Positions 1-64,000 of a stretch of DNA of 64,000 nt are shown piece after piece; position 1 is the stretch's first letter, and every line of letters starts with the position of its first letter. The DNA is from Chlorokybus atmophyticus (taxonomy: Eukaryota > Plantae > Mesostigma and Chlorokybus algae). The stretch covers positions 151,586-215,585 of the forward strand of contig RHPI01003762.1 in assembly GCA_009103225.1 (NCBI GenBank), read 5' to 3'. The notes beneath the pieces are model-generated. The model was given only the letters and a program-made list of their open reading frames with translations, made no database searches and was not told the origin of the DNA. The position numbers and the translations under genes were made by a program.

Positions 1-392
1 CGCCAAAAACGCGGCCGTTTTACCTACTAACTGTGCTGCAGCTGCACCGAGTCCCTAGCGATTTTGGGTCGCCGTTAGTCAGCAGTTAGCGGTGAGATAG
101 TTTTCAACATCTTTTAAGCATCTTTGCAATGATTGGTCATTTCACTGCCTTTTTCAGCAACGGCTGTTGTCACCGTTGCGATCCCATTTGATCAATCTCA
201 TGTGTGACCAAATGGTGGCCTAACGATGCGATTTTTCGTTTAATTGAATCTTAACATTAAGGTAATTCAGGTTAGCATTGTTTTGTTTATTGTAACCTCG
301 GCATTACCTACTGAGTATCGCAGCACGTACCTTGGCGTGAACGTTACATTAAATATTAAATTTTGAAACACTTAACTGCAGGTTGCTAACCA

Positions 393-460
393 AATTGCAC
401 CATATTGCACCATATTGCAGCATATGTATTCAAATCGCAACATATGTTCCTCATATTGCA
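393..460. repeat. Short CATATTGCA motif cluster
   Basis: catattgcac/catattgcag in tandem at 401-420, related aaattgcac at 392-400, another catattgca at 452-460. Confidence 0.6.
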
Positions 461-1395
461 ACACATGAGAGATATTGTTTTGCCACCTAAGATAAGTGTG
501 TTATATCTCAAATCATATGGGCCATATGCAACAATATGCCGGCATGAACATCGTGCACGTTGTGCTCATTATTGATATTTATTCGCATATATTTTGAGCA
601 GTTGCATGAAGTGGGGATGTGCTATGGACGGCCGAGATCTATATTTAACAGATCGAACGGCTGATAGTTGATAAACGCCGCTTAGCCAATGAGCGGCATG
701 CGGGCCGCGCAGCCCGGCAGTCGCGGGTGCCGCATGTGTTGCCCTCGGGATGAGGTTTGCGTGTGCCCTAATGCCGGCCGCCCCGCCCAATCAGCCGCAC
801 CGCTTGTTAACTATCGAACAGACACGATCTGTTCATGCAACGGCCCGTTGACGCATTTAGTTGTGTATTTCATGCGATTACTACCGTAGTCGTATTGGTA
901 GCCAACTATTGAGATTACAGATTGGCGCGCAAGTTGTCCAATTTGTAATACCGGTTTTTATCTCTTGTAACACCGGTGTACGCGGCACACTCTCTTAACG
1001 CGTGGGTACATGTACACTACCCAATGTTATTGTACTACTTTGCACACGATAAGCGATTTACATTCTTTTGTCACAAACAACAATCCTACCCACAGTTCAA
1101 CTTTTGCAAGAACACTTAAGCCCTGTGATGCAATGCATTGATTGTCATAACTATAAATCACACGATGAACAATTATTATTGCATAATTCATTCTACCTCA
1201 CCCTTCCAAGTTATATTAGTAGGAAAGAGTTGATGTAAAGCCTGGTGTACTTTATTGCTAGAGTTGCAAATTAAGATGGTTGTGTTACGATGCCTGTCAA
1301 TTGTTAATCCCTGTACTGATGGACTTTGCACGACGCCTGCAACACACTGCGGATGCTCGCTTCGCAGGCGCGACAATACGTCCTCAATAAGTAAA

Positions 1396-1627
1396 TATTT
1401 GTAATCTGCAAGCGGCGGTAGCGCTGTTGAAAGTGGAGCGCATCGGCCGTAAAGCTGTATCAAATGATACCCGTAGTCAATGTGATCGCGTCTGGCAACA
1501 GTTTAAGTAACTATTTGTAATCTGCAAGCGGCGGTAGCGCTGTTTTTTTTTGAAAGTGGAGCGCATCGGCCGTAAAGCTGTATCAAATGATACCCGTAGT
1601 CAATGTGATCGCGTCTGGCAACAGTTT
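1396..1627. repeat. ~110-bp tandem duplication
   Basis: 1396-1504 repeated at 1512-1627; second copy has an expanded T run. Confidence 0.9.
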
Positions 1628-2081
1628 GCCAATTATCTGCAACAACCTGAGCTCAACATTGCTGTTGCCAACGTCACCCAGCTGTTGTCACAAGCTACCT
1701 TGCTGGGCAATAGACCGCCACACGTATAGGCAAAGCTCGTAGGTTCGACCGCCATAGCCATCGCATAATCGCCGGCACTACTTGGGACAATAAGATCTCA
1801 CATCTGACATGCTCGTTGAGACTGCTAAGATACATCAGCCGTTGGAACAAGGACATGTCAACAGGGAACCTGCTTCTATCCATTGATGTGCGCAAGCTTC
1901 GCCAAGGGGACGCCAAGGGGACGCCAAGGGTATGCCAAGATTGACGCTCGGCAAGGCGTGCAACCTATTTCTGCTATGCCATTGGCAATGGAGGACATGC
2001 GCACGTTAATCCACTTTCAGCAGCAGCTGTCTACCATACCTAAGGCACCGACAGTCACACATGATAAGGCTGTACTCTAGC

Positions 2082-2628
2082 TGTAGGGAAGGTATATTAT
2101 ATAACCACAAATCGACCGTAAAAGCAAGTCTTTTATGGTCAAGTGGGCTGTGACATTGGGCATCGGAGCTTGAGACCCGGGTTCAATTCCTGCCTTGCAC
2201 ACGAATTTCACGATCGTTGTTTCTCATCCCAGTAACACCGTAAATGGTCACTTCATAAGTGCCATCATTGATAGGGCGCGACTTGCCTAATGGCAGTCGC
2301 GTCGGACTCACCAGTGCAATCGGCGCGGCAAGACGCGACCTGCCTGTCGCGATGCGACCTGTGGGGCCGTCAGCGGCGCGCTATGCGCGCGTTGACCGGT
2401 ATAGGCCTAATTTAGCCGATCCTTGCCGTTGGGGCCGGTGGCCGACTCTAGCAAACCCCTGGGGTGGTTCCCCAGCTAATGGGAGCCAGCTGCCGAGGAC
2501 GTCAGCGTTTGTAAGTTGGGGGGAATGTAACGGGAAGGTACATTATATAACCACAAATCGACCATAAAAGCACCAACTTGGTGCTTTTATGATCATGAAA
2601 GACTTTTATGGTCGAGTGGGCTTTGACA
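2082..2628 (+). mobile_element. TRIM (miniature non-coding LTR retroelement), copy 1
   Basis: LTRs 2082-2155 and 2526-2628 (TGTA...GACA); PBS-like ttgggcatcggagc after the 5' LTR; PPT gttggggggaa before the 3' LTR; 5-bp TSD CTAGC at 2077-2081 and 2629-2633. Confidence 0.9.
2136..2190 (+). promoter_or_regulatory. tRNA-type (type 2) RNA Pol III promoter, A and B boxes
   Basis: A box TGGTCAAGTGG 2136-2146 and B box GGTTCAATTCC 2180-2190, 33 nt apart as in tRNA genes; same arrangement in copy 2. Confidence 0.7.
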
Positions 2629-2736
2629 CTAGCGAAACTACACATTGTGCATATATATGTGGTGCACATGGCAACGGAGTGGTGAAGGTGCACGTTTACA
2701 AATGTACGAGATACAAGCAGCAGCTTTTGGGCTGGC

Positions 2737-3263
2737 TGTAACAGCACCACCGTCGCCGGTGATGCCCCTTCAATCCACTACCCCAACACCCACACCGCCT
2801 ATGACAAGCCTTTGAATGGCGTAGCCGCCACTGAGCAGAGAACTGAAAGTCCCTCACATCAGTTTGATGTGACCTTTTATATCAAGAGTAGATCAAATAT
2901 ATACCTCTAGATAATTAACTCGCCACTATACATCGACCCTACAGATAGGGTAGTTAGGAAATTTAGTGTGAGCCAATCACAGCTCAGATAAGGTACCTAT
3001 CCATAAGGTACCTATCGAAAGACACCTATCGCAATGTACCTAACGAGATAGTGACCACATTTTATCAAATGTGACACTAAATAGGCTTGAATAAGCGAAT
3101 CTACACCTTTTGGGACTTCTTAGAGCTATGATAAAGCATTATAGCCTTTAATAAGCGAGGAACCGTAGAAAAAAGGTATAAATAAGCATATTTAGATACT
3201 TATTCATACAGAATGTGTTATTTAGGTAGCAATAATACCCCTATTATTATTGCTCCCGTTACA
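2737..3263 (-). repeat. 3' LTR of Gypsy-1
   Basis: Direct repeat of 9055-9581 with tens of substitutions; TGTAAC..GTTACA termini; internal aggtacctatc tandem motifs. Confidence 0.95.
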
Positions 3264-3469
3264 TTCCCCCCCACTTAGCTTTTCAACGTCCTCGTTGAAC
3301 TCAAGTTGATCAGGCTTGATTTCGAGTAATTGTAACCACTGAAATAGCAGGAAAGGACAGGGTGGTAATGAAACTGCACTGCCAGTCTGTCATAAAAGCA
3401 AGCCCACAGTTTATGGGACAGGACGTGAATCCCAATAAGCTCGAAGCAACTCGCGGCAGTGCGTAAGAT

Positions 3470-6400
3470 GCCTATCGGGCTCCCAACTGTTATGTTCTGG
3501 GCCATACCCTTTTCATTTCACTAAATACCGAGTTACGCGTCCTCAACTATTTAGCTTATGGTTCAATATAGCTTCCACCTCGTATTCGAGCTCGCTGTCC
3601 ACCTCAACTGGCGGTGGTGGAGGCTGTGTTCTACCGTCTGAGCGGTAAGGTTTCAACAAGTTCACATGGAACACGTTGTGTATTCGCACACTTGGGGGCA
3701 ATTGCAGTCTATAAGCGTGCGTACCAACTGTATCAGTGATAGCGAAAGGACCCAACCATCGGGGCAACAACTTGCGAGCACCCGTACCTTTGATGGTTAT
3801 GTTCTTTGCGTTAAGCAAAACTTTATCGCCGACATCGAAAGTGGCCATTCTTCGATGTGTATTAGCTTTTTGCCTGTCCTGTGCTTTTGACAGACACAGC
3901 TTGGCTCGAGCCAAAGTTTTTGCACATCAGTGGCAAATTCCTTTGCCGCTGGTACGGTCAGGGCATTGTGAGGTACACGCAATGACGCTGGTGTGTTCAG
4001 GCGAATCCCATAATTCAAGAAAAATGGGGTTTCCTTTACACTTTCCAGCCACGCGTTGTTCACAGCGAAGGTGCCATTGGCAAGTACCTGTCCCAATCAG
4101 CATTATTAGGAGCCACATAGTGGCGAAGCATTTCTTTCAGTATTTGATTTGCTCGGTCAGTTTGTCCGTCCGTTTGCGAGTGGAAAGCAGTCGACATGCT
4201 TTGTTTTACCCCAACAATACACTGACTTCTCTCCAAAACTTGGAGACAAACCGAGGATCGCAATCTGTGATAAGTTCACGCGGTACACCGTGAACTCGAA
4301 AGGCCGTGGACATAGATTAATGTGCCAAGTCCCGTGCACTCGCAGTTGTGCAACACGGGGCAAAATGCACCATTTTGGTTAAACGGTCGACAAAAACCAC
4401 AATAGCAGTGTATTTGGCTGCTGTTTCAGGTAGGTCAGTCATTAGATCCATACTGACACTATCCCATATTTGTTCTGGAAATGCCAATGGTTTAAGCAAT
4501 CCCGCTTGTTTTTGTTGTAGTGGCTTATTACGTTGACACACGTCACATGTGCGAACATATTGATCCACATCAGCTGACATTGACGGCCACCAGTATAACT
4601 GTTGCACAGCTTTAAGTGCTTTGTTTTCCCCAATGCCCAGCATACGGCGGATCATGCACTGAATGTAAGCATTGCTTACGCAAGTCGCCCGAGTTGGGAA
4701 TTGCCAACTGCTCCCCTTTATACCACAGATTGCTAACAGCAGTAAGCTGTTGCAAGTTGGTTTGACTGCTAAACCAATCATCTGAGTTATAACCTGTGGA
4801 CACTTTCTTTAAGAAAGGATCTTCAGGCTGTTGTACATTACGTACTTCGAGAGCGCGTAAGTGGCAAAAGAGCAGGGCTACGACTTAGTGGATCCGCCAC
4901 ATTGGTGCGACCCAGACGGTATTGCCAAGTGAAAGTGAAACGAGAAATAAATTTATTCCACCTAGCTTGCCGCCTCGACAGATTTTGTTGCGCTTGAAAG
5001 AATGTGAGCGGGTTGTGATCAGTAATCACTGAAACTCCACACCTTCCAAGTAGCAACGCCATGTGCGCAGGGCGTGCAGCACCCCGAGCAATTCCTGCTC
5101 AGTGGTTGTGTAATTACGTTCAGCAGGAATGAACTTTCTGCTTTCATATGCACATGGTCTGTCATACTGTAGAAGGACTGCCCCACACCCAATGGTGGAA
5201 GCATCACTGATTACCACAGAAGGCTTGGTGTGGTCGGGGGAGGCTAACACAGGGGCTTGTGTTAATGCATCTTTAATGCGTGTAAAAGCAACCTCGTGTG
5301 CCTCCGTCCACACAAATTTAACATCTTTTCTCAGTAAAGATGTTAAAGGATTTGCCATGCTAGAATATGCTCGCACGAACTTGCAAAAATAATTGGCTAG
5401 CCCCAAGAAAGCACGTAACTGATGTACATCCTTGGGTGGTGGCCAATCCTTCACCGCACACACCTTTTGAGGATCTGGTTTCAATCCTTCTTTGCCAATC
5501 ACATGCCATAAAAAGGGTAGTTCATCCTTGCAAAGTTGCATTTGGACAGGTTAGCATAGAATTTGTGTTCGCGTAACTTAGCTAAAACCAATTCCACATG
5601 CATGTGATGGTCCTCCCGGGTTTTGCTGAACACAATAACGTCTAGGTATACCAGTACAAACTTGTATAATTCATTAGCAAATACCGCGTTCGTTGTTGAC
5701 TGAAATGTAGCCGGTGCATTTGTTAACCCAAATGGTAACAACACTTTATACTCAAAGTGTCCCAGTGGGGTGCGAAATGCAGTGTTTTTTTATATCCGAC
5801 GGGTGGATTTTAGTTTGATGATAACCATTGGTCACATCCAGTGTGCTAAACACTGTTGCACCTGACAGCTTATCAAACAAATCATCAATCCGAGGCAAAG
5901 GGTATCTGTTTTTCATTGTTATCTTATTCAACGCACGGTAATCAATACACATGCGTAGCTTGCCAATCTTTTTAGGCACATACAAAATTGGTGCACAAAA
6001 AGGAGATATGCTCTTTGTTATTAAACCTTTGTCCAATAACTCTTTGAGCTGTTTTTCCTTTTCCACGTGTTCTAAGGGACTTAGCCTATAGATAGGCCGC
6101 CAAGGTGGCTTTGCCCCCTCTTCCAACGGAATGGTATGATGTATGTTTCTATCAGGAGGCAACTCCGGGAGTTCATCCTGAAATACATCTGCGTATTGTT
6201 CCGTAAGTGATTGCACCACAGGGCCAGATACGGCCTGTTCAATAGGTGTCTCTTCCTGTCGTATGTGCATCAAATATACTTCCGCACGTTTGCGCATGCA
6301 ACGTTTCATTTGCATAGCATAGAGGAGCGGAACATTGTCGCGAGCAACACGTGCGAGTACAAGTGCGATTAACGTCACCTTACGTTTACCCTTACGAAGG

Positions 6401-6861
6401 GTGCACGTATTTGCTCGAGAGTCCAATTGCAAACCTGCTTCGGTGTGCCACTGTTCACTCAAAACAACATCCACCCCGGGGATACCTGTATCCACCACAA
6501 TAAAAGTTGGTCGAGTCCTGTGGCTGTAAATCAAAAAACGCCCCTTCACCTCCCCAATTGCATTAAGGGTGGAATCAGCAGCACGCACATACAACGTGAC
6601 TGGTGTGAAAGGTTTGTTATTACGTTTCACCCAAGCATGTTCAACAAAGTTATGGTTTGCACCAGTATCAATCAATGCTGTACATGGTGTACCCATAAGT
6701 TGACTCTCAAATCTCCATTTGAGTGGCACTGAGTGACCATCAAATGTAGCTAATGTCGGAGTGCCGTGATTGGTAGCAGGCTTGATAAAGATCACTTGCA
6801 ACGGTGAAGCTCCTGTATCCTTGCGTGAGAGTTGCATAATTAGTTCTCCCCCTTTCAACAA
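3470..6861 (-). pseudogene. pol: Gypsy-1 pol (protease, RT, RNase H, integrase, chromodomain) with frameshifts and stops
   Basis: [11 protein letters not shown] (protease); [38 protein letters not shown] (RT); SDASTIGCGAVL, EQELL (RNase H); HDPPYAGHWG..CDVC, VSMDLMTDLP, QTDGQTDRAN (integrase); EYEVEAIL..YLVK*KGYGPEHNSWEP (chromodomain, ~3470-3590). Confidence 0.92.
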
Positions 6862-7103
6862 TCGCGACCATGGGCCATAATGTCGAGGGATAATTACTCA
6901 TGCAGTGACAGCATGTTGTAATTGCAACTCGTGTAAGTGCTTAACAGCAGCTACTAATTCAGAGAATGGAACATTGATTAAAACACAACCGTTTGCATTT
7001 GTAAACACAGGTGGTGTGCTCATATCAGTCAATACATCTGATACATCACAAAGAGAGGAAACTTTATCAAGAAGTACAGAGTTTTTAAAGTCGTTCTGCT
7101 CGA

Positions 7104-8192
7104 CTAAGCTACCAACCACGGACAATTTCTATTTCTTGTCCCTCTGCTGCTTGGCCATCTTTGGTGGATTTGGCCGCGTTGCATTTTTGCGTGAGAGCGC
7201 TTCATACTGTCCACAGCAGCAACCATCTGCATCAACATTGGTAAAACCATCGAGGCCCACTCTTGCAAACTCGCGGGGTTGACGGCCACATGCTGCACGA
7301 GATCTGTGTCCAAGCCACGCCTGAACATATCCAGCTGATCAGCATCACTGATGGGTAGTTTGCCAGCATTGATCTTGCTGACAAACGACTGAAAATCCTG
7401 GGTATACTGCTAAACCGGACGCCCGTTTTGACGCAGGTTGTGCAGCTGGTTGCGAGCAACCTGGGCAGGATCTGCGCCACCATAGCGCTGCTGCATTAAA
7501 GAGCACAAATGATTCACTTCCCGCCCGAGGTTCGTATCCATTTGCTTACGGCGGTACCACTCTGCCAGAGCTTCGTTTGCGATCAGCAACTCAGCTACAC
7601 GCAACTTCCCCTCCTCAGAAATGTGAAGGGAGTTGACATAGTGTTTCAGCTTTACGAGCCAGTCGAAAATTGCCGCTTGTTTGTTGGGAACAAACCCGGC
7701 AGGTCGAGCAAGCGCCTATATAGGTGGACCACTATCAGAGCGTTGAAGGCGCTCGATCATGTTCAGAACACGTTTTTCTTCACCCGTCGATCCCTCCCAA
7801 TCTTGCCCCATAAAGGTGGTGAGCTTTAAGATCTTTTCCGCCACATGAAAGAGGAAGTTGATGAGCGAGACAATTGCCTCATCAGGCTCCTCATCATAGG
7901 TGCCAAGAAAGTGGTCCATCAACTCCTGTTTTGTGAAGCGAATGGAGATTTCATGCTGCACAAATGATGGTGGTGGTGGTGGCCCTTCTGGTTCCACCAA
8001 GCCATCCACATCTTTAGCAGCATGAGACTCATCAGGTGCATCATCCGGGTTGGAAATATCCTCCATGGATGGAAATTCCTCCTCATGGGATAATTGCTCT
8101 TTTTTGCGAGCTTTCCCCCTTTGAGGTGGGCACCGAGTTCTCTTCCATTTGTTTGCAAAACAGGCAAAATGGAATGGTGAGAACCTCACCAA
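7104..8192 (-). pseudogene. gag: Gypsy-1 gag, fragmented
   Basis: ORF pieces 7716-8192, 7410-7604 and 7104-7328 between PBS and protease; ARNQLHNLRQNGRPV resembles the Retrotrans_gag core. Confidence 0.6.
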
Positions 8193-9054
8193 TGGACCAG
8201 GTTCAACGAGAAGACCAAAATGACCCCAAGTTAAAAAAGTCCCAAACAGAGTCCAAACCAGTCTTCAAACAGGAAAGGTTGGATCTGGAGTGTCACCAAA
8301 CAGAACACGTTTGAATGGGACCAGAATGTCCTAACCCTGTGTTGTCCTCAACCAAGTCCCAATCTCCAGGCCGAAGCAAGAGGGGAAGGGTTTCAGACTA
8401 ACAGTGTTTGGGAGCAGAATGTCCTAGAACTTCCCCAAAACTGTCCTTACCAAGTCCCAATCTCCAGGCCGACGCTAGAGGGGGAGGGTTTGAGAATAGT
8501 TTGGTTCGGAACTTGCGGACCCGGGTCAAGCGACCTGGAAAAGCAGCTGGCAGGTCACAGGTACGTCACAGGCATGCAACAGGCAAGCCGTACAGTGACC
8601 AACTGTGACATGCACTGGCAAGCACAATGACATGCAATCACCGCATACAATGATAGGCAATCACTGCAAAAAAAGTGCACAAAGAGTGACAAGCAGTGAT
8701 GGCACACTAGCAAGCCGCAATTACCGCATGCAATGACAGGCAATCAATGCAAGCAATAATAGTGCCCTGGCAAGTCACTGTGTGATGTGCATGAACGTAC
8801 ACACGTGCACCTGGCAAGCACCTGGCAAGCAGCTGGCAAGCAGGCAAGTCACCGACGTGTGTGATGGTACCTCACACGTGGAGAGGCCGCCTCTTTGATG
8901 GGTGGCTTCAACGTGGAGGTAGCGCAGGGAAGCGAACTTGAAGCTTGGGCTGCGTAGATGAATAAGAGGCCGCCGCCGACGCCTTTTGATTGGTCGAAAG
9001 CAGGTCGCCGCCCCCTATAAGTACCCACGTCACCCCCCAACTCTTGGATACCAA

Positions 9055-9581
9055 TGTAACAGCACCACCGTCGCCGGTGATGCCCCTTCAATCCTCTACC
9101 CCAACACCCACACCGCCTATGACAAGCCTTTGAACGGCGTGGCCGCCACTGAGCAAAGAACTAAAAGTCCCTCACATCAATTTGATGTGACCTTTTATAT
9201 CAAGAGTATATTACATATATACCTCTCGATAATTAACTTACAACTAGACATCGACCCTACAGATAGGGTAGTTAGGAAATCTAGCGTGGGCCAATCACAG
9301 CTCAGATAAGGTACCTATCGATAAGGTACCTATCGAAAGACACCTATCGTAAGGTACCTAACGAGATAGTGACCACATTATATCAAATGTGACATTAGAT
9401 AGGCTTGAATAAGCGGTTTCACACTCATAGGGACTTATTTGAGCTATGATAAAGCATCATAGCCTTTAATAAGCGAAGAACCGTAGAAAAAAGGTATAAA
9501 TAAGCATATTTAGGTACTTATTTATACAGAATGTGTTATTTAGGTAGCAATAATACCCCTATTATTATTGCTTCCGTTACA
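9055..9581 (-). repeat. 5' LTR of Gypsy-1
   Basis: Direct repeat of 2737-3263; followed on the - strand by ttggtatccaagag. Confidence 0.95.
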
Positions 9582-9642
9582 CTGGCGGCCACTATAACAC
9601 ATCTCAGGGAACCACAGCCCCAGAGGTGCACCAATTATACAA

Positions 9643-10044
9643 GTGCGCAGCAGTGGTCTGCATGTTGAGTTCTCTGAAGTGCTCTATGCCTACTTGACTT
9701 ATTGTCATGGTAGCCCCTTCGCCATTATTTTTGGTCTTCTATTCCAGCCTAATGCCAAACACATATTGACTTGGGAAGAATATAGCTTGCCCGACAATTG
9801 TGCCTATCATGCTTTTGTGCATTGTTGCAAGGCATGTGGCATCTATGGATCGCACCTGGGGTTGCACTCCTTTAGGCGTGGTGCAGCTCAGAGCGCCTTC
9901 CACTGCGGTGTTACTCTGGAAGAAATACAAGTTCAAAGCACTTGGAGTTCTAGTAAGTTCTATTATCATGTATCGCTATATACACGAGAGGTACCCTTAC
10001 CCAATGCACAAAAGCACAAATGTAGGGATAGCATCCACGATTGA
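9643..10044 (+). pseudogene. Tyrosine recombinase C-terminal remnant (DIRS-type)
   Basis: LHSFRRGAAQSAFHCGVTLEEIQVQSTWSS..Y matches the H-x-x-R..W..Y box II of YR retroelements. Confidence 0.75.
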
Positions 10045-10237
10045 TGCTGTTTTCGGGTACTCGCGCACCACGTTCAAACCATTCGGGCCGTGGACCCAAT
10101 TTTTGAAATTAAATGAACTGTCAATTGCGGAACACTGGCCACCACACAGCAAAATGCCATTCAGGAACCAACATTACAGCTGGCAGCTGATAATGTAACA
10201 CCGTGGCTTCATGCAGGAGAGCCAGTGGCGGATGACA

Positions 10238-10532
10238 CTAAACAAATCCGCCTCTCAAGCATTCAAGAGTGTCACGCCAGTTTATAGTTAATGCATTGCC
10301 CAAACTTCCAAGCATGTGTATGTAATTGAAATACGCAAGCGCTTTGCTGATCTGGTCAGCTGCAAAACAATCTAGTGTCGGATGTCGAACATGCTGCTTT
10401 ATATGCACAGTTGCATCTGCTGTTGGGGCCCAATCCCCTCTATCAATAAACTTGGATAACTCATCCGCATCTTGAAGCGCATCTCGCGGGCGCCACACAG
10501 GTTAGCGCAATATCACGCTCCCAACACAACGA
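10238..10532 (-). pseudogene. DIRS RNase H C-terminus plus Dam-like methyltransferase domain remnant
   Basis: CWERDIAL..WRPRD..DADELSK..DW..TLDCFA..N..GNALTINW is the RH-end/MT region typical of DIRS pol. Confidence 0.7.
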
Positions 10533-11219
10533 CGTCGCATTATTACACAATGACGATCCAGGGACTGAGGGACTGACGGGTACCTGACCCTGCCTGACCT
10601 AACGGATTGGTCCATGAAGGGACTTATAGGACGGCCGGTGCTACTACTCATCAACATATAATAACGGCCAGCGGTCGGCCGATAGCTACACGCGATTAAA
10701 ACCTGCCTGCGATGATTAAAACATGACGTCAACGCATCATTAAGTGACGGCCAATCGCTGGTTGTCTATTTTGCTCGATAGCGACCTATCTAGCATAACA
10801 GACTGCCACCTTGCAGTCATTTTTCGCGACGGTCGACCGCCAGTCGTATCATAATCATCTTACCGTATGCGCGGCGGCTTGCCTACTATGGCAAGCCAGT
10901 CACTGTCAATCCTCATTCCATGACCTGCCCGCTTGTCAATAAGTGACGGCAAAACACCGGTCGTCCGTTGGTGCGGTGGCGACCTACCGACTATGACAAT
11001 CAAGTGACCGCCCGTCATTTATTGACGGCGAGCAATGCGGAACAATGGTACATGCAACTATCGTACCATACAAATGGTACGAAAATCCCATTATTACAAT
11101 AGCACCATCGCACCATTTTCAGGGTACGATGGTGTCATTGTGACAACGTGTTTGAATCATTTGGGTTGCCCAAGGTTTAAATGCTCTATGGCTTCAAGCA
11201 AGTTGAACAGTTGAGTTGT

Positions 11220-11823
11220 TGTCAAACCTATCGCCCAAGCATGCCAGTCATCATCAGGCATGCCTACAGCGAGACCCTCGCCCCGCTTACCAGCATGGCA
11301 ACCCGCGCGCGTCTCTGACCAGTAGCTAGGTCATGTCTCGAGAGTAGCTCGTGACCATAGCCTACATAGGCACCGCGCGTAGCTGTTCAGTTGTGAGTTC
11401 AGTTATAAGTCAGGTCCTATATCGAGTGGGAATTTCCTGTGAAAATAGCCTCGATATGACCGTTAGCTTATGTTCTGGACAGTCATGAGTTGACTTGTAT
11501 AAGTAGGCACAGTGTTCACCGGATCAGCTGGTGACACTGTAAGTGAGAAAGCTAAGAGCTTGTGAAGCGACTTGAACTACGAAACACACCGTCCTGGTTC
11601 CCAAGAATCCCCTCATCGTGTGAGAGCCTGTGCATGTTCTTGTGCACTGCGCTTGTCCGTGCTGTGAGCTTTGTGTACTTGGTCACGATGTGCTTGTTGG
11701 CATCAGTCAGGGCATAGCATCCACGTGTTGCTTGTTCATTCACCTCACTTAACAGTGTAATTTCTCTTCCACTCACGCAAAGAACTGTGTAAACAGCACT
11801 ACCTATCGTAGTGGCTTGTTGAC
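11220..11823 (+). repeat. Repeat A1 (604 bp), copy 1
   Basis: Near-identical to 21439-22042 (roughly a dozen substitutions by eye). Confidence 0.95.
11498..11544 (+). promoter_or_regulatory. TATA-like box and predicted transcript start / self-primer
   Basis: TATAAG at 11498-11503; GGTGACACTGTAAGT starts 32 nt downstream and is the exact reverse complement of 11822-11836; same 32-nt spacing in copy 2. Confidence 0.65.
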
Positions 11824-11836
11824 TTACAGTGTCACC
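11822..11836 (+). other. Self-priming-type primer binding site
   Basis: ACTTACAGTGTCACC at the end of A1, no TGG tRNA PBS; conserved in copy 2 (38958-38972). Confidence 0.7.
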
Positions 11837-14800
11837 CTCTTTGCTCAAGTAAGTGTAGTTGCAGGCTGTACAACAGCATCGCAATCTGTAGTTGTACACA
11901 TCACAGTGCAGTGTTGTCACCGTCATCGCATAGCGCGCACAAGCGCTAGTGTGTTGGGTGATAGCAGCACTGGAGATCCCATTGTAGAGCACAAACACTC
12001 TACCCTTCATCCACTTTCACCATCGCATCAGCTGTATGAGCAGGCCCACCCCTTTCTCGCCAATAGAAGAAGGGGACCTCAACAGCTGGAGCCCAACCTC
12101 CAACCTTACCTACGAGCGCGCAAGTGAAGGGAGCGATTACCGTAGCAGCAGAGGCTCACGCCCCGTCTCCGGCTTCACCTCCTCTCACTCCACTCCTCGT
12201 CAACGAGCATCTCCACCACCGTCGGACAGTGACGACGAAGAGATGGAGCCTTTCAGCTCAACTAACTCCCTACGCTTCTCCGGACGCCCTGGCACCACCT
12301 CACTTGACGAGTTCATCATCAAGTTCCACTCCAAGATGCGGCAGCAGACCCTCAAGAGCAAGGACTGGACAGATGAGGTATCGTTTCATGTGTCCGCTTA
12401 ATACCTTAATCACGAAGCACATAATGTGTGGAAGTCCGCCGCTGAGTTGCACAGGATTGATGGCTATGGCGAGTTGGCCAGCACAATAGCCGCCACATCA
12501 CTGCACAGCCCATCGGTTACTGTCCCTGTAGCAGCGGCCCCGCCCACTTCAGTCACGGGTCTCACTCTAGCTGCAGCCATGGAGAAGGCAGAGAATGAAG
12601 AAGTTGAGGTGGTAGTGGCCTCATTGACTCCTGCAGAGATCGAAAGCAAGAAGGCCGAGCGCCGGATCAGGATACTCAACCGCACCGCTGCCATCATCAG
12701 GGAGCAACAAGAGGAGCAGCAAGCTGCAGCATTGGAGATGGGTACGCCCCTTCTACCAACACCGAACTCGCGTGCTCCAGCGGGAGGCAGTGTTTTCACC
12801 CTCGGTTCAGTGGCATTGCGTGCACCCGCGCTCACGGTGGGCGCGGCCATGTCGAACTCCCCGTCGAAGGACCTCTACGCCGCACTCCGGCGCACCTTCC
12901 CACCTCAAACCAACAGTAAGGTGGAGGAGTTGAGGTGTTTTCGACGGAAGCCCCACGAGGACCCTCTCCGACTGTATTCACGGTTGGAAGGGTTGCTTAA
13001 AGACACTGACTACAAGATCGTCAGTGAGGAGGCGGCAGCAGTGGTGTATGTGGCCGAGTTGGATCCCACCCTGAGTGAGTCAACGCGCCTGACGCTGAAC
13101 TACAGCAGGCCCCTCGGCTACACCCTCAAGGAAGCTTTCGAGACTGCACAAGCCATCCATAAGCGTGCAGTGTATGAGAAAGCGGTGCTGGACACCAACC
13201 GCAGTGCCTCACGGCCTGTGGCAGGCACAAGTGCGGAGCCTCTTCGGCGGGACCGCAGCCGCGAGCCGCAAGGCATCCATTACAAGGATAAACGGTCAGC
13301 TCATGCTGCCCTTGTGGCTCCAGTGCTGTGCCACCGGTGTGGTCGACATGGCCACTACCAAAAAGAGTGCACCGAAGATTACGGCAACCTTGTGTGCGAC
13401 CACTGCCACAAGACGGGACACTTGGAGACAGTATGCTGGCTCAAATTCTCTGAGCTGCGGCCCTCTACTGGCTACAACCACGGCAACAACGCTGTTGGCT
13501 ACCGCGGCAACAACGGGGGCTACAACAACAGCAACCACGCTGGCGGCTACAACAACAGCAACAACGCTGGTGGTCGCAACAACGGCAACAACGCTGGTGG
13601 CCACAGCCCCAACAACAACAACAACGCTGGCGCCCGCAAGGAAGAAGCTGGCTATAAAGGAAAAAACCGCCCTCCACAGCACAAAGGACTTGAGGGACGT
13701 CCTCGCGCTGGAGCTGCTGCTGTAAAGGCACCAACTAATCCATTGGCTATTGACCAAGTGGCAGCCCTGATGGCGCGCGTGGCACAGCTAGAGGAGAACA
13801 AGGAGCAGGACTATCAAGCATGCTATGCTGCTAGGTGGGCACTGATGGCACCGAAACGGGATAGGGACACTCCCACGCCGTCACGCGTACAACCATCCAG
13901 ACGGGCGCGCAGGGAAGCTGGCGCGTCGTCAACAGCGGCATCGTCGGACGCCACAAGTGGTGCTGCCTCGGCAGCCACAACCACCGCTGGGACGACGCCG
14001 TCGACGACACCGTCGGCGTCCACACCGACCACGACAGCAGGTGTCAGCACCCTTGGCACCACGCTGTCCCCGGTGATGGGGAGCACCCACGCCGCAACAA
14101 CCATGGTCGTTGCGTTCGTAAGTGGTGAATCCACCACTCCTGCCTCCATCGAAGCGCCCACATCAACCGCAACTGCTGCCACCCTCACAGCCGCCACCTC
14201 AGTAACGACGACTGCTGCAGGTGCCACCACCATCGCCTCCAGTAGTGCTGCCATACCCACTGCACCACTTCTTGAGGGACGAACGGCACCGCCACCAGCG
14301 TTGGACGTCACACAGCAAGTGCCACGCGGGCCACAAACAGAGCGCGCCTGGGTGTCGGTTCTACGCAACGTGGAACCCACCACCATTGCGTACGGACCAG
14401 GGGGGCAACGCACCACGCGCGTGGCACGCGATGATCGCATCTTGTCCCTACCACCTCCAGAGTACTACACGCTGCCGGAACCCACACAACAACAGCTGGA
14501 GGGTGAAATCCTCGCCGGCACTGCATCAGAGATGAGGGATCGTCTGTTTGGGGTCACCTACCGACGACCTGCGGTATTCGAGCTGGCCATCCAGTTGTTC
14601 CTGGCGTTACACGCACGATTGCAGAACGCACCCAGTCAAACGCAGCAACCCATGCCCGCTCAACAGATCAACTTGGAGCCCTCACCACTGGACCCACTCG
14701 GCCTCCAGCGACACAAACTGCAAGACCTCGTGGTCACCATGTCTGACATCGCGCTGGGCGCTGATCCCGCTCTCGGAGGGCTCACTCCAGGCAGTCGTCA

Positions 14801-16129
14801 AGAGCGTTTCTCTGCACTCGAACAGGCCCATCGTTATCGAATGGACCAAGCTGCTCAAGTGAACGCGCGCCGACAAGCGTACGAAGCAGCACACACCGTT
14901 ATCGTACCGACCGGAGCGCCAGCAAATGTCGCCAGCGCCTCTACGGCGCTGACCACAGCGTACTCCACGGCAACCGCCATCGAGCAGCCGGGACACGCAA
15001 CTGTTGCAGACTAAGCGAGGGCGTTGGCGCAACAATTGAGGGGGGTAATCGCCCCGCTGCTGCCTCTTTTGGTCGAAGACATGCCTGAGGATCAACGCGA
15101 TGCAGGGCGAGGGTACCTCACCCCGCAAGGGGACACCACACAGCGAGGAGGAGCTGGTATGGTGGGGGAGCAACAACTCTGTACCGCACTCATCCGGCAA
15201 GCAGTCATGTTGCACAGGCCTGAGGGCAACACATTAAGACAGATGATGGGGATGCAAGAAGGCAGCGCCGCTCGAGCCCGTCTCGTGACATGGCTCGTTG
15301 CCAATCACCCTGCTGTCCCCATGTTTGCCTTTGGCAACCGAGCATCATGGTTGGGGGCATTTGTTCGTTCGCTGCGACAAGCATACGACGAGGCTGCCAC
15401 CACAGCCCCGGACACGCTGGAGGGAGTGCAAGAGGCAATAATGCGGCTGCCAGGGGTGGAAGCCGCACGGCAACGGCGGCGCATCGCCATTGCTCATGAG
15501 CTACACGCACAGCAGACTGACCTCCAGCGCACCCTACGCGCTCGCGCCATGACCGTGCTTGATGTGGGAGTGGTACAAGGAAGGTGGGATGCCTACATGG
15601 CAGGGATCTTGCGAGTCCCCACCATCACTCACGACATGCGGCGACAGCTACTACGCGCCGTATACCTGCAGCCTATGCCTCAATATCATCATTAGACCGA
15701 CACGGTCACCGAGCCCACGGCCACGTGGGAAGGGACATTGGTCGGAGAAGCGGCTCATGCTGTTCGATGGACGTACGCCGCGGAGCAAGCTGAACGCGAG
15801 GCAGGCCCACAAACACCGGGTCCGCCAGGGTTTCCTCCACAACCATTGGGTACACCCGCGGGCATGATTCCAGCTTCGCAGAGGCGTCATCCACCTGCGC
15901 CGCCACCACAACCAGCGCCGGAACCTCCAGCACCGAGGCCCCCCCGTGTCTACCAACCACCACGACAAGGTCGGTTCGGCAGAGGGAGAGGGCAAGGAGG
16001 GGGTTCTCCGGACCCAGCAGGCAGAGGAGCTCTGGCTGCCATGCGCTCAGCACCGCCAGCTGAGACAACTGAGTCAGAGGTACAGACACCTCGTATGAAG
16101 AGGCTGCGTATCGACGCCAATGCTGCCAT

Positions 16130-16510
16130 GGTGGCCAACCAAGGCAAGCACGTTACCATCAACGATCTGGCACCCAAGCGAGTAATGTTGGACACCGGAG
16201 CACAGCCTGTCATCATTGGGCGCTTCCTCGCGCGGTCCCTAGGCATAACCAGCTCCGACTTGATGCCTTGCCCGTATGTGTTAGACACTGCCACAGGTAG
16301 CCGAGATAAGGTGATGGGAGTCACCAGGGAGGCCTTTTGCATTCGGTTGACAGGGCTGGACCCAACCCACACGACCGAGTTCGTCCAGCAATGTGTGGTC
16401 ACCAATGCCGGCTCCTTCGACTTTCTGCTTGGGCAGGACTTCAACTTCCCTGTGGGCATGGGCCTCGACTACCGGACAGAGCGAGCGTGGTTTCGGCCAC
16501 ATTGGGATGA
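16130..16510 (+). other. Aspartic protease domain, copy 1
   Basis: KRVMLDTGAQPVIIG...FDFLLGQDF. Confidence 0.85.
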
Positions 16511-16919
16511 GGATGACGGAGAGGTACAGGGTTTCCTGCCTCTCGAGTTGGTCTCGCGCACGCGCGCCCAACGCAAAATGGTTGCCATGGCCACACGCAG
16601 CCACGCCCGCACCCGGAAGGCTGTAATGGCCACATACGACGGCGCTCGGACGCAAGTCGCTGCTGGTGCCACGGCCCCGTGTGGAACCGGCGACTCCTCT
16701 CCCATCTCGTACAACGAGGAGCAGGAGGATGCCACCATGGAAGTAGCATTACAAGACCCAGCTGAACGGCGCTGGCGCGCACAGGTGGACGCACACATCT
16801 TGCTCAGCCATCCACTGATCACCACGCGCTTCCCAAACTACCGAAGCCACGTCAAGGTGCAGGACCGCCATATGGTGGCCACCGGAGTGGTGGAGTTCCA
16901 CACCTTTCGCAGGCAACAG

Positions 16920-17880
16920 GGCATCACACTGTTGGAGCTGTTTGGAGGCATTGGCAGTGGTCTTGCTGCGGTTCTCAACACAGGCGTGAAGGTTGTCCGA
17001 TACTATTATTGCGACCCAGACCCACACGCGCAAACGGTCCTCAAGCACCACTTACGCCAACTGCACGCCAGATATCCACGTCAACTACCCCTCTCGGCGT
17101 TGCAAGGCAGCCTCAAAGCATTGCCACAGGACATCCGGCTGATCACTGAAGATCACCTACTGTCCCTCGGCAACGTCGACCTGTTAATAGCTGGATGGGA
17201 ATGTCAAGGGCACTCCAGGGCAGGCAAGGGGCAAGGCCTCGAAAACCCTCGCTCCGGGCTGTTCTGGGAGCTGATGAGAATCATCCACCTCCTTCAACAC
17301 CACTAGATCTCCAGACCCCTGGGGTACGTCATCGAAAATGTGCATTCAGAGGACGACAAGCGTCCGCACGTGGCCTCCAGCTACCAACAAGTTTGCTCCA
17401 TTCTGGGGCACCCACTCAAGGTGAACGCGGCACGACATGGCTCGCGCGCACATCGTGTACGTGCCAAACGGACAAACTTGGCCACCGTGGAGGAACTCGT
17501 GACCGCCGAATACACACGCAGCGCTCGGCCGCGCAACATGCTGGTCGACAACATCCTTGACCCCGGCCGCACAGCACAACCTGTCCTGCGTCATGACCAC
17601 AACCACTTCTACCCGTGCAATCAGCCCGGTCAGCCCCGTCGCGCCCTCCCAACATTGGTGTTCTACCCGGGCTGCTACGCATTTCGGAACGGTGGTGACG
17701 GGATGGTGTTCGATACAACCACCAACAGGCTGGAAGAACCCAACGCACGCGAACGTGAACGCGCCATGGGATTCTTCCCCAACAGCATCACGGGCTCATC
17801 GCTGACGGACAGTCAGCAATGCCAGCTGCTTGGTCGCGCCATGGACCAAAACAGCATGGTATGGCTGCTGGAGCTGAGCT
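16920..17880 (+). other. C5 cytosine methyltransferase domain (DNMT3-like), copy 1
   Basis: Motif I ELFGGIG, IV LLIAGWECQGHS, VI ENV, VIII RAHRVR..TNL, IX ERERAMGF, X LLGRAM; one in-frame TAG at 17304-17306. Confidence 0.88.
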
Positions 17881-20800
17881 TCGCGTTGCAGGACCGCCAC
17901 GTGTCCTTCGAGGATCTCGAACACTTGGCTGGGGGGTGGGCTGATCGCGTGGCCGACACCAAGGCAGCTCACACAGCCCTCGAGGTGATCCATTTGGAGG
18001 AGCAAGCAGCAGTGACATGGCATTGACCCGTTGGCCACAGAAGACACTCGCGAGAAGCTGGAGGCTCTCCTCAACCAATGGAGGAGCCAATTCAGCTTCA
18101 ATGTGAAGGAATTGGGTACATGCTCAGTGTACCAGATGGACATCGAGCTGGTGGACACTGAGCCGGTGTTCCGACGACAATACAGGCTCTCCAAGTTGGA
18201 AGAAGACTTGGTGGAACAGAGATGTAAGGCGCTGCTGGATGCAGGCCTTATCGAAGAGTCCACATCGGACTTCGCAGCAGCAACCGTCATGCCACTGAAG
18301 AAGGATTCAGCAGGCAACTGGACAGAGCGACGCATGTGCGGCGACTATCGCCCCCTCAACAAGACCAAGCAAGACCGGTACCCCATGCCCACAGCAGAGG
18401 GTATTTTTTATGATGTGGGAGACTGCACAGTCTTCAGCATCCTGGACATGCGTCAGGGGTACAACCAAATCGCCATCAAGGACGAGGACAAGCACAAGAC
18501 CTCCTTCTGGGGCAACCGACAGTTGTACCAATGGAAGGTAATGCCGTTCGGGCTGAAGAATGCCCCCGCCAAGTTTCAACGCGTCATGGACAAAGCCTTG
18601 AAGGGGCTGGACTGCGCGCGGTGCTACATCGATGACATCCTCATCTTCAGCCGCAGCAACGAGGAGCATCTTCAACACATCGAAGCGGTGCTAAAACGAC
18701 TCAAGGGAGTGGGGATGACCGTACACCCCGACAAGTGTATCTTCTTCACCCACAAGGTGCCATACTTAGGGCACATGATTGTGCCCCATGGTGTGTATGT
18801 GCAGCAGGCAAAAGTAGAGGCTCTGGCAGCTATCCCTGCCCCGACAGACCTCACACGCCTGCGCGCTTTCTTGAGACTTGCCAACTACTATCGCCGGTTC
18901 GTGAAGGACTTCGCAAAGATCGCAAGGCCCCTCAACGAGCTACTGAAGAAGGAGGTGGACTTCGCGTGGAAGGAGCCGCAACAGCAGGCCTTCGAGGAGC
19001 CGAAGAGCAGACTCACCAGCGCTCCCATCCTTCAACGTCCGGACTACGCCAAGCCTTTCATCCTTCACACCGACTGGAGCAAGCTGGGGATGGGAGCGGT
19101 GCTGGTGCAGCACGATGAGAACAAGAAGGAGCGGGTGGTGTCATACGCCAGCCGAAGCAACAACAGCGCCGAGGCCAACTACAGCAGCTACGAAGGGGAG
19201 TGCCTCGCTGCAGTGTGGAGTGTGGGCCATCTCCTTCTTCCAACTTTTCCTCTTTGGTCGACAGTTCCAACTGATCACCGATCATCAGCCCCTCAAGTGG
19301 CTGATGACCAACCAACATCTGACAGGGAAACTTGCTCGATGGGCCATGCTGTTACAGGAATACGACTTCGAGATTGACCACCGCGCTGGCCTCACCAACT
19401 AAGACGCCGATGGCCTCAGTCGCAACCCTCACCTCAGCACCAACGACGCAACTGGAGCGCGGCATGAGCTCATCTCGGCAGCAACAGCCCCCACCATGGC
19501 AGCCGTGTTTGCTGCTGCCGCGTTGCGCTGAGGGCGCAAGACCAACACCACGGCCTCAGTAGCGGTAGAGGCGATTCCTGCCCTTGAGTCTACCGACCCT
19601 GCGGCAACCACACCCTTGGAAGACGCCCACGCAGCCGACATTGATGTCGGTGACACAGAGCTGGCGCCCACCGACACCAGGCAGGCCATATGGCATGACA
19701 AGCCGTCACTCTCCTTCCTTCAAAGTGGCCATCTTCCCTCCGGCATGAGCGTTCGAGAGAAGGACCGGGTCAACCAACGCACCCGTCACTATCGATGGGC
19801 AGGTGACAATCTGTATCGCCGCTTCCACGACGAAGACAAGGAAGTGCTGACACCAGTCACGCGCGCGGGCATCATCACTTCCCTCCACACTGAGCTTGGA
19901 CACTTCGGTGTCAAGCGTACAGTCAGCCTGGTGAGGGCACAATATTGGTGGTATGGATTCACAAAACAGGTGCGAAGGTTCGTCAGCCACTGCCAGCAGT
20001 GTGACATGGTGCGCGCCAGCCTCAACACGCGTAGCGCCACCTTGCACCCACTTCCCATCTCCGGTCTCTTTTACCGATGGGGACTCGACATCTTGGGGGA
20101 CTTGGCACCCTCGGCACGTGGCAACCGTTACATCCTGATCATGATCGAGCACTTCTCCAAATGGGTGGAGCTGGTGCCATTGCCCGACAAGAGCAGCAGG
20201 GGGGTGTCTCAAGCCTTCCTCTCTCACGTTCTCAGCCGTTCGGCAGCTGCGCCGAGGTCATCACTGACCAAGGTACTGAGTTCAGAGGGGAATTCGACAC
20301 CCTCTTGGACAAATGTTACATCGACCACCGCCGTACCTCGCGTGATCACCCTCAAGCCGACGGCCTCGCCGAACGTACAGTACAGACCATCAAGAAGGCA
20401 CTCCGCAAATACGTGCTGGAGTACGAGAAGAACACTTGGGATGACCACCTCCCGTGGGTGGCCCTTGGATATCAATTGTCAAAGCAGGCGGCTCTGCGGG
20501 AGTACAGCCCGTACTACCTGCTGTTCGGGCGACCACCAATGCTCCCCTTCCGTGCGCAGCAGGAGGTGCATCGCGTCGTGAACAACCTCGACGACCCTGA
20601 CTGGATGCACCACGACATCACCACGCGCGCCGCGCTTTTCGAGCGCACCGTCCCCATGGCCTTCAACAACCTGCGCATCGCGCAGCATCGCGACACGCTG
20701 CGCTACGAGCGTGTACGCAGCGGCTTCTACAAGGAGCGCCAACGGCGGTTCCAAGCGGGGGACTTTGCCTATCGCATGGCAGCCACCAAAGACACACTTG

Positions 20801-20982
20801 ACACCTCCGTAGGCCGCACCGTCTACAAGGTACTCAAAGTGTACCCCACAGGGGTGCTGGACCTCCTTGGTCAGAATAGAGAGAGGTTGAAGGACAATAT
20901 GGTGAACTGTGCGCCATGTCACCTTCCTTACGTGGCCGGCTTCGGGCGTATCCAGCACCCTCGTCCCGCGCGCAGCACACGC

Positions 20983-21119
20983 TGTGAACACTGCGGCAGC
21001 GCTGGCGACGACGCACTCATGATGCTCTGCGATGGCTGCAACCAAGGCCTGCATTGCTACTGCCTGGAGCCACCTTTGGACACGATACACCTATGGAAGA
21101 ATATTGGTGCGACGACTGC
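20983..21119 (+). other. PHD finger at integrase C-terminus, copy 1
   Basis: CEHC..MLCDGC..HCYC..(frameshift)WCDDC is a C4HC3 pattern. Confidence 0.88.
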
Positions 21120-21186
21120 CGTACCAACGGCCCTCCTTACTTGCGTTAGCAGCTGAGCTCTGGAGCTGGAACCTTCCCGAGAGCCC

Positions 21187-21194
21187 AAGGGGGG
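21187..21194 (+). other. Polypurine tract before B1
   Basis: AAGGGGGG just upstream of TGGCTTGTTGAC; a G12 run occupies the same position in copy 2 (29593-29604). Confidence 0.7.
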
Positions 21195-21199
21195 TGGCT

Positions 21200-22272
21200 T
21201 GTTGACGTTGTATGCTACAGCACAGCATGTTCTTAGGGAGAACACCGACTCCATCTGCCCGTACTACCCAGCAGCAGCACACCAGCTGCACGAAGCACTT
21301 GTCACCATGAGGGTGGAGGTCATCTTTCTGTTTTTGCTACGCGTTACACAGGTGGCGCAGCAGCATGTCCAGCACAGCATGGCTGTCCATGCAGCTGTCC
21401 GAGACAGCGTGACCCTCGACTCCCCTCGACCCGACAGCTGTCATGCTTATCGCCCAAGCATGCCAGTCATCATCGGGCATGCCTACAGCGAGACCCTCGC
21501 CCGGCTTACCAGCATGGCAACCCGCGCGCGTCTCTGACCAGTAGGTAGGTCATGTCTCGAGAGTAGCTCGTGACCATAGCCTACATAGGCACCGCGCGTA
21601 GCTGTTCAGTTGTGAGTTCAGTTATAAGTCAGGTTCTATATCGAGTGGGAATTTCCTGTGGAAATAGCCTCGATATGACCGTTAGCTTATGTTCTGAACA
21701 GTCATGAGTTGACTTGTATAAGTAGGCACAGTGTTCACCGGATCAGCTGGTGACACTGTAAGTGAGAAAGCTAAGAGCTTGTGAAGCGACTTGAACTACG
21801 AAACACACCGTCCTGGTTTCCAAGAATCCCCTCATCGTGTGAGAGCCTGTGCATGTTCTTGTGCACTGTGCTTGTCCGTGCTGTGAGCTTTGTGTACTTG
21901 GTCGCGGTGTGCTTGTTGGCATCAGTCAGGGCATAGCATCCACGTGTTGCTTGTTCATTCACCTCACTTAACAGTGTAATTTCTCTTCCACTCACGCAAA
22001 GAACTGTGTAAACAGCACTACCTATCGTAGTGGCTTGTTGACGTTGTATGCTACAGCACAGCATGTTCTTAGGGAGAACACCGACTCCATCTGCCCGTAC
22101 TACCCAGCAGCAGCACACCAGCTGCACGAAGCACTTGTCACCATGAGGGTGGAGGTCATCTTTCTGTTTTTGCTACGCGTTACACAGGTGGCGCAGCAGC
22201 ATATCCAGCACAGCATGGCTGTCCATGCAGCTGTCCGAGTCAGCGTGACCCTCGACTCCCTCCGACCCGACA
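21200..22272 (+). repeat. 3' repeat block B1-gc-A2-B2, copy 1
   Basis: B1 21200-21436 matches B2 22036-22272 (237 bp each); A2 21439-22042 matches A1. Confidence 0.95.
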
Positions 22273-22276
22273 TTGT

Positions 22277-22680
22277 GCAGCGGCAGTGGCGGCGGTGATA
22301 GTGGCGGCGGCGGCAACGGCTAACAGTAAGCAAGTTTGCTTGGTGCTGTAACGTTATGTTATGCGCAACAGCGCATGCAGCCTAACCGCCCTTCTAATCT
22401 AAGGGCGGCTAGGCCAGGCCAGGCCAGGCCAGGCTAGGCTAGGTCAGGCCAGGCGGCGGCGGTGGTATATGGCAAGCAACAACATGTGTATGTAAGTTGT
22501 CACACTGTGAGCATTGGTGTGGATGTTGTTGTTGATGGCGCTGATGTGATTGACTTGTGCTTGCAGGAGCGGCGGTGGACAAGGAGCGGCGGCGGAGGTG
22601 GAGCGCAGGAGCGGCAGCTTAGTATAGGACCTTGGATTAGGGTGGTAGTAGTAGTAGTAGTAGCAGCAGCAGTAGTAGCC
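22277..22680. repeat. Microsatellite-rich stretch: GGC-rich, (AGGCC/AGGCT)n, (GTA/GCA)n
   Basis: Visible simple repeats near 22277-22320, 22410-22455 and 22643-22680. Confidence 0.8.
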
Positions 22681-23161
22681 GCTCACAGTAGTTCGTGTTG
22701 TAGCATAATACAAATACGACTTGCAACGCATGTAATATATTACTTTATGATTATATTGCATCATTGTTGACGACACTCGCGTGAGGTATTCAATCATGAC
22801 TGAACGGTACCCAACAGGTACCTTTGAAGGTACCCTTCAGTAACGACAGGTACCATGAGGTACCTGTCAGTTACAACTAATTAGTGTACAGTCGCCGGTA
22901 CCCAACTATTAGATACTGGTTAGTTACTTGTCAGTTAGGGTAAGTCCGTTTTGCTGGACTGATGGGTATCCTACAAGTACCTGTCAGTTAGAGTTAGTCC
23001 CTTTATGCAGACGATCGTCAACGGATGGTAACGGCTGCTATGCTCAGGCCCTTGTATCGAGATCGCTAGCAGACTGAACAACAACAGTATGACTAGAGTA
23101 TCCTCACATCCACGACCGTCCTATATATTTAGTCGGCCGTCTGGGGTAACATTTTGCGACG

Positions 23162-24411
23162 GACCACAATTGATGTAAAGCCAGCACGTGAGGCTCAGAA
23201 GCCGATAGCTTGTTCAGCATCTGTATTGCTGGTTGATGATTGTCAATAATGCGCACTGTACAGTGCTATAGATGATGCGTGCGTGCCACCTCAGTAAACG
23301 CTTGCACATAAGCGAGGGCCTCTTTTATAGTTAAAAGCAGTATCATGTGCTCATGCCTGAAGTTGCCCGCCATGCGAGGCCAAGGTCCTCTCGCCCCCCC
23401 AACCAATTATACCAGACGCATCTACATGCAGCTCATGTGGTACAGGGGGCTTCCACCAAGCATTGCCATTATAGGTTTGTAAGCAAGCAACAATCCAATC
23501 ACAAAAGTGCCTGCATGCGTCTACATTACCTAGAGTTGTGTCCCAAGCATCCGTGGACAATGCCAGACGCATTGGTTGACGCGCATAAATGCTTGCAGGT
23601 GCAAATGCCAGCTTCAAGGCAATCCGTTTGCCAGCGGTGCGCGTTACATGACGCTTGGTCAGAATAGGAGCCTCCGCTATTTCTTTTATTAGCTGCAATA
23701 GCTTAATCACCTTGTTGTTTGGAATAGCTTAATCACCTTGTTGTTTGGAATAGCAAAAGAGCCGCTCACTGCGTCCACCAACAGACCCAACAGCTACACG
23801 TTTGCTCTAGCCACAATTGGCTTTTCACACAAAAGACGCAAAATGCGGGTTATGCGCCAACATAAATGCCAATGCCTGGAATGGCTGGTGTGCATGTCGT
23901 AAAAATAGGCAAGACAAACAAAAACCCATCGCCCGCAGAAGTGTGAAAGTAGTAGACATTGAGGTCGTAAACAACCAGCATGCTTGATTCAAGCCAAATG
24001 GCCAAATGGCAGCACATTCCACCTATATGTAACTCTCGCGAATCGCAAAGCCAAGTACCGAATTAAGGCTTGCTGTCTTCGTGAATGGGCACATGATGAT
24101 AACCCGATTTTGAATCAGCCGTTATTTGACAAATGACGCTTGGTACGTAACAACACATTGCGTAACCGCTCATAGCTGAAAAGAATGTGACGCAAAAAGA
24201 GGTAAATGTATCTCAGACCCATGATGAGCCGTAAAAGTTTTTCTTGCTCGACCACACCTATGCCAGTGACTACCGTCACGTCACATGCATCAACGGAAAC
24301 TGCTCCTGTTGTTTTCGGGTTGGCCAATTCACTGACGACGTAAGTGCGATGTATAGTTGCGGACTCGCAATTTCGAAACACAACTGGTGCAGGTGCATTG
24401 CGTGAAAGCAT
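23162..24411 (-). pseudogene. DIRS-type RT and RNase H remnant
   Basis: KLLRLIMGLRYIYLFL..FSYERL, KSGYHHVPI (RT); WIVACLQTYNG..WKPP..VDASG..GWGG, TIKEALA..IIDN..LNK (RNase H); multiple frameshifts. Confidence 0.78.
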
Positions 24412-24592
24412 AGCTGTAACTTCATCATCATCTAAGCCTTCGGCCTAAAATAGTGCTTGCACTTTGTCTCACTTGCGATAATCCGACCCTTGAGTGCCTA
24501 CCCACTGCAAGCGATACCCATAACGCAACCAATCAAGCACGAAGCTCTTTTTGCCTTGCATAGTCAGTTTAAACCATGTGGCCCATGCTACA

Positions 24593-25103
24593 TGTCACAG
24601 CCCACTCGACCACCAAAGACTTAGTCCTTTTATGGTCGATTTGTGGTAATTTCATGTACCTTCCCTTACATTTTCCCCCGCTTAAAAACGCTGACGTCCT
24701 CGACAGCTGGCTCGCATGAGCTGAGGAATCATCCCACGGGTCTAATTACGGTCGGTCACCGGCCCCACTGCCAAAGGCCCGGCCAATTTAGGCCCATACC
24801 GGTCAACGCGCGCATATCGCACCGCTGCCGGCCCACAGGTTGCATCGCGACAGGCAGGTCGCGTCCTGCCGCGCCGACTGAACGCCAGCGCGACTATTAT
24901 TAGGCAAGTCGCTACCCATCAATGATGGCACTTATGACCATTTACGATGTTACTGGATCGACAAACAACGACCGCGGAATTTGTGTGCAAGGCAGGAATC
25001 GAACCCGGGTCTCAAGCTCCGATGACCAATGTCACAGCCCACTCGACCACATAAGACTGGGTGCTTTCGCGGTCGATTTGTGGTTAATTACCTTCCCGTT
25101 ACA
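24593..25103 (-). mobile_element. TRIM copy 2
   Basis: LTRs 25030-25103 and 24593-24670; TSD CTACA at 24588-24592 and 25104-25108; A box 25039-25049, B box GGTTCGATTCC 24995-25005; internal region homologous to 2156-2525. Confidence 0.9.
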
Positions 25104-27224
25104 CTACAAGCCGTTGTTGCAAGAAGCTGCTACAAAGTTCTCCATGTGGAGAGTTTCAGTGCGTAACTTGCTCAGCCCATTGAGTTGCAGAGTTGAAACA
25201 CTCTTCCAGACCATTGTCACCTGTGACAGCTCTGCATACATTGAACGAATTGGTCTGCTGCTGGTTTGCAGATATGAAATCAACGGTGTGTTGCACTTGT
25301 GAAGTTACATATATGTACGTCTCTGATGGGGATAAAAGGTCTGTCGCCAATGCTGGTATGCAGATCCAACTCTGCTTGCATCCACTCATTGTCACAATGA
25401 TTACTATCAACAACCTCTGCTTCAGGTGTGCCATGTCTGCGCACATGCAGGTTTAGTATATTGCGCACATGTGCACAGTCTGTATCAAGCTGCACGCACG
25501 ATACTCGTATTGTACATAACTACAGCAAGGGTTAGCTGCATGTATGTGCATTATGATACATCTATGCATGACAGACAAACATGCGCATTCGCGTCCATAC
25601 ATGCGCACTTGCGCACTTGCGCATTGCTATCATACACATGACTACTTGCTAGCATGCCTGCCACTGTACTACGCAGCAGGCGTTGACTGACGGCATCAAT
25701 CACTTCTGCAAAGCTAGGCGTGGCTGCTCTTGCATGGGGACATATCGACATATGCAGCCTGCTGGTTGTATTTAGCCGCCTTTGCAACCATAACCACCCT
25801 GATCGCCGCAACCGCAGCCACGACCGCGACCACATTAAGACTGGGTATTCCCCTCTTCTGTGATAGAGCGCATGCAAGCGCACAATTGCATTAACGTTGT
25901 GGTATAAGACAAACATCCAGTGAGACTTGAAAGTATGCCCTGAGCTTAGCGAGGCTAGTTGAACTGCAAATGGATCCACAAGACAATCGCTGAGCATTAT
26001 CATAATACAGGTCATGCGCACATTGTGCAGCTTGATAACTAACAGGGGGCTGCATGTAACAGTCGAGGCCAAGTTTCATAATTTTAGGAATGTTTTTGGC
26101 CCATTTGTCGAGCACCACGTTTTCATGACTTGTGGCAGATATCGGCGATTTATGAGTCTGCCGCGGATGTTGACCGGGGCCCCAGGACCAGTCCGGAAGG
26201 TGCCAGAAAACGGATGGCCAGTCGAGAAGGGCTCGACCAGATTTCTTGAAGGGCATGGCGCCAAGTAGTCAAACTTGACCATATGAGCACCTAATCAGGA
26301 GATCTTTGGTGCGTAAGAAAGTATACTACAAGGTTCTTTGATGACATCTTAGCATCTGATTTTGTGTAGCACGGGAATCGTCTAGACAGTAGCATGTGCA
26401 GACTGGTAGGTATTGTCGTGCCTGCCATGGTCAAGGGCAACCTTGTCTCGGACAGGCTGCGGAGGAGTGCTAGTGTTGCACGCATGCTAGTGCCGTGCAT
26501 TGCCTTGGAGTCATGTAAGCAAAAGACAACCCCCCAATCGTGGGCATAGGCTTGAAGATGAGCCTACGCGGTGTTCAGTGCAGTGGACGAGCCGCTGCCG
26601 CTCGCCACCTTTGGTTACAGACTGTGTCGTAGTGCACACAGTCAACAAGCCACTACGATAGGTAGTGCTGTGGACACAGTTCTTTGCATGAGTGGATAGA
26701 ATGATGACACTGTTAAGTGAGGTGAATGAGTGTGCAACACGTGGTACAACACCCTGACTGATGAGACAACACACCACCGCCAAGCTCACAGCAATGACAG
26801 GCACAGCGCACAAGAGCATGCACCGTGTCTCACGCAGTAAGGGAATTCTTGGCAACCGGGACAGCGTGCTTCCAGTTCAAGTCGCTTCACAAGCTCTTTA
26901 GAAACAGAGTCTTTACTTCTTAGTACTCCTAGTACTCACAGTACTCACTTACAGTGTCACCAGCCAGTCTGGTGACGTGACTTCCTACTTATACATGTCA
27001 AACTATGACTGTGCAGTGCCACGCGGGCACTAGGCCAACGGTCACATCGAGGCCTCATGCTATTTCGGAAATCTTTTAAGACTCGATATAGCACATGTGT
27101 TATTAACAGACTTACAACTGATCAGCTACGCGCGGTCCCTACAGACAGGTCTATAAAGTAGCCCTAGCTACATGCTACATGGGAGGTACAGTAGCTAGCA
27201 GTAGGCTGGGGCTCGCGCGGTCTT

Positions 27225-29271
27225 TGTTGAAGGTATTACATGGGTGATGCTTGTATCCGGTCAGCTTGCCCTTCATACAGGAGTCGAGGGTCGAAGGTAC
27301 CAGGAAGAAGCGCGTGGGCTCCAGACTTAGCAAGACGGTCGAGTCATGACGGACTCCGGACCAGGCTTCTTGGTAGAGCCTTGGGAGAAATCGCGTAGCT
27401 TTGTGGATACGTAAGCTTAGCAGGCGTGGCTTAGCTTGTTGAAAAGCTCTGGTTGTGAGCTAGACAGCGTAGCTTACAGAACAGCAATCCGCTGAGTATA
27501 GCGCACGCGGTGCTTGTCAATGTAGACGTGTGTAGAGACTGGGGGGGTATAAAGCCCAGACTTGTTGCAATGAAGAAGAGAGGTCACGATGTAGCATGTG
27601 TGCGGATGCTATGGCGGCAGTAGCAGTCATGCTCTTGTGTTGATGTTGTTGGCGTGTCACTTGCACGTGTGTATGTCAACAGGTTATGGGCCCACACATG
27701 CTTGTGTAGGTTGATGGAGTGTGTTACAATTGTATGTGTAGCTGTAGTTGCTTTGTGGTAGTGTGGGGTTGTGAGGTCTGTGAGCAGAGAGGGCAACCAA
27801 CCAAGGCCACCAGCATGGGCAGCTTGAAGATTGCGATTGGACTACTGGACGTTGACGACTACAACACTTGGAGTGTGAAGATGGAGCTACTACTGGCCCA
27901 TAAGGAGATGCGGAAGTACATGGACCAAGAGGAGGAGATGATGGAGATCTTCTGGTGACTGAAGAAGAGTACGTGAAGTACTTGGTAGAGGAGGCGTCCT
28001 TGATACGTGAGAGCTGAAGATGTCAGCTCGTGTTGCTGAGTGCGAGGAGTACTTGGTGGAGCGTGGTGAAGCGCTTTGAGGAATGCGAGAGGCAACCCGT
28101 GGTAAGCACGTTGATGTGCTTGGTGGAAGGAAGGGGAGCAGATGGCAACCCTTGAGGTCGAGCACGGTGGAGTGTTTGATGAACCTTCCGAGAAGGGGAG
28201 CGAGGGCAGTCCTTGGTGAAGCACGGTAAAGTGCTTGGTACTTTGGTTGAAGCATGTGGAGTGCTTGGCTGAAGGTGCATGCGAGGAAGCGAGATGAGCA
28301 TCCTGGAAGCGTGATCGCTTGGAAGCTGGACATGGAGCATCCTGGAGGCATGAAGCTTGGAGGCTATACGCAGAAGCATGTGGACGTGGACATGAAGATG
28401 GCCATGGTGTGCGCAAGGTTGCTGCATTGACAAGGGTGGTTGAGGATGGAGTTGCAAGATACCACAAGGTCATGAGCAACAAGCAGGCACAAGTAGGTTG
28501 CGATTGTGGAGCCCGTGGGAGCTGCAAGTGGTGGAAAGCAAGTTGACTAGAGGAGTCATGGGCTGATACCTGAGGCGGAGGCACTGTCAATGAGGACAGA
28601 TGCAGCGGGTGCATGAAGGCAACATGTATGTACAGCAAGGAGCAAGGTTGGTGGTCAACCATGAGGCTCGAGTTGCTGTGGAAGTGAATGACTTCAAGAT
28701 CATCCATGAGAAGCATGGAGGCGTGAGGAAAAAGGTGAAGGCTTGCGTGAGAGCAAGCGGTGTGTGTGAGTAATGCAGGAGCTGATGTTGAAGGACAAGC
28801 TGCCCGCGTGGGAGTGTTGAAGGTATTACATGGGTGATGCTTGTATCCGGTCAGCTTGCCCTTCATACAGGAGTCGAGGGTCGAAGGTACCAGAAAGAAG
28901 CGCGTGGGCTCCAGACTTAGCAAGACGGTCGAGTCATGACGGACTCCGGACCAGGCTGCTTGGTAGAGCCTTGGGAGAAATCGCGTAGCTTTGTGGATAC
29001 GTAAGCTTAGCAGGCGTGGCTTAGCTTGTTGGAAAGCTCTGGTTGTGAGCTAGACAGCGTAGCTTACAGAACAGCAATCCGCTGAGTATAGCGCACGCGG
29101 TGCTTGTTAATGTAGACGTGTGTAGAGACTGGCGGGGTATAAAGCCCAGACTTGTTGCAATGAAGAAGAGAGGTCACGATGTAGCATGTGTGCGGATGCT
29201 ATGGCGGCAGTAGCAGTCATGCTCTTGTGTTGATGTTGTTGGCGTGTCACTTGCACGTGTGTATGTCAACA
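27225..29271 (+). mobile_element. Non-autonomous Ty1/Copia-like element (degenerate gag only)
   Basis: 457-bp LTRs 27225-27681 and 28815-29271 with about 5 differences; TSD GTCTT; PBS GGTTATGGGCCCA; LDVDDYNTWSVKMELLL resembles the Copia gag N-terminus (from 27815). Confidence 0.88.
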
Positions 29272-29673
29272 GTCTTCATGCTGGTAGCCCGGGCGTGGGG
29301 CTGGGTGTAGGCATGCTCGAGAAGGACTGGCATGCTAGGGTAGATGGCATGACAGCTGTCGTGCCTGCCATGGTCGAGGGCAACCTTGTCTCGGACAGGC
29401 TGCGGAGGAGTGCTAGTGTTGCACGCATGCTAGTGCCGTGCATTGCCTTGGAGTCATGTAAGCAAAAGACAACCCCCCAATCATGGGCATAGGCTTGAAG
29501 ATGAGCCTACGTGGTGTTCAGTGCAGTGGACGAGCCGCTGCCGCTCGCCACCTTTGTGTACAGACTGTGTCGTAGTGCACACAGTCAACAAGCCCCCCCC
29601 CCCCTGAGATTCTGGGGTAGCCCTCTGCTCCAGAACTCAGTTCCTACCGACTGTGTGGGGGACCGGTGATGCG

Positions 29674-29808
29674 GCAGTCATCGCACCAGTACTCCCACAA
29701 GGGTACTGCGTCCAGTGGAGGGTCAAGGCAGTAGCAGTGCATGCCTTGATTACAGCCGTCGCATAACATCATCAATGGGTCGTCGTCGGCGCTGCCACAC
29801 TTCTCGCA
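29674..29808 (-). other. PHD finger, copy 2 (intact)
   Basis: CEKCGSADDDPLMMLCDGCNQGMHCYCLDPPLDAVPLWEYWCDDC. Confidence 0.92.
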
Positions 29809-32800
29809 TCGGGTGCTGCGCAGCGGACGCGGGTGCTGGATCTTGGTGAAGCCAGCAATGTAGGGGAGATGACAGGGCGCGCAGTTGACCATGTTGTCCT
29901 TCATGCGCTCGCCTCGTTGTCCCAGCAGGTCCAGTACCCCTGTGGGATGCACCTTCAATACCTTGTAGACAGCACGCCCGACGGAGGTATTGAGGGTGTC
30001 GCGTGTAGACGCCATACGGTAGACGAAGTCTCCTGACTCGAAGCGGCGCTCCCGCTCCTTGTAGAAACCACTGCGCACACGCTCGTAACGCAGCGTGTCG
30101 CGGTGCTGCGCGATGCGCAGGTTGTTGAAGGCCATGGGGACTGTGTGTTCGAACAGCGCACTGCGCACTGTCAGATCATACACCATCTCGTCGGGGTTGT
30201 CGAGATTGTCCACCACTCTGTCGACCTCCTGCTGTGCGCGGACAGGGAGCAATGGCTGCCTTCCAAACAGTAGATAGTATGGGCTGTACTCTCGCAGGGC
30301 TGCCTGCTTGGACAGCCGTTAGCCCATTGCTACCCATGGGAGGTGATCATCCCAGGTATTCTTCTCGTAGGTGAGGACGTACTTGCGCAGTGCCTTCTTG
30401 ATGGTCTGCACGGTACGCTCGGCGAGGCCGTCGGCCTAAGGGTGGTCGCGTGAGGTGCGACGGTGGTCGATGAAGCATCTGTCAATAAGCTTGTCGAAGG
30501 CTCCTCTGAACTCCGTACCCTGGTCGGTGATGACTTCAGCGCAGCTGCCGAAGCGTCCGAGTACATGGGAGAGGAAAGCCTGGGCTACTCCCTCACTGCT
30601 CTTGTCGGGCAGGGGCACCAGCTCCACCCACTTGGAAAAGTGCTCAATCATGACGAGGATGTAGCGGTTGCCTCGCGCTGAGGGCGCTAGGTCTCCGAGG
30701 ATGTCCAGTCCCCAGCGGTAGAACAACCCGAAATGGGAAGGGGATGCAAGGTGGCGTTGCGCGTGTTGAGGCTGGCGCGAACCATGTCACACTGATGACA
30801 GTTGCTGACGAACTCCCGCACCTGTCTGTGCACCCCATACCACCAGTACTGGGTCCTGACCAGGCTGACCGTGCGCTTGACACCGAAGTGCCCGAGCTCG
30901 GTGTGAAGGGAGGAGAAGATGCCTTCACGTGCAGCTGGTGTGGGGACCTCCTGATCTGCATCTTGTATCCGTCGATACAGCCTGTCGTTGGCCCAGCGGT
31001 AACGCTGAGTGCGTTGCCGGACGCGGTCCTTCTCGCGTGCGCTCATGCCTGCTGGAAGTTGTCCAGTCTGAAGCAGTGCGAGGGATGGCTCGTCCAGCCA
31101 GATGTCTTGTCGTGTGTCGGTGGGTGCCAGCTCCTTATCATCCACCTCAGGGTCGGCAGCGATCGCTTCTTCTGATAACGGATCTGTGGTGGTGATGGCG
31201 GGCTCGAGAGCGGGCATGTCCCCGTCTGCTGCTGCCTCAGCTATCTGAGTCCTGCGTCCTGAGCGTAGCGCAGCGACAGCGAACATGGTGGCCACACCTG
31301 AAGGTGCAGCTGTAGGACCCAACTCATGTCGGGCGCCTGTGGCGTCGTTGGTGCTGAGGTGGGGGTTACGGCTGAGGCCATCCGCATCCTGGTTGGCAAG
31401 GCCTGCGCGGTGTTCCACCTCGAAGTCGTACTCCTGGAGCAGCAGCGCTCATCGTGCTAACTTTCCTGTCAAGTGCTGGTTGTTCATTAGCCACGAGGGG
31501 TTGATGGTCAGTGACCAGTTGAAACTGCCGTCCAAACAGGAAGGGTCGGAAGAAGGAGATGGCCCACACTGCGGCGAGACACTCCCCTTCGTAGCTGCTG
31601 TAGTTGGCCTCAGCACTGTTGTTGCTGCGGCTGGCGTACGACACTACGCGCTCCTTCTTGTTGTTGTCGTGCTGTACGAGCACGGCCCCCATGCCGAGCT
31701 TGCTCCAGTCCGTGTGCAGGATGAACGACCTGGTGTAGTCAGGGCGTTGCAGAATGGGAGCTGTGGTGAGGCAGAGCTTAAGCTCCTAAAAGGCCTCCTG
31801 TTGTGCCTCCTTCCACAAGAACTCGGTGTCCTTCTTCAGTAGTTCGTTGAGAGGCCTTGCGACCTTGGCAAAGTCCTTGACAAACCGGCGGTAATAGTTG
31901 GCAAGGCCGAGGAAGGCCCGCAGCCGCGTGAGGTCTGTGGGGGCAGGGATAGCCACCAGTGCCTCCACTTTGGCCTGCTGTACGTACACACCATGGGGCA
32001 CAATCATGTGTCCTAGGTAGGGTACCTTGTGGGTGAAGAAGGTGCACTTGTCAGGGTGCACCGTCATCCCGACTTCCTTCAGCCTCTGTAGCACCTCTTC
32101 GATGTGCTGGAGATGCTCCTCATTGCTGTGACTGAAGATGAGGATGTCGTCGATGTAGCAGCGCGCGAAGTCCAACCCCTTGAGGGCTTTGTCCATGACG
32201 CGCTGGAACTTGGCCGGAGCGTTCTTCAGTCCGAAGGGCATGACCTTCCACTGGTACAGCTGCCGGTTTCCCCAGAAGGAAGTCTTGTGCTTGTCCTCCT
32301 CCTTGATGGCGATCTGGTTGTACCCTTGGCGCATATCCAGGATACTAAAGACCGTGCAGTCTCCTACATCGTCAAAGATGCCTTCTGCGGTAGGCATTGG
32401 ATACCTGTCCTGCTTGGTCTTGTTGTTGAGGGGGCGATAGTCGCCACACATGCGCCGGTCTGTCCAGTTGCCTGCTGAATCTTTCTTCAGGGGCATGACG
32501 GTCGCGGCCGCAAAGTCCGATGTGGACTCCTCGATCAGGCCTGCATCTAGCAGCGCCTTGCACCTCTGTTCCACCAAGTCTTCTTCTAGCTTGGAGAGGC
32601 GGTACTGTCTTCTGAACACCGGTTCGGTGTCCACTAGTTCAATGTCCATCTGGTATGCTGAGCAGATGCCCAGCTCCTTCACACTGAAGCTGAATTGGCT
32701 CCTCCACTTGTTGAGGAGCGCCTCGAGTTGCTCTCGAGTCTGGCCTGTGGCCAGCGGTCCAATAGCGTGGGACCACGAGGTAGCGTTGGCGACCACTGGA

Positions 32801-32944
32801 ATGTCTTCCACAGTGACTGCTGCCTGCTCCTCCATGTGGGCGGTCTCGAAGGCGGTGTGTGCTGCTTTGGTCTCTGAAAAGCGAGCAATCCACCCCCAGC
32901 CAGGTGTTCGAGCTCCTGGAAGGACACATGGCGGTCCTGGAGAG

Positions 32945-33906
32945 CAAAGCACATTTCCAAGTACCACACCATGCTGTTCTGATCCATGGCGCGCCCTAAC
33001 AACTGACACTGTTGACTAGTTGTTAGCGTGGAGCCTGTGATGCTGCCTGGAGAGAATCCCATAGCACGCTCGCGCTCACGAGCATTGGGTTCTTCCAACT
33101 GTCCAGTGTTGGAGTCTAACACCATGCCGTCGCCTCCATTGCGGAACGCGTAGGAGCCTGGATAGGATACAAGTGTGGGTAGTGCGCGGCGCGGCTGACC
33201 AGGCTGGTTGCACTGGTAGAAGTGGTGGTGGTCAAGGCGTGTGACCGGTTGCGCTGTGCGTCCAGGGTCCAGGATGTCATCGACGACGAGATTCCGTGGC
33301 CGATTGCTGTATTGGTACTCTGCCAGAAACAGGTCCTCCACAATGGCCAGGTTGGTCTACTTGGCGCGGACGCGGTGTGCGCGAGATCCATGACGCGCGG
33401 CGTTGATTTGGAGAGGATGCCCCAGCAAGGAGCATACTTGTCGATAGGCCTTGGCAACGTGATGCCGCTTGTCATCCTCGGAGTGCACATTCTCGACGAT
33501 GTACCCCAAGGGCCTAGCGACCTGACTGGTCTGCAGGAGTTTGATGACTCTCATCAGCTCCCAGAACAGCTGTGAGCGAGGATCAGAGAGCCCTTGGCCT
33601 CTGCCTGCCCTGGAGTGCCCTTGACACTCCCATCCTGCTATCAGCAGGTCAATGTTGCCGACTGCCTGCAGGTGATCCTTGGTAATCCAGCGGATGTCCT
33701 GCGGCAGAGCCTTCTGGCTCCCTTGCAGTGCCGACAGCGGTAGCTGCTGCGGGTAGCGCTAGTGCAGCTGTCGTAAATGATGGCTCAGAGCCTCCTGTGC
33801 ATGAGGGTCAGGGTCACAGTAGAGGTACTTGGTGACTGTTGTTCCTGTTGAGGACAGCCGCAAGCCCACTGCCTATGCCTCCGAACAGCTCCAGCACGGC
33901 GATGCC
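32945..33906 (-). other. C5 cytosine methyltransferase domain, copy 2
   Basis: ELFGGIGSG; IDLLIAGWECQGHSRAG; YIVENV; ERERAMGF; LLGRAMDQN. Confidence 0.88.
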
Positions 33907-36900
33907 TTGTCGTCGGCGAAACATGTGGAACTCCACAACTCCAGTAGCTATGTGGTACTGCTCCTGCACTGTAGCCTGGTCTTTGTAGACAGGGAAGTGT
34001 GCAGTGAGCTGAGGCCTGGTCAGTAGCATGTGTGCTGCTACTTGTGCGCTCCAGCGACGCTCGGATGGCTCCTGAAAGGCCACTTCTTTGGTGACAGTCT
34101 CCTGAGACTCATCGTACGGTGTAGGAGAGTCCTCTTCAGCGTTTAGGCTCGGGCTCGAGCTCGTTGCAGTTGTCCTTGGCTGCGTTCGGGCACGAGGCAC
34201 ACATGCTTTCTGTAGGAGTGTAGGTGGCTGCTGCGGCCGACCTTCGTTGCGAGCGGGCCTTGGCCACCAGCTCGAGAGGTAGGAATCCCTGCTCCTCTCC
34301 ATCATCCTCATCATCCTCATCCCAATGTGGTCGGAACCATGCCTGCTCAGTCCAGCAGTCCATCCCCATGCCGACAGGAAAGTTGAAGTCCTGTCCCAGC
34401 AGTAGGTCAAATGACCCGGCATCGGTGACCACACACCTTTGTACAATCTCGGTGCTGTGGGAAGGGTTTAGTCCTGTGAGGCGGATGCTCACAGTCTGCT
34501 TGGTAAGGCCGAGCACCTTGTCGCAGTTGCCGGTCGCGGTGTCCAGCTGGCAGGGACAGGGAAGCAGCTCAGCGCTGGTGATGCCGAGATCTCGTGCGAG
34601 GTAGCGCTCAATGATGACAGGCTGTGCTCCAGTGTCCAGCATCACGCGTTTGGGTGCCCGACCATTGACGGTCACGTGCTTGCCTTGGTTGGCGATCATG
34701 GCTGCATTGGCGTTGATGCGCAGCCTCTTGAAGCGACGGAACCTCTTGCGTGGAGAGACTGTTGATTCACCCTCATCTGCGGGGCCTGACCGTAGGGCAG
34801 CCAGGGCTCCTCTGTCTGATGGATCTTGTGGGCCTCCTTGTCCTCGGCTTTGTCCAAACCGTCCTTGTCGCGGCTGCTGGTACACGCGTGGTGGCCTAGG
34901 CCTTGGAGGTGCTGCTGCAACCTGTCCAAGTGGAGGTGCAGGAGGGTTGACCCGTGTGCAGCTGTTGTCATGCCAGGAGAGGTGGCCAGTGGCTGAAGCG
35001 GGAACCCTGGAGGACCTGGTGTTTGCGGGACTGCCTCTCGTGCAGCCTGCTCCTCTGCATAGGTCCATCGCACAGCATGGGCTGCCTTCCTGACTAGTGT
35101 ACCTTCCCATGTAGCCGTCGCATTGTTGTTCACGTCTATATAGCGATGGTTCTGAGGCATGGGTTGCAGGTACACTAAGCGTAGGAGCCACGCTCTCATG
35201 TCGTGAGTGATGGTGGGCACCCTGAGGATCCCTGCCATGTAAGCATCCCATCTGCCGTTGACCACTCCCACTTCCAGCACTGTTATTGCTCGTGCGCGTA
35301 CAGTGAGGCGGATCTCTGGCTGTTGGACATGCTGCTCGTAAGCAACGGCGATGCGCCTGCGCTGACGTCCTGCCTCCACTCCTGGCAAACTCAGTATAGC
35401 CTCCAGAGCTCCCTCCAGAGTGTCAGTGGCGGCGGAAGCCACTTCATCATAGGCTTGCCGTATGGAGCGAAGGAATGCGTCCACCCACGCTATTCTGGCG
35501 CCGAAAGCAAACAACGGGACTGCGGGATGGTTGGTTACCAGCCACTTCACTAACCGCGCGCGCGCCGCGTTGCCATTGTCTCGCATCCCAAGCATCTGCC
35601 GAAGCCCAATGCCTTCTTGCCGATGCAGCATGGTTGCTTGTCGCAACAGAGCAGTGCGTAGTTGTTGCTCTCCAACCAGTCCTGCTCCATCTCTTTGTGT
35701 ACACCCTTGTGGTGTAAGGTAGCCCCTCCCTGGCTCCCTTTGGTCCTCAGGTAGATCCTCCACCAGCGCAGGCAGCAACGGGGCGATCACCCCCCTGGTT
35801 TGTTGAGCCAACGCCCTCGCTTGGTCAAAAATGGTCTCGACGAAGAGCGGAGTGGTGCTGGAGGATGGACCAGCAGCTGGTGGCTGAGGTACTAGTGCAC
35901 GCGTAGCTTCAAGAGCTTGTTCACGTGCAGCAATGGCGGCAGCTTGATCTTGTAGCCAATGATATGCTTGTTCCAGTGCGTGGTAGCGCTGATGAAGGCG
36001 AGCGGTTGTAGGAGGTCCGAGTGCTTCATCAGTGCCCAAAGGCAGGTCGGCTGCGTCGGTGATGCGCTGCTGGACGGTGTCTCGGCGGTCCCGATACGTG
36101 TCCAGCGGGCTGGGTTCAAAGATGGTGGTTGGCATGCGTGTAGGCTGGTGCGGGGCGGTCTGCATGTTGTTGTGCAACGCCCAGATTAGCTGCAGGGCCA
36201 ACTCCAATACTACAGGTGGGCTGTAGCTGATCAAAAACACCCTGTCACGCATCGGAGGTGCAGTGCCAGCAAGGATCTCATCTTCCAACTGGTGTTGAGT
36301 GAGTGCTGGAAGGGTGTGAACCTCTGGTAATGGGAAGACGCGATCATCGCGGGCGACACGCGTGGTGCGCTCCCCCCCCCGACCGAAAGCGATGGTAGTG
36401 GGGTCTGCTCCGCGCAGGATGGTCTCCCATGCCCGCTCAGCTTGCTGACCAATTGGGACAGCCTGAGTGACGTCGAGAGCGGGCAAAGTGGCTACGCGCG
36501 TCGCTGCAGAGACAGCGGGCTCGACGATGGCAATTGCGGCAGTTGCGACGGTACCGGTCAGTGGCGCGAGAGTTGTCTCAACGCCTACGGACAGAGGCAC
36601 TGCTGCAGTGGGAAGTGCACCGCCCACTAGTGCAGACTCGGTAGAGATGGTGGCTGTTGCCATTGTGCTCACTAGTGTCGGCGTCACGGTGTCCATCGGT
36701 GTACCAGATTGTGGTGCAACTGGAGTGGGTGTTGCTGACGTTGGTGGAGTCGACGTTGTAGCCGGTATGGCTGTTGCTGCGGAGGCAGCACCATTGGTGG
36801 CTTCGGAGGAGGTACCTGCTGATGTTGTTGCAGCTTCCCCTCGTGCTCGTCGTGATGGTTGCACGCGGGACGGAGTATTCCTGTCTCTCTCGCGTTTTGC

Positions 36901-39900
36901 AGCCATCAGCGCCCATCGGGCAGCGTAGCAGGCGCGGTAGTCCTGCTCCTTGTCTTCCTCCAAGCGTGCCATACGCGCCATGAGGGCTGCCATATGGTCA
37001 TCAGCTGGTGGGTTGGCTGAAGCCTTGGCGGCAACAGCAGCAGCGCGCGGATGTGTCTCTGGTCCCTTACGCTGAGGAGGTCTGTTCTTCCCCCTGTAGC
37101 CTTGCTCTTCCTTGCGAACACTGGCGTTGTTGTTGTTGTTACTGCCACCAGCGTTGTTGCTGTTGTGGGCTCCAGTGTTGTTGCTATTGTAGCCACTGAA
37201 GTGGTTGCCAGTGTGGCCTCCAGTGTTGTTGTTGTTGTAGCCACTGAAGTTGTTGACAGTGTGGCCTCCAGTGTTGTTACTGTTGTAGCCACCGGAATAG
37301 TTGTGGTTGTAGCTGTTGGCGGGCCTCAACTCTGGGAACTTGAGCCAGCAGACTGATTCCAAATGGCCAGTCTTGTGACAGTGGTCGCAAACCAAAGTTG
37401 AGTATTCTTCGGTGCACTCCTTTTTGTAGTGCCCATGCCGTCCACAGCGATGACACAGCACAGGGGCAGCAAGTGCAGCATGAGCTGACCGTTTCCCTTT
37501 GTCGCGTGCTAGTGGAGCGTCCCGGCCACGGTCGCGGCGAGGAGGCTCAGTTGTCGTGCTGACTACAGGCCGTGCGGCGCTGCGGTTGGTGTCCAGCACT
37601 GCCTTCTCATACACCAAGCGCTTGTGGATGGCTTGTGCAGTCTCGAAGGCTTCTTTGAGGGTGTAGCCAAGGGGCCTGCTGTAGTTCAGAGTCAGGCGTG
37701 TCGACTCGCTCAGAGCAGCATCCAACTCATTGACGTATATCACTGCAGCAGCCTCCTCACTGACAATCTTGTAGTCAGTGTCCTTCAGCAGACCTTCCAG
37801 TCTGGAGTACAAGCGGAGGGGATCCTCATTGGGCTTGCGTCGGAAGCGTCTCAGCTCCTCAACCTTGCTGGTGGTCTGAGGAGGGAAGGTGCGGCGCAGG
37901 GCAGCGTACAGGTCCTTGAGTGGAGTATCAGAGATGGCAGCACCTATGGTGATGGCTGGTGCGCGCAGTGCTACTAACCCGAGGGTGAAAGCACTGCCTC
38001 CTGCACGAGAGCCAGGTGTTGCTAGAGGTAGAGGAGTACCCAACTCTGCGGCTGCCGCTTGCTGTGCAGCTCTTTGTTCCTCAATGATGATGGCAGAACG
38101 GTTAAGGATGCGGACTCGACGTGTGGCCTCCTTGGACTCAACTTCTGCAAGCGTCAAGTTGACAAGTACCAACTCTGGTTCCTCCTCCTCTGCCTGCTTG
38201 AGAGCTGCAGCTATGGACAAGCCTGTTGCTGCAACTGCAGTGGCAGGTGGAACGACACCTGCTGGACGGTGCAGAGATGCAGATGCTATGGTGCTGGCAA
38301 GCTCGCCATAGCCGTCTACTCGATGCAGTTCAGCAACGGACTTTCAGACATCGTGTGCTTCATGATCAAGATACTGAGCAGCAATGTGGAAAGAGATCTC
38401 ATCTGACCAGTCTTTCTTCTTCAGAGCTTGCTGCCGCATATTAGAGTGGAACTTGATGATGAACTCATCCAGCGAGGTGGTGCCGGCACATCCAGAGAAG
38501 CGCAGGGATGTGGTTGAGCTGGAAGAATCCATCTCGTTGTCGTCGCTATCCGATGATAGTGGAGAAGCTTGATGACGAGGAGTACTCCTACTAGTAGAGT
38601 ACTCCTACTAGTAGAGTGGAGCGGGGTGAAGCTGGAGATGGAGCGCGAGCCTCTGCTGGTGCGGTCGATGCTCCTGTCACTGGTCCGCTCGTAGGTGAGG
38701 TTGGTGGTTGGGCTCCAACTGCTGAGGTCACCCTCGTCTATTGGGGAGAACGGGGTGGGCCTGCTCATACAGCTGGTCCAGAGGTGAAAGGGTAGAGTGC
38801 TTGTGCTCTACCGTCTATCCTGATGCTGTTACCACCCAACACACTAGTGCTTGTGCGCACTATGTGATGACAATGATAACGAATGCCCAGCGATGTATCC
38901 CTGGGTGCAGACTGCACTATCTGATGCAGATTGCAACACACTCACTTGTGCAAAGAGGGTGACACTGTAAGTCAACAAGCCACTACGATAGGTAGTGCTG
39001 TGGACACAGTTCTTTGCATGAGTGGATAGAATGATACACTGTTAAGTGAGGTGAATGAGTGTGCAACACGTGGATACAACACCCTGACTACTGAAACAAC
39101 ACACCACCGTCAAGCTCACAGCAATGACAGGCACAGCGCACAAGAGCATGCACCGTGTCTCACGCAGTAAGGGAATTCTTGGCAACCGGGACAGCGTGCT
39201 TCCAGTTCAAGTCGCTTCACAAGCTCTTTAGAAACAGAGTCTTTACTTCTTAGTATTCCTAGTACTCACAGTACTCACTTACAGTGTCACCAGCCAGTCT
39301 GGTGACGTGATTTCCTACTTATACATGTCAAACTACGACTGTGCAGTGCCACGCGGGCACTAGGCCAACGGTCACATCGAGGCCTCATGCTATTTCGGAA
39401 ATCCTTTAAGACTCGATATAGCACATGTGTTATTAACAGACTTACAACTGATCAGCTACGCGCGGTCCCTACAGACAGGTCTATAAAGTAGCCCTAGCTA
39501 CATGCTACATGGGAGGTACAGTAGCTAGCAGTAGGCTGGGGCTCGCGCGGTCTTCATGCTGGTAGCCCGGGCGTGGGGCTGGGTGTAGGCATGCTCGAGA
39601 AGGACTGGCATGCTAGGGTAGATGGCATGACAGTATAAAAGCGACATTTTCAAATGTGCAATACAACCTTTAGCTCCCTGAGTTCCTGTGTGCAAGCCTG
39701 GTGATGGTTAGCAGCGGTTGCTAACGTGTGTCCACTGCGGTGTGCTTGCTTGTGTGACGTTTCAAGGCTCTACACAAGTTGGTGTAGCTTCGAGCGCATG
39801 CGTTCGTACGCGAGTGGCCGGGCGCGCGTGTGTGCTTGGCAGAGGGGGCAAGGTTCCGATGTGAACATCTTATCTTGGTGAGAGGGTTGTTGATTGGACC

Positions 39901-40131
39901 AACTCACGGGTGACAAGGCACGAGCACCGTTACAACTGGTATCGAAGCACGTTTTACGAAGGTGACAGAGGAAGTGTGTGGGCGTTTACACTTTTCATTC
40001 AAAAGCGGAGTGCAGTGTGTTAGTGAGGATGCTCGCATGGAAGAGCTTCAAGCTGCCATCTTAGCATTGAGGGAAGAGCTTCATCACACTCAAGCGGCGG
40101 CACAAGGCAATGCGAGGCGTATGAGCATGCG

Positions 40132-41064
40132 ATGGCGCGTGTACAAGTTCCCATGGCATCAAGCTCGCGTGTGCATGTGAAGGTTATAAAGCCCAAGCCA
40201 TTCAAGGGTCAACGTGATGGAGATGCAGTAGACAAATGGATTTTTCAGGTATCGTCTTGGTTGAAGCTCACGGAGGTGCCCACGCATCTGCACGTGGAGG
40301 TTGCAGCGACATTGCTTAAAGGTGCAGCACTTGCATGGTGGAGACGCCGTTGTACGCGTGATGCAAGTGGGTTGGCGCTGCCATTGACCACCATGGAAGA
40401 GTTGGGTCTGAACATCAGGCATCAGTTTGTTACCGTGGAGAGTGTAAAGGCCGCACGCGATAAAATTGCAGCCCTTGTGCAAACGGGGTCGATGACGGCG
40501 TACACGGCTACGTTTCAGCGTTGGGTGATGTCCATACCCAACATGACCGAGGAAAATCTGTTGGACATGTACACACGTGGTTTGAAACCTTTGAGACGCA
40601 AAGAAGTGGAGCTACGGGACCCTAAAACTCTAGCGGAAGCTATACGCATCGCGAAGCATCTCGACGCGTCGTACTTCAAGTTTTCTGCAATAAACGCTGA
40701 CTGCAGGCGTGGGAGCAAGCAAGAGCGTGGTGATAAGCCTAGGGGAAGCTTTCAACATGCATGGACACAAAAGGAACCAAGTTCACAACTTGCAAAGGAA
40801 GGTGGAGCTGATTTTGGACCATCACCAATGGAGGTGGGTGCCGTACACACGCGTAACGGCGTGGCGAAGCACAGTGGACGTGATGAGGCAAGTAGCAGCG
40901 TGCGCAAGTGTTACGTGTGCGGTTCGACACAACATTTGGCGTTCAATTGCTCGAAGCGGCGCACGCAAACGTCTGCATCAGCTGGCAACACATATCGCGC
41001 ACGATGCATGAACGCAATGGAGGAAGATGGCATGGAGGATCAGGGGAACGTCTCCACCCAGTAG
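40132..41064 (+). CDS. gag: Gypsy-3 Gag (intact ORF)
   Basis: KPKPFKG..W..LVQTGSMTAY core and CYVCGSTQHLAFNC zinc knuckle; start codon not defined. Confidence 0.85.
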   Translation: MARVQVPMASSSRVHVKVIKPKPFKGQRDGDAVDKWIFQVSSWLKLTEVPTHLHVEVAATLLKGAALAWWRRRCTRDASGLALPLTTMEELGLNIRHQFVTVESVKAARDKIAALVQTGSMTAYTATFQRWVMSIPNMTEENLLDMYTRGLKPLRRKEVELRDPKTLAEAIRIAKHLDASYFKFSAINADCRRGSKQERGDKPRGSFQHAWTQKEPSSQLAKEGGADFGPSPMEVGAVHTRNGVAKHSGRDEASSSVRKCYVCGSTQHLAFNCSKRRTQTSASAGNTYRARCMNAMEEDGMEDQGNVSTQ

Positions 41065-44000
41065 GTAAGGAGGCTACTGCTGGGGATGAGGGGGAGCCTC
41101 ACGCACAAATGAAGATTGTAACATCGCAATTACGGAAGAACATGGAAGTGGCTATGAACACGCCCATGGTGGTCGGTTATGCAAGCGAGGAGGCAACAAA
41201 GTATGTTGGGCTTTTAGCACGCATTTGCGATAACCGAGGACAATGGAGGGAGTGCAACCTTGTCGTTGATAGTGGAGCAACAGCAACTTCATGAGTGGGG
41301 AGGTTGCACGGCGCTACGGTTGGCTTTCACCATTACAAGGAGGAGCATTGAAAGTCGCTGATGGGGAACCACCCTCTGGAGGTGCCGGGGATGCGTTTTT
41401 AACCAAGGAGTTGTGTGTTCAAATGGGGAAATTGAAGGAGAGTATGCGTTGCTGCATCACCCTACGAAACGGTTTAATGGATTAATGGGACTACCGTGGC
41501 TGTGGTAACATAACCCATCTATCGATTGGAGGAAGCGTGTGCTCACCATCAAGGGAAACGATGGAGAGTCTATTCAAGGTCTATGCGCGTGCTCCATCGA
41601 AGTGGAAGACCACTCTTGTGAGGAAAGCAAGAAGGGTTTTGTCATAGCTGCGTCAAACGTCGCTAAGGCAAGTATGTGCACGTGTGTTGAGCACCTGCAA
41701 GGGGATACAAGCACCGAAAAGGCACGGCGCGCGCAATCAGGTGGGATTCGCATTGCTCAAGTTACCTATGTGCAATCTAGGAGGCTGCTATCCCCACAAA
41801 AAGCGAAGGCTGCATGGTTGTGCGTGGTGCGTAAGACCACATCAAAGTCAGCACCGAAGCTGAGTCACTGTACTGAGACAGCCACGATGGACCCCAGGTG
41901 TGCAAACTTGTTCAGGACTACCAAGATATGATGGTGGACGGACTTCCAGTTGGTTTGCCACCCTCGCAGAGCGTTGATCACCTTGTGGAGTTAATTGAGG
42001 GCGTGCACAAGCCACCCTACAGCGCTGTATATAAGTTGTCACCTCTGGAGTTGAAGGAGGCTGAGAAGCGGATCTTCCAAAGTGAGGTTACATCCGGCCA
42101 AGTAGGTCACCTTATGGTGCACCAATACTGTTCGTGCGAATAAAGAACGGGAGCCTGCGTATGTGCATTGACTACCGAGCGCTCAACACGATTACAAAGG
42201 GAAACTGCTTTCCACTACCGCGTATTGACGAGTTGCTGGAGCAGCTACAAGGTGCGCAATACTTTACCACACTTGATCTTGCTGGAGGTTATCATCAGAT
42301 CCGCATCGTACCTGAGGACGTTGAGAAGACAGCGTCAACACGCGCTATGGACACTATGAGTGGTTAATGATATCGTTTGGGCTTACGTATGCGCCAACGA
42401 CATTTCAGATGTTGATGAACAACGTTTTTGCTGACTGGGTAAGGGAGTCCTCAAGTACCTCGACGACATTCCAGTGTACTCGAAGACGAAAGACGAGCAT
42501 GTGAGTCTTCTACGGCGCGTGTTGCAGCGTTTACGCGAGCACAAGTTGTACGCTCAGCTAAAGAAGTGCAAGTTTTTGCTACGCGAGGTGGAGTACCCGG
42601 GCCACATTGTGTCACACGAAAGAATCAAGCCGGACCCCAACAAAGTGCAAGTGGTGCGCAAATGGTCTGCCCCGACCAGCGTAAAGGAGGTGATGTCTTT
42701 TTTAGGCCTTGCGGGGTATTATCGCAAGTTTAGCATGGGGTTTCCGCGCACCGCGGCTCCTTTGACCACCCTACTCAAGAAAGGGAAGTGTTGGAGCTGG
42801 TCTACAAAGAAAGAGCATGCATTTGCTGCGTTGGGGAAGGCGTTGACAGAGGCACCCATCTTGGCTCACCCCCACATGGACAAACCCTTCATTTTGGCTT
42901 GTGACGCATCCGACACAGCTGTGGGAGCTGTGTTACAGCAAGACCAAGGCATGGGTCTTCAACCTGTAGCGTATTTAGTAAGAAACTGAGTGGAGCAGAG
43001 CTGAACTACCCTGTGCACGAGAAGGAGCTATTGGTGCAATGATGGCGCTGCGACAATGGCAAGTCATTCTCAAAGGCAAAAGGTTCGTGCTGGAGACGGA
43101 CCATTCCCCATTAAGGTCTTTACAGACACAACCAGATCTGAGCCGAAGACAAGCGCGGTGGTTGGAGTTCTTTTAACTTTTGATTTTGAGATCAAGTACA
43201 AGCCCGGTACGTTTAATGGTGTGGCCGACGCGCTTAGCCGGTTGAATGCGATTAAAGCACTCGCTCAAGTGCAACCGGAGTGAGCCGATCAGATCCGACA
43301 AGTGCTTTGCAAAGACACATAAGGTAGGAAAGTCGTGCGGGACATGGAGAGCACAGCAACGGACACAAGTGGACGTTGGACAAAGCATGACGGCCTACTG
43401 TGGCATCATGGCCGCTTGTACATCCCCAATGTTGCACATATACGCGTTCCACTTTTAAAGGAAGCTGACGTACCCATTGCTGGCCACCAAAGAGTGGAGA
43501 GGACGTTGTCAAGCTTGAAACAACGCTTTTACTGGCGGGAGATGCATCGTGACGTACGCGACTATGTGGCGTTGTGCGACACATGTAAAAAGGTGAAAGC
43601 AAGCAACCAAAATCCAGGTGGCTTGCTACAACCTCTTCCCGTGCCATTGTCCAAGTGGGAGCAAGTTACTATAGACTTAATACGGGGCTGCCCAAGACAA
43701 CAGAAGGGTATGACGCAATACTTGTGTTCGTAGACAAAACCTGCAAAATGGTACGCTTGGCACCGTGTTGTGAGTCTTGCATGGCACCAGAGGCAGCAAG
43801 CTTGTTGATGAAGGATGTCTTTCGTTCCCACGGACTACCACGAAGCATTGTGAGCGATCGTCATCCCCGCTTCACAAGTAAGCTTGGGGAGGCGCTGCAT
43901 CGTGCATTGGGTACTACCCCAAAGTTTAGCATCGCTTTCCACCCGCAAACTGATGGCCAAACGGAGCGAGCCAACCGTGTGATTGAAGATATGTTGCGCT

Positions 44001-44700
44001 GCTACGTGAATGCATGGCAAGACAATTGGGCGGAGTTGCTGAAAGTGGTGGAATTTGCCATCCACAACTACACCAATGCAAGCACGGGTGTCACCCCCTT
44101 TCTCATGAACTATGGCCAACACCCGCTGACACCGCTGACGGCGTGGACACCGCGACGAAGTCACGTTGATGTGGAAGCAATAAGCGATTTTCTCTTCTTC
44201 CAACATGTGCGGACATCAATAACGCGGCAAGAGAGGCGCTATTGGTGGCACAAAATAGGCAAAAAAAGTACGCAGACGCGCATCGCCGACATGTCACATT
44301 TGAGAAGGCGACATGGTATTGCTTTTTGCGAGGAACTTACTTAGGTGCGTGCTGGAGTTTGCAAGTTAAGTGAGCGCTGGCTTGGGCCATTTCAAGTCAT
44401 TAGCGCGGAATCGGATGTGGCGTACAAGTTGCAATTGCCCGACTCTATGCACATCCACCCTGTCTTTCACAAGAGCCTTGCTGAAATCATATCAAAGAGA
44501 GCCACCATTGCGTCCACCGCCTGAGTTGGCTACGGAAGGTCATATGGAATACGAAAAGGAGGACATATTGGGTGAGAAAATGGTGTGCAACGTGCGCAAA
44601 TATTTGGTGAAGTGGAAAAGCTACCTATTGCATGAAGCCACTTGAGAACCGGAGGAGCACTTGGCAAATGCACAACATATCCTGCAACAGTACTTGCAAT
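41065..44700 (+). pseudogene. pol: Gypsy-3 pol (protease, RT, RNase H, integrase, chromodomain), frameshifted
   Basis: VVDSGAT; [20 protein letters not shown]; YLDD; LACDASDTAVGAVL; CDTC..LLQPLP; HPQTDGQTERAN; YEKEDIL..YLVKWK..EAT*EP. Confidence 0.9.
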
Positions 44701-44757
44701 GACGACCAGAGAATCCTCGAGAGCTTCGAGGACGAAGCTCACCTAGGGGGGGCTGCA

Positions 44758-45419
44758 TGTAACAGGCGAGGCCAAGTTTCATGATTTTAAGACATTTTTT
44801 GGCCCATTTGTCGAGCACCACGTTTTCATGACTTGTGGCAGATATTGGCGAGTTATGAGTCTGCCGCGGATATCGACCGGGGGCCCAGGACCAGTCCGGA
44901 AGGTGCCAGAAAACGGAGGGCCAGTCGAGAAGGGCTCGACCAGATTTCTGGAAGGGCCTGGTGCCAAGTAGTATAACTTGACCATATGAGCACCTAACCA
45001 GGAGATCTTTGGTGCGTAAGAAAGGTCTAGAAGTATACTACAAGGTTCTTCAATAACTTCTTAGCATCTAGTCTTGTGTAGCACGGGAATCGTCTAGACA
45101 GTAGCATGTGCAGACTGGTAGGTATAAAAGCAACATTCTACAATGTGTAATACAACATTTAGCTCCCTGAGTTCTTGTGTGCAAGCCTGGTGGTGGTTAG
45201 CAGGGGTTGCTAGCGTGTGTCCGCTGCAGTGTGCTTGCTTGTGTGACGATCCAAGGCGCTACACAAGTCAATGTAGCTTCGAGCGCATGCGCGTGCGTAC
45301 GCGAGTGGCGAGGCGCGCGTGTGTGCTTGGCAGAGGTGGCAAGGTTCCGGTGTGAATACCGTGCCTTGGTGAGAGGGTTGTTGATTGGACCAATTCACGA
45401 GTGACAAGGCACGAGCACC
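44758..45419 (+). repeat. 3' LTR of Gypsy-3, terminal bases replaced
   Basis: Matches 26055-26413 plus 39637-39928; TATAAAA at 45123-45129. Confidence 0.9.
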
Positions 45420-48400
45420 CACCCACCCATTATACAAGCCCCCTCGAGAAACAAAGGAGGGATTTTATTGCTGTACAGCCCCTCCTTTTACAAACAGCCC
45501 CCCATGTCTCCTGCGTGGGTTATTCAACCAACGTTATGCACTTATGCTTTAGCGGGGGACCCCGCCCGGTAATGTTTATACCAGCCACACTTTACTGACT
45601 ACATTGCAACCAATAACATGATACGAATATCGTAGCAGCGCACTGTCATGTACATGGTCAGCACACATCAATAACATGTTGGCTCCTCCTATGCTACAGG
45701 AGAAGCCACATGTTGCAGCAAATTGTATTGCCATAGCTTAGTGGTTAACACGCCGCTGTTAAAGTGGTATTGGAGCTTGAGCAGCTAAAGTTCGCATCCG
45801 AAAGACATGAAAATGCAGACAGCCGTGAAAATGCGAACCAAGGCAAAACATCGATAGATTGATTATTAATTATATGTTGCAAGCTCGATAATCGTGAAAC
45901 GTTAAACAGTTAAAGCGACCGTAATTCAAGACCTCACATAGCATGGGGTTGTTGAATAGGACTCCGGGCATGTTCTTAAGCTTAAAGAGCTTCGTTTATA
46001 TGAGTTTACTGTAAGGGTTGGCCATTATTAGCTAAACAAGTTAAGACAATTGTAGTGTTTTTGCTCTCATAACATGTGTTATTCAACTGACTATTTATAG
46101 CAAAACACTGGTGGATAATCGTGCCGCAAATTGTATTTGATAAGGGTCTCATTCGCATTCATAATACAAAAAATGTACTTTTGGCGCTTGTGCAAGTATT
46201 GGTAATATATGTGGATGTATGTGTACTGTTTTCATGCAACCAAAAATGTAACGTCTTACATCACTTACGTGTAAACTTTCCACCTTCTCAAGATAGCATG
46301 CTTCATAATGTGTAAGTCCATATGGATTCTCATTGCGTTGGCGTGGAAACTGATGTAACATGGCGCCTTGACTACTAGCGTTATTACCCCAATACTCCCC
46401 CCCCCCCNNNNNNNNNNCCCCCCCCCTCCCCCCCTCTTTGGGGATTGTTAATTATATACAGAGCCCCTCCACGAAATGAAAGGGGGCACATTTGTTAGAC
46501 ATTAACACTTTCGCTTTATTCTCTACTGTACTGCTAGATATTATCTCAAACTTCTTTTGATAAATCATTTCAATTAAAGTTCGACAATCCTCCATAATTT
46601 TTTGGCATTAATAATGCACTTGCTAAAGGGCGTGGCATCAATGGAGTTTAATTGCATGAAGTGTCCGGCGAGCGGGTGCTTTCCTTTTGACGCTTTGCAT
46701 TCCCTATTTGTTAAACTGGCGGATAATCCGTGGCAATACAGTATTTCCTACCCGGGGGGAGGGGGGGGGGGGGGGGGGNGGGCGCGGGGTAAAACAACTA
46801 ATTTGGGGCTACGGTGTCCTTGATGTGTATGTATTAACATTATAGCCAATAATGTCTGCATACGTCCTTTATGATTATCATATGTGTATGCACATGAACA
46901 TGTCTTGCAAATGTCACTCGTAGCAAATGATAAATTGAGTACAAGCATACCTTGCATAGCGCTAATCATACACAAATTTTAAGTTTTATGCTCATTATGT
47001 ATGTATTAATAGTTTGATAATGTTCAAAAGTATAAAGTGTGTAACATGTTTGGCATGAGATAGAGCTTATAAAGCTTATACAGAGCTTACACACAATAAC
47101 TGACATTAATACATGTCAAGTGCAATTATGGGCCGCTTATTGCAGCAACAACCATTGGTAGCATCAATGGGCCCGGGTTACGATTATTAACATAACTTCA
47201 ACATGTTAGGTCATCCGCTACAATTGGACATGTGCCCTTCCTTAGATGGAAGCCAACCTCCCTTTTTAGAAGAATTTAGAATGTTTTTGAATGCGCTGAC
47301 AAGCAATCTTTCCCTTTTGTCAGCTAAAGAAAACCTGCGATTGTTGATGGAAGCCTTGGTGTGCTATAGAAGATGCAAAGCAAGTAACCATTGCAATGTA
47401 CTAAATATTCAAGTAACATACAATTTGATTACATATATAACATCAGAAGAAAAACATATATATGCGCATAGCCTGTTTCATTTGCTAGCAGTAATCATGA
47501 ATTATGCGTATATGAAGATATGACATGCTTGTTAATTGCTTATAAGACAAATATTCGTAAATATTCGCGCTGCGAGATTTGAATATTAATTTATCCACGA
47601 ATAAAACATAACATGATAAGTCATACTCGATCATAAATCAATATATGTGTAGGTTGAAGATGGCAATTGATGCTTTTACTTGTGTGATTGATAACAATGG
47701 ATTGTAACTCGAACTGTCTATGTAAAAGCAATAGAGATTGTATATTTTTGCATTGTGTTACAATTTGTGTTGCTCATAACTCATGACACGCCTGGGCACC
47801 AGTCGCAGCCAACGAGGTCGGTCGTCCCAACTTCGCCAGAAGTTGTGGCTCAACACCCGTTACGTTTTCGGGATTCTGGCGCTTCCCTGTGTGTGGCGCG
47901 AGCCTGCCGAACTCGCCGCGCGCGCGCGCGCGATGCACTGCTGACCGGCTGTCTGCCAGTGCTTGTGGCACTGCCAGGCGAGGCGACTTGCCAGTGGCGA
48001 CATCGTACCCCATCATGTCACGTGTGCGCTCCACTCCACTTTCAAACCACTTCAATCCTACTGGAACATGCTGTTGCTGCTGGCGACTCTGTCCAAAATG
48101 ACTTTATCGCCCACGCCGGCGGCGAAGAAGTGACGCCGCCCCGCCAGTACGTGCCCCGCGGCGGGGCACACTGGCGTTGTTGTTGTTGTTACTGCCACCA
48201 GCGNNNNNNNNNNNNNNNNNNNNNNNNNNNNNNNNNNNNNNNNNNNNNNNNNNNNNNNNNNNNNNNNNNNNNNNNNNNNNNNNNNNNNNNNNNNNNNNNN
48301 NNNNNNNNNNNNNNCCTATCCTCCCGCCCGCCCTGATGCACACCGCCGTCCGGCTCACCTCCCGCAGGTGACGGATACTACCACTACTCCTCCCTCTGCC

Positions 48401-49126
48401 CAGGAGGGGCAGCCCCGTCCCCCGTTGCTGCAGCAGCAGCGGCGGAGGGTGGGGACGCCAACTGTAACAACGCCAAGATGCCAGCGAGTGAAGCGGGGAG
48501 CGCCCGGGATGATGCCGCCTCGCAGGTGGGGGCATTGTTGAAAGATCTCATTTTATATAGACTCTTTGCTTGTACTCGGTGGCAACGTTGCTGGTTGGCG
48601 AATTGCATTTAATGTTGCACGACCAAAGAACAGCAATGAGTGCATCGAATATAGCAGACATCTGTCAACCTCACTTGCATAACATAGATAAGTGTGTATT
48701 GAACCACATGTAGCCAGGCGTGCATTACACCGCGTCTGGGTGTATGTGCGTCACTTACTCACCCTGCAATTCAGTAGGCGGCCAGGTATGCACCTGAGGG
48801 TGTGTGCGCGCGCGCGTGTCGTAACAATTTGTATCATCTTGCAGTCGCAATATGCATGACGAGGCACACATGTATTTGCGCCTCGTGACTGCAATCTGCG
48901 TTAAGGGTGTATACGCAGCGCGACACAACTAGCTGTTGCGGAGATTAACCAAACCAAGTCAACCATATTTCTTGTGCAGCATGGCACTGTCTGGTTTTAG
49001 GGCATGTTGACAAGTGTCAGCGATGCACCTCTCCTAAAGCCTTCAATTGCAACACTAAGCACATGCAATCACTCGATGGCATGATTTAGCCTTAGGAATG
49101 CTGCTACGCGTGCGTAGCTCAAGTTA

Positions 49127-49128
<2 letters not shown>

Positions 49129-49202
<74 letters not shown>
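49129..49202. repeat. (TC)n microsatellite, about 37 units
   Basis: Direct reading. Confidence 0.98.
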
Positions 49203-49205
<3 letters not shown>

Positions 49206-49291
49206 TGTCTTGCACACTGAGCTTGCTGCGTGGTAGGGTAACTGACAAACGGCTGCGCACATTGTCCACTGTTGTGTTGCAGCAATCGGGC

Positions 49292-52200
49292 ATGTCCTCG
49301 CATCAAGGAGAGAACGACGGTGTGAAGGACTTGCTAAAGAAGGACTCCAGCGTGCAAGATGCGGTATTCGGTGTGTTGTACACGCTGTCGAAGGAGAAGT
49401 ATGCACGGTCGAAAAAGTTTGCGCTGATAGCCATCGTCCTCGACTACTTCCAGATGCTGGTGTTCATGGTGGGGCAGCCGTTCCCATGGCACATCGACAC
49501 GGGCAGCGTGCTCTTTAAGTTGATCAGCTACGTGCAGCTGAACAACCCCCTGGTCGCTTTGGGCCACACCTCGTACCTGGTGGTGTTTCTGCTGCTGTCG
49601 ATTATGCTGCTGGGGAGCGCGGCGCTATGCGGCTTCGTGGCGCACAACTTCAAGACAGGCCACTTTCCCTACGTGTGGCCGATCAAGCTGCTGCGCTTCT
49701 TCATCAGCATCTTCTTCAGCATCTTCTACATCTCCTCGCTCAACACGTTCATGATCTCCTTCGACTGCCGGTTCCGTCACCTGCCGGCGGGTACGGCGCC
49801 CTACGTGGAGGCCTTTCCCGAGCAGAAGTGCCTGAACGCCAGCAACATGTTTCTGGCGGGGTTCGGCGTGTGCATGTGCGTGCTTTTCTTCGCCATCGCG
49901 CTGCTGCTGGAGCTGGCCGAGTCCGAGCAGGATCCGCTCACGGACAACGTGCTCGGCAGCCCCGACTCCCGCGAGGGCATCATCATCTTCCTGCTCAAGA
50001 CCGTCATGACGATCGTCACCACCCTTGCGTCCAACGCCGAGTACATGAAGCTGCAGGCGATCGTGCTGCTGTTCGCCTCGTGGGTCATGGAGTACCGCGT
50101 CATCCGCTGGGTGCCCTGCTACTCCCCCTTTGTGAACCGCTTCCGCTCCGCCCTCTTCTGCTCCCTCGCGGCTCAGGCCGCCACCCTCATGCTGCTCGTC
50201 CTCGTGCCCGCCGCCTCCCAGGCGCTCACCGTCCTCATGGTGGTCCTGTCCTTCCTGTCGCTGCCCGCCGGGTGGTTCGCACTAGAGTTCAGGCTCAGGC
50301 GCGTGCTGCGGGTCGCCAACAAATTTCTCAACCAGCCCGTCAAGGCGCCCGGAGAAGACGAGGAGGAACTGCATGACTTCAGGGATCCGCAGGAGGTTGA
50401 GATCTGCTCCCGATGCCTGCGAGTGGGTGAGAAGAAGCGCAAGCGCGTGATGGTCCAGGATGAGGCACAAGTGAACGCGGCCGAGCTCATCCTGCTCACC
50501 GGCCTTGCGCAGTTCCCGGACAGCCCATTCCTCCATGTGGTGTACGCATCCTTTCTCATTCGCCTACGCAAGAACCAGGTGCAGGCGCAGTTCCACATGG
50601 AGAAGGCCAGAGGGTTGAATCCAGGCGTCAGAGAGCGCTTCATGATCTTCGTGCGGGATAGGGAGCGGAAACACTCCCTGCAGAGCGAAAGCACGGGGGA
50701 GGCGAGCATGGACTTGGTCTCCTATGTGGAGTTCCAGAACAATTACAACCTCAGCCTCGCTTCGCACAAGTAAGGAGCAGTCTTGTGCACAATGCACTAG
50801 TGCCTTGCCTGTCGGAATATGGTGCTTGTGAATCACTGTGGCCTCCTCTGCGGACCCTGTCCTGATCACCAGCGCATCTTACAACACACGTGCTGCTGTT
50901 AATGCTCGCTGCTTCTCACTCATCATGTATCTGTCTAACCTGACCAGGAACGCGCTGAAGGCCACGCGTCGCTTCTGGCGTGTGGTGATGGTGGACAATG
51001 TGTCCTTCAGCCTGCTGGCATCGGCATTCAACAACATCGACTCGGCCGAGAGCAAGGCCGATCGCGCGTACCGCACGGTGCTCGAGCGCTACCCAAGGAG
51101 CGTGAAGCTTCTGCGCTCGTACGGCCACTTCCTTGAGGAGGTGCGCAACGACCCTTGGGCCGCGCGCAAGTACTACACCGAGGCCGACAAGCAGGAGGAG
51201 GCGCTGGCGCAGCTCAATCAGGAGGCGGGTGAGGGGGATGGCGGGGCCAACGGTCGCATTGACGACACCAAGGATGGCATGGTAGTCATCAACAAGGTCG
51301 GCATCATCCAGTTCACCAACAAGGTCGTCCTCAAGATGCTCGGCTACAAGAAGGACGAAGTCTGGGGCAAAAATGTGCGGATCTTGATGCCCGCGCCCTA
51401 CTCCACGCTCCACGACAGCTACCTTGCCGCTTACAACACCACCGGCAGGGCCAAAGTCATCGGCAGCACACGCTCGGTGGAGGCGAAGCACAAGGAGGGT
51501 CACACCATCCCCATCAACCTGTCGGTTAACAAGGTGGAGACGAACGGTGAAGTCTCGTTCACGGGCGTGTTGCGCCCTGCAGATGATGACGACATGGCAT
51601 GTGTCACGCTGTCTACCCCGAGCTGCAACGTTCAGGGCGTCAATAAGGCTTTCTCCAACATGTTCGGGTACAAGGTCGGCGACATCGCCGGCAAGAACTT
51701 CCGCAAGCTAATCGCGACGCGGCATCTGCCGGCATCCGCCGATCTTCAAGAGTTTCTCGCGCAGTTCAAAGCTGATCCGACAAACGAGCACGTTGGCGAG
51801 AAGCCCCGAGTGGATGGCATGCACAAGTCCGGGGACGAGTTTCCCGTAATGCTCGAAGTGGTGACCAAAGATGGAAACGTGATGGAAGTGAAGATCCAGT
51901 CTCTCAACGATCAGCTGGGCATCTTGACAATCGATGTGAGGGGGAAGGTCGTTTCCGCCAACAAGTTCGCCTGCGAGATGTTTGGGTATACCGAAGAGGC
52001 CCTGGCGAAAATGAACGTGTCCTCGCTGATGCCGCTGTAAGTTTACTGAGAACGTCGCTTTTCTGACTCTGTTTCCCGCTTTGTTTCGGGTGAGAATGTA
52101 CAGATGCCCTGAAGATGCAGTATTTCAAGCTGCCAACATGAAGGGCCCTTGCAAGTTGTGTCAACTTGTGCATGAAGCAGTCACACAGGCAATGCGTAGT

Positions 52201-55200
52201 ACTGTATGAGTCTGGTTGGTAACAAACCGTGTGCAATCCATACGGCAGGCCGTACTCGCGCTTCCACTCATCGTATCTAAAAAAATATGCTGCCACGGGA
52301 AAGGGAGGAGGGCGCGTCATTGGTAGCGTCACCGGTCGCACTGTGGCCGGCCTCCACCGAGACGGCAGCACCTTTGCCATGGCGTTGGAAGTGAGGGAGT
52401 TGAAGGATGAAGCGACCAACGCGCGCATGTACTCCGGGCGCATCACCATGGCCGACCCGCGCCGCCCCGACAACAACCGTATCGACCTGATTGTCAGGAT
52501 TGAAGGTGAAATCAAGACCGCGTCTTCTGCATCCACAGATATTCTCGGCATTCCTCCAGAAGAGCTTGAAGGTGAAGACGCTGCCGGTATGCTGACCTTT
52601 CTGGATGGCAAGTCAACTCCTCTACACGAGCGACTCGCGCACCGCGAGCATGAGACGATGGGGTTTACATGCTGGTCCGCGACAGCCAAGCACAGGAACG
52701 GGAGCACTGTCCAGTTTGCTGTTGTGATGGACCACGCCGAGCACGAGTCCGAGAGCGTGCTGGCAGTACAGCTGTGGTCGCTGGCAGCCGTTGAGGGCGT
52801 GATCGGCATCACAGATGGCGGCGTCATCACTCAGGTCAACAGAGGTGTGGAGATCATGTTCGGGTACAGGTCCAACGAGCTCGTCAGTGGGAACATCACA
52901 AAGCTCATGACCTCCGACATTGCAGCCGAACATCCCTCGTACCTGTCTGCATACAAGCAAACGGGCAGGAAGAAGGTGATTGGCTCGCGCCGCTCCATGG
53001 TCGCACTTCACAAGAATACCTCTTCCATCTTCGTCGACATTGAAGTGGCTGAGGTCGGCCGCGCCACAGCTGGCCTTGCTGAAGGCACCGTTTACATCGC
53101 CCGATTGGTCAGTGGACAGCCCAACAAGGAGAACATGAAGGCCCTTTCTCGGTCAAACACCGCACGCATGGAAGGAGGAGGAGCGGCTGACCCCAGCATC
53201 GTGCGCGGGCGCCCTTCCCTTGCCGACCTGCCGAGCCCCGGAGGAGGAGTTGTCGCCGCCGCAGCAGACCAGCTGCAACAGGCATTGGCAGCAGCAGGTA
53301 AGCAGCTCGGACCGCCTGGGCTGGGCGGGCGCAGCTCCCCCTCCTTGGGCGCGTGTCCCGTTATCTCTGATGGCGGCGTGGCGCGCATGGGAGCGCGGTT
53401 GCCGTACGCTCTGGAGGCCTTCATGAAGGACAGGGCGGAGGACTTGCCCAACTTGGCGGATCAGGTGCAGTCGCCGCTATCTGAGACGGTGGAGTCCCCG
53501 ACAACTGCCGCCAGGTTTGGCTGCCACAAAGACATCGATCAAACACGAATGTCGTGTTGTATTGTCACACATGCACCTGCAGCCGTATGTGACTCACTTT
53601 TACAAGTAGGAGGACTGTGCGATTCTCCATTGCCAACAACGACGATGATGAGGCTTCAGCGACCAAAGCATGTACGTGAGCCGTTCAGTACACCTAACGC
53701 TTGAACCAACACTTTCAACACTGTATTGTGATACCGATCGCTGTATGATCTTGCCAGCGGGACCAAAGGAGATGTTGCGACTGGATTCGCTGCGCGAACA
53801 ACCATCCGATAAAGAAAGCAGTGACAGAGAAAACATTGATGACAGTGATCGATTGTCTGCAATGGACCCTTCTGAGGTAGGTTTGATGTCACGATGTGGT
53901 CGACATGCGGAGAGACAAACGTTTGATTGGCTCCCATCTTACCTGCTTGGTCAGTTGAACGAGTCTGAAGCGGATGGCAAGGACGGAGGAGGAGGAGGAG
54001 GAGGAAACTTCCAGAGAGCCAAGCGTTACCGTTCCATCCTCAAGCTCGTCAGCAACAGCAAGATGCGGAGCGCCATATCCGCACTGAGCTTCCACACCCG
54101 CATCATCGCCATCATCCTCATGCTGTCCCACGTCCTCTGTTTCGTGGTCCTGCGCATCGAAGTCCAGGCTCAAGTGAGCCTGGAAAAGCAGGTCAAAGTA
54201 GCGGGCGATGGCACCTTCTATGCTCAGCTGGTGGCCATTGATGCACGCGTACTACAACATAATGGTGGAATGGCAACAAACGCTAGTGCAGCGCTGATTA
54301 CAGCCACCGAAGCAAAGATGAACTCGCACCTCGACTCATTGGAGAGTGTCTTGGAAGGCTTGTATCTTGGCTTCAAGTAAGTGTCTGTGTGACAGAGACG
54401 ACTTGCTATTAGCAACAACCCCACTCTTTGACTGTGTATGTCTTGCAGGGGCCTAAGCAAACCTGGCAGCAAGCACCTGCAGCACTTGTTTGACGACCCA
54501 ATACTCAACATCACGGTTCTTGAGGACAATCAACCCCCCACTTACCGGTACGATCTCCTTGGCCTGTGGGATGCAGGCAAGTTCTACATGCAGTCGGCAA
54601 GGCAGGTTGCTTTGCCACACAACCACAGCCGCGACGCGGAATCTGCTGCATGGCAGTACGTCATGAGGAACGGTACGTTGGGGGGTGGGGGTGGGTTGAA
54701 AGTGGTAGTGTGCACCAAGTCCTGTATGTGCAGTGCGGTTGACGATATGAATGTATAATTGACAGGGCCGCCCACCATCTCGCCTGCTTTAATTGACGCC
54801 CAGTACGACGTCACGACCCGTGCAACAACCAATGTCCAGCGTGTGCAGATGTTTCAAAGCGGTGTCTATGTGTTTGAGGGTGGCTTCGTGTTTTTCCTCA
54901 CCATGTTGTACCTTTGGAGTCTCCTTCGCCGGGTCGCTGAAGAGCGTGTGGGCCTCTTCACCGTGTTCATATTCGTGCCTCGTCCCATCGTGCGCGCCCT
55001 CGCCTCACGCCCCATCTCCGTGGGTGCGGAAGAGAGCGATGACGACCTCTCGGACAACGAGTTCCAGCAGAAGCACAACGTGAACAAAAGCAAGGCCGGA
55101 GGCGTGGATGAAGATGATGAGGACGAGGGCAACATCAACTCCGCACCTGGCGCAAGTAACACCGATCTTGAATCCATCAAACAGAAAGTGCGGAGGAGTT

Positions 55201-56336
55201 TCAAAACAAACGCTGTCATGCCCGTGTCCACTGTGACGCAGATTTCACTCAGCAGCAAAGGGCGCAAGCGGCACCTCAACAGCACCGGCGCAGACTCTTA
55301 CAAATTCATGGTCCCAACCTTGGCCTTTGGAGTGCTTACCCTGCTGAGCTTCATGATTGGGAGGGCCATTCTCATCAAGAACACGGAGCCGCTCGCTGAT
55401 ACCAACGCCGCACAGGTCGTGTCGTACCTGCAAGTCAGGACGCGCTTCTACGCTGCGGAGGTCGTGTTGGCGCAAACCAACGGCAACAACGGCAGCTTGC
55501 CAGAGCTGAGGCAGCTACTCAACACAACGGCCAGCCGGATGCAATTCTACTACGAATCGCTGTTGTATGGAAACCACGACCTCAACCTCCAAGGTGCACA
55601 GGGCAGCTTGATGTTTGGTGTTGTTGATTTTGCTGAATGAAGACTGACACGCGCTTGCAACGTTGCACATACAGGTTCTCTCTACCACTATCCAATGAAT
55701 GTGAAGTTGCTCTTTGGACACGGGTGCTTGAGCGGAGTGCCAGCAAACTGTTACAACAACACCAACCCTTACTACCCCATGACTAACAATGGGCTGGACG
55801 GGCTCATTTACTACTACATACAGCAAGCGCAGCTGCTGAGCCAAGATGCTGCTGAAGAATTAAACTGGAGCAATCCTCGGTTTCAGTTCATGTGGTAAGC
55901 TAGCTCTACGTGTGTTTTGTGCATCATGTGTGAGTCAGTGCATATTTGAGAACTGACACTTGTGTGGCTGCCAGGACTGTGGGCCCCAGCATCATGCATG
56001 ACGCATTCAACACATGGATCAATATCTACTACGGCACAGTTGGCAGCCGCTCGCAGATCAACCTCGTTGTGCAAAGCCTCATCTTTGTCAGCATTGTTCT
56101 AGGCACGTAACCCGTCACATCGACATAAACAACAACATTCCTTTTCCCATGACTGCAGCAGAGTTGACGTTGCAAACCCCCTTGCAGGTGTCTGGATTAG
56201 CTATGTCTACTACCTCAAACCATTCTTTCAGCGCACTCACCTGGAGTCTAAGCGCGTCGCCGAGCTTCTTTCTCAACTCCCACCAGCGTTGAAAGTGGAA
56301 AAGATCATCCAGGAAGCAGGCGCCAACAAACAGTAA
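49292..56336 (+). CDS. Spliced multi-PAS-domain polytopic membrane protein (TmcB-like / FixL-like PAS sensor)
   Basis: Exons by eye: 49292-50769, 50948-52036, 52249 to ~53300/53514, several from ~53758-55893, 55975-56102, 56188-56336. Splices LASHK|NALK and LMPL|PYSRFH keep the frame. Hydrophobic N-terminal helices, about 5 PAS repeats, C-terminal TM region ending ESKRVAELLSQLPP. Middle exon boundaries are uncertain. Confidence 0.85.
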
Positions 56337-58249
56337 TCTATTCTGACTGGTGTCGGCTCGCACAACACCAGATATGCCACACTGGCACAGTACAAAATCC
56401 TGCGCGCTCCCGCCCAACCACCATGCTATATGTCCACTCATAAGTCGTGATATGGCTAGGTAATGTGAGGCTAAGCACTAGTACAGCTAGGTAGATGATT
56501 GTCAGATGTAGACACTTGCACATAGTCCTGCAGAGACCCCAAAACTTGTAATACGGAGTGTCCTGCAACAAGCTTTGCATGTTGAAATGCATTGCCATCC
56601 AAGTAAGCACTTAACAGTCCAGCACCCTGCCGTTTAGGACATGAGCGTCGAACAGAAAAATATACTCACATTACGGTACCGTAGGTTCTGCCTNNNNNNN
56701 NNNNNNNNNNNNNNNNNNNNNNNNNNNNNNNNNNNNNNNNNNNNNNNNNNNNNNNNNNNNNNNNNNNNNNNNNNNNNNNNNNNNNNNNNNNNNNNNNNNN
56801 NNNNNNNNNNNNNNAGAGTACAGCAAAGTACCAACGGCAAGGACTGTCAACGGCAAGACAGCTCCAATACAGCATTTTCCCCCACCCCTTTCCGTTCCCC
56901 CTGTCGACAATGGTTGTCTCTGGCGATTGAGCTGCACAAGCTGGGTCTAAGTAGGGTGTGTTGCTGCTTGCCCCCCCTCCCTTTCGCAGTGCTCAAGTCA
57001 CCTTGGTGATCGCCATGTCTGAACAGGGTCTTGATGAGATGCCGTGGACACCTGGACCACAGCTCGTACACAAGCATATCAATGAGCCGCCTGCACAGGC
57101 ATTCACACAAGTCTTGATGTGTTCTCCTAACATGCATACGTTGTTAGGTGCTGCATGCAGCTGTAACTTGTCTGAAATAAGCACTGCAACAACTACAGCG
57201 TGCTACGCTGTTGAAGCGTGTCCGCTGCTTTATTGGCTGTTTGACTTGGTGATCCCATGGTTGAGTGCGCACTGCAAGTTTGCCGACACCGTTCTTTAGT
57301 AGCTTGTTTTTGAAGTTCTCTTGCACTTGTCGTGGGCACATACGACGTAGCCACATGAACCAATCAGTCCTGGGGGAGTCAATGGCACACGTGCAATCCG
57401 GACATTGTAAGCAGTGCCTGAATTAGACCGTTCGAGATGGCTTACGCTACACATGACATGACAGGAACAAAGGGCGCGTCAAAACTGAGCATACACGCAA
57501 TGCAAATGCGTCAAGTGTCCACCTTGCACCCAATGAGTGTTGCTGCAGGTGTACCTGTGCCACTTAACCATGGCGCCGAAAATGCTCTTTGAGTGGTATA
57601 CTGTTTAGGGTCAGGTGGCGTCAGTATTGGTGTAGTTGTATGGTATGATTGTTTGTGGTAGAGTTGCAGCCCGAGAGCTCAATGCTTTTACAGCAGTGCA
57701 CTTCATTTAGACTCTAGCATGCTGCACACCGTAGCACCTGCAGTGGAAGCAGCTATTGCCCAGTAGCATCCGCGCAGACGCCTATCCAGCGCTGCCTCCT
57801 GCCGGTGCCACCAACTGCTGGCGCCCGCCTTGACCAGCTGTACCGCAGCCATGACGCCGCCACCGCCCAGTCGGCACTGGCGCAGGCGAAGCTGACCGGT
57901 TGATCATTCATTCTCCTTTTGCTAGCTGGTGTGCTTAGTCGCTAAGCAGTAGTACTACTTGGCCTGTTGTCCCAGTGCATGCATGTTGGGTCAGCACAGC
58001 GGCCCATGGACTTGACTCCATTTTCAACGCACAAACTAGCTTTCAGCAGTCGTCCTGCCCAACATGGACACACAACAGAGGCACATGTATGTTAAACCAA
58101 GAAGTACATCGCGCGAGTGACGATACATTACATGGGCATAAACATCATGGGTCCAAGCATTACCTATAATCAACACAAAGTCCAATCAAGTAAAGCCTAC
58201 CACATCACCCAGCGCAATATCACGAGCAAGCGGGGCGTCTCGCGATGGG

Positions 58250-58600
58250 GCTGTCCATGCAGCAACCGCCACAAAAGCCAAGATAGCAGATGTTTGCGAA
58301 CGCTGCAACATGTCAAGGAAACGCTGGCGAAATAAATTGAGCGACCAACCGCTGAATGAAGCGAGTCTCCTACTCACGTGCATCCACCACACATTGAGCA
58401 CATGTGAACAAAAGATCGTCCACTGATGCTGCCAACTAGCCATGAGAGTCTGGCCAAAGGGATGAAGGTGTCAGATTCGTTGTCGTGGTACTTAGCCTTC
58501 TCGCGCTCAGCTGCCATGACGCCCGCACACAGATGTGGACAGCAGGCCATATATGCCACGTCAAACAGCATGCAACTGTCGCAGCCTAGCATGTTACAAT
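58250..58600 (-). pseudogene. Possible remnant of a non-LTR retrotransposon restriction-like endonuclease C-terminus
   Basis: LFDVA...AAEREKAKY...TFIPLA resembles the D..AE..K..KY..F.P.A pattern; short and degraded. Confidence 0.3.
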
Positions 58601-58612
58601 GTTGCATGCCAC

Positions 58613-59396
58613 AGTGTTCATCCACCTGCCGTGCTGCTCGTGGTCCAACAATGGCAACACACCTGTCACCTCATGTTGCACAGTGCAAACCGCCTCCGGT
58701 AGGATTGACCGTCCTTGCAAACTCATACAAACAGGTCACCATACATGGTGCGACCCCAAAAAAACATGGGACCGTTCACGTGAGGTTTGGACCATGCATG
58801 GTCCGACTGTCATTGACAGTCCGACCATATATGGTCCACCAATTTCACTTAGCAGGGGAAAATCCCGGTCCCGGTAGGACGGTCAATCCTACCGGAGGCG
58901 GTTTGCACTGTGCAACATGAGGTGACAGGTGTGTTGCCATTGTTGGACCACGTGTGGGGGGTGTCACAATTTACATCACGAGTGGTGATCCGGTGCCCGT
59001 CGCGCCTGCACATGGACAAGTGTGCAGCCCTTGCATTCAACAGCCGAGGATCGCACACAAACAACTGAATGTCCGCTAGTAGCGCACCGATTGACGTCAA
59101 AGGACCATGAATGGTCCGTACCTCTGGATCGGGATTTTCCCCTGCTAAGTGAAATTGGTGGACCATATATGGTCGGACTGTCAATGACAGTCGGACCATG
59201 CATGGTCCAAACCTCACGTGAACGGTCCCATGTTTTTTTGGGGTCGCACCATGTATGGTGACCTGTTTGTATGAGTTTGCAAGGACCATGTATGGTGCAA
59301 TGCCCCCTACCGGAGGCGGTTTGCACTGTGCAACATGAGGTGACAGGTGTGTTGCCATTGTTGGACCACGAGCAGCACGGCAGGTGGATGAACACT
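58613..59396. repeat. Near-perfect foldback (X-Y-X'-spacer-Y'-X')
   Basis: 58613-58870 is inverted at ~59127-59396; 58637-58713 is also inverted at ~58877-58952. Confidence 0.9.
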
Positions 59397-59399
59397 TNA

Positions 59400-59760
59400 T
59401 TTAAACTGACATATTTCAGACCATGCATGGTGCGCTGCCCTCCTGGCTCAGTGGACCATTTATGGTGCCAGTCTGATCGATAGTCGCACCATGCACGGTC
59501 CATGGATACGGACTTTGTTGTGCATATGTGGTCCACAAGCGGTACCATGCATGGTCCTAACAGACAACGCACCATACATGGTCTGATTGACAGTCGCACC
59601 ATGCATGATCTATCATGATGTCACAGCCATTGAAGCCATGCATGGTCCACAAGCGGCACCATGTCTGGTCCTAACAGACAACGCACCACATGGTCTGATT
59701 GACAGTCGCACCATGCATGGTCTGTCATGATGTCACAGCCATTGAATCCAGGCATGGTCT
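59400..59760. repeat. Array of CCATGCATGG-type palindromes including a ~115-bp tandem duplication
   Basis: 59528-59642 resembles 59643-59755; recurring gacagtcgcaccatgcatgg. Confidence 0.85.
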
Positions 59761-60149
59761 TAGCACTGGTGCCTGCACCGTGCCCGGTGCATACAATCCG
59801 ACACGCATGCAATTCACAGAAATCCTGTAATGGACTGTCACAAGACAGCCCATCAGTGTCAAGCCAGTGAGACTGTAGCTACAGTCTCCTACATGCACTT
59901 CAAGCTGCGGTTACAGGAGGTAACAGGAGCAGCTAACAACATCAGTCTCTTGTGTTGCCAGCACCTTCGCCTGGAAGCCAGACTTGTGCTCTCCCTGGTT
60001 GATTCAGCCCCAATGTGAAGACACCCGCAACAGCCTTGCTCAACAGCATCTCTTGCAAACACTCAGCGAGTGCTTGTTGAGCTCTGCACAACAACTGTAC
60101 TGTCACGTGCCTACACAAACAGTAACTTGACCATAGCACAGGAAACCAC

Positions 60150-62394
60150 CTAGGAGGATGACGAGGGCTGTCGCGTCCACTGCCTCTTGGGTCGCAATGG
60201 CTTTCTCTTCTTTGCCTCGCTTAAAAGCCCTGCATTGTACCAAATCATCACTCTTGAAAACTAGCAAAGGACTGTCGTTAACTTGCTGCAGTGAAGTATG
60301 CATACCTGGTAGTTTGCGATTGGATCCCCACTCGCACCCTCCTTCAACATCTTTGTTGGACACCAACCACTTTTTCCTGGCAGCAAAGCTGACAATGGCT
60401 CTCAAGATCAGCTCGTCTGGCACACGCTCCATTCGGTCGGGGTCCTTGAATGCCAGCTGGTGACCATTGTGGAACAGCGTGTGCTCGATGTGGTGGTAGT
60501 ACTCATACATGTCCATTGCCTCCTCTCTGGTGGGGGCGTTGGGCTTGGTGTTGCACACGATCCCCGCTGCAGTTCGCAAGTCCATGGCGGCGGCTTCTTC
60601 ATCTTCACAGTCAGAGATCGCCCCAGCAACCTGCCTAGGACCCAGAGTGGTCAGTGCAGTCCATTGGCGACTGTCAATACCATTGACAGTCTGCAGTGCG
60701 TTGATGACTGTCAAGAACTGCAACATGTAATGCACTTTGCGACTGTCAAGGCGTGATCAATGGCTGCATTGGCGACTGTTCATCATGTGACAGCAGCCTA
60801 ACAACAGCCCTTATTAACCTCTGTGTCTGTGCTGTGCCTGGCTGCGGGCGTAGGCAGCCGGTCCTTGATGCAACCCGGCACCGCAATGCGCTCATTGTTA
60901 GCGCATGCCTCACAGGGGCAGATGCCTCCGCTGGCCAAGAACATTATGGGCCACTCCATCTCCCTGCCCTGCATGTTGTTGTGTTTAACACAAGAAATGC
61001 TCATACACTACACCATACAGTCACAGCAGGAGCATGTGCATATCCACAGCAAGCAATGTACCTCCAGAGTACGCCCACCATGGCAGCTGCTTGTCGGCGT
61101 GCCATAGAGAAAATGCCTTTCTTTCACAGGTAGTTGAACGGCAAGGTTGCCATCCTCACTTCTCATTGCCATCCAGTGGTTAACAGAGACTAGATACGTG
61201 TGCATTGGTTGGTCTGGCTCGCATTCGGAATCGATGGTGGCGACGCCAACAACTACTGCGTTGTTGCAAATGTCGAACACCTGATCTTCAGCAAATCCGT
61301 CCGCACCCATGCCGTGACACGCAGAGTAGCATTCAGAGTAGCAGGCACCATGTGTTAAGCCAGTATGCATGGAGGCAGCAGCTCAGCAAAACAGTACAAC
61401 ATGACCGACAGTCGACCGACAGCATCATAGTTGCTTACCTCTCTTTTAGCCAAGTGGCCCGGTACTGAGCGTTTGTGAGAGGAAGAGCGGTTAAAGGCGC
61501 AAGCATGACCACCTGCTGGTTGGCCCTCATGTCCCTCCCCAGACAAAATGTCATGCCCCAGCCAGCTCCAGCTTGAGCAGCGCGGCTGCCTTGTGCAGCT
61601 TCTCTGTCGCTGCCACGCCTTTGCTTCTTGGCCTCATTGCGTTCTTGGACGCTCTTCCCGGTACCACTGCCGCGCTTCGCGCCAACGGAGTACTGCAGCA
61701 CCAGTACATGCTGCTTGATTTGTACTGCAACACAAGTAGATAAGAGTACAGCAAAGTACCAACGGCAAGGACTGTCAACGGCAAGACAGCTCCAATACAG
61801 CATTTTCAGCTGTTGGAAGATGGCATCTAGCAGAAGACAGCCTCAAAGACAGCATATCGCAACTGGTCAATGAATCAACAAGCACAAACACAGCAAACAG
61901 GGCAAGGACTGTCAACGGCAAGACAGCTAAGCAGACAGTGAGTGAACTAAAAGCTGAACGACATGCTTGAAAGCTCACTTCAACACAGCTGAATTCAAAT
62001 TCCCGTCAAACAGCAGATGTCACCAAGAAAGCAGCTCACCTTTTGTCCACGTGAGCGTGTGGTTTGCGTCAAGGACCAGTGGAAGTGACTGCTGCAAGAC
62101 CGCCTCGCATACTTCGTCGAGCGCCTGCCGGTGCTCGGCATTCATCTTGAAGTCCTTGCCCTTCATACCTTGAGGTAGTGGCCACTTGCTTAACATCTCC
62201 TTCTTCAGCTTCTCCAGGTTGACCATCAGCGTTGTGCGCATATGCTTGTACTCCTCCTTCATCAAGAACTGCTGGCCTGTCACCTGGCCCAGCAAATGGT
62301 TGCTCTTGGCTCTGAAGCAATCAGCTGCAGCAGGCAGTTGGCTGCCCTCCCCAGTAGCCATAATGTCAGCTGAACAGCCTGAACAAGCAACCAA
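60150..62394 (-). CDS. Putative spliced gene, unknown product
   Basis: Coding-like segments ~62040-62394, ~61440-61700, ~61140-61300 and ~60152-60640; three end at GT donors (gtgag ~62039, gtaag ~61439, gtggt ~60150); no recognisable domain. Confidence 0.45.
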
Positions 62395-63113
62395 ACTTAG
62401 TGCACAGACAGTGACTCAGCGCACAATCAACAAGGCATGCAAGCTTCAAAGCAAAACACCTTTCAAATAAGCGCTGACAGCTCAAGCAGCAAACCACAAA
62501 CGACGAGGGCAATTTTTCAAGCAACACACAACCAGGGCGCATGCAAACTCGCAAGCGAACTCACTACTCACTCACTAGGACTGTCAAGTCCTATTGTGTT
62601 CCATATGGACAGTCGCACGAGCCGCACAAGCATTGTGACCGCCGCACAAGCCGCAATTGTGCAGTGCCAAATGCAGTGCGACACAGTCAATGGAACTCAC
62701 AAAGCTAGCGACGCGGCTGTCAATCCCTAGACTCACCTTATATCTGGGGGTTGTCATTTATTGTCGTCGAATCGACGCCACGTCGAATCGACGCCAAACG
62801 CACTGCTAGCAACAAATTGCGTTGAATTTACAAGGCGGCTGTCAAGGGTTAGCAGTGTTAGGGCTAGGGACTCACCAACTTGGCGGCTGTCATTGATGGG
62901 ACATCATAGATTGGACGGGAGGTTGGCGGCGTACATAGCCGTTGCATGGTCTCGCTAGTATAGTTTGCTATTGTTGTGGTTGTGGTGGTTGTGGTTGTGG
63001 TTGTGGTATGGGTGTAGCTCAGGGCGCAGGGTGATGCGAGGAGAGGTGTGCGGAGCTGTGAGGAGTTGTACAAGACAGTCGCTAGGAGAAGGATTGCCAG
63101 GCAGTTGGACATC

Positions 63114-63819
63114 ATGGAACGAAGGCGGGCGTCCACAGGGGCGCCGTTTATTTGGGGCTGCCCGTTCTGCATGTGCAATGTGCAAGCTGGTCACCGTGAT
63201 GCAAGGGGTCAACCAACTGGGGGAGAGACCAAGCCCACCAAAATCGGACAGCACTTCAACACGCAGGTGTGCCGATGCGTGCGCATGATCAACAACCGGG
63301 GCGGTAGGGAGGACCAGGATGTGTGCAAGGCTATGGGGCTTCAATACCAGCAAGCCATCAAGGTAAGAACGTTCAACAATCAAGATTGTTTACGACATGC
63401 ATAGGCTGTCAATGCTCTGTGCTAAGGCGCATCGCGCATCGCATTGACAGTCGCTGCTGGGATCCTGTGCATGTCACTTGCTATGCATGATGTTGTTTTG
63501 TTCTATTAGCCTAGTTATCTTACATTTGCGTGACATGTCCCATTGCACGAGAAACTCACCAGCAGCGTATTGCAGAAGGATCAATTCCCGGCCCACCCTC
63601 ACCCACATGTCGCGGTGCTGAAGTACTACAAAATGGCAGAAGTCATGGCCATCCCAGGATGGGTGAGTTGATGCATTTGTACACCAATTATCGCGGCATT
63701 CTTACTTACCCAAGGTTACAGACGCAAGAACTGTGGGACGAAGCGGGACGGCTGTCAAGGCAGTATATCTTTTTGCCTCGCAATACGCAGTTGGAGGTGG
63801 AGGAGCAAGCGGAGCAGGC

Positions 63820-63850
<31 letters not shown>

Positions 63851-64000
63851 CAACAGCAACACCAACAGGAGCCGGAAGGAAGCGAGGAGGCAGACTCGGA
63901 GGAGACTGCAGATGTCTCAACAAGTCCATCATTGCGTAAATCCTCCGCACAACGCGGCAAAGGACCTGCGGTGGATCCCAAAGAAGAGTTCCGTGCAGCT
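63114..64000 (+). CDS. Putative spliced gene, 5' part (Cys/His motif, then poly-Q and acidic region); runs off the window
   Basis: Exons 63114-63362, 63576-63662 and 63722 onward join in phase 0 with GT-AG sites; CPFC..HF..C motif; CAG/CAA run ~63818-63860. Confidence 0.5.

Follow-up and report, generated by a model that had tools for sequence, protein, structure and literature searches.

Organization of the two elements

Two Gypsy copies with the same order of parts, A-int-B-GC-A-B (int, internal region), were found in the window, a stretch of 64,000 nt of Chlorokybus atmophyticus DNA. Each copy is flanked by a 4-bp target duplication and has the ends TGTCA...CGACA (Table 1). The coordinates in a first-pass annotation of this DNA were all correct when re-checked against the window sequence. 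In copy 1 the two A repeats share 97.8% identity and the two B repeats 98.4%. Three differences between A1 and A2 are bunched at 11225-11228 (positions 6-9 of the left terminus). Since repeats are about 98% alike within a copy and the internal regions of the two copies are only 72-74% identical, the layout is rebuilt at each replication.

Table 1. Features of the two elements (positions in the window).
Feature	Position	Strand	Remark
Copy 1	11220-22272	+	A1, internal region, B1, GC, A2, B2; TTGT on either side
Left target-site duplication TTGT, copy 1	11216-11219	+	matches 22273-22276
A1, copy 1	11220-11823	+	TGTCA start is the left integrated terminus; carries promoter and R/U5 equivalent
TATA-like TATAAG	11498-11503	+	equivalent position relative to primer in copy 2
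Predicted RNA 5' end (self-primer)	11530-11544	+	15-nt exact complement of 11822-11836
Short repeat X at end of A1	11811-11823	+	predicted U5 cDNA end
Self-priming primer-binding site	11822-11836	+	exact complement of 11530-11544
gag-like ORF, CCHC zinc knuckle	12402-15014	+	weak match, E 0.002
Aspartyl protease and C5 DNA methyltransferase region	15696-18026	+	interrupted by stops
RT and RNase H	18016-19402	+	frameshifted
Integrase and C-terminal PHD finger	19532-21156	+	H2C2 zinc finger; frameshift splits DDE core
Polypurine tract (PPT) G-run	21189-21194	+	precedes B1
B1, copy 1	21194-21436	+	X at start, CGACA at end
Internal att palindrome GACA-GC-TGTC	21433-21442	.	putative integrase cut site; 29351-29360 in copy 2
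A2, copy 1	21439-22042	+	
A2/B2 join, single X	22030-22042	+	putative joint of two natural cDNA ends
B2, copy 1	22030-22272	+	CGACA end is the right integrated terminus
Right target-site duplication TTGT, copy 1	22273-22276	+	pairs with 11216-11219
Copy 2	26414-39632 (read 39632-26414)	-	layout as copy 1
A1; B1; B2, copy 2	38971-39632; 29357-29594; 26414-26651	-	
A2, copy 2		-	split by 2-kb insert
Target duplication GTAT, copy 2	26410-26413	+	partner 39633-39636
Empty site, single GTAT	45122-45125	+	sister LTR of the interrupted Gypsy

Both copies are decayed, with stops and frameshifts in each, and the region is a nest of elements, which would suit a later rearrangement, a nested insertion or an assembly error as the source of the layout. 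Such an origin is nevertheless extremely improbable: the two diverged copies each have their own 98% repeats and duplications around the same junction, and the layout is common to 21 distinct loci of another family. Copy 2 was inserted within an LTR of another Gypsy element, and the sister LTR of that element provides the empty site. For copy 1, one contig links 11219 to 22304 and is a possible but weak empty site (22 differences in 207 nt, with a microsatellite on the right).

The Pfam domains found in the copies are a zinc knuckle, protease, C5 methyltransferase, RT, RNase H, H2C2, rve integrase and PHD finger. No chromodomain match was found in the reading frames of the elements. The integrase of copy 2 has D-60-D-35-E spacing and one in-frame stop; the integrase core piece gave no PDB sequence match at E 0.001. 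PF00145 (C5 methyltransferase) sits between protease and RT in Pol. Its 132-aa piece matched M.HaeIII (E 4e-6), with DNMT3C/A/B and M.HhaI at similarly weak scores. Between the gag knuckle and the protease lie some 550 codons (14400-16150) that can be aligned across both copies and have no Pfam match. The closest named RTs, at about 45-56% identity, are from Calypogeia (a liverwort), Closterium and Klebsormidium nitens. The domain order (protease, RT, RNase H, DDE integrase) is that of Ty3/Gypsy elements, as are the TG...CA ends, 4-bp duplication, primer site and PPT. The two complete flanking direct LTRs of that group are missing: A alone lies on the left and B-GC-A-B on the right. The window elements are a variant within the Gypsy lineage and not canonical LTR elements.

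Other elements lie around the two copies. The Gypsy interrupted by copy 2 in one LTR is an ordinary one (26045-45419; Ty3 capsid and rve matches), with LTRs about 90% alike. The 2-kb insert in A2 of copy 2 (27225-29271) has 458-bp LTR-like repeats (99%), TGTTGA...TCAACA ends and a 5-bp duplication. It carries a single long ORF without a Pfam match and is probably non-autonomous. Another Gypsy-type element at 2737-9581 has 527-bp direct repeats (93%) and protease/RT matches. A host-like gene region is found at 49205-55640; its long ORFs contain TmcB TPR and several PAS domains. At 58613-59396, nested near-perfect inverted and direct repeats adjoin an N at 59398, a possible local misassembly or foldback.

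An internal palindrome conserved among relatives

Within the window, GACAGCTGTC is found at two places only, 21433 and 29351, once per element (0.067 occurrences expected). As had been noted earlier, the integrated termini are the two halves of this B/A-junction palindrome, and this is the case in both copies. We searched metagenomes for relatives by RT alignment and examined the best 80 of 491 loci, from 17 of 64 collection parts. Eight loci that repeat another locus's insertion were dropped before counting (L008, L015, L019, L026, L031, L039, L064 and L081). Most of the 80 loci belong to one AT-rich family. The sample covers just three or four families, and the layout counts below are drawn mostly from one of them. 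A metagenome scan with one protein, the integrase C-terminus, yielded no relatives, and a scan of viral contigs yielded three distant loci, none with usable ends.

The A and B repeats of the AT-rich family do not align with those of the window. Its termini are TGTCATG and CACGACA and its internal junction is CACGACA-GC-TGTCATG; the spacer is 2 nt in 21 of 21 distinct loci (5 read by eye). Among the 80 metagenome loci, a GACA-NN-TGTCA junction was found in three families besides that of the window. RT identity across the four palindrome-bearing families is 42-57% (AT-rich family versus window, 52%). Their A and B repeats cannot be aligned from one family to another, in contrast to the conserved junction. 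One nearly intact relative (L004, 976-9317), which represents a further family, has frames of 1369 and 1047 aa and the junction CACGACA-GT-TGTCA. The fourth family is represented by L070 (14295-14763), with the 3' end B-GC-TGTCA-A-B; no A1 was found in the 6 kb upstream. At the 18 loci with both ends visible, at least three of the four duplicated bases match in 14 (all four in 7), two match in two others, and none or one in the remaining two (L010 and L066). The palindrome is a conserved feature of the clade, and by comparison of these sequences integration through it is well supported.

Primer site and polypurine tract

Reverse transcription of the ordinary kind had been predicted to give an LTR of the form B-GC-A, and the positions of the primer site and the PPT support this. 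The putative self-primer lies 32 nt downstream of the TATA-like box in both copies. Folding of the 5' region is unremarkable (z-score -0.75), and the 15-bp helix is the feature that matters. In the AT-rich family, where 29 A1 ends were examined, the pairing is retained with other letters; it reaches 15-16 nt in the best-preserved ends and is short or missing in decayed ones. L004 has a 16-nt complement. The complement is thus found in three families despite wholly different sequence. Because it is conserved, a primer at this site could not serve to copy B2 from the RNA, and B2 would have to be added after priming.

The A2/B2 join

The 13-mer GTGGCTTGTTGAC, the short repeat X, was found at 11811, 21194 and 22030 on the plus strand and at 26641 and 38971 on the minus strand (0.002 expected in the window), and 11 nt of it are shared at B1 of copy 2 (29584). 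Its positions at the A1 end, the B1 start and the A2/B2 join agree with those reported in the first-pass annotation. Some of the 13-mer consists of PPT guanines. Counted from the end of the G-run, the predicted cDNA ends overlap by 12 nt in copy 1 and by 9 nt in copy 2. In the AT-rich family the overlap was 2 nt in all 15 elements tested, and the join mostly retains both copies of it (blunt length in 12 of 20). The first-pass annotation had made its reading depend on conservation of both the palindrome and the 13-mer. Four families keep the palindrome; the 13-mer is not conserved.

The other eight joins of the AT-rich family vary in length: +1 (three), -1, -2 (two), -3 and -147. No length variants were detected at 47 control junctions, either B1/A2 (0/21; Fisher p 0.0013) or A1/primer site (0/26; p 0.0005). 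L075 was left out of the join count, its A end being ambiguous. The variable joins belong to a related family whose RT is 52% identical to that of the window; both joins in the window are exact. The A end is of low complexity and slippage may add variants, yet the same A end shows none at A1. In L021 the first ~147 nt of B2 are missing; the loss begins exactly at the A end and the duplication is intact. In L037 a segment from the middle of the internal region to the A2 end is inverted. One break lies exactly at the A2 end, with the A end intact and B trimmed by 15 nt; the other is internal and has no microhomology. Autointegration was ruled out as the source of L037, in which the internal joints use non-att ends. 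L037 is represented by one contig, and chimeras can occur in metagenome assemblies. Other internal inversions were seen in L035 (2923-6057), L029 (4499-4682) and L042 (3388-3970). The L035 break falls within about 15 nt of the L037 break in element coordinates, possibly a fragile or single-stranded spot in the cDNA.

L021, L037 and the join variants are as expected if free cDNA ends are joined by repair, and they agree with the earlier suggestion that the A2/B2 join is a joint of cDNA ends. A short terminal repeat, which had been put forward as the means of circularization, is not needed, with a 2-nt overlap in 15/15 elements and mostly blunt joins. For the window's family, the best reading of X is a microhomology that makes the join exact.

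The variation among joins also bears on a DIRS/Ngaro-type route, by which the A2/B2 join would be inherited from the RNA and the circle inserted by a tyrosine recombinase, own or borrowed. The A1-B1-A2-B2 layout is that of PAT and Ngaro, according to passages in PMC4157794. We consider this route very unlikely. A tyrosine recombinase search of 66 reading frames of at least 110 aa gave no match (E up to 0.01). The elements have TG...CA ends, and the 4-bp target duplications are unrelated, with at least 34 different 4-mers among 38 right flanks. The primer site and PPT are conserved and, as described above, the join differs among copies.

Layouts and permutations

With both ends visible, 13 elements have the A-int-B-A-B layout (11 loci and the two window copies), 7 are A-int-B and none is A-B-GC-A-int-B. 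The 13:0 split has p 0.0002. No B precedes A1 at any of 27 5' ends (25 from loci and 2 from the window; upper 95% bound 10.5%). L032, with a truncated A1, was left out of the 5' count. L004, which ends in PPT-B-A-primer site-internal, was taken as a collapsed assembly or circle and kept outside the layout counts. The upstream palindrome was used even in the rearranged L037. Among the matches listed, contig matching gave loose ends on either side of X, towards the primer site and towards the PPT; it does not separate the permutations, because the same short junctions occur in all of them.

Three permutations had been predicted beforehand. The reciprocal A-B-GC-A-int-B was sought among the relatives and did not appear (0 versus 13). 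A-int-B is common, at 18 of 40 visible 3' ends (17 by script and L060 by eye), compared with 21 B-A-B ends. A solo A-B with a 4-bp duplication was seen in L078, though it is not diagnostic. The A-int-B copies are not older than full copies and are scattered over the RT tree (65 loci, p 0.53). They may derive from 1-LTR circles. A B1-B2 recombination would also yield A-int-B, and the tree does not tell the two origins apart.

These counts weigh on the model of the first-pass annotation, in which recombination through the 13-mer circularizes the cDNA and either palindrome of the finished circle can then be opened by integrase. The model yields the exact sequence of both window copies, and the 9-12-nt end overlap has been retained while the B repeats otherwise diverge between copies. 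In a finished circle the two palindromes would share the same local context, and A-B-GC-A-int-B would therefore be expected about as often as the observed layout. The missing reciprocal product (13:0, and at most 10.5% of the 27 5' ends) and the related family without such a repeat leave the model little chance, and for the clade as a whole it is already contradicted. Its integration through the internal palindrome is well supported; its 13-mer recombination and opening at either site are not.

The one-sided split is accounted for with no added assumptions if the permutation arises in reverse transcription. The plus strand would restart at the B/A junction, with a left end of GC-TGTCA, and the displaced B would be appended to A2 by a template jump. 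The linear A-int-B-GC-A-B would then be processed normally, with no internal cut. Joins with one extra nucleotide (L014, L016, L072 and the solo A-B in L078) are compatible with template jumps. We regard this route as unlikely. The sequence before the junction is not purine-rich and is thus an unlikely primer, and for the right end the template would have to stop at CA-GC. Both the L037 inversion and the L021 deletion resemble double-strand end-joining, and the single shared GC fits a staggered cut.

Proposed mechanism

The layout is probably explained by an integrase cut at the palindrome of the upstream LTR together with end-joining of the natural cDNA ends, a mechanism read from inserted copies alone. 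The RNA would start within A1 and prime itself, as its observed complement suggests. Ordinary reverse transcription would give B-GC-A-int-B-GC-A cDNA, to judge from the positions of the primer site and PPT. Integrase would then cut the palindrome after each CA, with a 2-nt stagger (CA^GC^TG). The cut palindrome would present two CA-3' ends with 2-nt 5' overhangs, equivalent to 3'-processed retroviral ends. Insertion of these ends with a 4-bp stagger would account for the observed termini and duplications. The freed B piece would then probably be joined to the U5 end of A2 by a repair pathway, to which the imprecision seen in relatives points. This join appears to be blunt in the largest related family and probably uses 9-12 nt of microhomology in the window's family. 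The A-int-B copies would stem from 1-LTR circles, or from intermediates cut early, in which the one palindrome present was opened.

Use of the upstream site in every case is most likely a matter of timing, as this site would be the first to become double-stranded after second-strand transfer. In the standard model, the upstream LTR then needs less than 1 kb of synthesis and the downstream LTR about 9 kb; for these elements the lengths would be ~0.85 kb and ~9.4 kb. With the upstream LTR completed earlier, integrase could commit to the upstream site first. We lean towards a join made before strand transfer. The circle would then already be committed to one site and the chromosome would be spared a break.

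A wider proposal is that a clade of green-plant Gypsy elements has abandoned the ends made by reverse transcription for integration. Its integrase would act like a restriction enzyme on an inherited palindrome, 2-LTR and 1-LTR circles would be the normal precursors, and the element's own methyltransferase would select the site. If the CG next to the B-side CA were methylated on the first LTR duplex, the two LTRs, once finished, would be hemimethylated on opposite strands. This CG is present in three of the four families and the mirror position in A has no CG, which is the sole support for site choice by the methyltransferase. We consider the wider proposal doubtful.

Whether circular LTR cDNA is a true integration precursor has been debated since the 1980s, on the strength of minor retroviral pathways; a circle model of integration was reportedly put forward by Panganiban and Temin in 1984. 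In the window-type elements, cleavage of an internal palindrome appears to be used for every insertion, and the question could be put directly with a 16-bp duplex and one recombinant integrase. LTR finders that rely on paired LTRs would be expected to miss such elements, which could conceal a widespread lineage in algae and early land plants.

Comparison with known systems

KnitGypsy-Dnmt3 of Klebsormidium nitens has a DIRS-type repeat arrangement according to the legend of Fig. 4c in de Mendoza et al. 2018 (PMC5890265). Like the window elements, it has Gypsy domains, a C5 methyltransferase in Pol and split A-coding-B-A-B repeats. Where the paper describes it, neither its termini and duplications nor a palindrome, a primer site or a mechanism are given, and the term 'PHD' is absent from the main text; the window elements carry a PHD finger. 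The K. nitens RT P0022 is 53% identical to the window RT and may not be that of KnitGypsy-Dnmt3. Among the open-access papers searched, one uses the name KnitGypsy, and no mechanism for split repeats on an integrase element was found. The layout is known from one figure legend (PMC5890265), and the mechanism proposed here appears to be new relative to those papers.

An A1-coding-B1-A2-B2 layout in which the insertion junction is repeated internally is also that of PAT, TOC1, Kangaroo, Ngaro and VIPER, which encode tyrosine recombinases, as stated in passages of PMC4157794. What sets the window elements apart is their DDE integrase, along with TG...CA ends and 4-bp duplications, a PPT and a self-priming site. 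They are DDE-integrase elements that converge on the DIRS/Ngaro layout. A primer site that pairs with the predicted 5' end of the RNA is shared with Tf1/sushi and the plant Tcn1, self-priming Gypsy elements which, in the account of PMC6317226, have the ordinary paired LTRs that the window elements lack.

Foamy-virus integrase cleaves an LTR-LTR palindrome in vitro on both strands after CA, leaving 2-nt 5' overhangs (PMC1180852), and circle-junction cleavage of a similar kind is reported for HIV-1 (PMC1905944, PMC4372172). The step proposed for the window elements is alike, since a palindrome cut after CA on both strands yields processed ends. In the foamy virus the palindrome comes from the joining of cDNA ends and the cut restores the ordinary linear form. 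The window elements inherit the palindrome as part of the LTR; the true joint of cDNA ends would be the other, non-att junction, and the product is permuted. For other LTR elements, portions of the literature describe end-joining that acts on cDNA, the 1-LTR circle as the commonest circle and linear DNA as the integration precursor. Within the window's clade, the att palindrome would stay intact in a 1-LTR circle.
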